Translations under genes and position numbers: made by a program | Part shown: positions 1-50,207 of the stretch, piece after piece | How the letters are laid out: each line of letters opens with the position of its first letter | How positions within the stretch are numbered: position 1 is the first letter of the stretch | Source of the DNA: Candidatus Undinarchaeota archaeon | GTDB lineage: Archaea > SpSt-1190 | DNA: 50,207 bases | NCBI GenBank assembly: GCA_964449215.1 | Contig: CAYVAH010000002.1 | Coordinates: 1 to 50,207, forward strand | Reading direction: 5' to 3' | Notes under the pieces: model-generated | Database searches by the model: none | Seen by the model: the letters and a program-made list of their open reading frames with translations, nothing else | Told to the model about the DNA's origin: nothing

Positions 1-300
1 AGGCGGGCCATAAACCTCGACCAGACCGGAAGGCCTTATGTGAACCTCCACCCTGATGAGGGTTTCCATCGGTATTTTCTCTTCCTCCAGAACATCCCCT
101 TCCCCGAGGCGGAAGACCCTCACAAAGCGGGGCACCTTGAATAGATAGTCCACCCGCAGCTCCTGAAACTCGTCCCACACCTCAAACTTCTTTATTCCTT
201 CATACCCATCAAACCTGAAGCCCTCAAGCTTCTTCATCACGGTGTCCGGTTCGAGCCCCCCTCCAGCAATATGAAACAACCTAAGGTTTTTCCACGCCAT
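1..300 (-). CDS. hypothetical protein, partial (runs off window start)
   Basis: ATG at 300, open for 100 codons to the window edge (MAWKNLRLFHIAGGGLEPDTVMKKLEGFRFDGYEG...); overlaps the end of the upstream ORF; absent from the ORF track. Confidence 0.6.
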   Translation of the reverse strand, partial: MAWKNLRLFHIAGGGLEPDTVMKKLEGFRFDGYEGIKKFEVWDEFQELRVDYLFKVPRFVRVFRLGEGDVLEEEKIPMETLIRVEVHIRPSGLVEVYGPP

Positions 301-481
301 TTTTCATCACCTCATCCAGGATGGCCACAACGAAGACCACAATCATGGAAAAAAACGTGGCCCTTCCAGCCCAGAACGGGTCCCTTGCGGTCAGGTACGC
401 CCACAGGTAGATGGAAACTATCAGGGCGAGACCCGCCCACCTGTACCACTTCCGTCCAAACCGGAGCTTCTTCCTGGCCAC
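281..481 (-). CDS. small membrane protein (2 TM)
   Basis: 66 aa, two hydrophobic segments with a basic N-terminus, GTG start; divergent from fen. Confidence 0.6.
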   Translation of the reverse strand: MARKKLRFGRKWYRWAGLALIVSIYLWAYLTARDPFWAGRATFFSMIVVFVVAILDEVMKNGVEKP

Positions 482-541
482 AAAACTATGGGTCCCCCCA
501 ACTATTAAACGTTATTATAAATTCCGGGTGTTTATGGTAAC

Positions 542-1564
542 GTGGGTGTCCAGCTCAAGGAACTGGTCGAAGGCAGCGAGATTTCAATAGGGTCCCTCGG
601 TGGGAAAAAAATAGCAATAGACGCCTTCAACACCCTGTATCAGTTCATAACAATAATCAGGCAGAGGGACGGCACGCCTTTGATGGACTCGCGCGGGCGG
701 ATAACCTCGCATCTTTCAGGGGTGCTCTACCGGACGGCGAAGCTGATGGAGAGTGGTGTCCGCCCCTGCTTTGTCTTTGACGGTAAGCCACCCGAATTCA
801 AGCTCGCAATTCGGGACAGGAAGGAGGCAAAGAGAGAGGCGGAGAAGAAGCTCGAGGAAGCCCGAAGAAAAGGGGACCTCGAAGGGATAAGAAAGTACTC
901 GGAGAGGGCCGCAAAGCTCGAGGACTACATGATTGAAGACTCCAAGAAACTCCTGTCTCTGATGGGCATACCATGGGTCCAGGCACCCAGCGAAGGTGAG
1001 GCCCAGGCCGCCTACATGGCCATCAGCGGGGATGTCTGGGCCGTGGGGAGCCAGGATTTTGACTCCCTGCTTTTCGGCGCCCCCCGTCTGGTCCGGAACC
1101 TGACAATAACCGGGCGCAGGAAGCTTCCCTACAAGAACGCCTACATAGAGGTCACTCCCAAGTTGCTTGACCTCCAGAGGACACTGGACAGCCTGAACAT
1201 AGACAGGAAGCAGCTCATATGCCTGGGAATCCTGGTCGGCACGGACTTCAACCCCGGCGGGATCAGGGGCATAGGCCCGAAAAAGGGTCTGGAGCTCGTG
1301 AGGGAAAAAGGCTGCAAGGCCCTTGGGGAGTTCGAGTGGAGTCCGGAGTGGCCGTCGGCCGAAGAAATACTCGAGTTTTTCCTGAACCCCCCCATAACCG
1401 AAAAGTATGAGCTGGAGTGGAAGGAACCCGACACGGAAGGGATGGTTGACCTCCTCGTTGGTAGGCATGACTTCTCGGAAGACAGGGTGCGAAAGGTTGC
1501 CAAAAACCTCGAAGAAGCGATGAAAAGGGGCAGGCAGGTCGGGCTCGAACAGTTTTTCAGATGA
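542..1564 (+). CDS. fen: flap endonuclease 1
   Basis: MGV N-terminus, [50 protein letters not shown] (H3TH), C-terminal PIP box QVGLEQFF. Confidence 0.97.
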
Positions 1565-2405
1565 GGTAGAGCAGGCTCAGAGCCACAGGTATTGCCAGAT
1601 TGTCATCTATCGGGGCCAGAAGCTCGGCGAGGAAGTAGATGGTTACGGGAATGACAGACGGGGAGTAGAAGTGACGGGCGACCGCCCACGCACCCACGAG
1701 CCCGGCAAGGCAACCCTCAAGTGTCTTTCCCTCAGTCAGTGGTGTGTAACCGAAGAACCGACCTATGAGCGTGGAAAGTCCGTCCCCGACCCCAAGGACC
1801 AGAATAATCCAGGGTTGCTCGAGATACACGGGCAGGATGCACCCAAGCATAAAGTAGAACACTCCCTTCCCTGTCCATTCAGACTTTCTTTTGGTCTCGC
1901 GGACAATCTCGTCCAGCACAGGCAGTTTTATGAATCTCAGGACAAGGGCGACCAGCGCAATCGTGAGATAGAGGATAATCACAATCCACTTGTCTAGAAA
2001 GAATGGAAGCACACTGAATACAAGTCCTGACCCGACGTGAACAACTTTTCTTTTAATTTCCCCCTTCTCCAGCACTATTCTCTTCCTCTTCATGCGATGC
2101 CACTTCCCGACCCCATAACCCAGAAGGAGACCCGAAACAGCGGAAAGTGGGTAATCCAGGGCAAGGGCAAAAAACAGGAGGGTGACCAGCCAGAACCAGC
2201 CCTTGAAAACCGAAAGGGTCGCGAGAACCATGACCTGCAGGGAGGGTGGCGCCTCCGCGAATGAAAGGGAACTCGAAACCAGATACTTCAGCACGGCACC
2301 CACCGTGCCGGAGAGGAAAATGGAGTACACAACTTCAAACTTTTTCTTCCAGCTGTAATACAGCACCACTGCCAGAACCAGCAGCAGAAACACCAGGTCC
2401 TTCAT
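1557..2405 (-). CDS. CTP-dependent isoprenoid kinase (dolichol/phytol kinase family) with extra N-terminal membrane domain
   Basis: [33 protein letters not shown] motifs; polytopic. Confidence 0.8.
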
Positions 2406-2450
2406 CGACAGCCACGTCTCCGGAAATTTTTAACGATTCCCGTTTCGACA

Positions 2451-2726
2451 TCAGTCCCAGTTGCAGTAGGCGGTATCCGGGACTTCCTTGAAGGCGTCCA
2501 TTACACGATCCGAGATTCCCCCAAAACCATCATAAAGTGCATCCCTGAGTTCATTGGAACAGTTAACACATTTCTTGAAGATGTTGTCAAAGTCCTGCGG
2601 GTTGCTCCAGTTAGTTAATCTGTAAATTTTCTTCTCCAGCTCACCCAGATATTGAAATGTAGAATTGTCATAGACCGGAATAATTTTTGGAGTTTCATAC
2701 TGCCGGACGTCCTTCAATATCTCCAT
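2451..2726 (-). CDS. hypothetical protein (91 aa, AT-rich, probably leaderless)
   Basis: ATG at 2726 (MEILKDVRQYETPK...), TATATAAA beginning 29 nt upstream on the minus strand; the longer start in the ORF track overlaps the upstream gene. Confidence 0.55.
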   Translation of the reverse strand: MEILKDVRQYETPKIIPVYDNSTFQYLGELEKKIYRLTNWSNPQDFDNIFKKCVNCSNELRDALYDGFGGISDRVMDAFKEVPDTAYCNWD

Positions 2727-2757
2727 GTAATTGTTACTACTTTTTGGTTTATATAGA

Positions 2758-3570
2758 TTACGGAACGGTACCCAGCCACTTCTCAAGGCTTGTGGGTCCT
2801 CCCCCCGGGGACATTCTGGCGGCCTTCTCATAGGTCTTCAGATCCCCTCCAGAGAGCAGGAGGTCCACAAGGAGACGGGCATGGTAAAGGGACGGCTCGA
2901 GAACAAACCCCTCAGCACTGGTGTGCCCCGCCGCCCTGCCCAGCCTGACAACCTCCCCCACAAGCTGACCCGCCGGGAGGACCCTGGAAAGGGAGTATGA
3001 ACGGATAAAGGCAGCCTGCTCAAACCGGTGCCAGGAAAGGTCAAGCTCCCCACCGACCACCGCAAGCTTGCCCGCCGGAACCACCCACATCCTCGGAGAC
3101 TCGTAAAACTCCACGCTGTCCTCATTGAAGGGTATCCGCCCGACCAGGAAGGCGGGCACCTTTTTACCCTGCTCCTCCTCCAGCACCACCAGGTCCGGAT
3201 TCACAGCGACCCTCGAGCCGCGCCAGGTTACCTTGAGCTCCGGATGAAGATGGAAATCACTACCCGCAAGGACCTCACACCCGTATTCCACAGCACGACG
3301 CAGGTAGTTACGGTGCAGCCTTTCCACGTCAATGACCGCTCCCCTTACCCTTTCCTCGTCGAGGTGAAACTCCTCATCAAACCTGGCAAGGAACCTGAGC
3401 TTCCCGACAACAAAATCCCCAAGCGAAAACTCTTCGACAGTCGCCATGGAAACAGGCTCCACGACCATGTCAGGGGGACCCCCGAAAAGCGTGACGGATA
3501 CGCCCTCAGCAGCGAGGCGAGATGCCAGATAAACCGCAGGGAGGCCCATGCCAAGAACAGCAACTTCCAC
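2758..3570 (-). CDS. divergent geranylgeranyl-reductase-like FAD-dependent oxidoreductase
   Basis: N-terminal Rossmann-like VAVLGMGLPAVYLASRLAAEGVSVTLF; IDVERLHRNYLRRAVEYGCEV; GRAAGH resembling GDAAG. Confidence 0.6.
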   Translation of the reverse strand: MEVAVLGMGLPAVYLASRLAAEGVSVTLFGGPPDMVVEPVSMATVEEFSLGDFVVGKLRFLARFDEEFHLDEERVRGAVIDVERLHRNYLRRAVEYGCEVLAGSDFHLHPELKVTWRGSRVAVNPDLVVLEEEQGKKVPAFLVGRIPFNEDSVEFYESPRMWVVPAGKLAVVGGELDLSWHRFEQAAFIRSYSLSRVLPAGQLVGEVVRLGRAAGHTSAEGFVLEPSLYHARLLVDLLLSGGDLKTYEKAARMSPGGGPTSLEKWLGTVP

Positions 3571-3628
3571 CAGCTATTTAGCACTATGGAATAAATATGC
3601 ATTTCTGTGAAATAAAAGAAAAGGGAGG

Positions 3629-3832
3629 TCAGCCACGGTAAGCAAGCTTGATGTCTTCCTTGGTAACTGTTTTGCGCCCAGCGTGCCTTGCAAGCTGGAC
3701 GGCCTTGGAAGCCAAATCGTTAGCTATCTCCTCCAGAGCATCTCTCAACGCTTCTGCCGCGTCCTCGGAAACCCGAGCGGCACCTGCACCCTTAACAAGC
3801 CTTTTCATAGGCGCCAATGGTAGTTCAGCCAT
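3629..3832 (-). CDS. archaeal histone (HMf family)
   Basis: [29 protein letters not shown]...[21 protein letters not shown]; GGTGA SD before the ATG at 3832. Confidence 0.96.
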
Positions 3833-3883
3833 CCCAATCACCTGAAAAAGCCATAATTGAGGATTTTTAACGTTTTCTAAAGG

Positions 3884-4396
3884 CTATCTGACCGTGGGAA
3901 GGAAGCCCACGAACTCCTGAAGGTCCTTCAGAATCTTCTCTGCGTCCTGCCTGATGGACATTATGTGGACCTGGCGCCTCCTTCTGTAGAAGTATGAGTC
4001 CCTTATGGCGAAAAAAGGCCGGAGGAGTATGCTTCCCGTCCAGTTGTTCAGGTAATCCGTAATCACAAAACCACTCATGGAAAGACCTACCGAACCTTTG
4101 GAGACCATGGGGGGGTTCTCCCCCTTGGATCCGGGTCGGGGAGCAGGAGACCACACGAGTCTCCACCTCAACTCGAGCCCTCCGAGAGCGTATTTTTTCT
4201 CAATCTCCTTCGTGGCAATCCACACCCCCACGGCAGCGTTTGCCCCGCCCTCATAGTAGCCGTGAGCGTATCTCCACTCGAGTATGCCATAGTTGAGGTC
4301 GCTTACAAAGTTCCACAGGGCCCTGTAAATGTCAGGCGGATAGTATCCCTCGTGTTCAAAGTTCAGGTCCCGGAATGCCCAGTATCTCACTCCCAT
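3884..4396 (-). CDS. conserved-looking hypothetical protein
   Basis: 170 aa ORF directly abutting the CBS gene; protein-like composition. Confidence 0.7.
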   Translation of the reverse strand: MGVRYWAFRDLNFEHEGYYPPDIYRALWNFVSDLNYGILEWRYAHGYYEGGANAAVGVWIATKEIEKKYALGGLELRWRLVWSPAPRPGSKGENPPMVSKGSVGLSMSGFVITDYLNNWTGSILLRPFFAIRDSYFYRRRRQVHIMSIRQDAEKILKDLQEFVGFLPTVR

Positions 4397-4813
4397 TCAA
4401 CCACCCATCCTGTTGACTTCACAGAGTATGTCCACTATTTCTGGAGTCACACCCACGATATCCTTGTCCGAGATTATCCCCACAACCCCCCTCGCATCTT
4501 CAACCACCACCCTGTGTATCCCTTCCCCGCGCATCAGCTTGGCGACCTCCATGACGGGGGTGGAAACTCCAACCTTCTTTAATGGGGAGCTCATGACTTC
4601 CCTTGCAGCTGTCTCTCCGGGAGCTTTCCCACTCGCAACAACCTTGACAACATCCATCTTTGTGATGATCCCCACGTAGGACCCTTTCTCGGAAACAAGG
4701 ACGCTACCTATTCTCTTCGAGACCATAATCCTGGCAACCTCTTTGATGGTAGCACCCACATCCACAGCCACCACCGGGGAGGACATTATATCCCCTGCGA
4801 CAACCTCTCTCAC
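4397..4813 (-). CDS. CBS domain pair protein
   Basis: DIMSSPVVAVDVGATIKEVARIMVSKRIGSVLV...VGIITKMD and a second copy EVMSSPL...VVGIISDKD. Confidence 0.93.
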   Translation of the reverse strand: MREVVAGDIMSSPVVAVDVGATIKEVARIMVSKRIGSVLVSEKGSYVGIITKMDVVKVVASGKAPGETAAREVMSSPLKKVGVSTPVMEVAKLMRGEGIHRVVVEDARGVVGIISDKDIVGVTPEIVDILCEVNRMGG

Positions 4814-4852
4814 AGCAGAATAAGGTTATAAGTTTATTAAAGTCTTTCTTAA

Positions 4853-5245
4853 GTGTATCGAAAAGGAGCGAGGGCAGAACGCCAGCTGATGGAAAAACTT
4901 AACAGGCTCGGGCTCGGTGCCCTGAGAGTGGCAGGCTCCGCGGGACCGGATGTCGTGTCCTCCATCGGCGGGCGGATTGTGTTCTTTGAGTGCAAGTTCA
5001 CCACCAAGGAAAAGGTTTATGTGCCAAAATCCGAGGTGGAAAGGGAGCTCAAAGTCGCCGAGAAGATGAAAGCCACGCTCTACCTGGCCGTGAAGTTCAA
5101 CAGGGAACCCTGGCACATAATTGAGGCCGGTCGGCTCCCGGAATTCAGCACCGAGAAAAGTTACGTCATCGGCAGGGCAGACCTGGCCCGGCTTCCAAAA
5201 CTGACGACAATCCTCGATAAAAATTTAAAGGACTACGACAAATAG
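4853..5245 (+). CDS. hjc: Holliday junction resolvase Hjc
   Basis: MYRKGARAERQL, LRVAGS-GPDVV, FFECK (PD-(D/E)xK). Confidence 0.92.
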   Translation: MYRKGARAERQLMEKLNRLGLGALRVAGSAGPDVVSSIGGRIVFFECKFTTKEKVYVPKSEVERELKVAEKMKATLYLAVKFNREPWHIIEAGRLPEFSTEKSYVIGRADLARLPKLTTILDKNLKDYDK

Positions 5246-5249
5246 CGAA

Positions 5250-5954
5250 GTGAAAGCCGAGAAGGTCGCGATGAAAATCGCCGGAGAGATCGTTCTCACA
5301 AACAATCCCGGGACCGTGATTCGGAAGTGGAGGGAAATTTTCGGGATATCCCAGAAAGAGCTGTCAAGGAAATTGAAAATAAGCTCCTCCGTCATATCGG
5401 ACTATGAGTCCGGGAGGAGAAAGTCACCTGGAACGAAGCTCGTGTCAAGGCTCGTGAAAGCCATGATGGAAATTGACGAGGAGCGGGGAGGAACGGTAAC
5501 ACAGGAATACAACAAGCTGATTGAAGGGACAAAGTTCTTTGAGGCCATACTGGCAATAAAGGAATTCTCGGAACCACGAAAGATAAAGGACATTGTCAAG
5601 TGTGTTGAAGGGGAGTTCCTCGTCGGCGAGAAGAACATGGACAATAACGTCTATGGCTATACTGTCATAGACAGCATAAAGGCAATAATGGACCTCAGCC
5701 CCCTCGAGCTCGCGATGATATACGGAACCACAACGCAAAGGGCTCTGATATTCACAGGAGTCAAGCATGGCAGGAGTCCGATGCTGGCGATAAAGCTCAC
5801 AAGCCTTAGGCCCTCTATGGTTGTGTTGCACGGCCCGATAAAGGACCCCGACCCGCTGGGAGTCGAACTCGCGAAGCGTGAACGCATTCCGCTCGTGCTT
5901 TCCCACGTAAGCGACGTTGAGAAGCTCGTGGAGAACCTGAGGGGACTCGATTGA
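5250..5954 (+). CDS. XRE-family HTH + DRTGG-like domain transcriptional regulator
   Basis: IRKWREIFGISQKELSRKLKISSSVISDYESGRRKSPG; C-terminal TTQRALIFTGVKHGRSPMLAIK. Confidence 0.88.
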   Translation: MKAEKVAMKIAGEIVLTNNPGTVIRKWREIFGISQKELSRKLKISSSVISDYESGRRKSPGTKLVSRLVKAMMEIDEERGGTVTQEYNKLIEGTKFFEAILAIKEFSEPRKIKDIVKCVEGEFLVGEKNMDNNVYGYTVIDSIKAIMDLSPLELAMIYGTTTQRALIFTGVKHGRSPMLAIKLTSLRPSMVVLHGPIKDPDPLGVELAKRERIPLVLSHVSDVEKLVENLRGLD

Positions 5955-6325
5955 AGGCGCAAACGACCATCGAGTTCATGGCAGTGCTGCTGATACTCAC
6001 AGCTTACATGGCAGTCGTTTTTTCCCTTTTTTCTTCGGCGAAGGGTTCCCTTGAGCAGGCAGCCGATCGAAAGCTCTGTGGGACGGTGGAGCGCTGGATG
6101 GAATTCATAGCCCAGCGCCCGGAAGGCACGGAAATCAAACTGGATTTGGCTCCATACAGGGGGAGACATCTGAAAGTTGAATGCGGGGATCGAACAAAGC
6201 TGAGCTATCCCTCGGGAAGCACAACAATCGGCATTCCTTCCACTTGCAACATCATGAACATCACCAAAAAAACCTGCATCTCGATGGAGAGCACAGGGGC
6301 AGGTGTGAGAATTGAGGTCTGTTGA
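5951..6325 (+). CDS. type IV pilin-like protein (class III signal peptide)
   Basis: MKAQTTIEF followed by a hydrophobic helix; Cys-containing globular domain. Confidence 0.7.
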   Translation: MKAQTTIEFMAVLLILTAYMAVVFSLFSSAKGSLEQAADRKLCGTVERWMEFIAQRPEGTEIKLDLAPYRGRHLKVECGDRTKLSYPSGSTTIGIPSTCNIMNITKKTCISMESTGAGVRIEVC

Positions 6326-6596
6326 ATTCCTCGTTGCTGTCGCACTTCTGCTGGTGGTCTATGGGTCACTCTACAGGCTCGCCTCGACACAGAAAGCGGC
6401 TGCGGAAGAAGCGCTGCGAGACTTCAACGATTCAATAAGGTATAGATGCGCAAATGCCATCGTGGCGAATCTCATAGCCTACGGGGAGCCCTTCGAATAT
6501 GCCGACTTTGAAAAACTCGACCCGTCCAGGCTGAAAGGGGTCAGGTATGACCCTGCAACCAACCGCTATACTTACAGGACCTACCCAAGGTGGTGA
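6312..6596 (+). CDS. putative pilin-like protein
   Basis: MRSVEFLVAVALLLVVY (SxEF plus hydrophobic helix), TTG start, overlaps the previous gene. Confidence 0.55.
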   Translation: MRSVEFLVAVALLLVVYGSLYRLASTQKAAAEEALRDFNDSIRYRCANAIVANLIAYGEPFEYADFEKLDPSRLKGVRYDPATNRYTYRTYPRW

Positions 6597-6597
6597 C

Positions 6598-6885
6598 GTG
6601 AAAGGACAGATAATTGAACTGATGTTCTACCCGTTTATGATGGTGAATCTTCTCCTCCTATTCCACTTCCTTTCTGCCGGAGAAATCGCTGAGATCGAAA
6701 GCTCCCGCTCTGTGCTTGAGTCCTCAGATGCCGCCATAGCCTCTTCGAACCTCGTGCTCCTGAACTGCACCCCCGATCACTACCTTGGCTGTGTCCGAAA
6801 TCCGGGGGACGGAAGCTACTATATCAGGAGGCTCGCCACCGACGGTGAAAGCGTAAAAGAATTAATATTCCCGGCACCAGGGTAA
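6598..6885 (+). CDS. putative pilin-like protein (class III signal peptide)
   Basis: GTG at 6598 with GGTGA SD gives MKGQIIELMFYPFMMVNLLLLF. Confidence 0.6.
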   Translation: MKGQIIELMFYPFMMVNLLLLFHFLSAGEIAEIESSRSVLESSDAAIASSNLVLLNCTPDHYLGCVRNPGDGSYYIRRLATDGESVKELIFPAPG

Positions 6886-6888
6886 AAC

Positions 6889-7137
6889 ATGAAGGAGATT
6901 GTGTTCAAGCCCGCTGTAATTGCCACCAGGCCGGACCAGAGTTTCGTCCTGAAGTTCCCGGGATTCACGCTGTCCCTCCTGTTCAGCAATGGCAAGCTAA
7001 ACGCTGAAGTCCTTGAGGGAACAAAGAGGTCCACCTTCGAAAGCGAGGTGAAGGACAACAGCGAAGAATTCGAAAAAATTGTGAACAAGCTTATGAAGAA
7101 TCTCAACACGGTCATGAGGATTGACCACAAAAAATAA
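6889..7137 (+). CDS. hypothetical protein
   Basis: 82 aa ORF, 3 nt after the previous stop. Confidence 0.6.
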   Translation: MKEIVFKPAVIATRPDQSFVLKFPGFTLSLLFSNGKLNAEVLEGTKRSTFESEVKDNSEEFEKIVNKLMKNLNTVMRIDHKK

Positions 7138-7160
7138 CTATCCTGCTGTGAAAGAGTTCT

Positions 7161-7316
7161 ATGTGGGTTTTTTACATTCCCGTTCCAAAGGGGGCCGGAA
7201 AGGCACTTGCCAGAAAGCTGATTAAGACAAAGAGGAAGTGCTCATCGTGAAAACGGCAAAACCAGAAAATCGAAGCGGAGGCGAATGAGGAATATGAAAA
7301 ATGGCTCAAGGCTTGA
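7161..7316 (+). pseudogene. cutA-like (divalent-cation tolerance protein) remnant with internal deletions/frameshifts
   Basis: Three pieces in order: MWVFYIPVPKGAGKALARKLI (frame of 7161), EEVLIVKT (shifted frame), EANEEYEKWLKA* (back in the first frame); these resemble the N-terminal, central and C-terminal parts of CutA. Confidence 0.5.
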
Positions 7317-10300
7317 AAAGCTCACAATGAAAGGCTTCAAGTCGTTCTCGAAGCAGACCTCCCTGATATTTTCTCCGGGGATAACCGCCATAGTTGGACC
7401 CAACGGCTCAGGGAAAAGCAACATCATAGACGCGATAAGCTTTGTCATGGGCAGTCTGAGCTTTTCTTCGCTGCGGGCCAAGAGCGCGGAAAATCTGCTC
7501 TACTTCGGAAAGACCAAAAAAGCGAGAGAAGCAGAGGTCGATCTGACCATCCGGGCTGACAGCCCAATAGCAGAAGATGGGGTCATAAGGCTGAACAGGA
7601 AGCTGTTGAGTGACGGAACAAGCATCTACAGAATAAATGGGAAGCGCTCAACCCGGCTCGCCACCCTCGACGCCCTTGCTTCGATTCACATTTTTCCGGA
7701 CAGCCACAACGTCGTTCACCAGGGGGAAATCACCAAGTTCATAAACATGACCCCCAGGGAGAGGCGCGAGCTGATTGAAGTCGTTGCGGGAATCGAGCTC
7801 TATGAAACCAAAAAGAGGAAGGCGATGACAGACCTTGAAAATGTCGAGGCAACAGCTGAAAAGGTCGAAGCGGTCCACAGCGAAAGAATGAGAATATTCA
7901 ACCGGTTGAAGGAAGAGCAAGAAAAGGTCAGGAGGTTCAACGAGCTCAAACAGCTTGAAGAAAGAGCAAGGTTCGGACTCCTGTTGAAGAAGATAGAAAG
8001 GCTGAAGGAAGATGCGAGGAGGTTGCTGGAGGAAAAAAACCTCAAGAAACAGGAAATCGAGCGGATCAATGAGGAGCTCGGAAAGAAGGCAGAGGAACTC
8101 TCCGAGCTCAACACCGCACTTGAAAAACAGGGAATGCGGGAAAAGGTCGAAACCATGACGAGGCTCGAAGGACTGAAGATGGAACTCAACAAGCTGGAAT
8201 CTGAAAAGGAAGAGGAAGCAAAGGGCATAGAAAAGGTAAAGAACAGGCTTGAGTCAATAAGGGCCCAGGTTGATGGGCTGAGGAGGAGAAAATCGGACAT
8301 CGTGCAGGAGCTGAAGGAGAAGAGAAAGCGGCTCGGGGAAGTGCAGGAAGAACTGAGGAAACTGAAGAAACTGAAGGACGAACTCGTGGCCAAACTTTCA
8401 GAAGCGAGACAGAACTATGAAAAACGGAAAAGGGAGTACGGGAGACTCAAGGAGAAGAAGGAAAAACTGGTGCTGAGAAGCAAGGAAGTCCAGCTGGAGA
8501 AGCGATCAGCAGAGGGCATCCTCGAGAACCTGTCGAATAAACTCAAGAGGGAGGAGGAGCGGAAACTGAAGCTCGAAGCCGCAAGAAAGAGAGCAATTGA
8601 GGAAAGAAAGGTCCTGGAGAGGGAAGCAGAGGAGATTAGAAGCAGGCTGGGTGCTGTGGAAAAGAGCATAGAGAAACTCCGGAAAAAAGAACGTGCCATA
8701 ATTCACTCATCCAGCCTCCCGGCAGGTGTGAGGGAACTCAAGGAAAAGGGCTTCAGGGTGCTGGGAGAGGTCGTCGAGGACCCGACGGGACTGATGCCCT
8801 TCGCGTTGAGTGTTGTGGTCCCTGAGAGTGAGGAACCAGAACTCGAGAGGGGATGGGCGTTCCTGTTACCCGAGAACTTCGACACAAAAAAACTCAGGGA
8901 ACTGTCAAGGCTTGGCAGACCCCTCGGGAGGATAACCCCCTATGAATTCAAGGGGGAAAAAGAGCGGGGCAGGGAACTCAAAGAAATCGAGCAGAAGCTG
9001 AAGGCGCTGGAAGGAGAAGCCTCTGCCCTTAGAAAAAGGAAGGTGGAAATAGAAGCCGTGCTCAGCAGGAAACTCGACCCACATGAGATGAAGTCCGTCC
9101 TGGACAGCATAAACTCCCTGAAAAAAGAAATTTCAAGGAGGAAAAGGAAAATCTCAGCCCTCGACAGGGAACTGGGAGAACTTGACAGTCAGATCTCAAA
9201 GATTGGGGAATTGAAGGAACCCGAACTGGAAGAGAAGAGTCGAATCGACGAGCTCACGTCAGACCTCCTCAAGCTTGAATCCGAGGCCATGAGGTTATCC
9301 TCGGAGATAAAAGCCGGAGAGAACACGCTGAAGAACCTGGTGGAGCCGGACATAAAAAGTTATGAAAAGCTTTGCAGGGAACTCCTCGAGGAAATAAAGC
9401 TGAGAAAGGGGCGAATCGGGGAACTGGACCGAAAGAAGGCAGAACTGCAAGGGAGGTTGGAGGGGCTCGAAGCAAAGGTTTCGGAGATAGACAGACACCT
9501 GAAGACCGGCCTCGGACGCAAGTCGGAACTTGAAGAGCTGATAAAGCAGTCCCAGACAAGGCTCTACCAGTTGAAGGCAGATATAACCGTCATAGATGAA
9601 AGATTGAAGGACATCCGTGCAAAGGTCGGCTCCCTCGAGGCATCGAAGCCCGGAGGCATCGAGCCCGTTGAAAATCCCGAAGCCGTTCTCAGGGAAGTGA
9701 CCGAGGAACTGGAGAAACTGGGAACATTGAACTTCAGGGCAACCGAAGAATTTGAGGAAATCAGCCGCATGGTCAAGGACATAAGTGACAGGCTGGAGAA
9801 GCTCAGGGAGGAGAGGAATGCCATACTGAAAATGATGGAGGAGATTGAAGAACAGAAAAGGCAGGTGTTCCTGGACACCTTCAAAAAGATAAACGATAAC
9901 TTCAGCAGAATATTCTCCGAGGTCATGGACGGCACGAGCAGGCTCGAGCTGGACAGCGAAGACCCATTCGAATCAGGAGTTCATATAAAAACAAATGTTC
10001 GCGGGAGAGACCTGCCCACCGAATCCCTTTCCGGGGGACAGAAAACCCTGGCAGCCATAGCACTCATATTCGCCATACAGGAAGTGAAGCCATCCCCATT
10101 CTACATATTTGATGAAGTTGATGCGGCACTGGATAAGGACAACAGCGAGAAGCTCGCTGCCATGCTGAAGGAAATGAGCAAGACCACACAGATAGTCACC
10201 ATCACGCACAACGACACGGTGGTGAGGGAATCGGACCAGATTGTCGGAGTGTACATGAAGGGCGGTTACAGCAGGCTCCTGAGCCTCCCGAAAGAAAAGG

Positions 10301-10371
10301 TGCTCGAAGAGGCGGATAGCTGGATAGGGAGAAAAGAAGAGCCTCAGGGATCACCTCCTTCTCATCAGTGA
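7285..10371 (+). CDS. smc: chromosome segregation protein SMC (short hinge)
   Basis: GFKSF, Walker A GPNGSGKSN, Q-loop VHQG, long coiled coils, signature LSGGQK, Walker B IFDEVDAALD, ITH. Confidence 0.93.
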   Translation: MRNMKNGSRLEKLTMKGFKSFSKQTSLIFSPGITAIVGPNGSGKSNIIDAISFVMGSLSFSSLRAKSAENLLYFGKTKKAREAEVDLTIRADSPIAEDGVIRLNRKLLSDGTSIYRINGKRSTRLATLDALASIHIFPDSHNVVHQGEITKFINMTPRERRELIEVVAGIELYETKKRKAMTDLENVEATAEKVEAVHSERMRIFNRLKEEQEKVRRFNELKQLEERARFGLLLKKIERLKEDARRLLEEKNLKKQEIERINEELGKKAEELSELNTALEKQGMREKVETMTRLEGLKMELNKLESEKEEEAKGIEKVKNRLESIRAQVDGLRRRKSDIVQELKEKRKRLGEVQEELRKLKKLKDELVAKLSEARQNYEKRKREYGRLKEKKEKLVLRSKEVQLEKRSAEGILENLSNKLKREEERKLKLEAARKRAIEERKVLEREAEEIRSRLGAVEKSIEKLRKKERAIIHSSSLPAGVRELKEKGFRVLGEVVEDPTGLMPFALSVVVPESEEPELERGWAFLLPENFDTKKLRELSRLGRPLGRITPYEFKGEKERGRELKEIEQKLKALEGEASALRKRKVEIEAVLSRKLDPHEMKSVLDSINSLKKEISRRKRKISALDRELGELDSQISKIGELKEPELEEKSRIDELTSDLLKLESEAMRLSSEIKAGENTLKNLVEPDIKSYEKLCRELLEEIKLRKGRIGELDRKKAELQGRLEGLEAKVSEIDRHLKTGLGRKSELEELIKQSQTRLYQLKADITVIDERLKDIRAKVGSLEASKPGGIEPVENPEAVLREVTEELEKLGTLNFRATEEFEEISRMVKDISDRLEKLREERNAILKMMEEIEEQKRQVFLDTFKKINDNFSRIFSEVMDGTSRLELDSEDPFESGVHIKTNVRGRDLPTESLSGGQKTLAAIALIFAIQEVKPSPFYIFDEVDAALDKDNSEKLAAMLKEMSKTTQIVTITHNDTVVRESDQIVGVYMKGGYSRLLSLPKEKVLEEADSWIGRKEEPQGSPPSHQ

Positions 10372-10400
10372 TCAGGTCAAGCCACTATCCTCATCGGCAG
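10341..10400 (-). ncRNA. candidate box C/D guide sRNA (guides complementary to the 16S 3' end and probably the 23S 5' end)
   Basis: Minus strand reads C box CCGATGA (10397-10391), guide GGATAGTGGCTTGAC, D' CTGA (10375-10372), C' TGATGA (10367-10362), guide GAAGGAGGTGATCC, D CTGA (10347-10344); TTATAA at 10420-10425 upstream; ends approximate. Confidence 0.8.
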
Positions 10401-10429
10401 TAATCCCTGTATGCTCTGCTTATAACCCT

Positions 10430-10612
10430 TTAGAAGTTGTCTTCAGAGAATTTTTCGTCGAACTCTTCTTCCAGTTCATCGAGGTCATCCTTGAACAAAG
10501 ACTTCCTGGTCTTCTTCTCCATGTCAGCCTCCTCCATCCCCTCGAGAAACCCCTGCTCCTCCCAAACCTCTTCCTCATCATACTGGTCTTCCAGCTCTTC
10601 TTCGCTGAACAC
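10430..10612 (-). CDS. small highly acidic protein
   Basis: 60 aa, 27 Asp/Glu; GTG start; TTAAAA-like element upstream. Confidence 0.65.
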   Translation of the reverse strand: MFSEEELEDQYDEEEVWEEQGFLEGMEEADMEKKTRKSLFKDDLDELEEEFDEKFSEDNF

Positions 10613-10700
10613 GTAGAAGAAGAGGGTGTCCGACTTTTAAGATTTGTGTTTAACTTTCTGGTTGTGCAAAGACCTAATGAAAAAACGACAGAAGTCGAAA

Positions 10701-11036
10701 TCAGCGCAGCCCGGTGCATCTCCAGTTTATTTCCGCCTCTCCGGTATTCACATCCACCACGCAAGCAGGACTGCAACCCGGCCGGTCAAGGTCCAGTTCA
10801 ATCCACCACGTTCCGGTGTAGGCATTGCACATCCTGAAATCTGTGAGGTTTCCCTCTGCACACTCACTTGCCAGAGCAATTGACCTCGCCATTTCCCAGC
10901 TCATATTGGCCCCGGTCCTGCTATCCACACAGGTATCTGCCAGTCCGCTCTGAAAGTCGGTGAAGCGCACGAGAATCCCAACAAACAGGAACAGCACAAT
11001 TAGCAACAACCCCCCAAGAACATACACCTTACTCAT
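10701..11036 (-). CDS. membrane-anchored Cys-rich extracellular protein
   Basis: N-terminal TM helix; six Cys; CNAYTGTWWIELDLDRPGCSPACVVDVNTGEAEINWRCTG. Confidence 0.75.
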   Translation of the reverse strand: MSKVYVLGGLLLIVLFLFVGILVRFTDFQSGLADTCVDSRTGANMSWEMARSIALASECAEGNLTDFRMCNAYTGTWWIELDLDRPGCSPACVVDVNTGEAEINWRCTGLR

Positions 11037-11072
11037 TCAAAACTCAGCCACCACCAATAAAAACGTTTCCGG

Positions 11073-11999
11073 TCAGGGGTCAACACCCCTTTTGCTGATC
11101 GGGGCAACCCGTGTGTTGTCCCACAGCTCCTCCAGCTCGGAGGAATACCTCCTGGGGGCAATCATATGGACGGTGGGCCCAGCATCAAGAGTATATATCA
11201 CAGGGACCCCGGAGCCCCGGAGATCAATCACCCTGGAAATAAGCTCCCCTGTTTCTCTGGTGAGGTAACTGAAAGGAGGGTCACTCGTTGCGGCTATCGC
11301 ATGTATGAGCATGGCATCGGTCTCCACAGGTCCTTCAAGAGCTGACATGTCCCGTTCCTGCACGGCCCGCTTTACCTCCCCAATCATACGGTCAACCAGC
11401 CCCATCCTGACCGTGTGCAGGGGACTTGAGTGAACGAGACGGTGAGCAGTTGCGGAACCGACGGCTTTTGGCCTGCTTGAAACGATGGCAACAACATCAA
11501 CGAGCCGCCAGTGCGAGGCGGGAAGGAAGGACTCGGCATACGACTCCTCATGGGAGTTGCCGGCATGCCATTCAACAAAGCCACCGAAAACCGAGCGGGA
11601 AGCGGAGCCGGAACCGAGGCGGGCAAGCCTGCTCAGCCCCGTGGAATCAAGACCCAGGGAAAACTGCTGGTCCAGCTCGGCGGCGAGCGAAGAAAAAACA
11701 GCCGCAGAAGCCGCTATCCCTACGGAGCGCGGGAAGTTCAGCTCAAACCTGACTTCAAAAGGTTTGATGCGATAGAACATTGAAGCTGTGCGGTAGAACT
11801 CCTCGAACCTCTCCAGAGCAGCACCCCTGAGTGGGGCATCATTGAACACCACACGAACCCTGTCATCAGGCCGGGCCTCGCACACCGAAGTGAGACCATC
11901 AAGCGTAAACGAAAAACTGGAATTCGTAGGAAGGTTCAACCCGGGGTCACGGGTTCCCCAATACTTTATCAGGGCTATGTTTGACCTGCCAACTGCCAT
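11073..11999 (-). CDS. mvaD: (di)phosphomevalonate decarboxylase, GHMP superfamily
   Basis: NIALIKYWG, LPTNSSFSFTL, GIAASAA, GSGSASRSVFGGFVEW, YTLDAGP. Confidence 0.9.
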   Translation of the reverse strand: MAVGRSNIALIKYWGTRDPGLNLPTNSSFSFTLDGLTSVCEARPDDRVRVVFNDAPLRGAALERFEEFYRTASMFYRIKPFEVRFELNFPRSVGIAASAAVFSSLAAELDQQFSLGLDSTGLSRLARLGSGSASRSVFGGFVEWHAGNSHEESYAESFLPASHWRLVDVVAIVSSRPKAVGSATAHRLVHSSPLHTVRMGLVDRMIGEVKRAVQERDMSALEGPVETDAMLIHAIAATSDPPFSYLTRETGELISRVIDLRGSGVPVIYTLDAGPTVHMIAPRRYSSELEELWDNTRVAPISKRGVDP

Positions 12000-12008
12000 A
12001 GAAATCGC

Positions 12009-12209
12009 TTATTTCTTGAGGGCTTTCATCATCGGCCGCCACATGAACACCACACCCAGCAAGCCGTACCAGTACCAGTCCAGACTGAGCAGGGGTGGCC
12101 ATAGCTTCGCCAGCATCAGCGCGAACGCGGCAGCACTCCACTTCACCAGCTTTATGTCCCACAGGTCCATTTCCTTCAACTTTCCCTCGGCCCATTCTTT
12201 GTATCCCAT
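12009..12209 (-). CDS. small membrane protein
   Basis: ATG at 12209, MGYKEWAEGKLKEMDLWDIKLVKWSAAAFALMLAKLWPPLLSLDWYWYG; two TM segments. Confidence 0.7.
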   Translation of the reverse strand: MGYKEWAEGKLKEMDLWDIKLVKWSAAAFALMLAKLWPPLLSLDWYWYGLLGVVFMWRPMMKALKK

Positions 12210-12272
12210 CTGAATCACCAAGGGACAGTAGCGGGGCGATATAAATAAATAAGTCCGGGAGGACTGAGAAAC

Positions 12273-12632
12273 GTGAAAGCCCTGGATTTGGGGCACCACC
12301 GACCGGAAAAAACCTTCATAACCTTTCTGGAAAGTGTCCGACTGGAACCTGAAGAACTCAACAGGCTCTCCATGGAAAAAATCGTGGAATACTTGCAGGA
12401 CTTTCGTGAGAAACCACGTGTCGAAAAGCTGAGCTATATCAGGTATGTAGTCAGGGAGTGTAGCAAAAGGGGATATCTGAACAAAGAATGCCTGAGAGCC
12501 CTTAAGCCCACGATAGAAGAGGCTGCCAGAGTCGAGGACGGCTACCTCGATATTGACAGGGCTGTGGAGCTCATGGAAGAACTCCTGCGGTCACCCGTGC
12601 TTTCCAAGTACGCACCATGGAAAAGATACTGA
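12273..12632 (+). CDS. hypothetical protein
   Basis: 119 aa helical-looking ORF after an AT-rich promoter region. Confidence 0.6.
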   Translation: MKALDLGHHRPEKTFITFLESVRLEPEELNRLSMEKIVEYLQDFREKPRVEKLSYIRYVVRECSKRGYLNKECLRALKPTIEEAARVEDGYLDIDRAVELMEELLRSPVLSKYAPWKRY

Positions 12633-12695
12633 TTTATCGACAACTGACTAACAAATATACGACAAACTATAAATAATGGCCCGAAAATTCTTCAC

Positions 12696-13883
12696 ATGGT
12701 CGATACAAAAGACGTGGAAGTCCTCCATGAGGATTTTGTGGAATATCATCCCAGCTGGGGAACAGAACCCATCAAGATAAACAGAAAAAAGGCCAGGGTG
12801 AACGTGGATGGTGTCGAATTATACTTTGAACTCCACTCGGCTGGAGAATCCGACAAAACCGTCCTTCTGGTTCATGGGTTGAGCTCTATAAACAAAACCT
12901 GGGATGAACTCCTGAGAAACGAACTCGCCGCAGCCGGTTACACAGTTGTGATACCCGACCTGCCGAACCACGGCAAGTCCGGATCAATGGACCAAAAAGG
13001 GCTGACAATTTACGACTACCCTGAGAAACTCCACAACAAGATGGAAAAGCTCGGGATCAAGGACTGGGTCACGGCATCCAGTTCGGGATCGGCACCATTC
13101 ATCATGGCGATGGCGGAGAAATACCCGGACAAGGTCAAGGGAGTCTTCAGCTCAGCACCTGTGTGCAAGGTTCGAGAGATTCCCGGGTTGAAATATCTGG
13201 GTTATCACATCACCAAAAATTTTCTTTGCCTGATAGACTTCTTCTGCAGGGACAAGTTCAACATAATGGAAAAAATAAAGAACTACCAAGCGAAGCACAG
13301 GTCCCAAACTGAAGCTGAAAAACGTCTATACCTCCACAGCGCAAAATATGACGCAAGCCGCGGCAAGAACCCCACATACAAACTGACGAACAAGGCATTG
13401 ATACGAACAATAAAGGGGTGGCACAAATATAAGCCAAAGGTTCCTGAAGAGGTGCCCTTCGCAATTCAGTTCTCTGAAAAGGACACTATTGCAAAGGTAA
13501 AGAAATTCACCCTTGTGAAAAATGCCATACTCCGAAAACTCTCCAGGTATGGCCTCGCAAAGCCACCGAAGGAAAAAACAGTTTTGGACCTTTTGGAAAA
13601 GCAAATAGAAAAATACACCGGGATTCACGGGGGGAGCAGACCCCATGTCTACCTGGTAACAGGAGAGGTGGGGCACCACATACAGAAGGAAGCACCGATA
13701 GCCTTCGCAGACAACATCAGGCACTTCATGGAGCAAATAGGTTATCTGCCAGAACAGTATAATGCAAAGAACAAAGGTGTCAGGGAGCTCGAAGGGCTAT
13801 ACCTCAGAGAGCACTTGGAGGATGAAGTGGGAAGAGTCGCTAGGAGGACAAGACACGAAGAATACAAAGCGATGGTGAGCTAA
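12696..13883 (+). CDS. alpha/beta hydrolase fold protein
   Basis: VLLVHGLSS, VIPDLPNHGKS, nucleophile elbow ASSSG, C-terminal GHHIQKEAP. Confidence 0.85.
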   Translation: MVDTKDVEVLHEDFVEYHPSWGTEPIKINRKKARVNVDGVELYFELHSAGESDKTVLLVHGLSSINKTWDELLRNELAAAGYTVVIPDLPNHGKSGSMDQKGLTIYDYPEKLHNKMEKLGIKDWVTASSSGSAPFIMAMAEKYPDKVKGVFSSAPVCKVREIPGLKYLGYHITKNFLCLIDFFCRDKFNIMEKIKNYQAKHRSQTEAEKRLYLHSAKYDASRGKNPTYKLTNKALIRTIKGWHKYKPKVPEEVPFAIQFSEKDTIAKVKKFTLVKNAILRKLSRYGLAKPPKEKTVLDLLEKQIEKYTGIHGGSRPHVYLVTGEVGHHIQKEAPIAFADNIRHFMEQIGYLPEQYNAKNKGVRELEGLYLREHLEDEVGRVARRTRHEEYKAMVS

Positions 13884-13942
13884 CCGTTCTCGCCCTTACC
13901 CGCTCCGCTCGTGCGGGTCACCTCGAAGCCGTTGACGATAAT

Positions 13943-13992
13943 GGGTGCCGGAGGCACCCCTGTTTTTTGCCAGCTTTTTTACAAAAAAGCTG
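13943..13992. terminator. hairpin + T-tract followed by a second inverted repeat (possible bidirectional terminator)
   Basis: GGGTGCC-GGA-GGCACCC (13943-13959) then TGTTTTTT; CAGCTTTTTT-AC-AAAAAAGCTG (13971-13992); lies between the convergent hydrolase and tRNA-Glu. Confidence 0.6.
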
Positions 13993-14065
13993 CCCCAAGC
14001 GGGATTTGAACCCGCGTCTCGGGATTGAGAGTCCCGAATCCTTGGCCGGACTAGACGATTGGGGC
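13991..14065 (-). tRNA. tRNA-Glu(CTC)
   Basis: GCCCCAA...TTGGGGC-A acceptor stem, CGGGA-CTCTCAA-TCCCG anticodon arm, GGTTCAAATC T arm; no encoded CCA. Confidence 0.95.
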
Positions 14066-14172
14066 TTCAGTGATTAGAGGGCGTTCCTGATTTTTAAGTA
14101 TTATCTGAACAAGGCTCAGACCATAATGAAATTACCCCACAAAATATAATAATCACCCGCACTCAGAATGCT

Positions 14173-14580
14173 ATGAGCACATATTACCCGAGCTATTACT
14201 GGGTGCAGCCAAACAATTACCCGCACCCACCACCGGCAAAGAACAAGTGGCTTCCCTGGATGATGATTTTCCTGCTCATAGTTGCTTCATTTTACACCAT
14301 CTACCTCTACATACAGCCAGACTTCGTGCTGGAAAGTGCAGCCTGCAGCAAGCAATACGTGGTCGTGCACCTCATCACCGCCAAAACCGGAAGGTTCTTC
14401 ATGGGGGACTTCTCCGTGAACATCGCCGGCAAGGAGTACACCAAGAAGCTGACGAGCACCGTGGCGGAGGGTGAAAAACTGGACGTGGTGTTCAAGGTCG
14501 CCCTCGCACCCGGAACCTATAGCGGGGAGGCATATTTCCGGGGAAACCTGCTCGGGGAGTTTTCATGCCAGGTCAGGTAG
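14173..14580 (+). CDS. membrane-anchored protein with beta-rich extracellular domain
   Basis: Tyr/Pro-rich N-terminus, one TM helix, alternating beta-strand pattern. Confidence 0.7.
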   Translation: MSTYYPSYYWVQPNNYPHPPPAKNKWLPWMMIFLLIVASFYTIYLYIQPDFVLESAACSKQYVVVHLITAKTGRFFMGDFSVNIAGKEYTKKLTSTVAEGEKLDVVFKVALAPGTYSGEAYFRGNLLGEFSCQVR

Positions 14581-14626
14581 CTTAAATTTATAATTGGGTG
14601 AAGGAAGGTTCTAAAGGTGTGTTCGG

Positions 14627-15163
14627 ATGTTTGAAATTGCAACGATGAGGCAAAATGTCAGGGTCCCCCCTGCAATCTGGAGAAAGGACATAAAGAGGGG
14701 GGTGAAGAGAGCCCTCTCCGAGCTTGAAGGCAAAGTTTCCAAGGCACACGGGATACTGCTGGCAGTCCTGAATGTGAAAACTGTCGGGGAGGGCAGGATA
14801 CTGCCGGGAGATGGTGCTGTTTACTATCCGGCAGTGTTTGAAGCCCTCATATTCCGGCCCGAACTTAATGAAGTGGTGGACAGCGAGGTCACGGACATGA
14901 CAGAATTCGGAGCCTTCCTGAGGGTCGGTGCCCTTGACGGCCTGGTGCACGTGAGCCAGGTCTCGGACGACTTTTTCAGTTACAGCAAGGAAGGGGTGAT
15001 CCAGGGAAAGAAAAGCAAGAAGGTCCTGAAGGTCGGGGACAAGGTCCGTGCCAGGATAATCAGCATAAGTTACAAGGCAGAGCCCGCCAAGCTCGGGTTG
15101 ACCATGCGCCAGCCCGGGCTCGGGAAGTGGGAATGGCTGGAGGAGGAGAGAAGTGGCAAGTAA
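14627..15163 (+). CDS. rpo7: RNA polymerase subunit Rpo7 (E')
   Basis: VRVPP, GEGRILPGDGAVYY, FGAFLRVGALDGLVHVSQV (S1 domain), KLGLTMRQPGLGKWEW. Confidence 0.97.
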   Translation: MFEIATMRQNVRVPPAIWRKDIKRGVKRALSELEGKVSKAHGILLAVLNVKTVGEGRILPGDGAVYYPAVFEALIFRPELNEVVDSEVTDMTEFGAFLRVGALDGLVHVSQVSDDFFSYSKEGVIQGKKSKKVLKVGDKVRARIISISYKAEPAKLGLTMRQPGLGKWEWLEEERSGK

Positions 15164-15341
15164 GAAGGTCTGCAGGAACTGCAGGGTGTTTGTCAGTGGG
15201 GATGCCTGCCCTATCTGTGGAGGAAAGGACTTCAGTTCGACCTGGGCAGGAATTGCAATAATAATTGATCCGACAAGCTCCGAGGTTGCGAAAAAGATGG
15301 GAGTTGATCTCCCCGGAAAATATGCTCTGAAGGTGAGATGA
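15153..15341 (+). CDS. spt4: transcription elongation factor Spt4 (RpoE'')
   Basis: CRNC...CPICG zinc ribbon, [19 protein letters not shown]. Confidence 0.96.
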   Translation: MASKKVCRNCRVFVSGDACPICGGKDFSSTWAGIAIIIDPTSSEVAKKMGVDLPGKYALKVR

Positions 15342-15691
15342 TGGAACTGAAAATAATCGAAGACAGGAAGAACCCCCTTCTTGAGAGGAGGGAGGTCAGG
15401 TTTCAGGTAACACATGAAGGAAAGCCGACACCACCAAAATATGAGGTGGCGGAAAAGCTTGCCGCGAAGCTCAACGCAAAAACCGAACTTATGGTAATAG
15501 AGCATTATACCACACAGTTCGGGAAGAACGTAAGCAACGGCATCTGCCTGATATACAAGAACGAGAAGGCAATGATTCGCGCAGAACCGACCAAGCTGGT
15601 GAACCCAAAGAAAAGACTGGGGTTAAAGGAAAAAGCCAGGGAGAAAGAGGAGGCGAAAGAAGGTGAAGCACAAGCCGAGCAAAAAGAGTAG
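15338..15691 (+). CDS. rps24e: 30S ribosomal protein S24e
   Basis: [27 protein letters not shown]; position in the rpoE operon. Confidence 0.95.
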
Positions 15692-15830
15692 CCTGTATGA
15701 GCTCAAGGAAGGCAAGCTCAACCGGACCCGCAGGTCCTGCCCGAAATGCGGACCGGGGGTGTTCCTGGCAAAACACGGCAACAGGGTGCACTGTGGAAGG
15801 TGTGGATACACCGAGTTCATAAAAGCTTAA
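15663..15830 (+). CDS. rps27ae: 30S ribosomal protein S27ae
   Basis: Manual translation (below the ORF-track cutoff): [55 protein letters not shown]. Confidence 0.95.
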
Positions 15831-15861
15831 ATTCTCCCCTTTGTTATCTGGAGGGGATGGG

Positions 15862-15999
15862 ATGAACACGATTGAGTTCCTTTGGTACGTTTTGCTGTTT
15901 GTCCTCAGCCTTTTTGCCGGGCTGCTGGCAGGTAACTTTTTCGGGGAAAGCAAAGCGGAGGAATCAAGATACAACTACTTGAGTGGTGGGAAAAAATGA
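15862..15999 (+). CDS. 45-aa single-TM microprotein
   Basis: MNTIEFLWYVLLFVLSLFAGLLAGNFFGESKAEE...; GGAGGGG SD; ATGA overlap with the next ORF. Confidence 0.6.
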   Translation: MNTIEFLWYVLLFVLSLFAGLLAGNFFGESKAEESRYNYLSGGKK

Positions 16000-16133
16000 T
16001 ATCCAAAACAGACCTGGTGGTGATTGCCGTCGGGTATGTGATGGGCCTGGCTCTTGGTTACTGGTATGGTATGAAATCCGGAACTCAGAGGTTCTGGAGG
16101 ATGCCAAGTGCGAGCTGGAAGGTGAGAAAGTGA
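15996..16133 (+). CDS. 45-aa single-TM microprotein
   Basis: MISKTDLVVIAVGYVMGLALGYWYGMKSG...; overlapping start/stop on both sides. Confidence 0.55.
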   Translation: MISKTDLVVIAVGYVMGLALGYWYGMKSGTQRFWRMPSASWKVRK

Positions 16134-16492
16134 TCCAGGTCGCTGTGGTCGGAGACCCCGAAGCAGCCTTCCACGCCGCCAAGAAGGGGCTGGCAGTCCT
16201 TGGTATAGAACCTGAGCTGGAGAGCCATGTATCGAAAGCCGGGGGGGTTTTCATATTCTTTGGGGACCGGAAGTGCAAGCTTTCAGTGGTCTTCAACAAT
16301 GTTGCTGACGCAGCCTCGAAGATGGTTGACTCCGCCGAAATTGTGATAATAGGGAAGGGAAGACTGGCAGAATTCACAAAAAGGGTGGCGGAAATAAAGG
16401 GGAAACAGTATGTCGAGGGCAGGGGAAAAGATGCTGTGGAAAAGGCAAAAGAAAAGCTCGTGAGGTTCAACCTGTTCGGCATCAAGTCTTAG
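16130..16492 (+). CDS. hypothetical alpha/beta protein (possibly derived from a small-GTPase fold)
   Basis: GTG at 16130 after GGTGA, overlapping the previous stop; MIQVAVVGDPE...AEIVIIGK...QYVEGRGKDAVEKA. Confidence 0.6.
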   Translation: MIQVAVVGDPEAAFHAAKKGLAVLGIEPELESHVSKAGGVFIFFGDRKCKLSVVFNNVADAASKMVDSAEIVIIGKGRLAEFTKRVAEIKGKQYVEGRGKDAVEKAKEKLVRFNLFGIKS

Positions 16493-17189
16493 GTGGCTCT
16501 TCCTCAGGGACAACCTCATCTTCCGGGATCTCCTCCAGATCGGCACCCTCAACCTCAGGAGCAACCTCCACCTTGGCGGGCTCCTCCTTCTCCTCTGCAA
16601 ACTTCTTCTTGATTTCATCGCTGAAATCCGCATCAGGGGGAAGTATCGCCACCCGGACGCCCACAATTCCCAGCTTTGTCATGGCCTCGGAATACGCCAC
16701 CTCCACCTGATCAACAGCCTCCTGACCGCATTTTCTCAGCTTCCCGGCGACAAACTTCCATGTCTTGGCCCTGGCACTCGGGAGCTTACCGCTCAGCCGC
16801 ACCTCGACTCCCTTCGCCCCGGATTGCATTATCCTTGTAACCATTATGTTAGCAATCCTCTTGAAATACCCGCCACGCTCAAGAGAGCGGGCGATTCTCC
16901 AGGCAACAATATGAGGGTCAAGGAAAGGCTCCTTGACCTGCTCGACCTCAAGGTGGGGGTTCTCCACACCGAACTTCGAGCTCACATAGGATGTCAGCTT
17001 CTTTATGCTGTCACCGCCGGAACCTATCACAATCCCGGGCCTGAGAGCGTGTATTATGATTCGCGTCCCGAGAGGGGTCTTTTTCACCTCGGCATGGCTG
17101 AACCCGGCAACCTCCAGCTCCTTTTTCAAGAATTCTTCTATGTCGTGAGCCTTCTTTGCCTCATTTATGAAAAATCTCTCCACCGTCAT
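16482..17189 (-). CDS. rps3: 30S ribosomal protein S3
   Basis: KTPLGTRIIIHALRPGIVIGSGG (KH domain), GAKGVEVRLSGKL, KLGIVGVRVAI. Confidence 0.97.
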   Translation of the reverse strand: MTVERFFINEAKKAHDIEEFLKKELEVAGFSHAEVKKTPLGTRIIIHALRPGIVIGSGGDSIKKLTSYVSSKFGVENPHLEVEQVKEPFLDPHIVAWRIARSLERGGYFKRIANIMVTRIMQSGAKGVEVRLSGKLPSARAKTWKFVAGKLRKCGQEAVDQVEVAYSEAMTKLGIVGVRVAILPPDADFSDEIKKKFAEEKEEPAKVEVAPEVEGADLEEIPEDEVVPEEEPPKT

Positions 17190-17596
17190 TTTTTCTCCTC
17201 CCTCAGAACCATCAACACGCTCGCACGCCTGGAACGGACGGACACCCTTCCGAGCGACTTCGCACCAAGAGGCCGCTTGTGCCTGCCCCTGTAAACCTCC
17301 ACCATGGAAATGCGAAGCTTGTCCTCATCAGCACCGAGGTACCGGGCATTGGCAAGGGCATTATCCAGGAGCTTCAGGAAGTTCCGGGCAACCTTCACAG
17401 GACAACGGCTCGGCTTCCCCCGGTGGTGTGGAACCTCCTTGTTGTGCCTCCTCAACACCACCAGCTCCTGCTGGGCAGCCACCGCCTCAAGGAACTTCCT
17501 CGCCCTCTCAACAGGCATCCCCTTTATGGCTGCAGCTACCTCCCTCGAGTATTTCGGGGACATATTGACATTCCACAGTCTCGCCTTGGCTTCCAT
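17186..17596 (-). CDS. rpl22: 50S ribosomal protein L22
   Basis: MSPKYSREVAAAIKGM, VVLRRHNKEVPH, LLDNALANA. Confidence 0.94.
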   Translation of the reverse strand: MEAKARLWNVNMSPKYSREVAAAIKGMPVERARKFLEAVAAQQELVVLRRHNKEVPHHRGKPSRCPVKVARNFLKLLDNALANARYLGADEDKLRISMVEVYRGRHKRPLGAKSLGRVSVRSRRASVLMVLREEKK

Positions 17597-17602
17597 ATCA
17601 CA

Positions 17603-18001
17603 TCACTTCAGCGGTATGAACTTGCTGCTCCTTGTCGCTCCGACACCGGGGGCACTGTGCTGAACCCTCTTCCGGGTGCGGGCGAACTCGCCGAGATAGT
17701 GTCCGAGCTTCTCCGCATCCACCTTCACAGGCACATACTCCTTCCCGGCATGAACCATTATCGTCAGGCCGAGCATCTCCGGGACTATGGGCATGTCCCT
17801 GCAGTGGGTTTTCAGGGGCTTCGTTTCCCCCTTCTTCTTGGCCGCCCTTATCCTTTCAAGCAATCTCTTCTGATAGGGGGTCAATCCTCTCTTGAGCGCC
17901 CTGCGAATCCTCGCAGGGGCGACCCTGGCAAAATCCTCCAGGCTCATATTCGCCAGAGCCTCCTCCGACAGCCCCTTGTAATTGAACTTCTTCACCATCA
18001 C
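17603..18001 (-). CDS. rps19: 30S ribosomal protein S19
   Basis: FNYKG, PARIRRALKRG, KTHCRDMPIVPEM, GHYLGEF, PGVGATRSSKFIPLK. Confidence 0.97.
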   Translation of the reverse strand: MMVKKFNYKGLSEEALANMSLEDFARVAPARIRRALKRGLTPYQKRLLERIRAAKKKGETKPLKTHCRDMPIVPEMLGLTIMVHAGKEYVPVKVDAEKLGHYLGEFARTRKRVQHSAPGVGATRSSKFIPLK

Positions 18002-18717
18002 TTTCGCCTCTTCCTTCCGGTTCTCCTGGCAGCAATATAACCAACCTTCCTGCCGGGCGGCGCGTTCCTCGGGGAGGTCTGCGGCTTGCCAGCATGCCTG
18101 TGTTTCCTGCCTCCCCCGAATGGATGCTCAAAAGCGTTCATGCTGCTGGCGGAGACACGGGGCCAATACCTGTGCTTGGCCTTCATTATGTGAAACATCT
18201 TCCCCGCCTTGAGTATTGGCTTTTCCCGGATACCCGTCCCGGCCACAGTGCCAACAATCGCCCTGCACTCCGGATGGAGAAGCTTTATCTTCCCGGACGG
18301 CAGTTTAACACGAATCCTGTTCTCGTCCTTACCCATCACTATCGCAGAACCACCCGCCCCCCTGACAAGTTTTCCACCGTCCCCCGGAACCAGCTCAATG
18401 CAAAACACCCTTTCACCCTCAGGAACATTCTTCAAAGGAACAACATTTCCGGGGATGGCTGGAGCTTCCTCACCGGCTTCAACCACCTGACCAACAGAGA
18501 CCCCCGTAGCTGCAGGAACGACGAACACATCCTCTTCGGTCTGCACAACCGCCAGCGGTGCCGTCCTGGATGCATCCCTGATGAGTTCCACGAGGACTCC
18601 CCTTCCCGAGAAGCCCTTGAAACTGGAGCGAGGGCTATACCTGTGCCTGGGACTGCGCCATGTCGGCGCCCCCTTTCCCCTCCTTTGCTGGATAAGTGGT
18701 TTACCCATATGCATCAC
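17998..18717 (-). CDS. rpl2: 50S ribosomal protein L2
   Basis: QRRGKG, IELVPGDGGKLVRGAG, WPRVSASSMNAFEHPFGGG, PPGRKVGYIAARRTG. Confidence 0.97.
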   Translation of the reverse strand: MMHMGKPLIQQRRGKGAPTWRSPRHRYSPRSSFKGFSGRGVLVELIRDASRTAPLAVVQTEEDVFVVPAATGVSVGQVVEAGEEAPAIPGNVVPLKNVPEGERVFCIELVPGDGGKLVRGAGGSAIVMGKDENRIRVKLPSGKIKLLHPECRAIVGTVAGTGIREKPILKAGKMFHIMKAKHRYWPRVSASSMNAFEHPFGGGRKHRHAGKPQTSPRNAPPGRKVGYIAARRTGRKRRK

Positions 18718-18983
18718 AGTAACCCGAGGTTGGTAGCAACCTCCACAGCGCTATAATCCGGCCGCAGCTTTATATAGGCTTTCTTGACACCCTTGGTGGT
18801 TATCTCGGTATTCACCCGTTCCACCTTCACCTTGAACATCGCCTCGAAGGCTTCTCTCACCTTCTGCTTGTCGGCCCTCCGGTCCACCACAAACACGACC
18901 TTGTTCTGGTCAAGGAGCCTTATGGCTTTCTCAGTCCCCACGGGGTGGAGCAAAACACTTGTGGGATCATTTCTTTCTGACAT
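18714..18983 (-). CDS. rpl23: 50S ribosomal protein L23
   Basis: [33 protein letters not shown]. Confidence 0.96.
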
Positions 18984-19125
18984 TTTTCATCCTCCGGGAC
19001 TTTCCAAATCCGCAGGAACCGCACTTCCCCTTTCGGAGGTTAAAGCTATGCTTGCCGCATCTCCTGCAGATGCCGTGCGTCCTGCCGCTCGACCTCTTAC
19101 CGAAGGAAGGGGTTCCCTTGCTCAT
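18967..19125 (-). CDS. rpl37e: 50S ribosomal protein L37e
   Basis: Manual translation: [52 protein letters not shown]; follows lsm as in many archaea. Confidence 0.96.
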
Positions 19126-19130
19126 TTCAA

Positions 19131-19358
19131 TCACTTAGACGGTATTATCAGGACTATGGTGTCGCCGCGCACCATCACTCTACCGAGCTTGCGGCTGACC
19201 TCACCATCCTTCAACTCTTCAGCGTCATCCAGAACGACATTCAAGTGAATATCGAAAGCGAGAAGTTTTCCCCTCACCGTGTTGCCGTTTTTGAGCTCAA
19301 CGACTACCAGACTGTCTTTAGCCTCGTTTAAGGCGTCCAAAGGTCTCTCAATTGCCAT
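19131..19358 (-). CDS. lsm: Sm-like (Lsm/SmAP1) RNA-binding protein
   Basis: [14 protein letters not shown]...[14 protein letters not shown] (Sm1), [11 protein letters not shown] (Sm2). Confidence 0.96.
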
Positions 19359-19457
19359 TCATATCACCTACGGATAGCTCCGTTGCGCTTTTTTAAACTT
19401 TGTCCTCTCAAAGCCCGCAGAGCAAAGATTTTTTAATCGCTTGGCAGAACTACGCCT

Positions 19458-19856
19458 ATGGCTATAGTTCACACAAAGGACCTGAAGAAACCCACCGGTG
19501 GACGTAGAAGACGCCACCGCAAGAAGAAAAAGGCAGACCTTGGAAGGCCGTTTGTCCCGGTAACGGTGGGGGAAGAGACCCGCAAGAACATAAGGACACG
19601 CGGGGGAAACAGGAAGGTCAGGATGCTGAAAGCAGGAATGGCAAACCTCGCCACGGGGAAGAAGGTCCAGAAGGTAAAAATAATAAGGGTTGTTGAAAAT
19701 CCGTGTAATCCTTTCTTCGTCAGGAGAAACATAGTCACCAAGGGTTCCGTGATTGAGACGGATAGAGGCTATGCCCGTGTAACTTCCAGGCCCGGCCAGG
19801 ACGGGCAGGTCAGCGCCGTGCTGCTGAAGGACTACACCCCCACCCGAAAAAAATAA
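19458..19856 (+). CDS. rps8e: 30S ribosomal protein S8e
   Basis: KKPTGGRRR, IRTRGGNRK, NIVTKGSVIETDRGYARVTSRPGQDG. Confidence 0.97.
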   Translation: MAIVHTKDLKKPTGGRRRRHRKKKKADLGRPFVPVTVGEETRKNIRTRGGNRKVRMLKAGMANLATGKKVQKVKIIRVVENPCNPFFVRRNIVTKGSVIETDRGYARVTSRPGQDGQVSAVLLKDYTPTRKK

Positions 19857-19932
19857 CTCAATAGTGAATGCTCCATGGGAAATACTGGCAAGTTCCCCCT
19901 CTCCATTTTTAATCGGCACCTGTTGGTGACAC

Positions 19933-21966
19933 GTGGAGACCGTTGTATCGGCAAAGCGGCTCGACCGGGAAAAGGTTTTTGACCGTGTCGAGTCCTTTGT
20001 AAGGGACGTGCTGCTGGAAGACGTCCTGAAGGCCGTTTCCCATGGCGAAAAATCGCTAATCGTGAATTTCACAGAGCTCGACAGGTATGACTACGAGCTG
20101 AGCGATGAACTCGTTGCCAACGCAGAGGAAGTCCTGAAAGCCTTCGAGGAAGCGATAGATGACCTCGGACTTTCTGATAAATCCATCAAGGTCCGGTTCC
20201 GGAACCTCCCAAGGTCAACCTGGTTCAAGATAAAGGACCTTCGGAGCGAACAGCTCGGGAAGTTCGTGACAGTCGAGGGGATAATAAGGCAGGCTTCGGA
20301 GGTCCGACCGGAAGTTGCGAAGACTGAGTGGGAATGCGCGGCCTGCCAGGAAAGAATCAGCATGTTCCAGACAGGACTCAACCTCAAGAAACCAAAGGAG
20401 TGCCCCAATTTCACCTGCAAGAACCGGAAGGATTTCATTCTCGTCGGAAAGGAGTTTGGAGACGTGCAGAGGGTTGTAATAGAGGAGAACCCCGAGAATC
20501 TCGAGGGCTCCGAACAGCCATCCAGACTCAATGTGATTTTGCGGCATGACCTTGTTGACCCGACCTTCCGCAGGAACCTCATGCCCGGGAACATAATCAG
20601 GGTGAGTGGAATACTCAAGGAAATGTCACTGAAGCAGGGGGATAGCGGAAAAAGGTATGACATATTCATGGAAGCAAATCACCTGGAATCTCTCTACCAG
20701 GAGTTCCAGGACATTGAGATAGAGCCAGAGGATGAAAAAAGGATAAAAGAAATCGCCTCGGCCGACCCGTGGAAACTCGTGGTGGATTCGATAGCCCCGA
20801 GCATCTATGGCCACAACGAAATAAAGAAAGCGATAGCCCTGCAGATGTTTGGAGGTGTCAGGAAGCAACGACCGGATGGAACCTGGAGCCGTGGGGACAT
20901 CCACCTGCTCCTTGTCGGTGACCCGGGAGCCGGAAAAAGCCAGATACTCAAATACGTGGCGGGAATAGCACCGAAAAGCAGGTATGTATCCGGGAAGGGT
21001 GCGAGTGCTGTCGGACTGACGGCAACGGTTGTGAAGGACGAGTTCCTCAAAGGGTGGACCCTCGAAGCAGGAGCGATAGTGCTCGCGAGCGGGGGGATTG
21101 CCTGCGTGGACGAGATTGACAAGATAAGCAAAGAAGACGTATTTGCCCTGCACGAAGCCATGGAACAGCAGAGCATAACCATAGCAAAGGCAAACATATT
21201 CGCCACACTCCGTTCCGAGACAAGCATACTCTCAGCAGCAAACCCGAAGTTCGGGCGGTTTGACCTCAACACCCCCATAGCCGAGCAGATTTCCCTGCCG
21301 GAAACAATACTCAGCAGGTTTGACCTGATTTTCCCCGTAAAGGACATACCAAATCCAAAGATAGACGAGGCACTTGCCAGCCACATACTTTCCCTCCACA
21401 AGAGTCCCGAAATTTCAAAGCCCGCAATACCTCCCAAGGACATGAGGAAGTACATCGCCTATGCCAAAAGGAACATCCACCCCAAGATAACTGATGATGC
21501 CCTGAACAAGATAAAGGAGTTCTTCGTGGACCTGAGACGGGAGTATTCAGACGGCTCCTCGGTCCCCATAAGCCCCAGACAGCTTGAAGCACTGGTGAGG
21601 ATGACGGAAGCATCCGCCCGATTGAGGCTGAGCCCCGTAGCAACGGTGGAGGACGCTGCAAAAGCAATCGACCTTATGAAGTACACGCTGTACCAGCTCG
21701 CCTATGACACCGAAACGGGAAGACTCGACATAGACCGCATGGAAACTGCCACACCATCAAGCAAGAGAAGCAAGATAATGACGGTGCTTGAGATACTCCG
21801 GGAGCTTGAAAAGGAATTCGGGAAGGAAATACCCAAGGCCAAGGTAATCGAAGAGGCGGAGGCAAGAAAGCTCCAGATAGACGAGGTTGAGCGCGTGCTG
21901 GACGACCTTCGGGCCAAGGGCTACATAATAGAACCAAAATCCGGAATAATTGAGAGGGTGGAGTGA
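19933..21966 (+). CDS. mcm: replicative helicase MCM
   Basis: Zn motif CAAC...CPNFTC, Walker A GDPGAGKS, LEAGAIVLASGGIACVDEIDK, LSRFDL, SPRQLE, C-terminal winged helix. Confidence 0.97.
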   Translation: METVVSAKRLDREKVFDRVESFVRDVLLEDVLKAVSHGEKSLIVNFTELDRYDYELSDELVANAEEVLKAFEEAIDDLGLSDKSIKVRFRNLPRSTWFKIKDLRSEQLGKFVTVEGIIRQASEVRPEVAKTEWECAACQERISMFQTGLNLKKPKECPNFTCKNRKDFILVGKEFGDVQRVVIEENPENLEGSEQPSRLNVILRHDLVDPTFRRNLMPGNIIRVSGILKEMSLKQGDSGKRYDIFMEANHLESLYQEFQDIEIEPEDEKRIKEIASADPWKLVVDSIAPSIYGHNEIKKAIALQMFGGVRKQRPDGTWSRGDIHLLLVGDPGAGKSQILKYVAGIAPKSRYVSGKGASAVGLTATVVKDEFLKGWTLEAGAIVLASGGIACVDEIDKISKEDVFALHEAMEQQSITIAKANIFATLRSETSILSAANPKFGRFDLNTPIAEQISLPETILSRFDLIFPVKDIPNPKIDEALASHILSLHKSPEISKPAIPPKDMRKYIAYAKRNIHPKITDDALNKIKEFFVDLRREYSDGSSVPISPRQLEALVRMTEASARLRLSPVATVEDAAKAIDLMKYTLYQLAYDTETGRLDIDRMETATPSSKRSKIMTVLEILRELEKEFGKEIPKAKVIEEAEARKLQIDEVERVLDDLRAKGYIIEPKSGIIERVE

Positions 21967-22821
21967 CTACTCAAGCAGGTCTATTGAATCAACTATGCCG
22001 TCACCATCTTCATCGAACCCCTGAACAACTATGAAACCGTTCTCCGCAGCTCTGTTAAAATGCTTCCTCAAACCGAGAATGGCAGCACGGGTCCCGGAAG
22101 AAGTCCGCCCGGCCACCTCCATTATCTTTTTCCCCGGGTCCTCCGGGTTTCCGGTCACAGCCACGAATCCACACCAGTCCTCAAAATACTCCTTCGTTGG
22201 ACTCTTTATGGAACGGTCAACGAATCTCACAGGCATAAAGTTGTTGAACCTCGCCGCCACCGTATTGACCACAGGCCCACCAAGGATTATCAAGTTGCCC
22301 TTCGCCCTTTTCAGCTCAATGTCCGTGTAGATGAAAGGCCACGGGATTGTCCCCATACGGCCGAAGAATGACGCAATTTCCGCCGCAAGATGTCCATCCC
22401 TGGCCCTGGCACGGTTCGGCCCGTGGGGATCGGGAGAGCCAACAACTATGTGAGCATTCACAACCCCCCCAACCACAAAAGGGGGGTAATCACTGTAAGC
22501 AACAACCTCACCACCCAGGGAACCGGGCATTATGTACCCGAACGCAGTTGCCCTCGGGGCGACCAGCTTTGCCTTCCCCCCACGCATCTGCCTTTCCTCA
22601 ACCTCCTGAAGGACGCCGGCCCTCTTCAGGACCTTTATGTGGTAGTAAACCCTCTGTTCAATCATCCCAAGCTTTCTGGCTATTTCCACGGGGTACATCG
22701 GCTTTTCCAGGGTCATCTTCATTATTTTCTCCCTGATCGGGTGTGAAACTGCCTTGAGAAAAGCGGGGTTCCTGGAAACCACGGCACTGAACATGACGGA
22801 GTCCTTGACAATGGCGTCCAT
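21967..22821 (-). CDS. ArsR-type HTH regulator with C-terminal GGPxVN domain
   Basis: AVSHPIREKIMKM...MYPVEIARKLGMIEQRVYYHIKVL; GSPDPHGP; NLIILGGPVVN. Confidence 0.8.
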   Translation of the reverse strand: MDAIVKDSVMFSAVVSRNPAFLKAVSHPIREKIMKMTLEKPMYPVEIARKLGMIEQRVYYHIKVLKRAGVLQEVEERQMRGGKAKLVAPRATAFGYIMPGSLGGEVVAYSDYPPFVVGGVVNAHIVVGSPDPHGPNRARARDGHLAAEIASFFGRMGTIPWPFIYTDIELKRAKGNLIILGGPVVNTVAARFNNFMPVRFVDRSIKSPTKEYFEDWCGFVAVTGNPEDPGKKIMEVAGRTSSGTRAAILGLRKHFNRAAENGFIVVQGFDEDGDGIVDSIDLLE

Positions 22822-22911
22822 TAAAACATAAATTTGAATGCTTTAAAAAACTTATTTTTGTCATCGCTCCGGGCAGAAATGCTTAAAACACAGAGGGGTG
22901 GATAAGTGCAT

Positions 22912-23017
22912 GGGCCCGTAGCTCAGCCGGTCAGAGCGCCGGTCTTATATGGCCGCCTCTGGCATAGGGACGACCTAAGAAAGCCGGAGGTCCGGGGTTC
23001 GAGTCCCCGCGGGCCCA
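22912..23017 (+). tRNA. tRNA-Ile(TAT) with 32-nt intron at 37/38 (22950-22981)
   Basis: GGGCCCG/CGGGCCC-A acceptor stem, GCTC/GAGC D stem, CCGGT-CT-TAT-A|intron|A-GCCGG, GGTTCGAGTC T arm; BHB with CTTA/TAAG central helix. Confidence 0.92.
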
Positions 23018-23071
23018 GCCAAATTAAGACAAATGTCGAGTAACAATTTTATACTCGACTAACCAACCCTG

Positions 23072-24340
23072 TTGATGCGAATCGCACTCCTCAGCGAGAG
23101 TTATCTTCCCCACACCGATGGCGTGGCACATATGATGGCAAGGGTGGTAGATGAGCTCCAAAAGAAGCACGAGATTCTCGTGATTACCTTGGATGAAAAG
23201 GAAAGTGTTGAAACGAATGGCGTAACAGTTCACAGGCTCAAGGGGACACCCCTCAGGGCATACCCCAAATGCAAGTACAGGGTGCGGCCCCCTTACGGAA
23301 AAATCCTTAAGATTCTGGGGGATTTTGAACCGGACGTCATTCACACTCAAACCTCCCTGACCCTCGGAGCGGCCGGAAAGCACGCAGCAAACGAGATGGG
23401 AATCCCAATTGTCTCCACATTCCACACAGACCTGGAGGGGTTCGCCACAGAAATCATTAGACAGGGAAACCTGAAAGTAAATCCTCTCACAAGGGCAGCA
23501 CTTTCATCAAGGTTCGGAAAAAAGCTTGCATTGAAAATCATCGACAGGTTTTCGCATCCCATCCTCTACTCCTACTTAAACGTCGTCGACGCTGTGACCT
23601 CCCCCTCCGACCCAATCACAGAGCTCCTGATAGGAAAGGGCGTATCGGAGGAGCGGATACGCAAGGTCCCGAACCCAATAGAGCTCAATCCCGACTCCAT
23701 ATCAGGAGAGGAGTTCAGGGATAAGTGGGGAGTGGAGGGATTTATGGTCCTTCATGTCGGGAGGTTAAGCTGGGAAAAGAGAATAGACAAGATTCTGGAA
23801 ACCGCGGCGAGGGTGAAGGACGCCACCTTCGTGATAACCAGCGAGGGTCCTCTCGGAGATGATCTGAAGAACGCGGCAGCCAGAATGGGGCTCGACAATG
23901 TGAAGTTCACAGGATACTTGCCGTATAAGGAACTTTACGGGGCATACCATGCTTCTGATTGTTTCCTTGCCGCATCCCCCTACGAGACATTTAACATCTC
24001 CGCGGCTCAGGCCCTTTCCTTCGGCAAACCCATAATCGGGGTCAAGAGGCTTGGCCTGATGGAGTTCATCAAACACGGAAAGAACGGTTTCCTCGTGGAA
24101 CTCAATGACAAGGAAATCAGCAACTATGAAAGGTATATCCGGATGCTGATGGGGGACGCCGAGCTGAAAAGGTCCATGGGAAAAAAATCACGGAGGATCG
24201 CCCTGAGGTTTGAGAAGCGAAGGGTCGCAAGGAAATTCCTGGAAGTGTATAAAAGTGCCGAAACAAACGGGTTCAGTGAGTGGAAGGAATGCAGGTATCT
24301 CACGGCATTGCTGGCCTTCGTCAAGGCCGCGAGAATTTGA
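23072..24340 (+). CDS. GT4 family glycosyltransferase
   Basis: SESYLPHTDGVA, DVIHTQT, HVGRLSWEKRID, ETFNISAAQALSFGKPII. Confidence 0.92.
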   Translation: MMRIALLSESYLPHTDGVAHMMARVVDELQKKHEILVITLDEKESVETNGVTVHRLKGTPLRAYPKCKYRVRPPYGKILKILGDFEPDVIHTQTSLTLGAAGKHAANEMGIPIVSTFHTDLEGFATEIIRQGNLKVNPLTRAALSSRFGKKLALKIIDRFSHPILYSYLNVVDAVTSPSDPITELLIGKGVSEERIRKVPNPIELNPDSISGEEFRDKWGVEGFMVLHVGRLSWEKRIDKILETAARVKDATFVITSEGPLGDDLKNAAARMGLDNVKFTGYLPYKELYGAYHASDCFLAASPYETFNISAAQALSFGKPIIGVKRLGLMEFIKHGKNGFLVELNDKEISNYERYIRMLMGDAELKRSMGKKSRRIALRFEKRRVARKFLEVYKSAETNGFSEWKECRYLTALLAFVKAARI

Positions 24341-24614
24341 ATCTCTTCTTTAGCTCAGGGGACAGCCTTTCGGGGGTCCAAGGGGGATCAAAGACCAGCT
24401 CAACCTCGGGGTCAAAACCAAGCTCCCGTAGCCTGTTTTCAACACTTGAGAGCATCACGCCACCAAGGGGGCACATGGGCGTGGTAAGCGCCATCTTCAC
24501 CTTCACATTCTTGCCATCAACGTCCACGCCATAAACCAGACCAAGGTCAACAATACTGACGCCAAGCTCGGGGTCCTTCACATCTCTGAGGGCCTCCAAG
24601 ACCTTCCTGTCCAT
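24321..24614 (-). CDS. DUF59/MIP18 (SufT/PaaD-like) Fe-S assembly protein
   Basis: VKDPELGVSIVDLGLVY, MALTTPMCPL, VFDPPWTPE. Confidence 0.93.
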   Translation of the reverse strand: MDRKVLEALRDVKDPELGVSIVDLGLVYGVDVDGKNVKVKMALTTPMCPLGGVMLSSVENRLRELGFDPEVELVFDPPWTPERLSPELKKRFKFSRP

Positions 24615-24654
24615 GAGCGAAAAAGAAGCAAGAAAATAAAAAAGATATGGCAGC

Positions 24655-25215
24655 TCAGAACTTGTAGTTTGAACCGATGTACGCCCAGAACACCACGGTG
24701 GGAACGTACCCCGACAGGAACCAACCGACCACTGGTATGAGTGAAAGCACCAGGGAGACCCCGAACACCAGCAAGGCTGCCACCACCCACACGCTAATGA
24801 AGGGTCCGGAGTATGCCTTGCTCAACATTTCACCGAACTTGAAGCCATCTGACAGATTCCCCTTCTTTCCCAGCTCAAGAACAGCCCTTGTAAACACCGG
24901 AGCGGCAAGGAGAAACAGCAGTGAGCCCGCAGCAATGAACTCGAACTTCAAGGGGGAGAGCCCCATAGACAGCACAGCAATCGGCACCAAGAAGTACACT
25001 ATTGCAACAAGCACGGCCTTCAGTCCAAGCACCCACTGTTCAAAGCTGAAGCCGGGAAGCTTCTTAGGTTTCTTCGCAATCTCAAGACCGTATCCCATCA
25101 GCACGAAACTCACGATAGGTATCAGGCTAAGAACACTGCCGACAACAAGTTTTCCAAGGTCCTCAAACGGCTTTTTCAGCACGTCTCCAATTTCCATACA
25201 CAGAAATACCGGCAT
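24655..25215 (-). CDS. DUF4013-like membrane protein
   Basis: PFEDLGKLVVGSVLSLIPIVSFVLMGYGLE...LPGF; polytopic. Confidence 0.7.
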   Translation of the reverse strand: MPVFLCMEIGDVLKKPFEDLGKLVVGSVLSLIPIVSFVLMGYGLEIAKKPKKLPGFSFEQWVLGLKAVLVAIVYFLVPIAVLSMGLSPLKFEFIAAGSLLFLLAAPVFTRAVLELGKKGNLSDGFKFGEMLSKAYSGPFISVWVVAALLVFGVSLVLSLIPVVGWFLSGYVPTVVFWAYIGSNYKF

Positions 25216-25324
25216 GTTTTATATAGTTCACTTATAAGAAACTGTTGAAGGATTTTCCGCCAAGGGAAAAAACATTCGACATCCGCCTGCCAATGCTTTA
25301 TTAATTGAATAACCTCCGCTGATT

Positions 25325-26314
25325 GTGGACATCACTGTGTTGATACCAGCATACAAGAAACTCGACAGGATACCCAAGGCCTTGGACAAGCTCAGGTTCA
25401 GGGGGGACTTCGAGGTTATTGTTGCCGGGGACTGTTTAAGCCCCAGAGACAGGAAGTTCCTGAAGGAAAGGGGAGTCGTGCTTGACCACTCCGAGAAAAG
25501 GCGTGGCAAGGCCAATGCGCTGAACCAAGCCTCTGAGAAGGCAAAGGGAGAACTCCTTGTGTTCATCGACTCTGACACCTGCCCGGAGGACAGTGAGTTC
25601 CTGGAAAAAATCTGGAGGAACTACAAGGAAAGGAACTTCGAAATCGGAACGGGTAAAGTCATGGTTAATGGTGACAGCCTGCTCGAGAGGTCCATAAATG
25701 TAGAATACATGTTCATAAACAGTGCAGTATTTCTCGGAAACCTTTTCAGGAAGGCCATGCCACTGATTGGGGCATTCATAGTGGTCACGAAGGACGCCTT
25801 TAACAGGATAGGGAAGTTCGCCAAGGTCATTCTTGAAGACATCGACCTAGGATGCAGGGCAAATACCTCCGGGCTGCGATTTTTCTACATGAAGGACGTG
25901 ACTGTTTATACATCCTCACCGAAAAGATTCAGGGACTGGATGGTCCAGAGGAAAAGGTGGGTGATAGGAGGGTCACAGTCAATCTGGGCCGCGAAAAAAG
26001 AAGCAATAAAGAATTTCCCACTTTCGCTCGCAGCCATCACATCGTGCTATCCCCTCCTCTCAATCTCGTTGATGTTACTCGTCGCCGCAACCTTTGCTAT
26101 GTCCCAGGTGAGCATTGTATACATCCTTTCAGTAACCGCACTCCTGACAACCAGTCTAATGCTCGTGATGAACAGGGTCCTGAACTGGGGGATTTCGCTG
26201 TCCTCAGGAATCCACTATCTTCTGTGGTACGGCCCCATTTGGTCGACCCTTCTCGTAATAGAACTCCTGTATTTCTCCTTCAAGAAAGACAAACCTGCGG
26301 ACTGGGTAGTCTAG
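25325..26314 (+). CDS. GT2 glycosyltransferase, processive type (QxxRW) with C-terminal TM helices
   Basis: VLIPAYK, GKANALN, FIDSD, LEDID, QRKRW, three C-terminal TM segments. Confidence 0.88.
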   Translation: MDITVLIPAYKKLDRIPKALDKLRFRGDFEVIVAGDCLSPRDRKFLKERGVVLDHSEKRRGKANALNQASEKAKGELLVFIDSDTCPEDSEFLEKIWRNYKERNFEIGTGKVMVNGDSLLERSINVEYMFINSAVFLGNLFRKAMPLIGAFIVVTKDAFNRIGKFAKVILEDIDLGCRANTSGLRFFYMKDVTVYTSSPKRFRDWMVQRKRWVIGGSQSIWAAKKEAIKNFPLSLAAITSCYPLLSISLMLLVAATFAMSQVSIVYILSVTALLTTSLMLVMNRVLNWGISLSSGIHYLLWYGPIWSTLLVIELLYFSFKKDKPADWVV

Positions 26315-26348
26315 GCGAAGAGCTAAAAACCAGAACCGCCAGAACTTT

Positions 26349-26367
26349 TTGCCGGGGTGGCGGAGCC
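26349..26367 (+). repeat. direct repeat of the tRNA-Ser 5' end (att-like copy)
   Basis: TTGCCGGGGTGGCGGAGCC at 26349-26367 is identical to 26619-26637 (offset 270 bp). Confidence 0.85.
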
Positions 26368-26618
26368 CGGACGAGGGGCTGCGCCCCTACGTTTACCTGC
26401 AGGGTGTCTCCCTCCGGTCGAGCACCCAAAAGATGCCGGGCATCGGTTGGCATCAACGAAACCGAGCGCAAAGCAGTCCATCAACGCTTTCGCAGCGAGC
26501 CGAGCTGTTCCATCAACGAATTTGCGAGGCCGTTCGAACGGAGTTCGAGAGGCCCCACGAGCCGCTGCTCGTGTGGGAGGCGAGCCAAAGGCGAAGCCGA
26601 CGAAGCAAATTGGTTGAG
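26368..26618. mobile_element. small GC-rich palindromic insert between duplicated tRNA 5' ends (putative non-autonomous element or remnant)
   Basis: AGGGGC-TGC-GCCCCT hairpin, three CATCAAC motifs (26451, 26479, 26511) in stem-loop contexts, CCCACGAGC-CGCT-GCTCGTGTGGG hairpin; no credible ORF. Confidence 0.5.
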
Positions 26619-26620
26619 TT

Positions 26621-26702
26621 GCCGGGGTGGCGGAGCCTGGTAACGCGCTGGACTCGAAATCCAGTCCCTCTGGGATCAGGGGTTCAAATCCCCTCCCCGG
26701 CG
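26621..26702 (+). tRNA. tRNA-Ser(CGA)
   Basis: GCCGGGG/CCCCGGC-G acceptor stem, CTGGA-CTCGAAA-TCCAG anticodon arm, long variable arm, GGTTCAAATC. Confidence 0.95.
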
Positions 26703-26757
26703 CTGATAGCTCCATAACCGACCACAAAAAAAGAAAGAAGAAATAGGACCGTGAGCA

Positions 26758-26856
26758 TCATTTCTTCTTTTTCCTGGTTGTCTTCTTCTTTGTCGTCTTT
26801 TTCTTGGTTGCCTTCTTCTTGGTTGCCTTCTTTGTCGCCTTCTTCTTAGCGGGCAT
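26758..26856 (-). CDS. 32-aa Lys-rich histone H1-tail-like microprotein
   Basis: MPAKKKATKKATKKKATKKKTTKKKTTRKKKK; GGTGA SD 5 nt before the ATG; AT-rich promoter region upstream. Confidence 0.75.
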   Translation of the reverse strand: MPAKKKATKKATKKKATKKKTTKKKTTRKKKK

Positions 26857-26958
26857 CTCAATCACCGGGATTCTCCCCGGTAACAATATGCCGGGGAAAT
26901 ATTTATCCTTTCTTTATCTTTCCGGAAAAAATAACTATCAGCAGGTATGGGGATAGGC

Positions 26959-27600
26959 ATGGTGGTTTATGTAATCAACTTCAAAGCATACGGCGAGACG
27001 GTCGGGGAGCGGGGGCTTGGGATAGCAAAGATCCTCGACAGGTTCGCCTCCGAGACCGGGGCGAAGATTATGGTGGCAGTTCAGCCCACGGATATCCGCA
27101 TGATTGCAAAAGAGGTGTCGATACCCGTTCTTGCCGAACACTTCGACCCTGTGGAACCTGGAGCCAAGACGGGGTGGGTGACACTTAAAGCCGTGAGAGC
27201 GGCTGGAGCGAGTGGAAGCCTGATAAACCACAGCGAACACCGCATACCCAAAGAGAAAATAGCCAAGGCTGTGGAGATGGCAAAGGGAGCCGGGAAGCTC
27301 GTGATAGTCTGCGCCAGAGACGCAAAGGAGGCGAGGGAGCTTTCGGAACTCAAACCGGACTACATAGCAGTGGAACCCCCAGAGCTGATAGGTGGAAACA
27401 TAAGCGTGAGCAGGGCACGGCCGGAGCTGATATCCGAAAGCGTCCGGCTTTCCAGAGTCCCCGTGCTTGTGGGTGCTGGAGTAAAAACCAGCGAAGATGT
27501 GAGAAAAGCCGTCGAGCTCGGGGCCAAGGGCGTGCTGGTTGCAAGCGGCGTGGTCAAGTCAGGGGACGTGAGGAAGGCAATTGAAGGGCTGATCATTTAA
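26959..27600 (+). CDS. tpiA: triosephosphate isomerase (archaeal type)
   Basis: INFKAY, VLAEHFDP, LINHSEHR, AVEPPELIG, LVGAGV, GVLVASGVVK; alternative ATG at 26947. Confidence 0.96.
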   Translation: MVVYVINFKAYGETVGERGLGIAKILDRFASETGAKIMVAVQPTDIRMIAKEVSIPVLAEHFDPVEPGAKTGWVTLKAVRAAGASGSLINHSEHRIPKEKIAKAVEMAKGAGKLVIVCARDAKEARELSELKPDYIAVEPPELIGGNISVSRARPELISESVRLSRVPVLVGAGVKTSEDVRKAVELGAKGVLVASGVVKSGDVRKAIEGLII

Positions 27601-28684
27601 TGGGCTTGAACCTCTTTTTCAGCTTTTCAAGCACGGCCGGGATTGTGGTGTATTCCATTTCCCCTATGCCGAGGCGGTGTGGCTCGAAAGGACCGTTCTG
27701 CATTAGGTAGTCCGCTATCTCATTCGCCCTCTGTCTCGCCCTGTCAAATGACGGATCATCGAAGAGGTCCTCCGGACCAACAAGCCTGCCATTGGCGAGC
27801 TGGAAACCCGCAGCAATGACTCTCGGCGGACCATCAAAACGTGACGGCCTGGCCTGAGCAAAGCTGGTCGGCATGAACGGGCCGTGATGCGAACCACGCA
27901 TCCACCCTTTGACCAGGTATGGAAAAGCAAAAGGTTCCAGCACCTCACCAAGGGCAGGGAACTCGTGCTGGGCACGGACTATCATCACAGGGTCATCCTT
28001 CCCCACATACTTTCCGGCAATCAGGTTCAGGCTCTCGGTGCTGGTCACCGCACCAACCACATCATCTCTGGTGTAAACGCGCTTCACCACATACCGTTCG
28101 CTCGCTCCTATGAGTGCAAGCAGCTGGTAGGACTCCTCTGGGGTTTTGAGAACCACCTTCTTCTTTTCAAACAGGTCATACACTTCAAACTTGAAACCCT
28201 GCGCAACACTTGGCGAGACCACCAGGCCAGCAGTGTTGAACGGGTCAGCAAAAATCTTGTAGAGCGCAAAGTTCCACGCCCCTGCTTCAGTCTTGTCAGC
28301 CATGAACACCACTATCGGCTCGCTCTTGCGCTCCTCAATCTCCATTTCCGCAATTCCCGGACCCATCCCCCTGACATTGCCCGCGAATGCTGAACTCAAC
28401 AGGTCCTGACCCGCACCGTAGAGCTTGAGTCTCTTCGCAACCTTCGTGCCCTCAACGAAGGTATTCCAAGCAAGGGAATGAATCTTCTTGTTGTCAATGC
28501 CCTTCCTGTGAGTCATTATGAGCTGAAGGTCATCCCCACACGCAAGGACGCGGAAGTCAACAAGCAACTTTGACCTCTTCGCCTTCGAGAGATGCTTTTC
28601 AGCTGCCTTCACAATTTCTGGATGGACAGAATGATGCCCTGGAAAACCTCCAACATCCGCCTTGATCGCACTTATGGTTACCAT
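27593..28684 (-). CDS. fbp: fructose-1,6-bisphosphate aldolase/phosphatase
   Basis: TISAIKADVGG, GDDLQLIMTH, LYGAGQDLL, DPFNTAGLV, YVGKDDP, GWMRGSHHGP, RFDGPPRV. Confidence 0.97.
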   Translation of the reverse strand: MVTISAIKADVGGFPGHHSVHPEIVKAAEKHLSKAKRSKLLVDFRVLACGDDLQLIMTHRKGIDNKKIHSLAWNTFVEGTKVAKRLKLYGAGQDLLSSAFAGNVRGMGPGIAEMEIEERKSEPIVVFMADKTEAGAWNFALYKIFADPFNTAGLVVSPSVAQGFKFEVYDLFEKKKVVLKTPEESYQLLALIGASERYVVKRVYTRDDVVGAVTSTESLNLIAGKYVGKDDPVMIVRAQHEFPALGEVLEPFAFPYLVKGWMRGSHHGPFMPTSFAQARPSRFDGPPRVIAAGFQLANGRLVGPEDLFDDPSFDRARQRANEIADYLMQNGPFEPHRLGIGEMEYTTIPAVLEKLKKRFKPIK

Positions 28685-28763
28685 ACCATAAAGGGACAAA
28701 AGAACGATTTAAGCTTTTCACTTTCCCATAAACATTTAAATCTCTCCTCTTTTAAATTCACTA

Positions 28764-30386
28764 ATGGAAGCAGGAAATCGCGAAATTCTGCTAAATAAGC
28801 AAGCAGCGAGTAGTAAAACCTTATTGCTATCAAGAAATGGAGTATTTTTGTTTCTATTTGGGAATGGTGCCTTTGGCAGTAAGTGGTGTGGGCTCTGGCA
28901 AAACGACACGAAGTTTCTGGACTACTTTGCCCTGCGCGTGAACGACGAGTGGCTTTCCCCTGAGAACTTCCACTCGCTGAAATACAACGGGATAACGGCA
29001 GAGCTGAATTATAACGCCGGCACGAAAGTGAGGGAGCGACTCTGCGTCACGGAAGGCGGGCTCGTTGTGGAGCTCCAGACCCGTGGAAGGTCGGAGTTCG
29101 ACCTGGAAATGGGAGTGAACATCCGCAAGAGGGACGAGGACATAAGGGATGAAGGCTACAAGGTGTTCAAAAGAAAGGGCATCCACGTCGGGAACTCCCT
29201 CGGCAGGCTCAGTATCCAAGCCAAAGGGGTATTCACACCAATAAACCAGTACGAGGTGCACTTCCCCGGCAGGTACGCGCAGGAAGTGGGATACGACTGG
29301 AACGAATCGCCGCAAAAGAAGTTCGTCCCGGGGATACTCTCCATGAAAGGAAGAAAAGTGGAAATAAAGTTTTCCCTCGCACCGGGCGTCGGGTCTTTCA
29401 ACCTCGCGAAGAAATCGGCCAGGAGCTATGTGAGAAAGCACAAGGCAGTGGGATGGGAAATGGCAGCTTCCCTCTCCCACTTCATCACCAGGCTGGAGGG
29501 AAAAACAGCCTTCCTGGCGGGGTTCCCGTACTTCAACGAGTTCTGGACCCGGGACTTCCTGTGGATGGTGAAACCCTTGCTGGAGAAGGGATACCTTGAA
29601 GAGGTCAAGGAGGCCGTCGGGCTGATAGCCAAGCACCAGCTCCCGGACGGCAGCATCCCAAATGTCGTGGGCGTTCCAGAAACCAACGCAGACTCCACAC
29701 CGCTGTGGATAATCGCCGCGGACGAGCTGGTGAAAGAAGGAGCGAAGGTTGACGTAAAACACCTGAAAGCGGCTCTCGAATTCGGCAGGAAACACCTGAA
29801 GAGAGGTGTTGTCTGGCACCCCGAGGAGCTAACCTGGATGGACACCCTCTGGAGGCGAGGGGGCATCGAGATCCAGTCCCTCTGGGCCGAGGCATTCGAA
29901 CGCGGAAGCGAGCTGATCGACCCGAAGCTTGAGGACCTGTCAGCAGAGATATGGGAAACCGTGGAAATCGACTATCTGACGCACGAGGTGTTCAGGGACT
30001 CCCTAGAAGGACCATACAGGTTCACCGCCAACACCCTGGTCCCTTTGGTGTTCGGCCAGGCCTCCCTTGGCCAACGAAAGAAGACCCTGAAAAGAGCCAG
30101 AAAGGAACTGCTCACCCCTGATGGGGTGAAGGCAGTCAGCAAGAGCGAGAGCTCAACCCCTGAAAAATATCACGAGAGGGTCTGGGGGATAACGACATAC
30201 TGGGGTTCCGTGGCCTTCGGCAAATCAGAAGGCAAAAAGATACTTGACAGCTGGTCCAAACACATGAACTCGCGAACCCTCTACGGGATGCCTGAGACTG
30301 TTTCCAAAGGCAAGCCCATGGGGGCAACGCATCAGTTGTGGTCAACAGCCTTCCTGCCATCCGCAGGGAGAGGAGGTCGAAAATGA
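28764..30386 (+). CDS. glycogen debranching enzyme (amylo-alpha-1,6-glucosidase family)
   Basis: AGFPYFNEFWTRD, NADSTPLWIIA, LTWMDT, IEIQSLW, C-terminal HQLWS. Confidence 0.85.
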   Translation: MEAGNREILLNKQAASSKTLLLSRNGVFLFLFGNGAFGSKWCGLWQNDTKFLDYFALRVNDEWLSPENFHSLKYNGITAELNYNAGTKVRERLCVTEGGLVVELQTRGRSEFDLEMGVNIRKRDEDIRDEGYKVFKRKGIHVGNSLGRLSIQAKGVFTPINQYEVHFPGRYAQEVGYDWNESPQKKFVPGILSMKGRKVEIKFSLAPGVGSFNLAKKSARSYVRKHKAVGWEMAASLSHFITRLEGKTAFLAGFPYFNEFWTRDFLWMVKPLLEKGYLEEVKEAVGLIAKHQLPDGSIPNVVGVPETNADSTPLWIIAADELVKEGAKVDVKHLKAALEFGRKHLKRGVVWHPEELTWMDTLWRRGGIEIQSLWAEAFERGSELIDPKLEDLSAEIWETVEIDYLTHEVFRDSLEGPYRFTANTLVPLVFGQASLGQRKKTLKRARKELLTPDGVKAVSKSESSTPEKYHERVWGITTYWGSVAFGKSEGKKILDSWSKHMNSRTLYGMPETVSKGKPMGATHQLWSTAFLPSAGRGGRK

Positions 30387-31522
30387 AAATAGCAGTGCTG
30401 GCAAGTGAGCTGTGGCCCGTATTCAGTGGTGGGCTCGGAGTTGCAGTGTATGAGCTCGTAAGAGCACTTGAGAACCGCCGCAACGGCATGAGCTTCAAGG
30501 TGGTAATACCCAAGCTCAACTGGAAGGGTCATCTCCGCTCTCCTGTGGTTGAAACCCCCACGGAACTCGGTTATTCCGTCTACTTTTACAAGGGGGAACC
30601 AATACTCGGGTGGGAATCAATAAAAGAGATACAGGGCTTCAACCTCGCACTTGTTCAGGCCTGCGGGAAAAACACCGACATAGTCCACGCAAATGACTGG
30701 ATGACCGTGCCCGCAGGAGTTATGCTCAAGAAAAGGGGGAAGAAGTTCCTGTTCCACATTCACAGCACGGAATATGACCGGACCAACTTCAATCCGAGGA
30801 AGTGGGTCGTTGACATAGAAAAGATGGGGGCGGAAATGGCGGACCTTGTCGTGGCAAACAGCTTCAGGACGAAAAAGCAACTGGTGGAACTCTACGGCAT
30901 AGACCCGAAAAAGATTGAGGTCATATACAACGGGACAAATATTGAAAGGTTTTCCGGACCCATCAACAAGAACCTGAAGAAGCCCGGGGATAAGGTGGCA
31001 CTCTTTGTCGGGAGGCTCACAATCCAGAAGGGGGTATGGCATCTCCTCCAGGCTGCCAAGCAGGTCGTTGAAAAGGAACCGAAGGCGAAGTTCGTCATAG
31101 TCGGTTCGGGCCCGGACATGCCCTACCTCATAGACACTGCAATCAAGCTCGGTATAGAAAAAAACGTCATATTCACCGGGAAGCTGAGCGAGGAGGAGCT
31201 GATCGCGGCCTACAGGATGTGTGACGTTTTTGTCATGCCCTCAGTCAATGAACCCTTCGGGATAGTTGCACTGGAAGCACTTGCATCCGGGAAGCCGGTG
31301 ATACTCAGCAAGACATCCGGGGTCGGGGAGGTCATAGACCACTGCTTCAAGGTAGATTACTGGGACACCAACCTCCTCGCCTCGCGCATATTGGAGGTCT
31401 TTCACTACAAGGAGCTGAAAAAGGCCATGGGGAGAAATGGCTCGACCGAAGCAAGAAAGCTGAGCTGGGACAGCTCAGCCCGGAAGTTTGAAGAGGCATA
31501 CAGGAGGGTCATGAGTGCGTAA
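30383..31522 (+). CDS. GT4 glycosyltransferase (glycogen-associated)
   Basis: ELWPVFSGGLG, VHANDWMT, HIHSTEYDR, FVGRLTIQKG, PSVNEPFGIVALEA; ATGA overlap with the debranching enzyme gene. Confidence 0.92.
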   Translation: MKIAVLASELWPVFSGGLGVAVYELVRALENRRNGMSFKVVIPKLNWKGHLRSPVVETPTELGYSVYFYKGEPILGWESIKEIQGFNLALVQACGKNTDIVHANDWMTVPAGVMLKKRGKKFLFHIHSTEYDRTNFNPRKWVVDIEKMGAEMADLVVANSFRTKKQLVELYGIDPKKIEVIYNGTNIERFSGPINKNLKKPGDKVALFVGRLTIQKGVWHLLQAAKQVVEKEPKAKFVIVGSGPDMPYLIDTAIKLGIEKNVIFTGKLSEEELIAAYRMCDVFVMPSVNEPFGIVALEALASGKPVILSKTSGVGEVIDHCFKVDYWDTNLLASRILEVFHYKELKKAMGRNGSTEARKLSWDSSARKFEEAYRRVMSA

Positions 31523-32708
31523 GGTCGCGTTCTGCTCGGTGCTCCACCAGCCGTGGAGAATATCAAAATACAGCTTCTTTGACATAGGTCACCACAAGAA
31601 CTATTTTGACAACCACCTGAACAAACGTCTCTTTGAAAGGGTGGCCCGGAAAAGCTACCTCCCAACCCTGCGGATAATGAAGGAGCTCTGCGAAGACACA
31701 GAATTCCGGGTCAATCTCTCCATGACGGGAACGTTCCTCCAGCAAGCGGAAAAATACAAACCGGCTGTGATAAAGGCACTCAAGGAACTTCACGCAACAG
31801 GAAAGATGGAACCGATAGCTGAGACATTCTACCACTCACTGGCATTCCTCATATCTGAAAAGGAGTTCAGAGAACAGGTGAGACTTCACCTCCAGAAAAT
31901 GAAGGAACTCTTCGGCGTGAGACCAAAGCTGTTCCGCAACACCGAGTCGTTCTACAATGATGATGTTGCCAAAGCGGTGGAGAAGCTCCGGTTCAAAGGG
32001 GTTATCACGGAGGGAAGCGAAAAGCTACTCGGCTGGAGAAGCCCGGGGTATCCCTACAGAGCTGATGGCACCAGGCTCCAGCTGTTTATGAGGAACTACC
32101 GTCTGAGCGATGACATAGCCTTCAGGTTCTCCGCCCGCAGCTGGGAAGGCTACCCGCTAACAGCCGACAAGTATGCGGCCTGGCTCGGGGCGATGCCAAA
32201 CCCGTTCACCGTTATATTCATAGATTTCGAAACCTTCGGGGAGCACCAATGGGAGGATACTGGAATATTCGAGTTCCTCAGGCATCTTCCCCGGCACGCC
32301 AACTCCAGCTCCGGAATAGAATGGTCAAATCTCTCAGACCTTCTGACAAACAGATTCGTGGACTCCATCCACTCCCCACAGTTCGTCTCCTGGGCAGACT
32401 GCGACAGGGACCTGAGCGCCTGGCTGGGAAACGAGATGCAGAACTCTGCCTTCAACTTTCTCAAGGAACTTGAAGCACCCGTAAAAGCCACCCGGGACAA
32501 GCATCTTATTGAAGTCTGGAGGTGGCTGACCACAAGCGACCACCTTTACTACATGAGCACAAAGTTCGCCGGCGACGAGGAAGTCCACAGCTACTTCAGG
32601 TGCGAGGCTTACAGCAGTCCCTATGACGCATTCACAAACTACATGAACATCCTCCAGGACCTCAAGTCGCTGGTCGATGAGCTCGGAAAACGAAAGAAGA
32701 AAAAGTAA
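31515..32708 (+). CDS. GH57 alpha-amylase/branching-type glycoside hydrolase
   Basis: HQP, SYLP, ETFYHSL, FRNTE, RNYRLSDDIAFRFS, DFETFGEHQW, SWAD, DHLYYM. Confidence 0.93.
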   Translation: MRKVAFCSVLHQPWRISKYSFFDIGHHKNYFDNHLNKRLFERVARKSYLPTLRIMKELCEDTEFRVNLSMTGTFLQQAEKYKPAVIKALKELHATGKMEPIAETFYHSLAFLISEKEFREQVRLHLQKMKELFGVRPKLFRNTESFYNDDVAKAVEKLRFKGVITEGSEKLLGWRSPGYPYRADGTRLQLFMRNYRLSDDIAFRFSARSWEGYPLTADKYAAWLGAMPNPFTVIFIDFETFGEHQWEDTGIFEFLRHLPRHANSSSGIEWSNLSDLLTNRFVDSIHSPQFVSWADCDRDLSAWLGNEMQNSAFNFLKELEAPVKATRDKHLIEVWRWLTTSDHLYYMSTKFAGDEEVHSYFRCEAYSSPYDAFTNYMNILQDLKSLVDELGKRKKKK

Positions 32709-32731
32709 GGGCTTTATACGAACCACAGCTA

Positions 32732-33373
32732 ATGAAGCCAATGAAGGGGCTTGTGGTATTTGACCTCGAAGGTGTCCTTGTCGAAGGAGAACTACTGGTG
32801 GAGATCGCAAGACTTGCCGGCATCAACCACATCAACAGGTTAACGGAAGCGGGGCTGCGGGGTGAGCTCCCCTGGGAGAAAAGCTTCAACGAGAGAATGA
32901 AGCTTTTGAAAGGTGTCCACAGGGAGGTCGTGAAAAAGGCCGGGGAGAGTCTGAAGGTAAACGAAGAAGCGGAGAATGTTGTCCGGGAGCTCAAAAGGAT
33001 GGGCTTCAAGGTATATGTTGTCAGCGGTGGCTTCGAAGGGACCGCAAGTGCCGTGAAGGAGCGGCTTGGCCTGGACGGCTATGTTGTCAACAGGATGGTG
33101 TTCCGGGATCAGTCGCTGGATGGCTGGGAACTGAAAGTGCGTGACAAAGGAAGGATTGTCCGGGAACTGAAAGAAAAACTCAGCCCCCCTGTAACCATAA
33201 CTGTGGGCGATGGGGCGAACGACATTCCCATGTTCAAAGAGGGTATCGGGGTGGCATACAGGGCCAAGGGAACGGCACGAGAGCACGCCAAGTTCAGCAT
33301 AGACAGACTCGAAGAGCTCCTGAAAATCGCCGCCAGCTTCACACGCGCCCCAGGGCCAGCTCATAAGCCTTGA
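32732..33373 (+). CDS. serB: HAD phosphatase, phosphoserine phosphatase (SerB) type
   Basis: VVFDLEGVL (DxD variant), VVSGGF, K, VGDGANDIPM. Confidence 0.8.
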   Translation: MKPMKGLVVFDLEGVLVEGELLVEIARLAGINHINRLTEAGLRGELPWEKSFNERMKLLKGVHREVVKKAGESLKVNEEAENVVRELKRMGFKVYVVSGGFEGTASAVKERLGLDGYVVNRMVFRDQSLDGWELKVRDKGRIVRELKEKLSPPVTITVGDGANDIPMFKEGIGVAYRAKGTAREHAKFSIDRLEELLKIAASFTRAPGPAHKP

Positions 33374-35054
33374 GGTACCTGTCGCCGAGCTTATCCCAGG
33401 TGAAGTGGTCCTTCACTGCCTTGTGAGCTGCTATCTCGAGGGATATGCGCACCTCCTTGCTGGACTTGACGAAGTTCTCAATTATCCCCGCAACCCTCGG
33501 AACCGCCGACTCGGAAATGTCAGCAACATATATTCCCTTGCTGCCAAGCCGCTCCGCAGCCATACCGAAACCGGCAGTCCTTGTAGTGACGGCAGTGCTA
33601 AGGAAAGCCGCTGCTTCCATCGGCGTGTAACCCCACGGCTCATACCTGCTAAGAAAAACGCCCATACTTGCAGACGTAAGGAAATCCCGGTACCTGAGCC
33701 CGAGAAGTTCGTCCTGCTTGTTCAAATAGATGGGATAATAGACAACCTTGACTCTGTCTTCCGGGCGGTTCAGCAACCCGTTGCTCCTCAACCTTTGCAT
33801 TATGGCGTCCTTATCGGAACCACTGGAGAGCTGAAAGGCACAGAGCGGTGGGTTCTTCCCCCGGCGGGTTCCGAGTTGATGTCTCATCCTCTCCAGGTCC
33901 ATCATCAGTTCATCAAGCTCCTTCTTTGCCACCCCCTCTTCCGGACCAGCCATGAAAAGGTTCTTGCTTATTCTGTCCACATCTTCCTTCAGGACCTCCT
34001 TCATACGGCGATAGAAAGCAAAGTTCTGTATGACTTCATCCTTGACTCCCAGAGTCCCGGCCGGCACGAGTATGAAGGACAGGAACCACCTCCCGTATTC
34101 CTCCTTCTTCAGCCGCTCGTTCAACACACCGAGCGCATCTATGAAAATGTCATATCCCTTATTAAGAAACTCGTATCTCCCGGCAGTATATACCACCGGA
34201 TAATCGCTTAGCTCGAGAGGGTAGTAAGGAAAAAAATAGGAGCGGACGAAATCGTCTATCTTCTGGCGGAACATCACCTTGTCGCTCATCAGCTTTGGCA
34301 GCTCCGGGATAGAATGGTCATCCAGGGCGTTGTAGGTTATCAGGTCCGGCGCACGACCCAGAACCTTCTCCGCTTCCTTCCCCGTGCCCTCGCTGACCGT
34401 CGTGAACACCGTGGCGAGTCGGGCCGCCGCCTTTTCAGTGAGATGCTTCGCGGTAACGTTGTGCTTCCTCGCCCCGGAATCCGGGTCTGGAGGGACCCTC
34501 CCTCCCGTGGCCCGCCCAAGGACAGTAGCATGAGTGGTGAAGACCGTCGGAAGCTTCGCAGAGGCGGAATCCAGGTAGAAAAGCACACCCGCAGAAAGCC
34601 ACTCATGAAGCTGAACCACATGCTCACCAGGCATTGCCCGGGAAAGTTCCCCAAGGAGCATCCCGGCACCGTAGCTCCACGCCAGCGGCTCATTATAGTC
34701 AAAGCCTGAACCCAGGGAGTCAATCCTGTATCTCTCCCAGAGTTCCGCCTTTATTTCATCCACCCTGTTCAGCATCCCCCTGGCATCCACAAGGATTATG
34801 GGAGTGTCTCCCGCATTCACCCAGGAACCATAACGGAACTCCAGCCCCTCTTCTCTCAGCTTGGAAAACACATCTGAAAAAGGGGGAGGCGGAATTCTGT
34901 CAATAACCTCCGTTCTTTTTGGGTTCAGGAAACCGATTGTGAAATATCTGCCATCAAACTTCTTTTTCATAAAGGGCGCCTTTGAGGTTATGACGGTCCA
35001 TATGCCCCCCACCTTGTTCCCGCACTCAAAACTGACCTCCCAGAGAACTCTCAC
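33339..35054 (-). CDS. GT3 family glycogen synthase
   Basis: EVSFECGNKVGGIWTVITSK, HEWL, FTTHATVLGR, AGRYEFLNKGYD, SRYEPWGYTPME. Confidence 0.93.
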   Translation of the reverse strand: MRVLWEVSFECGNKVGGIWTVITSKAPFMKKKFDGRYFTIGFLNPKRTEVIDRIPPPPFSDVFSKLREEGLEFRYGSWVNAGDTPIILVDARGMLNRVDEIKAELWERYRIDSLGSGFDYNEPLAWSYGAGMLLGELSRAMPGEHVVQLHEWLSAGVLFYLDSASAKLPTVFTTHATVLGRATGGRVPPDPDSGARKHNVTAKHLTEKAAARLATVFTTVSEGTGKEAEKVLGRAPDLITYNALDDHSIPELPKLMSDKVMFRQKIDDFVRSYFFPYYPLELSDYPVVYTAGRYEFLNKGYDIFIDALGVLNERLKKEEYGRWFLSFILVPAGTLGVKDEVIQNFAFYRRMKEVLKEDVDRISKNLFMAGPEEGVAKKELDELMMDLERMRHQLGTRRGKNPPLCAFQLSSGSDKDAIMQRLRSNGLLNRPEDRVKVVYYPIYLNKQDELLGLRYRDFLTSASMGVFLSRYEPWGYTPMEAAAFLSTAVTTRTAGFGMAAERLGSKGIYVADISESAVPRVAGIIENFVKSSKEVRISLEIAAHKAVKDHFTWDKLGDRYLKAYELALGRV

Positions 35055-36001
35055 CGGACCACCCTCCTGAACTCCGCGGCGTATCTCTCCGGGGAAAGAA
35101 CGTTGATATACATGTCATTCCCGAGCTCAAAGCCACCGAATTCACTGAGCCGGGGATATATCTCGATGTGAAAATGGAAGTCTCTGCCCCTCGGAGCCTG
35201 GTGAACTGCAAGGTTATATGGCACGCCTGGGAAGAGCCTGAAGATGGCCCCAACAGTCGCGCGAAGAATTGCCGCCAGATCCTCGAGCTCCTCCCTCCTG
35301 AGCTCCGGAAGTGAACGGACATGCCTCTTGGCAATTATCCAGGTCTCCCCCGGAAAAATCGAAGCGAAGGGCGCAAGCGCAAAGAATCCATTGTTTTCCA
35401 TCAGAACGCGACTGCCCTCTTCCCCTTCCTCCCGGATTATCGTCTCAAAAGGGCACTCACCGAAAAGATGGGTATATTCGTCAATCTTTGCCCTTTCCTT
35501 GTAAATGGTTCCGGGAACCACAGGGAGAGCAATCAACTGGGAGTGTATATGGGCTATGCTTGCCCCGGAAGCCGCCCCGTCATTCCGGAAAATGCTGACA
35601 TATTTTATTCTCTTGTCAGCCATATGAGTTTTAGTTCGCTGGGCATAGACCCCAAGCAGTTCCACAAGATGCTCCTCGGTGAGCTGATCAAACCGGAGAT
35701 GCTCAGGGTGGTCAATTATCACCTCATGAAACCCAAAGCCACCCCTGCTGTGGAAAAACCTTTCACGACCGGAGAGGGGCTCATCTGGGTCCAGAGCGGG
35801 AAACTTGTTGGCAATAACAGCTATCCTCCACGGCTCCCCCACCCTGTAAAGTATCGGGGAAGAGAGGTTCTCCGGACAGAAAGGGCAGCGCCCATGCTGT
35901 ATGTGGACCTCCTTTATCTCAAAATCCTCCGGCCTTTTCGACCTTCCCGTGGAAACAATCACCCAGCGATCGAGAAAATAATGCCTGCGGATTTCATTCA
36001 C
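35051..36001 (-). CDS. galT: galactose-1-phosphate uridylyltransferase family (GalT / HIT)
   Basis: EIRRHYFLDRWVI, RSKRP, CPFC, NKFPAL, HEVII, GASIAHIHSQL (HxHxQ), HFHIEI. Confidence 0.92.
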   Translation of the reverse strand: MNEIRRHYFLDRWVIVSTGRSKRPEDFEIKEVHIQHGRCPFCPENLSSPILYRVGEPWRIAVIANKFPALDPDEPLSGRERFFHSRGGFGFHEVIIDHPEHLRFDQLTEEHLVELLGVYAQRTKTHMADKRIKYVSIFRNDGAASGASIAHIHSQLIALPVVPGTIYKERAKIDEYTHLFGECPFETIIREEGEEGSRVLMENNGFFALAPFASIFPGETWIIAKRHVRSLPELRREELEDLAAILRATVGAIFRLFPGVPYNLAVHQAPRGRDFHFHIEIYPRLSEFGGFELGNDMYINVLSPERYAAEFRRVVR

Positions 36002-36049
36002 ATTAAAGTGAAATTAAAATCTAATTAAAGCTTATGATACACCTATATA

Positions 36050-37099
36050 ATGAAGATTCCGCGACTCGGAGAGCCGCCGGTGAATGACATCTGGGTCGGG
36101 CTCTTCGCCCACGTAGATTCCGTGGCCCGTGCAACCCTTGAACTGCTGCTAAAACTCAAGGGTCTGGGAATAGAGGAACATGGCAAGGAATACTTTGTTG
36201 ATGAAACCAAGTTCCGGACCGTTGACCGGATGATTCCGGGCAGGGAAAGAAGGGTCGGGGGAAATGGAGGGAATGCCGCCTATTTTCTGGGGAAGCTCGG
36301 GGTGAAGTGCAACCTCTCAGCACCCGTGCGTCCGGAGGCACTGATGAAATTTTTCTACGACCTGCCGGTGTATTTCTGGGGGGTGCGGAAAAAGAGGGCA
36401 AAGTCAGCAGGGAGGGATGACCCAGTCCCAGAGCACATAGTAATTGAACTCTTCCCCCCACTTTCAAACTACAGGAGGACCATAATCAGCTGGGACCCCA
36501 TGACCAGGGAAGGGTGGCTGGATGAAGGTTTCTGGGCAAGGATGAAAGAAGGGATATTCCTGCTGTCTGGAATACACCTGATACAGAAGCGAGGGGCCGT
36601 CGATGAAATAATTGAAAGACTGAAAAAGAGGAGAGTCCGGACATATTTCGAGCTCGGGGAACCAACAAAGGCGCTGAAACACGCCCTGAACAGGTTGCTT
36701 GAAGAGGGTCTGGTCGGGCACCTTGGGATGAACGAACGTGAAGCAAGGAAAATTTTCGGGGCGGGGCCGGAAGACGTAAAAGAGGTCTCCAGAGAAGTGA
36801 GCTGCGGGGTCACAATACACAACCCGGAATATGTGACATCGACGGATGGAAAGATGCTGCGCCCGCTTGTGGATGTGGTGGAGGCCTGGGCAATGGGAGA
36901 CCTCGCCTACTACAAGCAGGTGGTCACCCTGCCACTTAAGAGGTCCCCGAAAGGAACCACACCTGGAAGGAACCTGCCATTCCTCGGGAGGGTCACCGGC
37001 CTCGGGGACGCCGTGGCAGCGCTCGACACCGTACGGGTCTTCGATCCCCGGACAATGGAGGAACTTATCAGGGAGCTACCGTTCCATCGAAGCAATTAG
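36050..37099 (+). CDS. ADP-dependent glucokinase/phosphofructokinase family, short form
   Basis: GLFAHVDS, RVGGNGGNAA, LSGIH, GMNERE, VTGLGDAVAA. Confidence 0.75.
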   Translation: MKIPRLGEPPVNDIWVGLFAHVDSVARATLELLLKLKGLGIEEHGKEYFVDETKFRTVDRMIPGRERRVGGNGGNAAYFLGKLGVKCNLSAPVRPEALMKFFYDLPVYFWGVRKKRAKSAGRDDPVPEHIVIELFPPLSNYRRTIISWDPMTREGWLDEGFWARMKEGIFLLSGIHLIQKRGAVDEIIERLKKRRVRTYFELGEPTKALKHALNRLLEEGLVGHLGMNEREARKIFGAGPEDVKEVSREVSCGVTIHNPEYVTSTDGKMLRPLVDVVEAWAMGDLAYYKQVVTLPLKRSPKGTTPGRNLPFLGRVTGLGDAVAALDTVRVFDPRTMEELIRELPFHRSN

Positions 37100-38518
37100 C
37101 TTCCTCGCAAAGGCAAGCTTTTTTTCAAGAACCAGGGGGGAGGAGCCGGTCACAAACACCTTCGCCGTTCCAATCTCGGTGTTGCTTTCCCTGAACAGGA
37201 TATGCCCGTCTTCCTCCTCAAGTCTCAAACCGCCGGTGGGCAACGTGGAGTAGTCCATGCCCTTCTTCTCGGCAAATTCCACAACCCTGCTGTTAAAGCC
37301 CGGCGCGACCTGAAACCTCTCCTCCCTGTATTCAAAGGCCGGAACCCCTTCAAGCAGCCTTTCGGGAGAAACCTTCAGTTTGTCGAGCCAGAAAGCCACG
37401 GCAAAAGGAGCCTCACCCCAGTAAAACCTGTTTCCATCAACGGGGTAACCACCGCTGTGCCAGTTCTCCTCAAACCAGAGCGCGTTTTCCCTGCGGGAAA
37501 TAATAGACTGGTTGGTGTTGCCTATATTCCCCACAACAACCTTCACCCCGCATGACTCCAGGAAACCTATAATACTCGGCGGTGTTCTCTGGTCTGCCAC
37601 GACCTTCCTTGCCCTGAAGAGCCCCTCCTTCACCATGCCCGAAAGGAACCTCGAAAAGAAAATCATTCTGGAATCCATGTAGAACGGGCAGCGGTCAGCA
37701 TCACCATCAAACGCCACCCCAAAGCCTTTCCAGCTCACTGTCCACCCCGGCTCCGGCCTCAACCCCCCAAAGTCCTGGAGGAGCCTGTCGTTGAAGAACC
37801 GAGCCCTGGGAAACAGCCTGGAAGCCATCGGTGGCAGTGGAATCACCCCAGCACCATTCGAAAGGTCAATGCTGAGCTCCCCACCATAGGGAGAGAACTG
37901 CGTGCACCACCTGACATAGCTCTCCACGACCTCTCCCCCCACAGTTTCAGAAAACTCCAGCCCGTCGGGAAAAATCCCCTTATCAAACCTCCCGGCATGA
38001 ACCTTCACCCCGTTGTAGTTTGGTGGATTGTGGGAAGCTGTGGAATGCAGGGCCATCACAGGCTTTTTTTCAAGGAAAGAAAACATCGCCCCGAGGTAGG
38101 GGGACATGGTGGTGGACACAGGTTTCCCGACCACGCAGGTTTCCAGACCGCATTCTCTTGCATATGTTTCAAAAGCCTGCTGGAACAGTTCCCCCTTCCT
38201 CCGGTGGTCGCGCGAGAACACCACAATCCTCGGTCGATAGAGTTCCTCAAGAGCCGTAAAGTACAGGACAAGCTCTTCCTTGAAAACTCCCCAGTCCTTC
38301 ACCCTGTCAGTGTCCACACGGAGGTCATAACCGAACTTCGAAGCCCTCAGCAATTCTGAACCTGCCAGGTCCCCTTTCAGCCTCACAAATCTCCCTGCAA
38401 CAGTTTTCAAGGAAAATGTCTTGACACCGTCTCTTTCACAGAGAAGGGAATCGGACTCTTCACCACAGACCGGACAGACCCTGGGAAAACCTGCACCGTC
38501 GGAAGGAACCGAAAGCAT
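37076..38518 (-). CDS. phosphoglucomutase/phosphomannomutase family, divergent
   Basis: RDHR, TASHNPPNYNGVK, DLSNGAG, FDGDADR, RESNTE. Confidence 0.85.
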   Translation of the reverse strand: MLSVPSDGAGFPRVCPVCGEESDSLLCERDGVKTFSLKTVAGRFVRLKGDLAGSELLRASKFGYDLRVDTDRVKDWGVFKEELVLYFTALEELYRPRIVVFSRDHRRKGELFQQAFETYARECGLETCVVGKPVSTTMSPYLGAMFSFLEKKPVMALHSTASHNPPNYNGVKVHAGRFDKGIFPDGLEFSETVGGEVVESYVRWCTQFSPYGGELSIDLSNGAGVIPLPPMASRLFPRARFFNDRLLQDFGGLRPEPGWTVSWKGFGVAFDGDADRCPFYMDSRMIFFSRFLSGMVKEGLFRARKVVADQRTPPSIIGFLESCGVKVVVGNIGNTNQSIISRRENALWFEENWHSGGYPVDGNRFYWGEAPFAVAFWLDKLKVSPERLLEGVPAFEYREERFQVAPGFNSRVVEFAEKKGMDYSTLPTGGLRLEEEDGHILFRESNTEIGTAKVFVTGSSPLVLEKKLAFARKLIASMER

Positions 38519-38547
38519 TCACAGATTAGAAGCACCGGTTAATAATA

Positions 38548-40410
38548 TTAAGCTCTGGCCGGGGCACCTGCGGGCTGTGACCTTCTCCTCTTCTTGGGCT
38601 TCACCAGAGCCGCCTCAACAACATCCTCCAGCCTGCTCACAGAAACGAGCTTGACCTTCTTTGCCTTTTCTGTGACCACGTCCTTCAGGTTGCTTGCGGG
38701 GAGTATGACCTCCTTTATCCCCGCCTCCACAGCAGCTTCAATCTTCGGGTTCACCCCACCAACTGGAAGAACATCCCCCCTAACAGAAAGAGAGCCGGTC
38801 ATCGCCACATCCTGCCTCACGGGCAACCGGTTGATGGACGAAACAATTGCGGTGGCAACAGCAACACTGGCAGAATCCCCCTCAACCCCCTCATAGGTCT
38901 GGAGAAACTGTATGTATATGTCGTAGTCCTTTTTCAGGTCGCGCCCGAACCATTTGCGGATTATTGCCGAGACATTCGACACTGCCTCCTTCGCAATTTT
39001 CCCCAGATTCCCCGTGGCTATTACCTCGCTCCGCTCACCACTTCCGGGAACGACATCAGCCTCAATCGGGAGAACTATCCCCGCATCCCCTATAACAGCC
39101 AGCCCGTTTACCCTGCCGACCATCGCTCCTTCCACGGTGATGACCTGATACTCCTTTTTCTTTTCGATATACCTCGAAGCCATCTGGCTCTCAAAGGGCT
39201 TGGCACTTTTCATGGCTTTTTTCACATGCTCCTTCCCAACAAGCTTGGCACCCTCCTCACGGGCAAGGTCACCTGCAGCCCGAACAACCCCCCCAAGCTC
39301 ACGGAGGCGTATTGTCAGGTGTCCTTTCCGGTCCGCCATTTTCCTGGCTATGCGGATTATCTCAGCAATCCCGTCAGCTGAAAAGTGGGGAATCTTACGG
39401 TCCTTGACAACCTCCTGGGCGATGAACCGGACAATCTTTCGCTCATTTTCTGCAGTATCGGGCATCGTATCGTTCATAAAGACTTCATACCCATAGCCCT
39501 GAATCCTGCTGCGCAAGGCGGGATTTATGTGCTGCATGGTCTCAACGTTACCTGCGGCAACAAGCACAAAATCGCAGGGAGCAGGGGTGGTGCGAACCAT
39601 CGCCCCCGCAGAGCGCTCGCTCCTCCCCGTAATTGGATACTTCTTCTCCTGAAGGGCGGTGAGCAGGTCCACCTGCATCTTCGGGTCCAGTGTGGCTATC
39701 TCGTCTATGAAAAGCACGCCCTTGTGGGCCTTGTGTATGGCTCCCGGCTCCACACGCTCGTGGGCGGGGGTTTCGAGCCCACCGGACTGGAAGGGGTCGT
39801 GACGGACGTCCCCGAGAAGCGATCCCTCGTGGGCACCCGTCGCATCGACAAACGGTGCCTTATCATTGGGAAGATGACTCACTATAAGCTTTGGAACGAG
39901 AATGAGCTTTGAAGCCCGGGTCTGCTGCCCAATTATCATCAAAAACGCAGCGGCGATTATCCCGCTGAAGAGTGCCTGGGGCATGCGGAGTATGAAGGCA
40001 TAATAGAAGGTCACCGCGGCAACGGCAAACATAAGAACCGTGAGCAACGTCTTCCGGAAGGACGACACCGCCCTTGCCTTCTCCCTGTATTTGTGGACTA
40101 TGCTCCGACCGAAACCTGCGGGGAACGCCTTCACAATGGGCTCGTTTTCGTTCTCCACATTCGGAAAAACCACAATGTCCTCCAGTTCCTCGGAAGGGAG
40201 GAGCTCCGCCATCCCCTGCGCGAGCATGCTCTTCCCTGTCCCGGGCTTGCCAATCAGCAGCACGTGCCTTCTCTGGAGAGCTGCCCTCCGGACAATCTCC
40301 ACTGCCTTCTCCTGACCTATTACCTGGTCTATGGTTGCTCTTGGAACCTCGATCTCCGCTGTCGATTTGGGAAGGGAAATTTTCAACCCCCTGTATTTTC
40401 TGGGCGCCAC
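38548..40410 (-). CDS. lonB: archaeal membrane-anchored Lon protease (LonB)
   Basis: [15 protein letters not shown], two TM segments, [19 protein letters not shown] (Ser), GGVNPK (Lys). Confidence 0.97.
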
Positions 40411-40484
40411 CCAATAGTTCCGCGGAAGGTTTTATAACTTTAATTGGGAATCAGGCATATATAGGAAAGCCGAGTAAATGAGTT

Positions 40485-41777
40485 GTGAAAATCGAGGGCA
40501 GGGCAGTGGTGCCCGAGCTTTCCCCCAGAGGGCTTTCGAAGCTCCTTCTCGACCTTGACAACCGGGAAAGGAACAGCATTCTCAAGGGTCTTGACCCGGA
40601 GACCCTGACAAAAACTCTCAGAGAACTGCCCGGCGCGGTGCGGAGGGACTTCTTCAGGAAAGCCCCCTTGAAAAAACTTGTGGAATTAATCGGGCACGCA
40701 AAAGACGATGTGGCCATAGACTTTCTCCAGGAAATACGGGCGGGAAGGTCACTGAAAATCCTCCGCCAGTTGCCCGCAAAGAAAAGGCGGGTCCTGGAAG
40801 AGCTGCTGAGATACCCACACGACACAGCAGGAGGACTCATGACAAAGGAGTTTATGGCCTTCCGGAAAGGAACACGCATCTCAGAGCTCCTGAAGGAACT
40901 GAAGGGCAAAAGGCTCCCGGACTCCCTGTACGTGGTGGACGAGTCGGGGAGGTTCTTCGGGGAGATAAAGACCAAGGAACTGCTTTTTGCCGACCCAAAG
41001 AAAACAGCAGGGGAACTCGCAAACAGGGACATAATGGAAATAAGTCCTGAGACGGACAGGGAGGAAGTGATCAAGATATTTACAGAGACCGATGAAACCA
41101 TCCTGCCGGTCGTGGACAGCACCCAGCAGCTCGCTGGAGCAATCACCGTGGACGACGTGATCGACGCACTGCAAAAAGAAGTCAGCGAGGACCTGTCCCT
41201 GATCTCCGGTAGCACGGGAAATGTCGAGGATGCCCTGTACTCCTCAACATGGAACTCGGTGAAGGCCCGCATACCCTGGTTGATGTTCACGGTCTTCGGG
41301 GAGATTATTTTCACTGGAAACATCATCCACATGTTCGACGGCGTCCTCGCCAGGTACATATCCCTGTCCTTTTTCCTCCCAGTGCTGATGTGCCTCTCAG
41401 GGGACTCGTCAATCCAGAGTTCCATAGTGGCAATCAAAGGACTGTCTGAGGACAGGATAAAGAATGTTCGAAACTTCCTGTTCAGGGACCTGAAGGTCGG
41501 TCTTGTCCTTGGCATGCTGTTGGGACTGCTGGCAGCGGCAGTTTCTCTGATCTGGTTGCATTCACTGAAAATAGGGATTATTGTGGGGGTTTCAGTCACA
41601 GCATCCCTGGTCATGGCAAACTTCATAGGGACCATGCTGCCGGTGATGTTCGACAGGATGGGAATGGACCCGGCAGTCTCGACGGGCCCTCTGCTAACAA
41701 CCACAATGGACGTGATTTCAATGGGCGTTTACTTCATAACAGCCACACTCCTCCTCGAAACCTTTGTAGCAGTGTAA
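40485..41777 (+). CDS. mgtE: magnesium transporter MgtE
   Basis: YPHDTAGGLMT, CBS pair, GAITVDD, RIPWL, MGMDPAVSTGPLLTTTMD. Confidence 0.95.
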   Translation: MKIEGRAVVPELSPRGLSKLLLDLDNRERNSILKGLDPETLTKTLRELPGAVRRDFFRKAPLKKLVELIGHAKDDVAIDFLQEIRAGRSLKILRQLPAKKRRVLEELLRYPHDTAGGLMTKEFMAFRKGTRISELLKELKGKRLPDSLYVVDESGRFFGEIKTKELLFADPKKTAGELANRDIMEISPETDREEVIKIFTETDETILPVVDSTQQLAGAITVDDVIDALQKEVSEDLSLISGSTGNVEDALYSSTWNSVKARIPWLMFTVFGEIIFTGNIIHMFDGVLARYISLSFFLPVLMCLSGDSSIQSSIVAIKGLSEDRIKNVRNFLFRDLKVGLVLGMLLGLLAAAVSLIWLHSLKIGIIVGVSVTASLVMANFIGTMLPVMFDRMGMDPAVSTGPLLTTTMDVISMGVYFITATLLLETFVAV

Positions 41778-41813
41778 AAACAACCTTTTTATTCCCACTA
41801 ACCCTGAATTATC

Positions 41814-43073
41814 ATGGCATACAGAGCCACAACCAAGCTGAAGGACGGACAGAGCCTGTCCCTGCGGGGATGGGTTCACAGGCTCCGGGAAATCGGAGAC
41901 AAATACTTCCTGGTCCTGCGAAACTCGAACGGGACCATTCAGGTTGTGGCCAATAAAAACACAGTTGAAGGCAGGCTGGATGTCGAGGCAAGCGTGGAGG
42001 TCTCCGGCAAGGTGAAGGCGGACAAGCGCGCACCCGGAGGCTTCGAGCTCCATGCCTCTTCCCTGCGGGTCATCGGCGAGTCGGCACCGGACTGGCCATT
42101 CCACAGATACAGGAGCGTTGAGATGGAAATGAACTTCCGCCACCTCTGGCTCCGCAGCACCCGCATGCAGGCAATATTCAGGGTGCGGCATACCGTGCTG
42201 ATGGCCGCCCGGGAGTTCTTTGACCGCAGGGGGTTCCTCGAGGTCAGCCCACCAATATTCGTGAGCTCCGCCTGTGAAGGGGGGTCAACACTCTTCGAGC
42301 TGCCGTACTTCGACAGCAAGGCGTATCTCTCCCAGTCGGCACAGCTCTACCTTGAGGCGTTTCTCCCATCGGTGGAAAGGGTATTTGCCATCACCCCAAG
42401 CTTCCGCGCCGAGAAGTCACGCACCCGCCGCCACGTCACGGAATACTGGCATCTTGAGCCGGAGGTGGCCTGGATAGGCTTCAAGGAAAACATGGACCTG
42501 CAGGAGGAGCTGATAAAGCACATAATCAAGGCGGTTCTCGACAGGCGACAGGAAGAGCTGGGAGAGTTCGGTGACCGCAGCGAGCTCGACGACTGGCTCA
42601 AGGGGAAGTGGCCAAGAATCACATACACGGAGGCGGTGGAGCTCCTGAAGAAAAAGTTCAAAACAAAGTGGGGGGATGACCTAGGCACAAAGGAGGAGCG
42701 CCACCTTGTGGACAGGTTCGGGAGCTTCGTTTTCGTGACGCACTACCCACGGGAGATGAAGGCGTTTTACATGAAGGTCGATGAGAGCAACCCGAAGGTG
42801 GTGCTGAACAACGATTTGATGGCCCCGCACGTGGGCGAACTGGTGGGAGCGAGCGAACGCGAGTGGAAATACGAGCTGCTGCTGGAAAACATGAAGATAC
42901 ACAAGCTCAACCCCAAGGACTACGAGTGGTATCTGGACCTGCGCCGTTACGGGAGCGTGCCGCACAGCGGCTTTGGCATGGGCATTGAACGGTTGCTCAT
43001 GTCCCTGCTCAACCTGGAGCACATCCGGGACACACTGCCATTCCCCCGGTTCATCAACCGTGTGTGGCCTTGA
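41814..43073 (+). CDS. asnS: asparaginyl-tRNA synthetase
   Basis: OB fold, RHLWLRS, YLSQSAQLYLE, FRAEKSRTRRHVTEYW, WGDDLG, RRYGSVPHSGFGMGIER. Confidence 0.93.
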   Translation: MAYRATTKLKDGQSLSLRGWVHRLREIGDKYFLVLRNSNGTIQVVANKNTVEGRLDVEASVEVSGKVKADKRAPGGFELHASSLRVIGESAPDWPFHRYRSVEMEMNFRHLWLRSTRMQAIFRVRHTVLMAAREFFDRRGFLEVSPPIFVSSACEGGSTLFELPYFDSKAYLSQSAQLYLEAFLPSVERVFAITPSFRAEKSRTRRHVTEYWHLEPEVAWIGFKENMDLQEELIKHIIKAVLDRRQEELGEFGDRSELDDWLKGKWPRITYTEAVELLKKKFKTKWGDDLGTKEERHLVDRFGSFVFVTHYPREMKAFYMKVDESNPKVVLNNDLMAPHVGELVGASEREWKYELLLENMKIHKLNPKDYEWYLDLRRYGSVPHSGFGMGIERLLMSLLNLEHIRDTLPFPRFINRVWP

Positions 43074-43749
43074 GCCTATCGGTCTTGAGAACCTCAACGC
43101 CATCCAGCAGGACCACAGCATAGCTGTCAAGCAAGGAAAGCAGACCCTTCTTCCCCTCTCCGGTGTTAATGCTGAAGCCACTGCGGAGGGTATTGAAAGC
43201 GGGCATCACCACAATACGTGTGGAAACCCGCCTGCCGTAACGCTCCCCTGCCGAGCGGGACTCCCCCTTTATCCAGACCGGCAACGACACGAGTTTCCCG
43301 AAGTCATCCTTGAATGATATGTGAGGGTGCACATGAGCGGTTATCCAGATTTTCCCCAGTGCCTCCTCGGGGGGGTAGGCATGCCCGTGAAACACAAAAA
43401 ATTTCCCAAGCTGCAGATGCGGCTCACCCCTGAGACCCCCATCATGGTTGCCCTGAACAAAAACCAGGTCCACCTGCTCCTGAAGTGTCGCCATAAATCG
43501 CTCCAGCTCCTTCTCCTGCCTGCCCCTGTAAACGGCAATCTCGTGCTTCAGGTCACCGTTAAACACAACGGTGTCACACCCGTTCTCCCGCGCCAGACGC
43601 AGAATCTTTTGCGCCATGCTGTCCGTCTGGAAAGGCACCTTCACCCCCTGCCTCCAGAGCTCCAGCTCAAAGCCCACATGGGTGTCCGCCACAACCAAGC
43701 ACCCTCCAAGGACAAGCGCGGGCTCTCCGGGGACTATGCGCATCTTCAC
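43054..43749 (-). CDS. metallophosphoesterase (calcineurin-like, archaeal ICC-type)
   Basis: ADTHVG, GDLKH, GNHDG, FHGH, AHVHP, VMPAFN. Confidence 0.92.
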   Translation of the reverse strand: MKMRIVPGEPALVLGGCLVVADTHVGFELELWRQGVKVPFQTDSMAQKILRLARENGCDTVVFNGDLKHEIAVYRGRQEKELERFMATLQEQVDLVFVQGNHDGGLRGEPHLQLGKFFVFHGHAYPPEEALGKIWITAHVHPHISFKDDFGKLVSLPVWIKGESRSAGERYGRRVSTRIVVMPAFNTLRSGFSINTGEGKKGLLSLLDSYAVVLLDGVEVLKTDRLKATHG

Positions 43750-43796
43750 AAACTGAGAATGGATAACCCTTTAAAATATCCGGGGAACCTATAAAG

Positions 43797-44726
43797 GTGG
43801 TAAAGCTCGCAAAAACGCCCTTCGGTTTCTTTGCCATTGAGGAGCCGAACCAGATTGTTGAAATGAAGGAGCTGCCCAGGAACGCCAAGGAGGTCGCAAA
43901 GCTCCTGACCGGTGATGCATTCGAAAAGTGGAAGGAAAAAATAAGCAAGAAATATGAGGTCGAAGCGGGGTTGATGGACCCGCTGCAGGTCGCTTCCCTT
44001 ATCGGTGTGAAGAGGAAGGAGTTTCTGGAGTTCACGCGCAAAGTGGAGCTCGAAGCGGCCAGGATACAGCTCAAAGGTGCAATCGGGAAGGACTACATAG
44101 TGATACAGGCTGTGTCCGGCCTGGACGATTTGAACAAGAGCATCAACATCATGCTCAACCGCATACGGGAATGGTACGGTCTGCACCACCCGGAGCTGAA
44201 GGAAGAGAACCACGAGAAGTTCCTGCGCATGGTGGTCGAAGGAAAGCGCAGGGAGAGCATGGGCATCGAACTATCTGAGGCCGACCGGAAGGCCATGGTC
44301 AACACCGCTAAAACGATACTTGAGATGTTCAAAACCAAAGAAAAGCTGGAGAAATATCTGGAGAAGCTCATGAGAGAGGTGGCACCCAACCTGACGGCTC
44401 TGGCAGGCCCAAACCTGGGAGCGCGACTTATCGAACGTGCCGGGAGCCTCAAGAACCTTGCGGAACTGCCTGCCAGCACAATCCAGGTCCTGGGGGCCGA
44501 GCGCTCCCTGTTCAAGCACCTGCAGAAGGGCACACCTTCTCCCAAGCATGGTGTGATATTCCAGCACCCGGTCGTGAACCGCGCGCCGAAATCCAAGAGG
44601 GGGAAGCTCGCGCGGACCCTGGCGGCAAAGCTCGCACTGGCCGCGAGGGTGGACTACTATTCCAAAGAGGTCAAGCCATTCCTCGTGAAGGAATGGGAAG
44701 AAAGGGTTAAGGAGGTGCTGTCTTGA
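43797..44726 (+). CDS. nop5: box C/D RNP protein Nop5 (Nop56/58)
   Basis: IREWYGLHHPEL, APNLTALAG, PASTIQVLGAE, PKHGVIFQHP, RGKLARTLAAK. Confidence 0.95.
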   Translation: MVKLAKTPFGFFAIEEPNQIVEMKELPRNAKEVAKLLTGDAFEKWKEKISKKYEVEAGLMDPLQVASLIGVKRKEFLEFTRKVELEAARIQLKGAIGKDYIVIQAVSGLDDLNKSINIMLNRIREWYGLHHPELKEENHEKFLRMVVEGKRRESMGIELSEADRKAMVNTAKTILEMFKTKEKLEKYLEKLMREVAPNLTALAGPNLGARLIERAGSLKNLAELPASTIQVLGAERSLFKHLQKGTPSPKHGVIFQHPVVNRAPKSKRGKLARTLAAKLALAARVDYYSKEVKPFLVKEWEERVKEVLS

Positions 44727-44944
44727 AATTCCCGGAATATGACGCCTTTGAAAAAATGATTATGGCTGTGATAGGCATCGTTACACTGCTGGGGTTCTAC
44801 TACGCCAGGACCATATATCGGATGGCACAGGAGATGGTCTATGAGCCCAACGTGATTCTCGGCGTGCTTCTGTTCATCATCCTTGAAGTCATGCTGCTCA
44901 ACGCCGTGCTCCTGTACTCAATGCTGAAGGGTCGGTCAAAATGA
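44723..44944 (+). CDS. small 2-TM membrane protein between nop5 and fibrillarin
   Basis: 73 aa, 4-nt overlaps with both neighbours. Confidence 0.65.
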   Translation: MKFPEYDAFEKMIMAVIGIVTLLGFYYARTIYRMAQEMVYEPNVILGVLLFIILEVMLLNAVLLYSMLKGRSK

Positions 44945-45573
44945 TCATAAGAATTGGCAGGGAACTTGCAACCGAGAACCTCGTCCCGGGACAGAGCGTT
45001 TATGGTGAACGGCTGATCCGCCGGAAGGGCAAAGAGTTCCGGCTCTGGAACCCGAAGCGCAGCAAGATAGCGGCGGCAATTCTCAAGGGCATGAAAGTCC
45101 CCTTCAAGGAGGACTGGAAGGTGCTCTACCTTGGTGTTGCCAGCGGGACCACCGCCTCGCACCTGAGTGACATCATCCGCAAAGGAATGATATTCGGCGT
45201 TGACCCAGCACCCCGCGTGCTGCGGGAGTTCCTCCTCCTGTCCGAGACCCGGCCCAACCTGGTGCCCTTGCTCAAGGATGCCAACCGACCGGAGTCCTAC
45301 CGGGACGTGGTGCCGGAGGTGGACTTTCTCTACCAGGACGTCGCCCAGCCAAACCAGGCACAGATACTCGTCAAGAACGCCAACATGTACCTCAAGCGGG
45401 GCGGGCTGGCATTCGTCGCCGTCAAGTCCCGCAGTATAGATGTAACAGCGAACCCGAAAAAGGTCTTCAACAGGTTCAAGCGCGAGCTTCACGGGCTGGA
45501 AATACTCGACGAGAAGCGACTGGAGCCATTCGAGAAGGACCATCTGGCGTTGCTGTTGAGAAAGACCAAGTGA
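44941..45573 (+). CDS. flpA: fibrillarin (box C/D 2'-O-methyltransferase)
   Basis: WNPKRSKIAA, VLYLGVASGTTASHLSD, DANRP, DVAQPNQA, LEPFEKDH. Confidence 0.97.
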   Translation: MIIRIGRELATENLVPGQSVYGERLIRRKGKEFRLWNPKRSKIAAAILKGMKVPFKEDWKVLYLGVASGTTASHLSDIIRKGMIFGVDPAPRVLREFLLLSETRPNLVPLLKDANRPESYRDVVPEVDFLYQDVAQPNQAQILVKNANMYLKRGGLAFVAVKSRSIDVTANPKKVFNRFKRELHGLEILDEKRLEPFEKDHLALLLRKTK

Positions 45574-45606
45574 ACAACTATTATATTTTCTGCACTCTAA
45601 CATACT

Positions 45607-46086
45607 GTGCTCCCTGAAAAAAACTACCGCGCCCTGAAAACCATAATTGAGAGAGTCAAAGACCACAAAATAAACTGGGCCGTTGTTGGCAGCACCAACC
45701 TGTGTATACAGGGTGTGAACGTAACCCCAAACGACATTGACATCCTGACGGATAAAGAGGGAGCACTCCTTCTGAACGAATTGCTTGAAGACTTTGCAGT
45801 CACGCCCGTTAGTTGGTCGGAAACCAAACGTTTCAAAAGCTGGTTCGGTGTCTTCAACATTCATGGTTGTAAAGTTGAGGTTATGGGAGACCTGCACAGC
45901 AGAGTGCCTGAAGGTGACCTCTGGAGTGAGACTGCTGGCTTTTCCGCCAGAGTTACAGTCAGTTACAGGGGACTTAAAGTACCCGCCATTTCCCTGAGAA
46001 GAGAATATGAGACATACCTGAAATTGGGGAGAACTAAAAAAGCGGAAATGATAGCCAGGCATCTGGGCGCACAAGAGCAGGATTAA
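45607..46086 (+). CDS. Pol-beta-type nucleotidyltransferase domain protein
   Basis: WAVVGSTNLCIQG...PNDIDIL, KVEVMGD. Confidence 0.8.
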   Translation: MLPEKNYRALKTIIERVKDHKINWAVVGSTNLCIQGVNVTPNDIDILTDKEGALLLNELLEDFAVTPVSWSETKRFKSWFGVFNIHGCKVEVMGDLHSRVPEGDLWSETAGFSARVTVSYRGLKVPAISLRREYETYLKLGRTKKAEMIARHLGAQEQD

Positions 46087-46718
46087 CCACACGACTGCAA
46101 CCCCACCAGCGATTCCAGAGACTCAACGGCACTTGAAAGGTCCTTTCTATCAACTATGAGAATAGTATCCGTCCAGCAGCTGAGGAACTCTATTATGTTC
46201 ACCCCTGCATCACACAATGTCATGCAAATCTGTGCAACAACACCAGGGGTGCTCTCTATCAGAGGGGGGCTGCGAATTACCAGCTCGACTACTTCCTCAT
46301 AGCTCTTGAAGGCATATTTTTTCAATTCATGGCCGAAAGACGCGGGCAGCACTGCAACCCAGACCCCTGGCTCCTGTAAAATGTGGAACTCTTCATTACG
46401 GAGATGTGCCTTCTTCAAAAAATCCAGCACCTTATCAAAACCTTCACGGCCTATGAACACAGAAATTCCCGTCCTTATCTCGATTCGCGAGTTCTCCAGA
46501 ACCTCCTTGGCCTGACGAGGTTCCTTGAACTCCATACGCCTCAGCGCCATGTGGACTGCATGGAACTTGTCAGTGCCCAGATCCTTGGCAATTTTCCGTG
46601 CCAGGGCTGAAAGGTTAACCACACCCCCGGCAAGCGCATGTCTCAAGTAAACACTCTTACGGACGTATTCCCCAACTCTTCTGGCTATGCTCTCCACCAT
46701 GTCAATTATTAGACACAT
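46083..46718 (-). CDS. putative regulator: N-terminal helical domain + C-terminal ACT domain
   Basis: VNLSALARKI...VHMALRR; STPGVVAQICMTLCDAGVNIIEFLSCWTDTILIV; alternative ATG at 46700; divergent from argG. Confidence 0.75.
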   Translation of the reverse strand: MCLIIDMVESIARRVGEYVRKSVYLRHALAGGVVNLSALARKIAKDLGTDKFHAVHMALRRMEFKEPRQAKEVLENSRIEIRTGISVFIGREGFDKVLDFLKKAHLRNEEFHILQEPGVWVAVLPASFGHELKKYAFKSYEEVVELVIRSPPLIESTPGVVAQICMTLCDAGVNIIEFLSCWTDTILIVDRKDLSSAVESLESLVGLQSCG

Positions 46719-46779
46719 AAGTATAAATTATTTGAGTTTTAGTCGAATTTTTTAAAATAGGGATAAACAAGAGGCTCAC

Positions 46780-47988
46780 ATGTATGAGGTAAAGCCGGAA
46801 GATGCTAGTCATGTCCTGCTGATGTATTCGGGAGGTCTGGACACCAGCGCAATATTGCTGTGGCTACAGGAGAAAGGAGCGAGGGTCAGCACACTTACTG
46901 TTGATCTAGGCCAGGGGGAAGACCTGAAAAAAGTGAAAGAGAAGGCTATCGAACTTGGCGCCCATCGTGCTTTTATTATCGACGCAAAAAGAGAATTTGT
47001 CGAGGATTATGTGACACCGAGCATAAAGGCAAATGGGCTGTACATGGGCATTTATCCCCTCTTCACGGCCCTCAGTCGCCCATTGATATCCGAGAAGGCT
47101 GTCAAGCTCGCAAAGAGAATCAGAGCTGAGGCAATAGCACATGGCTCGACTGGAAAGGGCAACGACCAGGTAAGACTGGAGCTTAACACCTTGGTACTGA
47201 ACCCGGATATGAAGATAGTCGCACCTGTCAGAACATTCAAGCTTAGCAGGGCTGAAGAGCTGAATCTCCTGAAAGGCTGTGGCCTTGACATTTCGAGCTG
47301 GGCTCACAAAGACTACAGCATAGATGAAAACCTGTGGGGTATAAGTTTCCAGGGTTCCGAAATATCCAGCCCCAGCAATCAAGTGTCATCCAAGGTGTTC
47401 GACCATGCTAAAGAGTATTTCCCGGAATTCAACCCACCCGAATCCGCTCCTGACAAACCAGAGGTCATAGAAATAGGATTCAGAAATGGTGTTCCCACGA
47501 GCTTGAATGGACAGAAGCTGGATTTGGGGGGTATTATAAACCAGTTAAATGCACTCGGAGCCAAGCATGGTGTTGGAATCATTGATTATGTGGAAGACTA
47601 TATTTTCGGCCATAAGGGGAGGGAGTTCTATATCGCTCCAGCAGCGGAGATAATAATAACTGCCCACAAAGACCTGGAGCATCTCCTGTTACCGAAAAAG
47701 CTTCTTCATGAAAAACAACAGATGGATTCCAAATGGAGCTACATGGTATACCACGGGTGGTGGTATCATAAGTTCAAGTGTATCCTCCAAGAATCTATTG
47801 AGAAGATGAATGAAAATATAGCGGGCAGTGTCACTCTCAAACTATACAAGGGAAAAGTGAGTGTCCTGTCCAGAGAATCCCCAAACACACCAAAGCTTCT
47901 TTACAGCGAGAAACTTGGTGCAGCTGGTTTCGACGAGCTGGCAAGCCCCGGCTTTATAGAACTGTCAAGCCTGGAGATGGTGCTATGA
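46780..47988 (+). CDS. argG: argininosuccinate synthase
   Basis: MYSGGLDTS, LSRPLI, HGSTGKGNDQVR, SIDENLWG, HGVG, LYKG. Confidence 0.96.
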   Translation: MYEVKPEDASHVLLMYSGGLDTSAILLWLQEKGARVSTLTVDLGQGEDLKKVKEKAIELGAHRAFIIDAKREFVEDYVTPSIKANGLYMGIYPLFTALSRPLISEKAVKLAKRIRAEAIAHGSTGKGNDQVRLELNTLVLNPDMKIVAPVRTFKLSRAEELNLLKGCGLDISSWAHKDYSIDENLWGISFQGSEISSPSNQVSSKVFDHAKEYFPEFNPPESAPDKPEVIEIGFRNGVPTSLNGQKLDLGGIINQLNALGAKHGVGIIDYVEDYIFGHKGREFYIAPAAEIIITAHKDLEHLLLPKKLLHEKQQMDSKWSYMVYHGWWYHKFKCILQESIEKMNENIAGSVTLKLYKGKVSVLSRESPNTPKLLYSEKLGAAGFDELASPGFIELSSLEMVL

Positions 47989-49127
47989 AAACAGTCTGGG
48001 GAGGAAATACCCCCAAATGGCTCACAAAATTCCTGAGTGAGGAGGACCAGAAAATGGATGCAAAGCTCCTGAAGTATGAAATTGCCGTGACAAAAGCCCA
48101 TGCCAAAGTGCTGAGGGACCTGGGAGTCCTGGACGACTCCGAACTGGCTAACGTGCTGGGGACCCTGGACGACCTTGAAACAGATAAAATTGACGCAGAG
48201 GACGTGCACAGCTATGTGGAACTAAAGCTAACAGAGAAGCTAGGAGACACTGGGAAAAAGATTCACATCCTCAGGTCCAGAAATGACGCCATCGCCATGG
48301 ACATGAGGCTCTATATGCTCGAAGCAATTGAAGAAGTTGGGACCTTGCTCAACAAACTGATCGCCACATGCAATAAATGTAAGAAAAAGCTGGAGGCCAT
48401 ACCTGTCCCGGGATTTACCCACCTTCAACCAGCTATGCCCTTCACCGCCGGTGGTTACCTCGGAGCATTCGCCGAAAGCTTGGAGGATGACCTGGTATTA
48501 TTCACCTCCCTGAAAAAGTTACTTTCCAAGAGCTGTTTGGGTTCCGGAGCTGGTTTTGGGCTCCCGGTCAGAATCAACAAGGAAGCGTACTCCAAGTTGC
48601 TGGGTCTCCAAGGGCATATCAAGAATCCTCTCTATGCAGTCCTATCCCGTCCGAAAATGGAACGCCTGTACCTGAGCTGGCTCGAAACCATAGCCAAGTC
48701 CATCGAAAGCTTCTGCTCCACAGCGATATTCCTGATTCATGAGGGAATATTCAAGCTCCCTGATTATCTGACCACCGGTTCCAGCATAATGCCCCAAAAG
48801 AAAAACCCAGATATATTTGAAGTCATGAGGGGAAGAAGCAAGAGAATAGGTGCCTATGCCAGGTTCGTCTCCAGTATCGACACCAATCTCGGCGTCGGTT
48901 ACTTCAGGGACTTCCAAGAAACCAAGTTCGCAGTATTCGAGGCCACAGAGACCATCATGGAACTGTTGTCAGTGATGACCAGAGTGCTGCCATCACTGAA
49001 CGCCAATAAAAAAATTATACCTGGAACAGAGAAAACTGCCAGGGCGATAGAACTCGCAATGAACGGCACTCCCTGGAGGGATGCATATATTTCATTGAAG
49101 AACGATATGACCAATGAAAAGCTTTAA
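47985..49127 (+). CDS. argH: argininosuccinate lyase (short)
   Basis: EDVH, RSRND, GFTHLQPA, TTGSSIMPQKKNPD, PWRDAY. Confidence 0.93.
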   Translation: MKTVWGGNTPKWLTKFLSEEDQKMDAKLLKYEIAVTKAHAKVLRDLGVLDDSELANVLGTLDDLETDKIDAEDVHSYVELKLTEKLGDTGKKIHILRSRNDAIAMDMRLYMLEAIEEVGTLLNKLIATCNKCKKKLEAIPVPGFTHLQPAMPFTAGGYLGAFAESLEDDLVLFTSLKKLLSKSCLGSGAGFGLPVRINKEAYSKLLGLQGHIKNPLYAVLSRPKMERLYLSWLETIAKSIESFCSTAIFLIHEGIFKLPDYLTTGSSIMPQKKNPDIFEVMRGRSKRIGAYARFVSSIDTNLGVGYFRDFQETKFAVFEATETIMELLSVMTRVLPSLNANKKIIPGTEKTARAIELAMNGTPWRDAYISLKNDMTNEKL

Positions 49128-49909
49128 TGCCCGACCCCCTGAAAATTTGTGTGGACGTGTCCTTCATAATCCCCGCCTTCAACGAGGAGAAGTATATCCT
49201 GAGAACCTTGAGGTCCATCGCACGTCAGAAGACCAACCTGAAATACGAAATCATTGTTGTGGATAATGGTTCCACAGACAGGACGGTGGAACTCGCCAAG
49301 AGATACGCACGTGTCATTCACCAGAAGGAAAAGGGAATTGCGGCCACCCGAAACCTGGGAGCAAAGCATGCAAAGGGCAGGTTGCTCATCTTTGTGGATG
49401 CAGATACTTACCTCCCTCGCAACTATCTCTCAAAGGTCTGGAAGAGGATGAACGAAGGAGTTGTGGCATTGACAGCGAGAATCAGGTTTCAAACCAGGCG
49501 GAACACCCCGAAGGAAACAAGAAGAGTTCTATCGCTCGCAACGAAGGTTGTGAACGCGATTCTCCAATTACTGTCAAAAATTGGAAAAACAAAACTGGCC
49601 GGGGTGAATACCGCTGTGTGGAAGGACGCATTCAACAAGGTCGGCGGCTTCCCGAATGTCCCGAGCGAGGACGTTGCATTCTCCAAAAATATCCGGAAGC
49701 TGGGAAAGACAGAGTTCTACATGGGCACCTATGTGATTACCTCATCAAGGAGATTCGAAGACACCAAGAACCTGGCCCAGGCCGTGGTCTATTACCTGAC
49801 ACGTGACGTGATCTCGGGGCTCAAGCTGAGCAACACCAAAGGGCTGAACAACCTGGGAAAACTCCTCGAAAAAAAAGTAGGGTTCTCAAAGTATAGGGGC
49901 GTCCGCTGA
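49127..49909 (+). CDS. GT2 family glycosyltransferase
   Basis: SFIIPAFNEE, IVVDNGSTD, RNLGAKHAKG, FVDAD, GGFP...SED, TSSRRF. Confidence 0.92.
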   Translation: MPDPLKICVDVSFIIPAFNEEKYILRTLRSIARQKTNLKYEIIVVDNGSTDRTVELAKRYARVIHQKEKGIAATRNLGAKHAKGRLLIFVDADTYLPRNYLSKVWKRMNEGVVALTARIRFQTRRNTPKETRRVLSLATKVVNAILQLLSKIGKTKLAGVNTAVWKDAFNKVGGFPNVPSEDVAFSKNIRKLGKTEFYMGTYVITSSRRFEDTKNLAQAVVYYLTRDVISGLKLSNTKGLNNLGKLLEKKVGFSKYRGVR

Positions 49910-50089
49910 TGGGGGTCACCCTGTGAACACGTATAAATCCAGTACCGGTGCATTGCGCTTCACGGCTTGCCAAGAATCAATACAGGGGGCCCACGCCTAT
50001 CAACTCGAAAAATTCCCGAAGCGCCCCGGCCGGGCCGGTAAATTTGGTGCCAAAAATCATATATATGTTTAAACTTTTTTAACTATTGT

Positions 50090-50207
50090 ATGAAATATGA
50101 AACTGATATTGTTTCACTTGCTCGGGAGGCAGGAGGAGTCATAGACCTGCTAAGTCTTAACTCTTTGAAGATTCCAAATGCACGGCAAAAGATAAGCTAT
50201 GCGCTTA
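50090..50207 (+). CDS. hypothetical protein, partial (runs off window end)
   Basis: ATG at 50090 after an AT-rich promoter region; open to the end (MKYETDIVSLAREAGGVIDLL...). Confidence 0.5.
   Translation, partial: MKYETDIVSLAREAGGVIDLLSLNSLKIPNARQKISYAL

Follow-up and report, generated by a model that had tools for sequence, protein, structure and literature searches.

A conserved archaeal box C/D sRNA gene beside smc, probably an sR13 ortholog with guides for the decoding site and the anti-Shine–Dalgarno tail of 16S rRNA

The window, as the whole analysed stretch of 50,207 nucleotides is called here, harbours a genuine, conserved box C/D sRNA gene of archaeal type on the minus strand, at 10398-10341; the sequence quoted in the preliminary description is present there. 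The gene lies between a small ORF and smc (Table 1). As had been described, it is antisense to the end of smc, covering the final nine codons and the stop codon. This overlap occurs only in the window lineage, where Smc is extended at its C terminus by a stretch that is not conserved. The upstream 60-aa ORF has no match in Pfam, and the TATA-like element TTATAA is placed just past its stop codon. Two protein partners of C/D sRNAs, Nop5 and fibrillarin, are encoded in the same window, as stated earlier and as recovered with Pfam.

Table 1. The sRNA gene, its parts and relevant neighbouring genes (positions in the window)
Feature	Positions	Strand	Remarks
Acidic 60-aa ORF with GFLEGMEEA motif, conserved	10430..10612	-	upstream neighbour of the sRNA
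TATA-like element TTATAA	10420..10425	-	21 nt upstream of the sRNA 5' stem
Terminal stem, 5' half GCC (3 bp)	10396..10398	-	partner GGC at 10341-10343
C box AUGAGGA	10388..10394	-	from Rfam alignments and regular expression; one deviation from RUGAUGA
D' guide UAGUGGCUUGAC, 12 nt	10376..10387	-	predicted target 16S helix 44, E. coli 1405-1416 (GUCAAGCCAC..)
D' box CUGA	10372..10375	-	exact
D'-C' loop UCAC	10368..10371	-	smc stop codon opposite, 10369-10371
C' box UGAUGA	10362..10367	-	exact
D spacer GAAGGAGGUGAUCC, 14 nt	10348..10361	-	core AAGGAGGUGAU complementary to 16S 1531-1541 (AUCACCUCCUU)
D box CUGA	10344..10347	-	exact; invariant across all homologs
Terminal stem, 3' half GGC	10341..10343	-	kept in relatives
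T-rich tract UCUUCUUUUCUCCC after the sRNA	10327..10340	-	plausible archaeal oligo-T terminator (putative function)
Hingeless Smc-like ATPase (smc)	7285..10371	+	convergent neighbour
Nop5 (Nop domain)	43797..44726	+	Pfam PF01798, E = 1.6e-58; C/D sRNA protein partner
Fibrillarin, C/D RNP 2'-O-methyltransferase	44941..45573	+	Pfam PF01269, E = 2.3e-79

Read 5' to 3', the RNA runs from the GCC half-stem through the C box, D' guide, D' box, D'-C' loop, C' box, D spacer and D box to the closing GGC. The complete C/D'/C'/D layout had been recognised before, with D', C' and D boxes that are exact; the C box then proposed, CCGAUGA, is 3 nt out of register. Rfam covariance models of Pyrococcus C/D sRNAs align to the sRNA from end to end, and these alignments identify the C box as AUGAGGA (10394-10388). 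The D' guide therefore has a canonical 12 nt rather than the 15 nt first assigned to it, and the 14 nt given for the D guide stands. Spacers of about 12 nt, as in the D' half, are the norm for archaeal C/D sRNAs; the 14-nt D spacer is above the usual 12, yet it is conserved across the whole clade. Single-strand folding finds no significant structure (z ~0), which is normal for guide RNAs.

At gathering thresholds, Rfam reports three tRNAs in the window and no C/D family. The best sub-threshold scores, 26 bits for sR2 and 24.7 bits for snoPyro_CD, are weak, generic box matches; since only such matches to Pyrococcus sRNAs are obtained, the sRNA family is absent from Rfam. A relaxed regular expression for the C/D'/C'/D pattern hits a single site on the two strands of the 50-kb window, the chance expectation being 0.08 matches per dinucleotide-shuffled window, with at least one match in 13 of 200 shuffles. 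The box layout alone thus occurs in 6.5% of shuffled windows, GGAGGTGAT is a common Shine–Dalgarno (SD) motif in this genome and the sRNA overlaps the smc 3' end, all of which would suit box-like motifs arising by chance around an SD-like sequence, or a cis-antisense regulator of smc. Either is extremely improbable, and the conservation pattern rules them out: seven lineages and Nanoarchaeum equitans have kept the entire unit, the SD-like sequence is used by no downstream ORF, and elsewhere the sRNA lies outside smc, with an 810-aa gene in between in one lineage (L046).

This pattern emerged from related genomes, a comparison that the preliminary description had proposed. The same sRNA gene is found in six further lineages of an Altiarchaeota-like clade, seven including that of the window, and it sits directly downstream of the 60-aa acidic ORF in every one; the Smc proteins of the sRNA-bearing lineages are only 38-68% identical to that of the window. 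All seven keep the terminal stem, the upstream TATA-like box, the C/D boxes and both guide cores; change is seen in the loops and beside the boxes. The TATA-like element, correctly pointed out earlier, recurs as GTTATAA(G/T) at an unchanged distance in L002, L005 and L007, and AT-rich boxes lie at a similar distance in L025, L026 and L046. Six lineages have GCC/GGC as their terminal stem, and a compensatory change to ACC/GGU in L025 preserves the pairing. Among the relatives, the C box reads AUGAAGA, GUGAGGA, AUGAUGA or GUGAAGA, the D' box is CCGA in L005, and the C' box is UGAGGA in L005 and L007 with its register unchanged. The D'-C' loop measures 3-5 nt in most lineages and is enlarged to 21 nt (L005) and 17 nt (L007), with an internal hairpin. 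T-runs follow the sRNA at the same place in most relatives.

The guides are conserved as well. The D' guide is invariant in the window lineage, L002, L005 and L007; the remaining three lineages (L025, L026, L046) have variants of it with a 13-nt spacer. An 11-nt D core is invariant in all seven, and the two spacer positions adjoining box D are free to vary (CC, AC, AA, CA, AU).

The nearest described relative is sR13 of N. equitans (GATGATGTAGGTGGCTTGACTCTGATTAGTGATGAGAGGAGGTGATACTGATAG), represented by 45,100 RNA-seq reads (Randau 2012, PMC3491384; Dennis et al. 2015, PMC4644070). The D' guides of the two RNAs have GTGGCTTGAC in common and the D guides AGGAGGTGAT; the order of the guides, the overall architecture and an AT-rich, TATA-like box upstream are shared as well. 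Their D' cores (GUGGCUUGAC) are identical, the target in N. equitans being 16S 1405-1415, as are their D cores (AGGAGGUGAU), which are directed at the anti-SD tail (16S 1531-1540); in the window clade the D core extends to AAGGAGGUGAU. The differences are small but affect the ruler. In sR13 the D' spacer has 13 nt, leading to A1408, and in the window 12 nt, with 1409 as the predicted site; in the D spacer, 12 nt long in sR13 and 14 nt in the window, GAU is separated from box D by one nucleotide in sR13 (leading to Am1534) and by two in the window (predicted site C1533). Furthermore, sR13 has no terminal stem, the window clade having one of 3 bp, and the genomic neighbours and hosts differ (Nanoarchaeota as opposed to Altiarchaeota-like). 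Judged by these likenesses, the window sRNA is very probably an ortholog of sR13.

This matters for the targets, as those of sR13 are tied to experimental data. PLEXY predicts that its D' guide pairs at Neq 16S-1373, CGUCAmAGCCACCC. Methylation of A1408 and A1409 in helix 44 (h44) and of A1534 in the anti-SD was mapped in N. equitans by MALDI-MS and RiboMeth-seq, and Am1408/Am1409 were assigned by the authors to the D' guide of sR13 and Am1534 to its D guide (Seistrup et al. 2017, PMC5389701). The same study reports Cm1533 in Ignicoccus hospitalis. By homology and on published archaeal 16S sequences, the D' guide of the window sRNA would accordingly be directed, with high probability, at 16S 1405-1416, the decoding site in h44. 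It forms 10 bp with N. equitans GUCAAGCCAC, with a U:A pair at +5 (published 16S, not the host's own), and the duplex with N. equitans h44 is computed at -17.9 kcal/mol. U10380, five nucleotides upstream of box D', has 16S position 1409 as its predicted partner. Guide positions that vary between lineages face 16S 1410 and 1414-1416, positions that differ between published 16S sequences too, and those facing the conserved GUCA and CCA show no variation. An extra guide G beside box D' in L026 and L046 would pair with the universal C1404.

For the D guide, the archaeal 16S 3' end is printed as GGAUCACCUCCU (Dennis et al. 2015, PMC4644070, Additional file 4). The guide forms 10-13 bp with archaeal GGAUCACCUCCU(U), including G:C1533 at +5 (published 16S, not the host's own), and the duplex with the archaeal 16S tail has a computed energy of -22.4 kcal/mol. 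Complementarity to the 16S 3' terminus had been noted at the outset; it is borne out by the printed 16S end, and the anti-SD assignment is confirmed in that both guides match sR13, whose Am1534 is ascribed to the D guide. C1533, likewise named before, is indeed the box D+5 nucleotide, the predicted partner of G10352.

The host organism itself uses SD-led initiation. Of the 41 called genes, 14 have an SD motif such as GAGGTGAT or AAGGAGGTG ahead of them, from which it follows that the 16S tail of the host is canonical. As to h44, a scan of metagenome contigs for CACCGCCCGTCAAGCCACTR, the full 12-mer, returned 14 matches, 13 of which are 16S genes with the motif at about position 1400; the 12-mer can therefore occupy 1405-1416. 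Matches to CACCGCCCGTCAAGCCACT[AG] are bacterial-looking 16S genes, as judged by their flanks and a spacer tRNA-Ile, and none comes from the sRNA lineage. With bacterial-looking matches only, the two 5'-most guide nucleotides (UA) may be unpaired, should the host read ..GCCACCC as N. equitans does. Viral contigs yielded no archaeal 16S with the motif; two viral-contig matches to a loose version of the sRNA pattern fall in coding region, are without C/C' boxes and are due to chance. The syntenic loci examined contain no rRNA motifs, and rRNA was not found on a separate contig from the same ENA sample that matches the far end of the window.

An entirely different D' target had been put forward in the preliminary description, namely the 5' end of 23S rRNA with methylation at A6, from which followed a model in which one RNP, with its D guide on the 16S 3' end, clamps the two mature ends flanking the 16S–23S spacer as a U3/U8-like processing chaperone. 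The arithmetic behind it is sound, with 11 of 15 positions matching E. coli 23S 2-16. Indeed, GUCAAGCCACUA resembles the 23S start of several organisms (10/12 for E. coli), Thermoproteus tenax 23S begins ..GGUCAAGCCGCCC, and the D' guide duplex with this 5' end (-17.2 kcal/mol) comes close to that with N. equitans h44, so that a second target would be conceivable should the host 23S begin like that of T. tenax. The comparison can, however, be made in N. equitans, the sole organism with both a homologous sRNA and known rRNAs: there the D' guide of sR13 pairs with the 23S 5' end at only -10.9 kcal/mol, against -22.3 kcal/mol for 16S, and the methyl groups are at 16S 1408/1409. The extra guide G of L026 and L046 fits 16S C1404 and not the G ahead of GUCAAG in T. 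tenax 23S. Moreover, the 23S 5' strand varies even among related archaea in a published alignment, and the guide is invariant in four lineages. Lastly, when 185,579 species genomes were scanned for GTCAAGCCACTA N{0,20} GGTGGAT, the pattern matched 17 times, for the most part in bacteria; six of the loci were checked and lack rRNA and any other Rfam family, and among the organism titles of the others nothing points to the lineage. A 16S–23S bridge is thus very unlikely. By sR13 orthology the best-supported D' target is 16S 1405-1416 and not 23S, and with both guides on 16S the clamp model is unsupported.

Taken together, the locus is highly likely to encode an archaeal box C/D sRNA of the canonical double-guide type, some 58 nt long and orthologous to sR13, with h44 and the anti-SD as predicted targets. 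The sRNA would be transcribed from its own TATA box and would assemble with L7Ae, Nop5 and fibrillarin. The D' guide would bind the upper end of 16S helix 44 on its 5' strand (1405-1416) and direct 2'-O-methylation of 1409 in the window lineage, and of 1408 instead in relatives with the 13-nt D' spacer. The D guide would bind the single-stranded 3' tail (1531-1541), which contains the anti-SD, and direct methylation of C1533. The 16S rRNA of the host is expected to read GUCAAGCCAC at 1405-1414 and AUCACCUCCU at its 3' end. Between them, the sites flank helices 44 and 45. The bound RNP would keep the 3' minor domain open, and its release could time late 30S folding, in line with the published hypothesis of Seistrup et al. 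for sR13. Methylation at 1408, 1409 and 1534 is experimental for N. equitans only (PMC5389701).

The RNP might also act, besides or instead of methylation, by occupancy: an 11-nt super-SD would mask the anti-SD, and the D' guide the decoding site, in immature or idle 30S subunits. The invariant core AAGGAGGUGAU spans the whole anti-SD and reaches U1541, exceeding what methylation needs, and the D spacer of the clade has 14 nt; the host relies on SD-led initiation, and the sR13 homolog is abundant in N. equitans. Seistrup et al. proposed, in addition, that sR13 retards the folding of h44/h45, substituting for the RsmA/Dim1 checkpoint, which is absent from N. equitans (PMC5389701). Yet every one of these features also fits an ordinary methylation guide with a Watson–Crick pair at box+5, and action by occupancy is a rather unlikely addition to the picture; the same low likelihood attaches to the roles it would imply, whether in regulating translation or as a checkpoint of assembly. 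The window and locus proteins that were scanned include none with an RsmA/Dim1 domain, bearing in mind that a 50-kb window cannot prove absence.

Few parts of the small subunit carry as much function as the decoding site and the anti-SD tail of 16S rRNA. As far as could be found, a single RNA pairing with both has been described previously only in N. equitans. A full-text literature search with the guide and target strings gave unrelated primers only, and literature on the anti-SD combined with box sRNAs or fibrillarin offered nothing relevant. The earlier remark that an archaeal guide with this kind of target pair was not known from the literature does not hold, since the real pair, h44 and anti-SD, was published in 2017 along with a proposed role in folding and as a checkpoint substitute. 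With the kind of RNA, its targets and a mechanism already in the literature, the discovery is a modest one; what is new is the reach of the sR13 type beyond Nanoarchaeota. Guide cores that are invariant across the clade would suggest an older and more widespread ribosome-maturation factor. The one-nucleotide ruler shifts (1409 for 1408, 1533 for 1534) also fit a puzzle raised in the literature, where 1408 and 1409 both carry methyl groups and just one guide is known.

The replacement of RsmA/Dim1 by an RNA had been proposed for Nanoarchaeota only. On the present reading an sR13-type RNA is conserved in a second, distant lineage, one that is Altiarchaeota-like, not hyper-reduced and SD-led in its initiation, and only tentatively can it be proposed that the question of an RNA checkpoint extends there. 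Whether genomes of the clade have RsmA/Dim1 would put the checkpoint-substitute hypothesis to a simple comparative test: if the clade also lacks it, the RNA-checkpoint idea generalises; if the clade has it, the idea needs revision, and the conserved 11-nt super-SD may then indicate masking of the anti-SD.

Several other RNAs share single aspects of this arrangement. Sulfolobus acidocaldarius sR129 and I. hospitalis sR56 guide 2'-O-methylation at decoding-site position 1408, and N. equitans sR20 is a methylation guide adjoining the anti-SD (Gm1530). The sR129 guide GUGGAGCGAC matches S. acidocaldarius h44 (GUCGCUCCAC), which indicates that the guide tracks the rRNA sequence. Unlike the window sRNA, however, none of the three unites h44 and anti-SD guides within one RNA: the h44 guide of sR129 is its D guide, the second guide of sR56 is directed at U1380, and that of sR20 at 23S Cm1920.

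With regard to mode of action, N. equitans sR15 and sR17 (16S helices 28 and 30) are alike in that one RNP brings two guides to two separated segments of one rRNA; they have been proposed as rRNA folding chaperones, whose release after methylation would time folding (Dennis et al. 2015, PMC4644070). In the window sRNA, by comparison, the sites lie about 125 nt apart and bracket helices 44-45, and the proposed effect is a delay in folding rather than the joining of strands. The eukaryotic U3 and U8 snoRNAs resemble it as box C/D RNPs that base pair with pre-rRNA in assembly. They do not guide methylation, and their pairing with spacer and mature sequences is by way of dedicated 5' domains. The window sRNA, in contrast, is a compact canonical guide with a homolog tied to real methyl groups, and pairing between different rRNAs is unsupported for it.

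The candidate is a real box C/D sRNA: it is conserved in six relatives, and a relaxed C-guide-D'-loop-C'-guide-D regular expression has its sole match to either strand of the whole window at this site (dinucleotide-shuffled windows give 0.08 matches per window). The minus strand at 10400-10339 reads CUGCC GAUGAGGA UAGUGGCUUGAC CUGA UCAC UGAUGA GAAGGAGGUGAUCC CUGA GGCUC. Pyrococcus C/D covariance models in Rfam (sR2, snoPyro_CD, sR1, sR44 and others) align with the gene end to end at sub-threshold scores, as expected because these families are defined largely by their guides; at gathering thresholds, Rfam finds three tRNAs and nothing else in the whole window. The alignments give AUGAGGA as the C box, a variant identical to the sR44 consensus. 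The preliminary description had recognised the RNA and its 14-nt D spacer correctly, but had read the C box as CCGAUGA, 3 nt out of register; with the box at AUGAGGA, the D' guide has the canonical length of 12 nt and not 15 nt.

The nearest named relative, judged by Smc (56% identity), is a MAG labelled Candidatus Altiarchaeota archaeon (GCA_018221025.1). The smc neighbourhoods of six relatives, whose Smc proteins are 68, 58, 56, 53, 39 and 38% identical to that of the window, were compared. All six contain the sRNA gene, and in each it and smc are on opposite strands; the gene was looked for and not found in the vicinity of smc in a 34%-identical relative. Boxes and guides are constrained while the remainder drifts (see table), and this pattern, taken from seven aligned lineages, is that of a functional guide RNA.

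Positions of features (window coordinates unless stated) and conservation of sRNA elements across seven lineages
Feature	Position	Strand	Observation
smc	7285-10371	+	Non-conserved C-terminal tail ..EEPQGSPPSHQ(stop), reading through the sRNA gene antisense
sRNA gene	10398-10341	-	D' and D guides
Acidic ORF	10430-10612	-	Always immediately upstream of the sRNA
tRNA (Rfam)	22912-23017	+	106 nt, 61.9 bits; ARAGORN reports none there
73-aa ORF	44723-44944	+	Between Nop5 and fibrillarin; no Pfam match; also a called gene on the ENA contig
159-aa ORF	45607-46086	+	Directly after fibrillarin; precomputed PF10706 match (aminoglycoside resistance family)
Match to ERZ27248458 k141_898795 (ENA)	1-17500		Smc protein also present on this metagenome contig
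Match to ERZ27248458 k141_512297 (ENA)	39100-50207
Repeated sRNA 3' end in L007 (GCA_018221025.1)	13050-13160 (L007)	-	sRNA 3' end and trailer (GTGATAACTGAGGCATCATA...) duplicated ~100 nt downstream
C box			xUGAxGA
D' box			CUGA, except CCGA in L005
C' box			UGAUGA or UGAGGA
D box			CUGA in all lineages
D guide			Core of 11 nt (AAGGAGGUGAU) unchanged throughout
Two nt adjoining box D			Free: CC, AC, AA, CA, AU
D' guide			UAGUGGCUUGAC in 4/7 lineages; CAGUGGCUUGACU, UAUUGGUUUGACG, GAUUGGCUUGACG in the three most distant
D'-C' loop			3 to 21 nt; hairpin insert in 2/7 lineages
Terminal stem			GCC/GGC; both sides changed, keeping the pairing, in one lineage (ACC/GGU)
Promoter			GTTATAA-type or AT-rich box, about 21-28 nt upstream
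3' of sRNA			T-rich tract in most lineages

The ORF upstream of the sRNA has homologs in every relative (L002, L005, L007, L025, L026, L046), where the sRNA follows directly; the products are very acidic proteins of 53-69 aa that share an invariant F..GMEEA motif and match no Pfam family, and the ORF and the sRNA may be co-transcribed. Antisense overlap with smc is confined to the window lineage among the seven, and in L046 an 810-aa gene lies between smc and the sRNA. Smc measures about 1,000-1,040 aa in this clade and roughly 1,170 aa in archaeal Smc lower among the matches; the precomputed Pfam matches for the clade's Smc include no SMC hinge (PF06470). In L007, a GC-rich hairpin separates the two copies of the sRNA 3' end and trailer, an arrangement suggestive of partial duplication or rearrangement of the gene. 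Elsewhere in the window, the absence of the 106-nt Rfam tRNA from the ARAGORN calls suggests an intron-containing gene with about 30 extra nt. As its two ends match separate contigs of one ENA assembly (ERZ27248458), the window comes from a different, more contiguous assembly of that population or of one nearly identical to it.

The pair of targets, thought undescribed in the preliminary description, has a published precedent in Nanoarchaeum equitans sR13, GATGATGTAGGTGGCTTGACTCTGATTAGTGATGAGAGGAGGTGATACTGATAG (Dennis et al. 2015, supplementary sRNA table, PMC4644070). Aligned with the window RNA, sR13 has both guide cores in identical order. It is represented by 45,100 reads, and the predicted target of its D' guide is Neq 16S-1373, CGUCAmAGCCACCC (Randau 2012, PMC3491384); this corresponds to E. 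coli A1408, a target common to Sulfolobus acidocaldarius sR129, and the N. equitans 16S reads CCGCCCGUCAAGCCACCCGAG (Dennis et al. 2015, PMC4644070). Am1408, Am1409, Gm1508, Um1528, Gm1530 and Am1534 were detected by MALDI-MS and confirmed by RiboMeth-seq, and Cm1402 by RiboMeth-seq alone; sR13 pairs with 1405-1415, the D' guide directing methylation of A1408 and presumably of A1409 (Seistrup et al. 2017, PMC5389701).

The anti-Shine-Dalgarno reading of the D guide was right. The invariant core of this guide is complementary to AUCACCUCCUU; seven archaeal 16S rRNAs end in GGAUCACCUC(C/A)(U/A/C) (Dennis et al. 2015, Additional file 4, PMC4644070), and that of N. equitans in GGAUCACCUCCU (Dennis et al. 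2015, PMC4644070). Calculated duplexes with published archaeal tails range from -17 to -23 kcal/mol. Shine-Dalgarno motifs 5 nt or longer (GAGGTGAT, AGGTGAT, AAGGAGGTG) lie a few nt before the start codon in 14 of 41 called genes, from which the organism's own 16S tail must, by prediction, be canonical. The strongest such motif in the window, AAGGAGGTG, stands 5 nt ahead of the TTG of the 73-aa ORF. Window-wide (L001, L042), many first genes have an AT-rich box ~25 nt upstream and no such motif; these look leaderless and, as internal genes carry the motifs, the organism appears to mix initiation modes.

For the D' guide, the 23S 5' end had been proposed, and with it a clamp joining 16S and 23S; neither finds support. 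When one genome per species (185,579 species) was searched for GTCAAGCCACTA with the conserved GGTGGAT no more than 20 nt behind it, most of the 17 matches were bacterial, and the 6 loci checked contained no rRNA. In sequence, the target is similar to the top of helix 44 of 16S (h44, the decoding site); in metagenomes, CACCGCCCGTCAAGCCACT[AG] was found near position 1400 of 13 16S genes, all of them bacterial, this lineage being absent. The homologous N. equitans guide is calculated to pair with h44 at -22.3 kcal/mol, versus -10.9 with its own 23S 5' end. In L026 and L046, the extra nucleotide adjoining box D' is a G, which would pair with the universal 16S C1404; in T. tenax-type 23S, a G precedes GUCAAG. 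Guide positions that differ between lineages lie opposite 16S 1410 and 1414-1416, themselves variable among published 16S; opposite the conserved GUCA and CCA, the guide is identical in all lineages. The S. acidocaldarius sequences (guide GUGGAGCGAC, h44 GUCGCUCCAC; Dennis et al. 2015, PMC4644070) show guide/rRNA covariation at this site. Together with the methyls mapped to 16S, these energies and substitutions favour h44 as the probable target in this lineage. A secondary 23S interaction is possible in this lineage, since a 5' end of the T. tenax type (..GGUCAAGCCGCCC) would pair nearly as well with the D' guide (calculated -17.2 kcal/mol).

Judged by sequence, the window RNA is thus an sR13-type RNA from an Altiarchaeota-like clade, with both guides predicted to pair within the 16S 3' minor domain. 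It would act by canonical 2'-O-methylation guided with L7Ae, Nop5 and fibrillarin, and the genes for the latter two lie within the window. The PF10706 ORF beside this machinery is curious, as nucleotides 1408/1409, the predicted target of the sRNA, bind aminoglycosides; the adjacency may be coincidence.

N. equitans lacks the RsmA/Dim1 checkpoint, for which sR13 was proposed to substitute, as an RNA, by slowing the folding of helices 44 and 45 (Seistrup et al. 2017, PMC5389701). The window RNA could plausibly act by delaying folding or by masking. A second N. equitans sRNA, sR20 (AAAATGATGAAGGTGATCCAGCCTGA...), is complementary to 16S GCUGGAUCACCU through its D' guide; listed with 'no prediction' (Randau 2012, PMC3491384), it was later assigned Gm1530, its other target being 23S Cm1920, and no counterpart was seen in the window. 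Unlike sR13, this clade has a 14-nt D spacer in which two nucleotides separate GAU from box D, so that the +5 position falls on C1533 and not on A1534; G10352, five nt upstream of box D, would pair with C1533, as had been predicted. Cm1533 is present in I. hospitalis, where its guiding sRNA is not known (Seistrup et al. 2017, PMC5389701). The D' spacer is 12 nt in four of seven lineages, including the window, which places +5 on 1409, whereas a 13-nt spacer, found in N. equitans and in the other three, more distant lineages, places it on 1408. The shorter spacer is of some interest because methylation of 1409 with a single known guide was left unexplained (Seistrup et al. 2017, PMC5389701). What is new is that sR13-type RNA extends beyond Nanoarchaeota, and this clade offers a comparative test of the Dim1-substitute hypothesis.

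Follow-up and report, generated by a model that had tools for sequence, protein, structure and literature searches.

A tRNA-Ile(UAU) gene with a canonical bulge-helix-bulge intron in an Altiarchaeota-affiliated, DPANN-type archaeon from hydrothermal vents

The window, by which we mean the whole stretch of 50,207 nucleotides that was analyzed, carries a tRNA gene on its plus strand at 22912-23017. Rfam model RF00005 matches this interval at full length (1-71) with 61.9 bits (E = 4e-11), leaving a 33-nt insert unaligned inside the anticodon loop, and our own tRNA covariance model (R1) scores it at 62.9 bits. Removal of a 32-nt intron at 22950..22981 (+) yields a 74-nt tRNA with all four arms and the loop CU-UAU-AA. 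Together with the motif scan described below, these results bear out a sequence-only reading of the same stretch, which had proposed a tRNA-Ile with a UAU anticodon and a canonical bulge-helix-bulge (BHB) intron whose excision leaves this loop. The mature elements comprise the acceptor stem GGGCCCG/CGGGCCC with A73, the D stem GCUC/GAGC, the anticodon stem CCGGU (22939-43) / GCCGG (22983-87), which includes a U31-G39 wobble, and the T arm CGGGG-UUCGAGU-CCCCG. The 5' exon (22912..22949, +), delimited by the Rfam tRNA alignment and our dissection, spans tRNA positions 1-37 and contains the acceptor 5' strand, the D arm, the anticodon-stem 5' strand and C32 U33 U34 A35 U36 A37. The anticodon TAT (U34 A35 U36) lies at 22946..22948 (+), as found by Rfam, dissection, metagenome contigs and five syntenic relatives. 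Dissection, motif scan and orthologous introns with equal ends place the intron at the canonical 37/38 position, and the 3' exon (22982..23017, +; sequence, Rfam and dissection) supplies positions 38-73. The gene does not encode CCA, the bases after 23017 being GCC.

The tRNA body has Ile-type features, with A73, A37/A38, C4-G69 and U12-A23 all present. The determinants A73, A37/A38, C4-G69, U12-A23 and C29-G41 belong to the identity set of the E. coli IleRS; the 29-41 pair is G29-C41 here, versus C29-G41 in that set. The GGGCCCG acceptor by itself is not specific for Ile, as tRNA-Val genes in the scanned loci have it too. ARAGORN with default settings missed the tRNA-Ile(UAU) gene in the window and returned two other, intronless tRNAs, Glu-CUC at 13991-14065 (-) and Ser-CGA at 26621-26703 (+). 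Its intron mode did call a tRNA-Ile(tat), but gave it an intron of 13 nt, mispaired the anticodon stem and created a spurious long variable arm, a parse that we dropped in favor of the BHB one; a tRNA-Trp from the same mode, with a 2157-nt intron (17412-19661), spans ribosomal protein genes and is a false positive. Annotation pipelines that miss or mis-parse such a gene in this manner may consequently call AUA undecodable in MAGs of this kind.

Upstream of the gene lies a putative BRE/TATA promoter element, AGAAATGCTTAAAA (22876..22888, +), with its TATA center ~27 nt from tRNA position 1. A motif of the type AAAnnn(C/T)TTAAA(A/T) recurs at -31 to -24 of the tRNA in five of six loci, namely the window and four of its syntenic relatives (L101, L123, L124 and L125). 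This is the site expected for the archaeal BRE/TATA promoter of a nearly leaderless tRNA transcript. Downstream, an 8-bp perfect inverted repeat, GTCGAGTA/TACTCGAC around ACAATTTTA, can be read at 23035..23059 (+). Its T-run is a candidate terminator of the tRNA, and its TTTTATA is a candidate TATA box of the glycosyltransferase gene that starts with ATG at 23075; both functions are assigned from sequence.

The precursor was searched for arrangements of helix, 3-nt bulge, 4-bp helix, 3-nt bulge and helix. This explicit search gave one strong hBHBh' candidate in the anticodon arm (22939..22987, +), with cuts at 37/38. Helix h (22939-43/22983-87) is the 5-bp anticodon stem, U31-G39 included, and is followed by the central helix CUUA/UAAG (22944-47/22976-79). 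The 5' bulge UAU (22948-50) has its predicted cut after 22949 (A37), and the 3' bulge AAA (22980-82) after 22981, before A38 (22982). Helix h' (22951-59/22967-75) begins with two G-C pairs and has seven of its nine first positions paired. Helix and bulges are exactly those claimed beforehand, a CTTA/TAAG helix with TAT and AAA bulges. Splicing in another register, which would change the anticodon, had been raised as a point to check; the anticodon arm offers no comparable alternative BHB, and the UAU anticodon holds. The only other BHB-like candidate in the arm (22943-46/22967-70), with h and h' of two pairs each, would leave no tRNA and was rejected. Folding energies of the anticodon arm are -11.7 kcal/mol for the explicit BHB versus -15.8 kcal/mol for the minimum free energy (MFE) structure. 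Within the motif, U34 and A35 sit in the central helix, paired with the intron, and U36 sits in the bulge. Such anticodon-intron pairing follows from any canonical 37/38 BHB and hence says little in favor of a eukaryote-type psi-A-psi anticodon.

Comparison of 83 non-identical archaeal tRNA-Ile(UAU) genes supports the motif. Counted singly, the four pairs of the central helix are intact in 80, 80, 75 and 72 genes, U-A and U-G alternating, and 62 of the 83 have all four. The first h' pair is retained in 78 genes, and the second covaries (A-U in 27, G-C in 22, G-U in 15). Strong covariation is likewise found in the anticodon stem. Intron nucleotide 2 is a G in 82 of 83 genes, a conservation explained by the h' helix; introns of other tRNAs show it too, so that it is not Ile-specific.

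At its MFE (-55.3 kcal/mol), the naked precursor is predicted to form an alternative hairpin in place of cloverleaf and BHB. In this 13-bp structure (22930..22963, +), with the loop UUAUAU (22945-50), intron nucleotides 2-14 (22951-63) pair with 22930-44, that is, from the 3' strand of the D arm to the anticodon-stem 5' strand and C32. The duplex has an energy of -18.8 kcal/mol in the window, with z = -2.7 versus shuffled introns. In most of the 83 genes, complementarity between intron and 5' exon is greater than in shuffles, with a mean z of -1.6 and 43% of the genes below -2. The introns of two relatives (L123 and L124) match the 3' exon instead, and here CUUCCGG/CCGGAGG versus CUUUCGG/CCGGAAG represents a compensatory change. 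Column-wise mutual information between intron and D arm is weak (0.35 or less), with indels in the intron blurring the register, and tells less than the comparison with shuffles. The alternative hairpin may be a folding trap, a timing device or a by-product.

The sequence of the locus is well supported. Between 22800 and 23150 there are no differences in contigs of four independent hydrothermal-vent metagenome runs. The tRNA gene is 100% identical in two other public assemblies, and a third holds its first 55 nt before the contig ends. Position 22946, for which a C instead of a T had been considered, reads T in the assembled contigs of all four runs. The 3'-terminal 33 nt (22985-23017) are shared, with one mismatch, with commoner vent tRNAs such as a Val-CAC-like gene; as a result, read depth rises abruptly across the 3' exon, and short-read mapping there needs care.

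Syntenic tRNA-Ile(UAU) orthologues occur in five relatives (L101, L123, L124, L125 and L130). Gene order is kept in MAGs of Altiarchaeota, with ribosomal proteins, LSM, S8e, MCM and an HTH/S-layer-like gene, and in all five relatives a tRNA with the loop CUUAUA and an insert lies directly downstream of the latter. They share with the window the UAU anticodon, the central helix CUUA/UAAG, the bulges UA(U/A) and AAA, and an h' helix starting with G-C; only the central helix of L130 deviates, with UAGG and one U-G wobble. Their introns measure 26-41 nt and differ in the length and sequence of their interiors, while the splice ends are unchanged. Constant anticodons and splice sites alongside divergent intron interiors indicate purifying selection on the former, and with anticodon, splice sites and promoter motif all under selection, the gene is expected to be a working one. 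Conservation of anticodon and intron in five relatives thus speaks for a tRNA that does decode AUA, and against a chance occurrence.

Two further features of related loci may be recorded. In two Nanoarchaeota loci (L037 and L114), an MCM gene lies ~0.4-1 kb from a tRNA-Ile(UAU) gene, in an arrangement unlike that of the window (19933-23017); the proximity of the two genes in both groups may reflect ancient linkage or chance. In the Altiarchaeota-like relative L125, the tRNA-Ile(UAU) gene is separated by 2.3 kb from an Elp3-like radical-SAM gene (12363-13718; 451 aa; PF04055 and PF16199, an acetyltransferase domain not being listed), which could bear on U34 modification.

We placed the lineage through protein identity of the MCM and through synteny, not through deposited labels. 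By these measures, the host is an archaeon of hydrothermal vents with affinities to Altiarchaeota and other DPANN lineages. Among named sequences, the MCM comes closest, at 63-78% identity, to those of MAGs deposited as Candidatus Altiarchaeota archaeon, and below ~53% identity all named relatives are Nano-, Woese-, Aenigm- or other DPANN archaea. A protein that shares a 90%-identity sequence cluster with the glycogen synthase is labelled Thermococci archaeon, and the syntenic 2.1-kb contig L101 is labelled Undinarchaeota. Taxonomic labels thus conflict for clearly related sequences (Thermococci, Candidatus Altiarchaeota, Candidatus Undinarchaeota archaeon), and many DPANN-like binchicken MAGs carry the label uncultured Methanosarcinales. 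Altiarchaeota group with DPANN when phylogenies include DPANN, and their placement is debated (PMC6349945). A shared intron-containing tRNA-Ile(UAU) adds a small extra character joining Altiarchaeota-like archaea to DPANN.

The proteins encoded in the window include MCM, FEN1, SMC, Nop5, LonB, a class V FBP aldolase/phosphatase, TIM, an AspRS/AsnRS-type synthetase and argG/argH. Genes for endA, rtcB and IleRS do not occur within the 50 kb. A compact glycogen-metabolism cluster extends over 28764-38518, with GDE_C debranching-type, GT4/GT5 synthase-like, GH57, HAD, PF05693 glycogen synthase, GalT-like and PGM-like genes. The class V FBPase and TIM genes adjoin it, and the metabolism displayed is richer than in most DPANN genomes. 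Five ORFs of 170-417 aa, all on the minus strand (44839-46092, 14588-15505, 1557-2405, 2758-3570 and 3884-4396), have no Pfam/NCBIfam match at permissive thresholds and look like lineage-specific orphans.

AUA is heavily used in this genome segment. In 53 ORFs, which together take up 93% of the window, there are 395 ATA codons (25.6 per 1000 codons), or 46% of the Ile codons. ATA is the commonest of these, ahead of ATC and ATT, in agreement with the frequent ATA noted in the sequence-only reading. Among 46 ORFs of the 50-kb window, no Pfam/NCBIfam match to TiaS or to tRNA-modification genes was found, permissive thresholds included. Nor did ARAGORN, Rfam or our own covariance model detect a CAU tRNA in the window. 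The 417-aa orphan at 44839-46092 has the size of a TiaS and matches no family at all. Position 34 (22946) is T in every assembly and relative compared, where a TiaS substrate has C34, so this gene cannot be a TiaS substrate.

Of 167 archaeal genomes surveyed in 2018, those of N. equitans and K. cryptofilum alone had a tRNA-Ile(UAU) (PMC6000648), and tRNAscan-SE 2.0 names the genes of these two species Ile3 (PMC8450103). We scanned one genome per GTDB species with the pattern GGGCCCR-UAGCUYAG...CUUAUA, which requires a GGGCCC(R) acceptor, so that all counts are lower bounds. At least 119 loci were returned, at least 89 of them archaeal by title and at least 30 bacterial, the latter mainly CPR. 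The archaeal matches listed are mostly labelled as DPANN phyla (Woese-, Micr-, Nano-, Undin-, Aenigm-, Iain- and Pacearchaeota, Nanopusillaceae), and the matches listed also include one Thermoplasmata, one Methanobacteriota and many MAGs titled "uncultured Methanosarcinales". A restriction of UAU-type tRNA-Ile to few lineages, as presumed beforehand, therefore does not hold: the ARMAN genes have been known since 2011, and at least 89 further archaeal loci exist. As judged from these genes, a UAU anticodon with a 37/38 intron is the standard combination in DPANN-type archaea and ordinary for the lineage of the window. One contig labelled Candidatus Binatia bacterium (L057, DATILO010000086.1) carries an archaeal-type, intron-containing tRNA-Ile(UAU) beside Gly/Glu/Val tRNAs in a DPANN-like setting, and probably represents archaeal DNA that was wrongly binned with a bacterial MAG.

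To describe how consistently the intron is kept, we pooled 94 archaeal genes, consisting of the 89 scan loci listed and five from the lineage of the window that were missing from the scan results (the window, L123, L124, L125 and L130). Among these matches and members of the lineage, at least 90 of 94 have a 37/38 intron, a count drawn from related genomes and hence from phylogenetically non-independent samples. In 82 genes, an intron of 16-55 nt parses cleanly directly after A37; in eight more it is visible where our strict parser failed, and one gene runs off its contig. The remaining three, those of L006 (Thermoplasmata), L027 (Iainarchaeum) and L059, have no intron. The bacterial tRNA-Ile(UAU) genes among the matches listed lack introns, save that of the "Binatia" contig. 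As a baseline, a tRNA covariance model built from intronless tRNAs of the same loci was run on all archaeal loci. Of its Ile(UAU) matches, 80 of 83 are at least 89 nt long; of the other tRNAs in these loci (n = 98), 61 are 80 nt or shorter, two are long-arm Ser/Leu tRNAs and ~35 have an insert somewhere. The neighboring Gly-GCC, Glu-UUC and Val-UAC genes occur both with and without introns, whereas Ile(UAU) almost never occurs without one. Many archaeal tRNA-Ile(UAU) genes, e.g., L015, L017 and L021, carry a second intron in the T-loop. A search of the window for a box C/D-type guide against the anticodon/intron junction gave self-matches and one chance 9-mer in a coding gene.

Taken together, we consider it very probable that the gene encodes an AUA-decoding tRNA-Ile3(UAU) of an Altiarchaeota/DPANN-affiliated vent archaeon, most likely standing in for tRNA-Ile2(CAU) and TiaS. 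Archaeal tRNA biology and the ARMAN experiment described below suggest how it would work. The gene would be transcribed from its own BRE/TATA promoter as a nearly leaderless precursor, in which C32-A35 would pair with the 3' end of the intron to form the strict bulge-helix-bulge. The archaeal splicing endonuclease would cut after A37 (22949) and before A38 (22982), an RtcB-type ligase would join the halves, and CCA would be added. The mature 74-nt tRNA would then be charged by an archaeal/eukaryote-type IleRS and read AUA. On the same grounds, TiaS is expected to be absent. A search for metatranscriptome or tRNA-seq runs containing this organism returned none. Two observations speak against this scheme. 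The MFE of the naked precursor favors the alternative hairpin over cloverleaf and BHB. In addition, a haloarchaeal tRNA-Ile mutated to UAU gains cnm5U34, binds AUA > AUG > AUU and is poorly charged by the haloarchaeal IleRS (PMC3895270); poor charging and AUG binding of this mutant imply that a UAU tRNA needs co-adapted partners.

We give next to no probability to a dead gene, or to a tRNA-Ile2(CAU) gene in which T34 would be a mistake of sequencing or assembly. We found no point in support of either, the sequence is identical in the four runs and three other assemblies, T34 persists in relatives as distant as 63-78% MCM identity, and cloverleaf, BHB and promoter motif are all intact. If the genome instead kept tiaS and tRNA-Ile2(CAU), the UAU tRNA would be a second AUA decoder for an AUA-rich proteome, which would suit AUA being the most used Ile codon. 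However, in each archaeon examined the UAU tRNA goes without Ile2(CAU) (ARMAN-2/-4/-5, N. equitans, K. cryptofilum; PMC3239211, PMC8450103), TiaS is also absent from ARMAN (PMC3239211), and the 50-kb window holds no tiaS, so that we hold such a supplementary role to be decidedly improbable. Judged by analogy, with ARMAN, Nanoarchaeum and Korarchaeum as the models, replacement of tRNA-Ile2(CAU)/TiaS by the UAU tRNA is likelier than supplementation. Our searches for literature linking DPANN or Altiarchaeota with TiaS or agmatidine returned nothing relevant.

The distinction of AUA from AUG is a classic decoding problem, for which three solutions are known: lysidine, agmatidine, and psi-A-psi or inosine. 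Strict retention of the intron sharpens the question of U34 here. One account, to which we assign somewhat less than an even chance, leaves U34 unmodified or generically modified, with a co-evolved IleRS and ribosome and competition from elongator tRNA-Met blocking AUG misreading, and gives the intron no role in decoding. The tRNA-Ile2(UAU) of M. mobile indeed reads AUA and not AUG on its own ribosome with U34 unmodified (PMC3575796), AUG misdecoding by an intronless yeast tRNA-Ile(UAU) went undetected (PMC6582322), and three archaeal UAU genes have no intron. The same three genes count against a second account, in which the intron is kept for modification of the anticodon on the precursor, either psi34/psi36 or guide-directed Um34, limiting the tRNA to AUA and blocking generic U34 modification. 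What the first account leaves unexplained, and the second would explain, is intron retention far steadier than in neighboring tRNAs, at least 90 of 94 genes versus 61 of 98 neighbors without an intron; retention could, however, reflect shared ancestry, the genes being non-independent. Pairing of U34 and A35 with the intron corresponds to the double-stranded state on which yeast Pus1 depends to make psi34/psi36, and yeast tRNA-Ile(UAU) without its intron gains an aberrant ncm5U34 (PMC6582322). Archaeal tRNA-Trp introns, according to a citation within PMC6582322, serve wobble 2'-O-methylation. Avoiding the generic pathway would matter, since a UAU tRNA-Ile with cnm5U34 reads AUG too (PMC3895270). 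Conservation of the intron ends, on the other hand, is accounted for by the BHB itself, and the window, a few percent of a genome, contains no guide-like antisense element. On balance, we regard a modification role of the intron as a sensible proposal, but an unlikely one. If true, it would be the way in which TiaS-less archaea read AUA without misreading AUG, a eukaryote-like solution in DPANN and Korarchaeota.

Among known systems, the closest experimental evidence for splicing of such a precursor comes from ARMAN-2. ARMAN-2, -4 and -5 have a tRNA-Ile(UAU) with a 25-nt 37/38 intron in a strict hBHBh' motif, lack tRNA-Ile(CAU) and TiaS, and their pre-tRNA-Ile(UAU) is cleaved in vitro by their own endonuclease (Fujishima et al. 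2011; PMC3239211). The window gene resembles these Micrarchaeota/Parvarchaeota genes in its UAU anticodon, single 37/38 intron, strict hBHBh' and DPANN affiliation of the host. It differs in the length of the intron, 32 nt versus 25 nt, and in that splicing is predicted from sequence here. The lineages differ as well, the host of the window being Altiarchaeota-affiliated and vent-dwelling, with ~52% GC and a richer metabolism (glycogen, argG/H, class V FBPase). N. equitans and K. cryptofilum use a tRNA-Ile3(UAU) instead of Ile2 (PMC8450103, PMC6000648). The Korarchaeum UAU gene, like that of the window, has an intron, as do the two Nanoarchaeota loci L037 and L114, at 18 nt. Nanoarchaeum and Korarchaeum belong to other phyla, and Korarchaeum is not DPANN, so that its gain of UAU may be independent.

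The eukaryotic minor tRNA-Ile(UAU) shares with the window gene the UAU gene anticodon, the 37/38 intron and the anticodon-intron pairing in the precursor. Its anticodon is psi-A-psi and reads AUA only (PMC6582322), and yeast Pus1 makes psi34/psi36 on no form but the unspliced precursor, in which the anticodon is double-stranded (PMC6582322). In contrast to the window, eukaryotic introns are recognized by a ruler mechanism and not by a strict BHB. The canonical archaeal tRNA-Ile2(CAU) performs the same task, reading AUA and not AUG, on an Ile-type tRNA body (PMC3895270), but its wobble C is converted to agm2C by TiaS, whereas the window gene has U. In bacteria, Mycoplasma mobile has a tRNA-Ile2(UAU) with the same anticodon and has lost its C34-modifying enzyme (PMC3575796). 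This tRNA is intronless and is served by a bacterial-type IleRS, and its U34 is demonstrably unmodified; the case illustrates the need for co-adapted IleRS and ribosome (PMC3575796). Seen against these systems, the window gene is a further case of an already known gene type, in an Altiarchaeota-affiliated vent lineage. With it, that hydrothermal-vent lineage joins the archaea whose gene anticodon is a plain UAU, a solution that is common across DPANN-type archaea and not an oddity of two or three genomes.

Follow-up and report, generated by a model that had tools for sequence, protein, structure and literature searches.

The tRNA-Ser(CGA) gene of an uncultured vent archaeon carries a gene-less insert built of hairpin modules, which we lean towards interpreting either as a mini-element of the non-autonomous type or as the scar left by a recombination process directed at tRNA ends, and which would leave the tRNA with a leader of about 270 nt. 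The DNA examined was a 50-kb window, by which we mean the whole stretch of sequence analysed, and the insert falls in a region where a GT2 gene, a promoter, the tRNA-Ser gene and TIM follow one another. All features described below are on the + strand unless stated otherwise.

The 19-mer TTGCCGGGGTGGCGGAGCC occurs exactly twice in the window, at 26349 and 26619, and 100 shuffles yielded no match, even with two mismatches tolerated. When a single C/T mismatch is admitted, the repeat extends to 22 bp (26349-26370 and 26619-26640) and comprises two leader bases followed by nucleotides 1-20 of the tRNA (-2 to +20). The first copy is a stub that ends at G19 in the D-loop, whereas with the second an intact tRNA-Ser(CGA) gene begins (26621-26703; detected by ARAGORN, Rfam tRNA score 61.7 bits) and has a T in the D-loop in place of the C found in copy 1 and in relatives. 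A TATA-like box, CTAAAAAC (26323-26330, with CTAAAAA starting at 26323), which we regard as the ancestral tRNA-Ser promoter, lies about 28 nt upstream of tRNA nucleotide 1 in copy 1. No promoter-like box of its own precedes the intact tRNA, whose positions -40 to -15 read GCGAGCCAAAGGCGAAGCCGACGAAG and hold no A/T-rich box. The 248 bp between the two copies (26371-26618) form a gene-less mosaic of hairpin modules with a GC content of 62%, against about 50% in the flanks. No second copy of the insert was detected inside the window by blastn-short, and six-frame translation of the insert revealed no protein homologues.

Comparison with relatives indicated the direction of change. These relatives are Altiarchaeota, all known from metagenomic contigs, with TIM about 70% identical to that of the window. 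In L093, L094, L095, L098 and a contig in run X13 the synteny of GT2, promoter, tRNA and TIM is kept without the insert, and the GT2 stop codon is followed by (A/C)TAAAAAC, about 25 nt of spacer and the tRNA; in L093, L098 and the X13 contig, ATAAAAAC represents the same box at the same spacing before an uninterrupted tRNA. The orthologous position is insert-free in all relatives, at up to 73% TIM identity. Because synteny is uninterrupted in these genomes, copy 1 marks the place where the tRNA originally started, downstream of its old TATA-like box. Alignment further showed that copy 1 is collinear with the promoter and the start of the tRNA in relatives with empty sites, and that it retains the ancestral C in the D-loop. 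Judged from these alignments, the 248 bp separating the two copies entered the D-loop as a lineage-specific insertion, and the empty sites bear out an earlier proposal, made from the sequence of the window alone, that a small non-coding element had been inserted at the 5' side of the tRNA. An empty-site allele within the same population (AGAGCTAAAAACC...TTTTTGCCGGGGTGGCGGAGCCCGGTAACGCGC) was not found in the contig sets examined, and a scan of a genome collection with TIM returned as best matches DPANN genomes of 54% identity, without synteny.

We then characterized the structure of the insert. The sequence-only reading had reported several hairpins and three CATCAAC motifs; hairpins are indeed present, and so are the three motifs. 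As a whole, the insert folds only modestly better than shuffled sequences (z = -2.1 on the + strand and -1.8 on the - strand), whereas its right-hand 112 nt (26509-26620) are clearly structured (z = -5.15, with none of 200 shuffles better). The leftmost module, the E hairpin GGGGCUGCGCCCC (26375-26387; z = -3.3), begins 4 nt past the stub. A metagenome scan with a 23-mer core returned two loci only, L086 and L087, and the E hairpin matches the former at 15/15 positions (3500-3486) and the latter at 14/15 (6159-6173). In L087, L092 and L099 the E module likewise lies 4-5 nt from a duplicated tRNA fragment. Its identification as a decayed T-arm was ruled out by its 100% identity with the L086 module. 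Within 26402-26444 two small hairpins are predicted, GGGUG..CACCC and GAUGC-CGG-GCAUC, the second of which, together with its 3' flank (26436-26458), is identical to L087 (5989-6011) at 22 of 23 positions.

The three CATCAACG boxes, CATCAAC(G), were located by motif search at 26451, 26479 and 26511, spanning 26451-26518. They had been proposed to lie in or near stem-loop apices; box 2 is placed in the loop of a hairpin at 26466-26493, and box 3 forms the 5' arm of the long helix P1. As a recurring feature the boxes were confirmed, since C[AG]TCAACG is conserved in related modules of L086 (three times) and L087 (twice); it is also present in the trailer of the tRNA-Glu gene in the window (13937, - strand). 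The right-hand domain is predicted to contain four helices, namely the closing helix P1 (26513-26525 with 26605-26617), which includes a conserved G.G mismatch, the P2/B hairpin (26528-26554), the P3/C hairpin (26556-26573) and P4, GGC-GAA-GCC (26590-26598). Its homologue in L087 shares this architecture (z = -6.6), although P3 and P4 differ in sequence, and helix P1 is retained in four copies in which three pairs are altered on both sides in a compensatory manner. A covariance model built from this domain (R1), a check that the sequence-only reading had advised, also matched trailer hairpins abutting tRNA ends in L087 and L089.

Similar arrangements were observed at other tRNA genes. At least four further tRNA loci in relatives, together with two decayed ones, carry gene-less hairpin inserts of 30-100 bp bracketed by copies of their own tRNA end. 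These include tRNA-Ile of L099 (95-nt insert, 3' copy matching at 23/23), tRNA-Glu of L101 (98-nt insert, copy matching at 25/25), tRNA-Ser of L089 (32-nt insert, 29-nt copy) and tRNA-Ser of L092 (65-nt insert, 16-nt 5' copy plus a decayed 3' copy), and a decayed copy was found at tRNA-Gly of L087. Alignment showed homology, with conserved ends, among the inserts of L099, L092 and L087 despite the different tRNAs beside which they lie. In every duplication one boundary is the gene end and the other falls within the first loop, D or T, which is what site-specific recombination that restores the gene predicts (principle: PMC4383910). The recurrence of such inserts beside duplicated tRNA ends, as read from sequence comparison, points to an undescribed mode of tRNA-gene targeting.

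The modules themselves constitute a family within the clade. L086 and L087 share with the window modules B (33/34), D, C and E as well as the CATCAACG boxes, in a reshuffled order, so that the arrangement differs at every locus. The expectation of further copies or of a larger parent was borne out in part: the modules recur, but no integrase-bearing larger parent was detected in the viral contigs, phages, plasmids and runs examined. Word depth over 26440-26595 is 5-14 times that of the flanks, with many alternative flanks, and the depth suggests a few loci per genome; an L086-like locus in run X5 has a depth equal to that of the window locus, depth being the sole basis on which the other loci are assigned to the same genome. 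The trailers of the tRNA-Glu gene in the window and of tRNA-Ser(UGA) genes bear the same kinds of module. In runs X1, X2 and X10 a second upstream context, TAAAAAACACAAGTCACATTTAATTCTTGC, leads into the same unitig of stub plus insert (26350-26469), and this context is absent from X3-X6; since it occurs only in some runs, the identical junction exists in another genome with a different flank.

Based on these observations, we consider the most likely process to be a Campbell-type recombination between the gene end and a matching segment on incoming DNA, catalysed by a putative site-specific or short-homology recombinase supplied in trans. A 248-bp segment of modules characteristic of this Altiarchaeota clade entered tRNA-Ser(CGA) between G19 and U20 of the D-loop, and the recombination would have duplicated the first 22 bp of the target (-2 to +20). 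The same process appears to have left the short gene-less inserts with duplicated tRNA ends at other tRNA genes of related genomes, of which the window case would be a mirror image, with the 5' end used instead of the 3' end; the resemblance of the tRNA-Ser 5' end to the reverse complement of its own 3' end may explain this use. After insertion, the ancestral promoter would drive the 20-nt tRNA stub and then the insert, and the restored, complete tRNA gene lies 270 bp further on, with no promoter belonging to it. Because the only promoter-like box precedes the truncated copy, expression probably proceeds through a long leader, and the tRNA is probably made as a precursor with a structured 5' leader of about 270 nt, which RNase P would remove. 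The long leader had been part of the sequence-only reading, whose account of the promoter-like boxes stands and whose co-transcription of leader and tRNA we likewise infer. In the minimum free energy fold of the whole precursor, copy 1 pairs with the 3' acceptor strand. Splicing of a bulge-helix-bulge intron is not required, because the intact tRNA lies downstream, and the insert may have no function of its own.

Viruses, plasmids and islands classically integrate at tRNA genes, and their positions are mapped by means of the gene fragment that they displace. Cis-mobilizable, non-autonomous integrative elements of the CIME type are flanked by att sites and lack their own recombinase, which is supplied in trans; they are kilobase-sized and derive from identifiable ICEs. 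The inserts described here resemble them as att-flanked DNA without a recombinase, but measure 30-250 bp and have no known parent. MITEs have terminal inverted repeats and a short target duplication of 2-10 bp, and this identity was rejected, as the insert ends ACGAGGGGCTG... and ...GCAAATTGGTTGAG are not inverted repeats and the duplication is 22 bp long.

Among the nearest known systems are the islands and proviruses that tyrosine integrases place in tRNA genes (the Islander principle, and PYG1 of Pyrococcus yayanosii as an archaeal example), with which the window locus shares a split target restored by the incoming DNA, a fragment and a regenerated gene as direct repeats at the ends, and empty sites in relatives (PMC4383910, PMC9897764). 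Known integrases of tRNA genes have their crossover point in the anticodon loop, in the T loop or at the T/acceptor junction, and only 159 of 3919 islands (4%) leave a 5' fragment (PMC4383910). By contrast, the boundary in the window is at G19 of the D-loop, outside the known crossover sublocations, and the fragment is a 5' one. Moreover, the insert has 248 bp and no genes, compared with about 9-23 kb for islands in Thermococcaceae, so that no integrase gene lies between the repeats; no attP was found in the viral contigs and runs examined, and the restored gene is given no promoter. Casposons and their solo-TIR remnants also lie directly at the end of a tRNA gene, in their case the 3' end, and come with a lengthy target duplication of 14 to 35 bp according to family; gene-less remnants are common and break assemblies, as occurs in the window (PMC4779613). 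The window insert differs in having no terminal inverted repeats, Cas1 is not found in the window, the duplications in this clade vary from 16 to 29 bp, and the window case is at the 5' end. Bacterial REP and BIME sequences share the GC-rich imperfect palindromes, the variable mosaics and the intergenic and 3'-UTR positions, and their hairpins are also kept by compensatory change (PMC2817692, PMC3184786). The present modules are archaeal, apparently low in copy number (a few loci per genome rather than more than 100) and tied to tRNA ends and long target duplications, and no RAYT transposase is known or was found for them. A literature search for such repeats in Altiarchaeota found nothing.

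Searches for the enzyme and for a parent element gave negative results. Among the 40 window ORFs scanned, none had an integrase, transposase or Cas1 Pfam match, and a protein search aimed at miscalled ORFs on other copies, for which the clusters of the window, L086 and L087 were translated in six frames and concatenated, returned no match. Viral contigs contained nothing with the module, attP-like and tRNA-stub patterns, and phages and plasmids gave no match with blastn in distant mode. The joint expected of a circle, 26618 to 26371 (circle/attP sequence ...GCAAATTGGTTGAGTTGCCGGGGTGGCGGAGCCYGGACGAGGGGCTGCGCCCC), was absent from the contigs of 12 runs. Neither an autonomous parent nor an attP was found in viral contigs, phages, plasmids or the runs examined, and the larger parent with an integrase and the 270-bp circles that had been envisaged were not borne out there. 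The failure to find a recombinase, a parent or an attP counts against a mini-element or scar, as do the non-canonical crossover in the D-loop and the rarity of 5' fragments among known islands. As substrates for recombination, circles of only 100-270 bp would also be out of the ordinary.

The modules are also found as ordinary gene and tRNA trailers in the host clade, so that a local rearrangement fits as well as a foreign element does. A break in the D-loop region may have been repaired by copying another locus of the same genome, such as a hairpin-rich trailer beside another tRNA-Ser gene, with re-annealing through the shared 20-nt 5' sequence producing the duplication. This origin, which we hold possible if unlikely, is consistent with an insert made of the clade's own trailer and intergenic modules and with the failure to find either a recombinase or a parent element. 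It is also in line with the tRNA-Ser(UGA) contigs of runs X6, X9 and X12, which have TCAACG-box trailers, in one case with a D module about 580 nt downstream. Furthermore, module C of the window is identical to that of the L086-like locus in the same sample and differs from that of L086 itself, a sharing within the sample that suggests gene conversion between copies. However, such repair needs a donor whose cluster already ends, on the right, in the start of a tRNA-Ser gene (cluster-TT-GCCGGGGTGGCGGAGCCTGG), and none was seen. It also leaves unexplained why all of the six or seven duplications in relatives run exactly from the gene end to the first loop, why homologous inserts with conserved ends lie at three different tRNAs, and why another genome has the same junction with other DNA upstream of it.

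Selection at the RNA level could be the reason why the right-hand domain is so strongly structured and shows covariation, which weighs against a mini-element or scar. The insert might then be a functional RNA, either a small RNA released from the leader by RNase P, in which the three CAUCAACG loops or arms would be bound, or an element acting in cis on the processing or stability of the tRNA and of the GT2 mRNA upstream. It stands out as a GC-rich island in a thermophile genome of 50% GC, its domain architecture is kept in L087 with compensatory changes in P1, and in the window, L086, L087 and the tRNA-Glu trailer alike the modules are without exception oriented in the sense of transcription from the gene upstream. 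We nevertheless consider this function quite unlikely: the locus is missing at the orthologous position in the relatives, the module arrangement is a mosaic that changes from locus to locus, and palindromic repeats (REP, MITE-like) also keep hairpins with similar covariation. Furthermore, no Rfam family was matched. Rfam 15 returned tRNAs only, both for the window at the gathering threshold and for 26000-27000 at E <= 10, and nothing but tRNA for L086, L087, L089 and L092 at E <= 1. These searches gave no SRP RNA, RNase P RNA, snoRNA, ribozyme or IS605/HEARO RNA; a 7S RNA gene lies beside tRNA-Ser in Methanothermus, but Rfam gave no SRP RNA in the window. CRISPR and C/D or H/ACA sRNAs were rejected because their boxes are absent, and a replication origin was judged unlikely, with neither an AT-rich unwinding element nor ORB-like boxes.

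A far more speculative possibility is that the hairpin inserts are a gene-less family homing to tRNA ends, in which the copy of the target, always adjacent to a conserved hairpin, serves as a guide for an RNA- or structure-guided recombinase or nuclease. The guide layout, a conjecture we hold just as loosely, would consist in the window of the P1-P4 domain, TT and 20 nt of tRNA-Ser, and in L099, L092 and L087 of the E hairpin, TTCT and 20-25 nt of a tRNA end. Such homing would explain homologous inserts beside three or four different tRNAs, each duplicating its own target.

IS200/IS605 elements do not duplicate their target, and they insert on the 3' side of a conserved short motif. The sequence-only reading had linked the TCAAC motifs to this group, and a gene-less derivative (PATE or REP-like), moved as single-stranded DNA by a TnpA-type enzyme, would account for the subterminal and internal hairpins, the repeated TCAAC motif and the several copies in the community. 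We give it scarcely any credence, and the link was not upheld, as 22 bp are duplicated, the CATCAACG boxes with their TCAACG lie within a helix or loop away from the element boundary, no TnpA or TnpB Pfam match was found among the 40 ORFs scanned in the 50-kb window, and Rfam gave no match to IS605-associated RNAs.

Finally, a chimeric join through the repeat can practically be discarded: public assemblies do break within the insert, at 26389, 26436, 26490, 26557 and 26589, and its modules are repeated in the community, but a single public contig (a Logan contig in run X5) covers 26250-26654 without a break and thus spans both copies, which excludes an assembly artefact. Contigs from X1, X3, X4 and X5 are identical to the window with at most two SNPs (X3 covers 26100-26502, X4 covers 26100-26529, and X1 and X3 run from 26557 onward through the tRNA). 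The L005 contig contains the GT2 gene, copy 1 and the insert up to 26490, and the L001-L004 contigs, from four other samples or assemblies, contain the insert, the tRNA and TIM. The 19-nt duplication on which the sequence-only reading was built is exact, non-random and contained in one contig.

In summary, the hallmark of an integrated island, a regenerated gene with a fragment, here brackets only 30-250 bp of gene-less hairpin DNA. The pattern recurs at several tRNAs of one uncultured archaeal clade, at 5' and 3' ends, with conserved insert ends and a duplication specific to each target. Should the inserts be mini-elements moved in trans, archaeal mobile DNA of the non-autonomous type would gain a new kind, and a recombinase yet to be identified would be implied. 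Should they be scars, they illustrate the speed at which small genomes strip integrated elements, and they are a reminder that fragments of this sort disturb the annotation of tRNAs and interrupt assemblies. The locus also provides a natural example in which a structured leader of 270 nt stands between a tRNA and its promoter, and the presence of two competing 5' acceptor strands makes it a potential test of archaeal RNase P and tRNA folding.

The 50,207-base window contains the 19-mer TTGCCGGGGTGGCGGAGCC at exactly two places, 26349 and 26619; none of 100 dinucleotide shuffles produced it, even with two mismatches permitted. This confirms the sequence-only reading's observation of a duplicated tRNA-Ser start around an insert. 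When extended, the repeat measures 22 nt with a single C/T difference (TTGCCGGGGTGGCGGAGCC[C/T]GG), and because its downstream copy begins an intact tRNA-Ser(CGA) (26621-26703; ARAGORN; Rfam tRNA, 61.7 bits), it spans two leader bases and tRNA positions 1-20, ending at G19 in the D-loop. The insert between the upstream stub (copy 1) and copy 2 comprises 248 bp (26371-26618) with approximately 62% G+C, against approximately 50% in its surroundings. The CTAAAAA box at 26323 and the CATCAAC(G) boxes at 26451, 26479 and 26511 were also verified at the positions initially proposed.

In metagenomic contigs of relatives (L093/94/95 and L098; TIM approximately 70% identical), the GT2 stop codon is followed by AGAGATAAAAAC, approximately 25 nt and an uninterrupted tRNA, and window positions 26300-26370 are collinear with this stretch. 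A contig from sequencing run X13 is likewise empty, and its tRNA has the GCCGGGG acceptor variant seen in the window. These collinear empty sites therefore show that copy 1 occupies the place of the ancestral tRNA, downstream of the likewise ancestral TATA-like box; in the D-loop, copy 1 carries the ancestral AGCCCGG, as opposed to AGCCTGG in the intact gene. They bear out the proposed insertion at the 5' side of the tRNA, and on these alignments the 248 bp are an insertion. Inspection ahead of the intact tRNA revealed nothing resembling the lineage promoter box (A/T)(T/C)AAAAAC, in agreement with the missing TATA-like element noted previously. Expression of the intact tRNA is probably by read-through from 26323, and its 5' leader would then measure approximately 270 nt. 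In the MFE fold of the whole precursor, the 3' acceptor strand pairs with copy 1 rather than copy 2, so that two 5' strands would, at least on paper, compete for it.

In runs X1, X2 and X10, another upstream sequence, TAAAAAACACAAGTCACATTTAATTCTTGC, is joined to the identical stub-plus-insert unitig (26350-26469); the same junction is thus present in a further genome, where its flank differs. This flank resembles the region upstream of the L092 tRNA-Ser; X3-X6 hold the window context only. Neither an empty allele within the population nor a circle junction, for both of which the sequence-only reading had looked ahead (the latter as a 270-bp circle), was seen in the contigs, which drop rare variants.

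The window is an ordinary archaeal chromosome with genes for FEN1, SMC, ribosomal protein S3, MCM, LonB, AspRS, Nop5 and glycogen genes; among named relatives, Candidatus Altiarchaeota MAGs match best (MCM 75-78%, TIM 60%), and the sources are metagenomes from hydrothermal vents. GT2 (a glycosyltransferase gene, 25325-26314), tRNA-Ser(CGA), a small lysine-rich ORF, TIM (26947-27600), class V FBPase and a GDE_C protein follow one another, and the order from GT2 to GDE_C is kept in relatives. The lysine-rich ORF (MPAKKKATKKATKKK..., 26758-26856, minus strand; 32-42 aa) has the same position in all relatives, reaches approximately 80 aa in L097 and belongs to no Pfam family. Two 417-aa ORFs (40451-41704 and 44839-46092, both minus strand) gave no Pfam match at E <= 0.01. 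L099 (GCA_018221025.1) carries a VTC-domain gene (10584-11885) between the GT2 gene and tRNA-Ser, which makes the intergenic region upstream of this tRNA a hot spot of rearrangement in the clade; an additional Cyt-b5 gene is present there in L088. An intron-containing tRNA (22912-23017, plus strand), found by Rfam and missed by ARAGORN, has an intron of approximately 32 nt at the canonical 37/38 position and an anticodon reading UAU (Ile), which is uncommon in archaea; its gene is also present in L099, L100 and L101.

We compared approximately 16 tRNA loci of the clade, and in several of them a short hairpin insert without genes separates an intact tRNA from a copy of that tRNA's own end. In related Altiarchaeota, inserts of 30-100 nt follow or precede tRNAs (Ile, Glu, Ser, Gly), and the copied end measures 16-29 nt. 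Copies of the 3' end accompany tRNA-Ile(UAU) in L099 (8213-8445; insert 95 nt; 23/23), tRNA-Glu in L101 (3030-3227, minus strand; 98 nt; 25/25), tRNA-Ser in L089 (620-820; 32 nt; 29 nt copied) and, in decayed form, tRNA-Gly in L087 (6120-6313; approximately 88 nt), while tRNA-Ser in L092 (860-1135; 65 nt) has a 16-nt 5' copy and a decayed 3' copy. The inserts of L099, L092 and L087 are mutually homologous, sharing a T-run hairpin, GAYCAAAA and GGGGTTTAGAAA...AGCCCCTTCT, and flank three different tRNAs with a separate duplication each. Allowing for a few bases, all duplications extend from the gene end as far as the first loop, namely the T loop in 3' cases and the D-loop in 5' cases. The window layout mirrors the 3' cases: stub, 4 nt, E hairpin, further sequence, a trailer-type hairpin domain and the tRNA end. 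In L089 (672-760), the 29-nt repeat, consisting of the tRNA-Ser 3' end and 7 trailer bases, recurs after a 32-nt hairpin spacer; these sizes match a CRISPR unit, probably by coincidence with trailer-hairpin duplications.

Gene-restoring recombination at tRNA genes characteristically leaves a regenerated gene and a displaced fragment (PMC4383910, PMC9897764), and tRNA-targeted insertion with gene regeneration is a known kind of event. With moderate confidence, we read the insert as a non-autonomous mini-element, or a scar, of a recombination system that acts in trans and targets tRNA ends. Exactly the observed product would result if the first 22 bp of the gene crossed over once with a matching segment of incoming DNA. 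Because tRNA-Ser begins with 14 nt that are similar to the reverse complement of its own 3' end (GCCGGGGTGGCGGAG vs GCCGGGGAGGGGAT), a process directed at 3' ends could have struck this 5' end. The locus shares the regenerated gene and displaced fragment with known tRNA islands but differs from them in lacking integrase and cargo, in being only 248 bp long, in restoring a gene that receives no promoter, and in its boundary, which lies in the D-loop, outside the known crossover sublocations; its fragment is also of the 5' type, left by 159 islands in Islander against 3760 leaving a 3' fragment (PMC4383910). Casposons also target tRNA 3' ends, where they produce duplications of 14-35 bp and leave remnants without genes (PMC4779613), whereas the window insert has no terminal inverted repeats; Cas1 was not found among the window ORFs scanned. 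The IS200/IS605 link at which the TCAAC motifs hinted fails because such elements make no duplication, whereas this locus has one of 22 nt. Overall, the earlier interpretation is supported in part.

Less probable, though the foremost alternative, is a repair-templated local rearrangement using another tRNA or trailer locus as template. Scanning metagenomes with the insert's most widely shared 23-mer recovered two loci, L086 and L087, both containing its modules in differing order. The shared modules are C[AG]TCAACG followed by CTTTGCAAGG, hairpin B (GGCCGTTCGAACGGAGTTCGAGAGGCC, 33/34 identical), the small hairpin C, module D (GGCGAAGCCGAGGAAGCGAAATGGTTGAG) and hairpin E (GGGGCTGCGCCCC). The same module types are present in the trailer (13893-13990, minus strand) of the window tRNA-Glu (13991-14065), which has a CGTCAACG box besides a T-run hairpin GCTTTTTTGTAAAAAAGC, GGCAAAAAACA and a GC hairpin GGGGTGCCTCCGGCACCC, and tRNA-Ser(UGA) contigs have trailers with TCAACG boxes. 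Run X5, from the window organism's sample, contains an L086-like locus at the same depth as the window locus, and since its C hairpin is identical to the window's (26554-26577) and differs from that of L086 (3834-3815), copies appear to be homogenised within one genome, suggesting gene conversion or recent copying between loci.

That the insert is a selected structured RNA seems somewhat more doubtful again. Its right-hand 112 nt (26509-26620) fold much better than shuffled sequence (z = -5.15, 0/200 shuffles as good), while for the insert as a whole the margin is modest (z = -2.1). In this domain, closing helix P1 (TCAACGAATTTGC pairing with GCAAATTGGTTGA, with a conserved G.G mismatch) encloses P2 (hairpin B), P3 (hairpin C) and P4 (GGC-GAA-GCC). 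This architecture recurs in the L087 homologue (z = -6.6), with a different P3 sequence and CCC-GAA-GGG as P4, and L086 has a minimal version of P1 and P4 only (z = -4.9); RNAalifold kept P1 in 4/4 copies, with three pairs altered on both sides. A covariance model of the domain also matched, more weakly, hairpins directly adjoining the 3' ends of tRNAs in L087 (E = 0.005) and in L089 (E = 0.02), which places the domain, as an elaborated member, in the family of tRNA-trailer hairpins of this clade. The insert had no Rfam family match even at E <= 10, no match among the phages, plasmids or viral contigs searched and no protein relative in six-frame translation. A PATE-like element is very improbable.

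An assembly artefact is the least credible explanation: public assemblies break within the insert (26389, 26436, 26490, 26557, 26589) because some of its parts recur within the community, with k-mer depth across 26440-26595 at 5-14x that of the flanks and 49-120-nt unitigs bearing many alternative flanks, but one X5 contig covers both repeat copies unbroken (26250-26654, two SNPs only), as the sequence-only reading had asked of the reads, overlapped by contigs from X3 (26100-26502) and X4 (26100-26529), and further contigs extend from 26557 across the tRNA as far as TIM.

In the literature, we found no description of the gene-less size, D-loop 5' location and mosaic hairpin content of such inserts, nor of their recurrence in this form. 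Chief among these features is that mini-inserts with conserved ends recur at several tRNAs within one clade.
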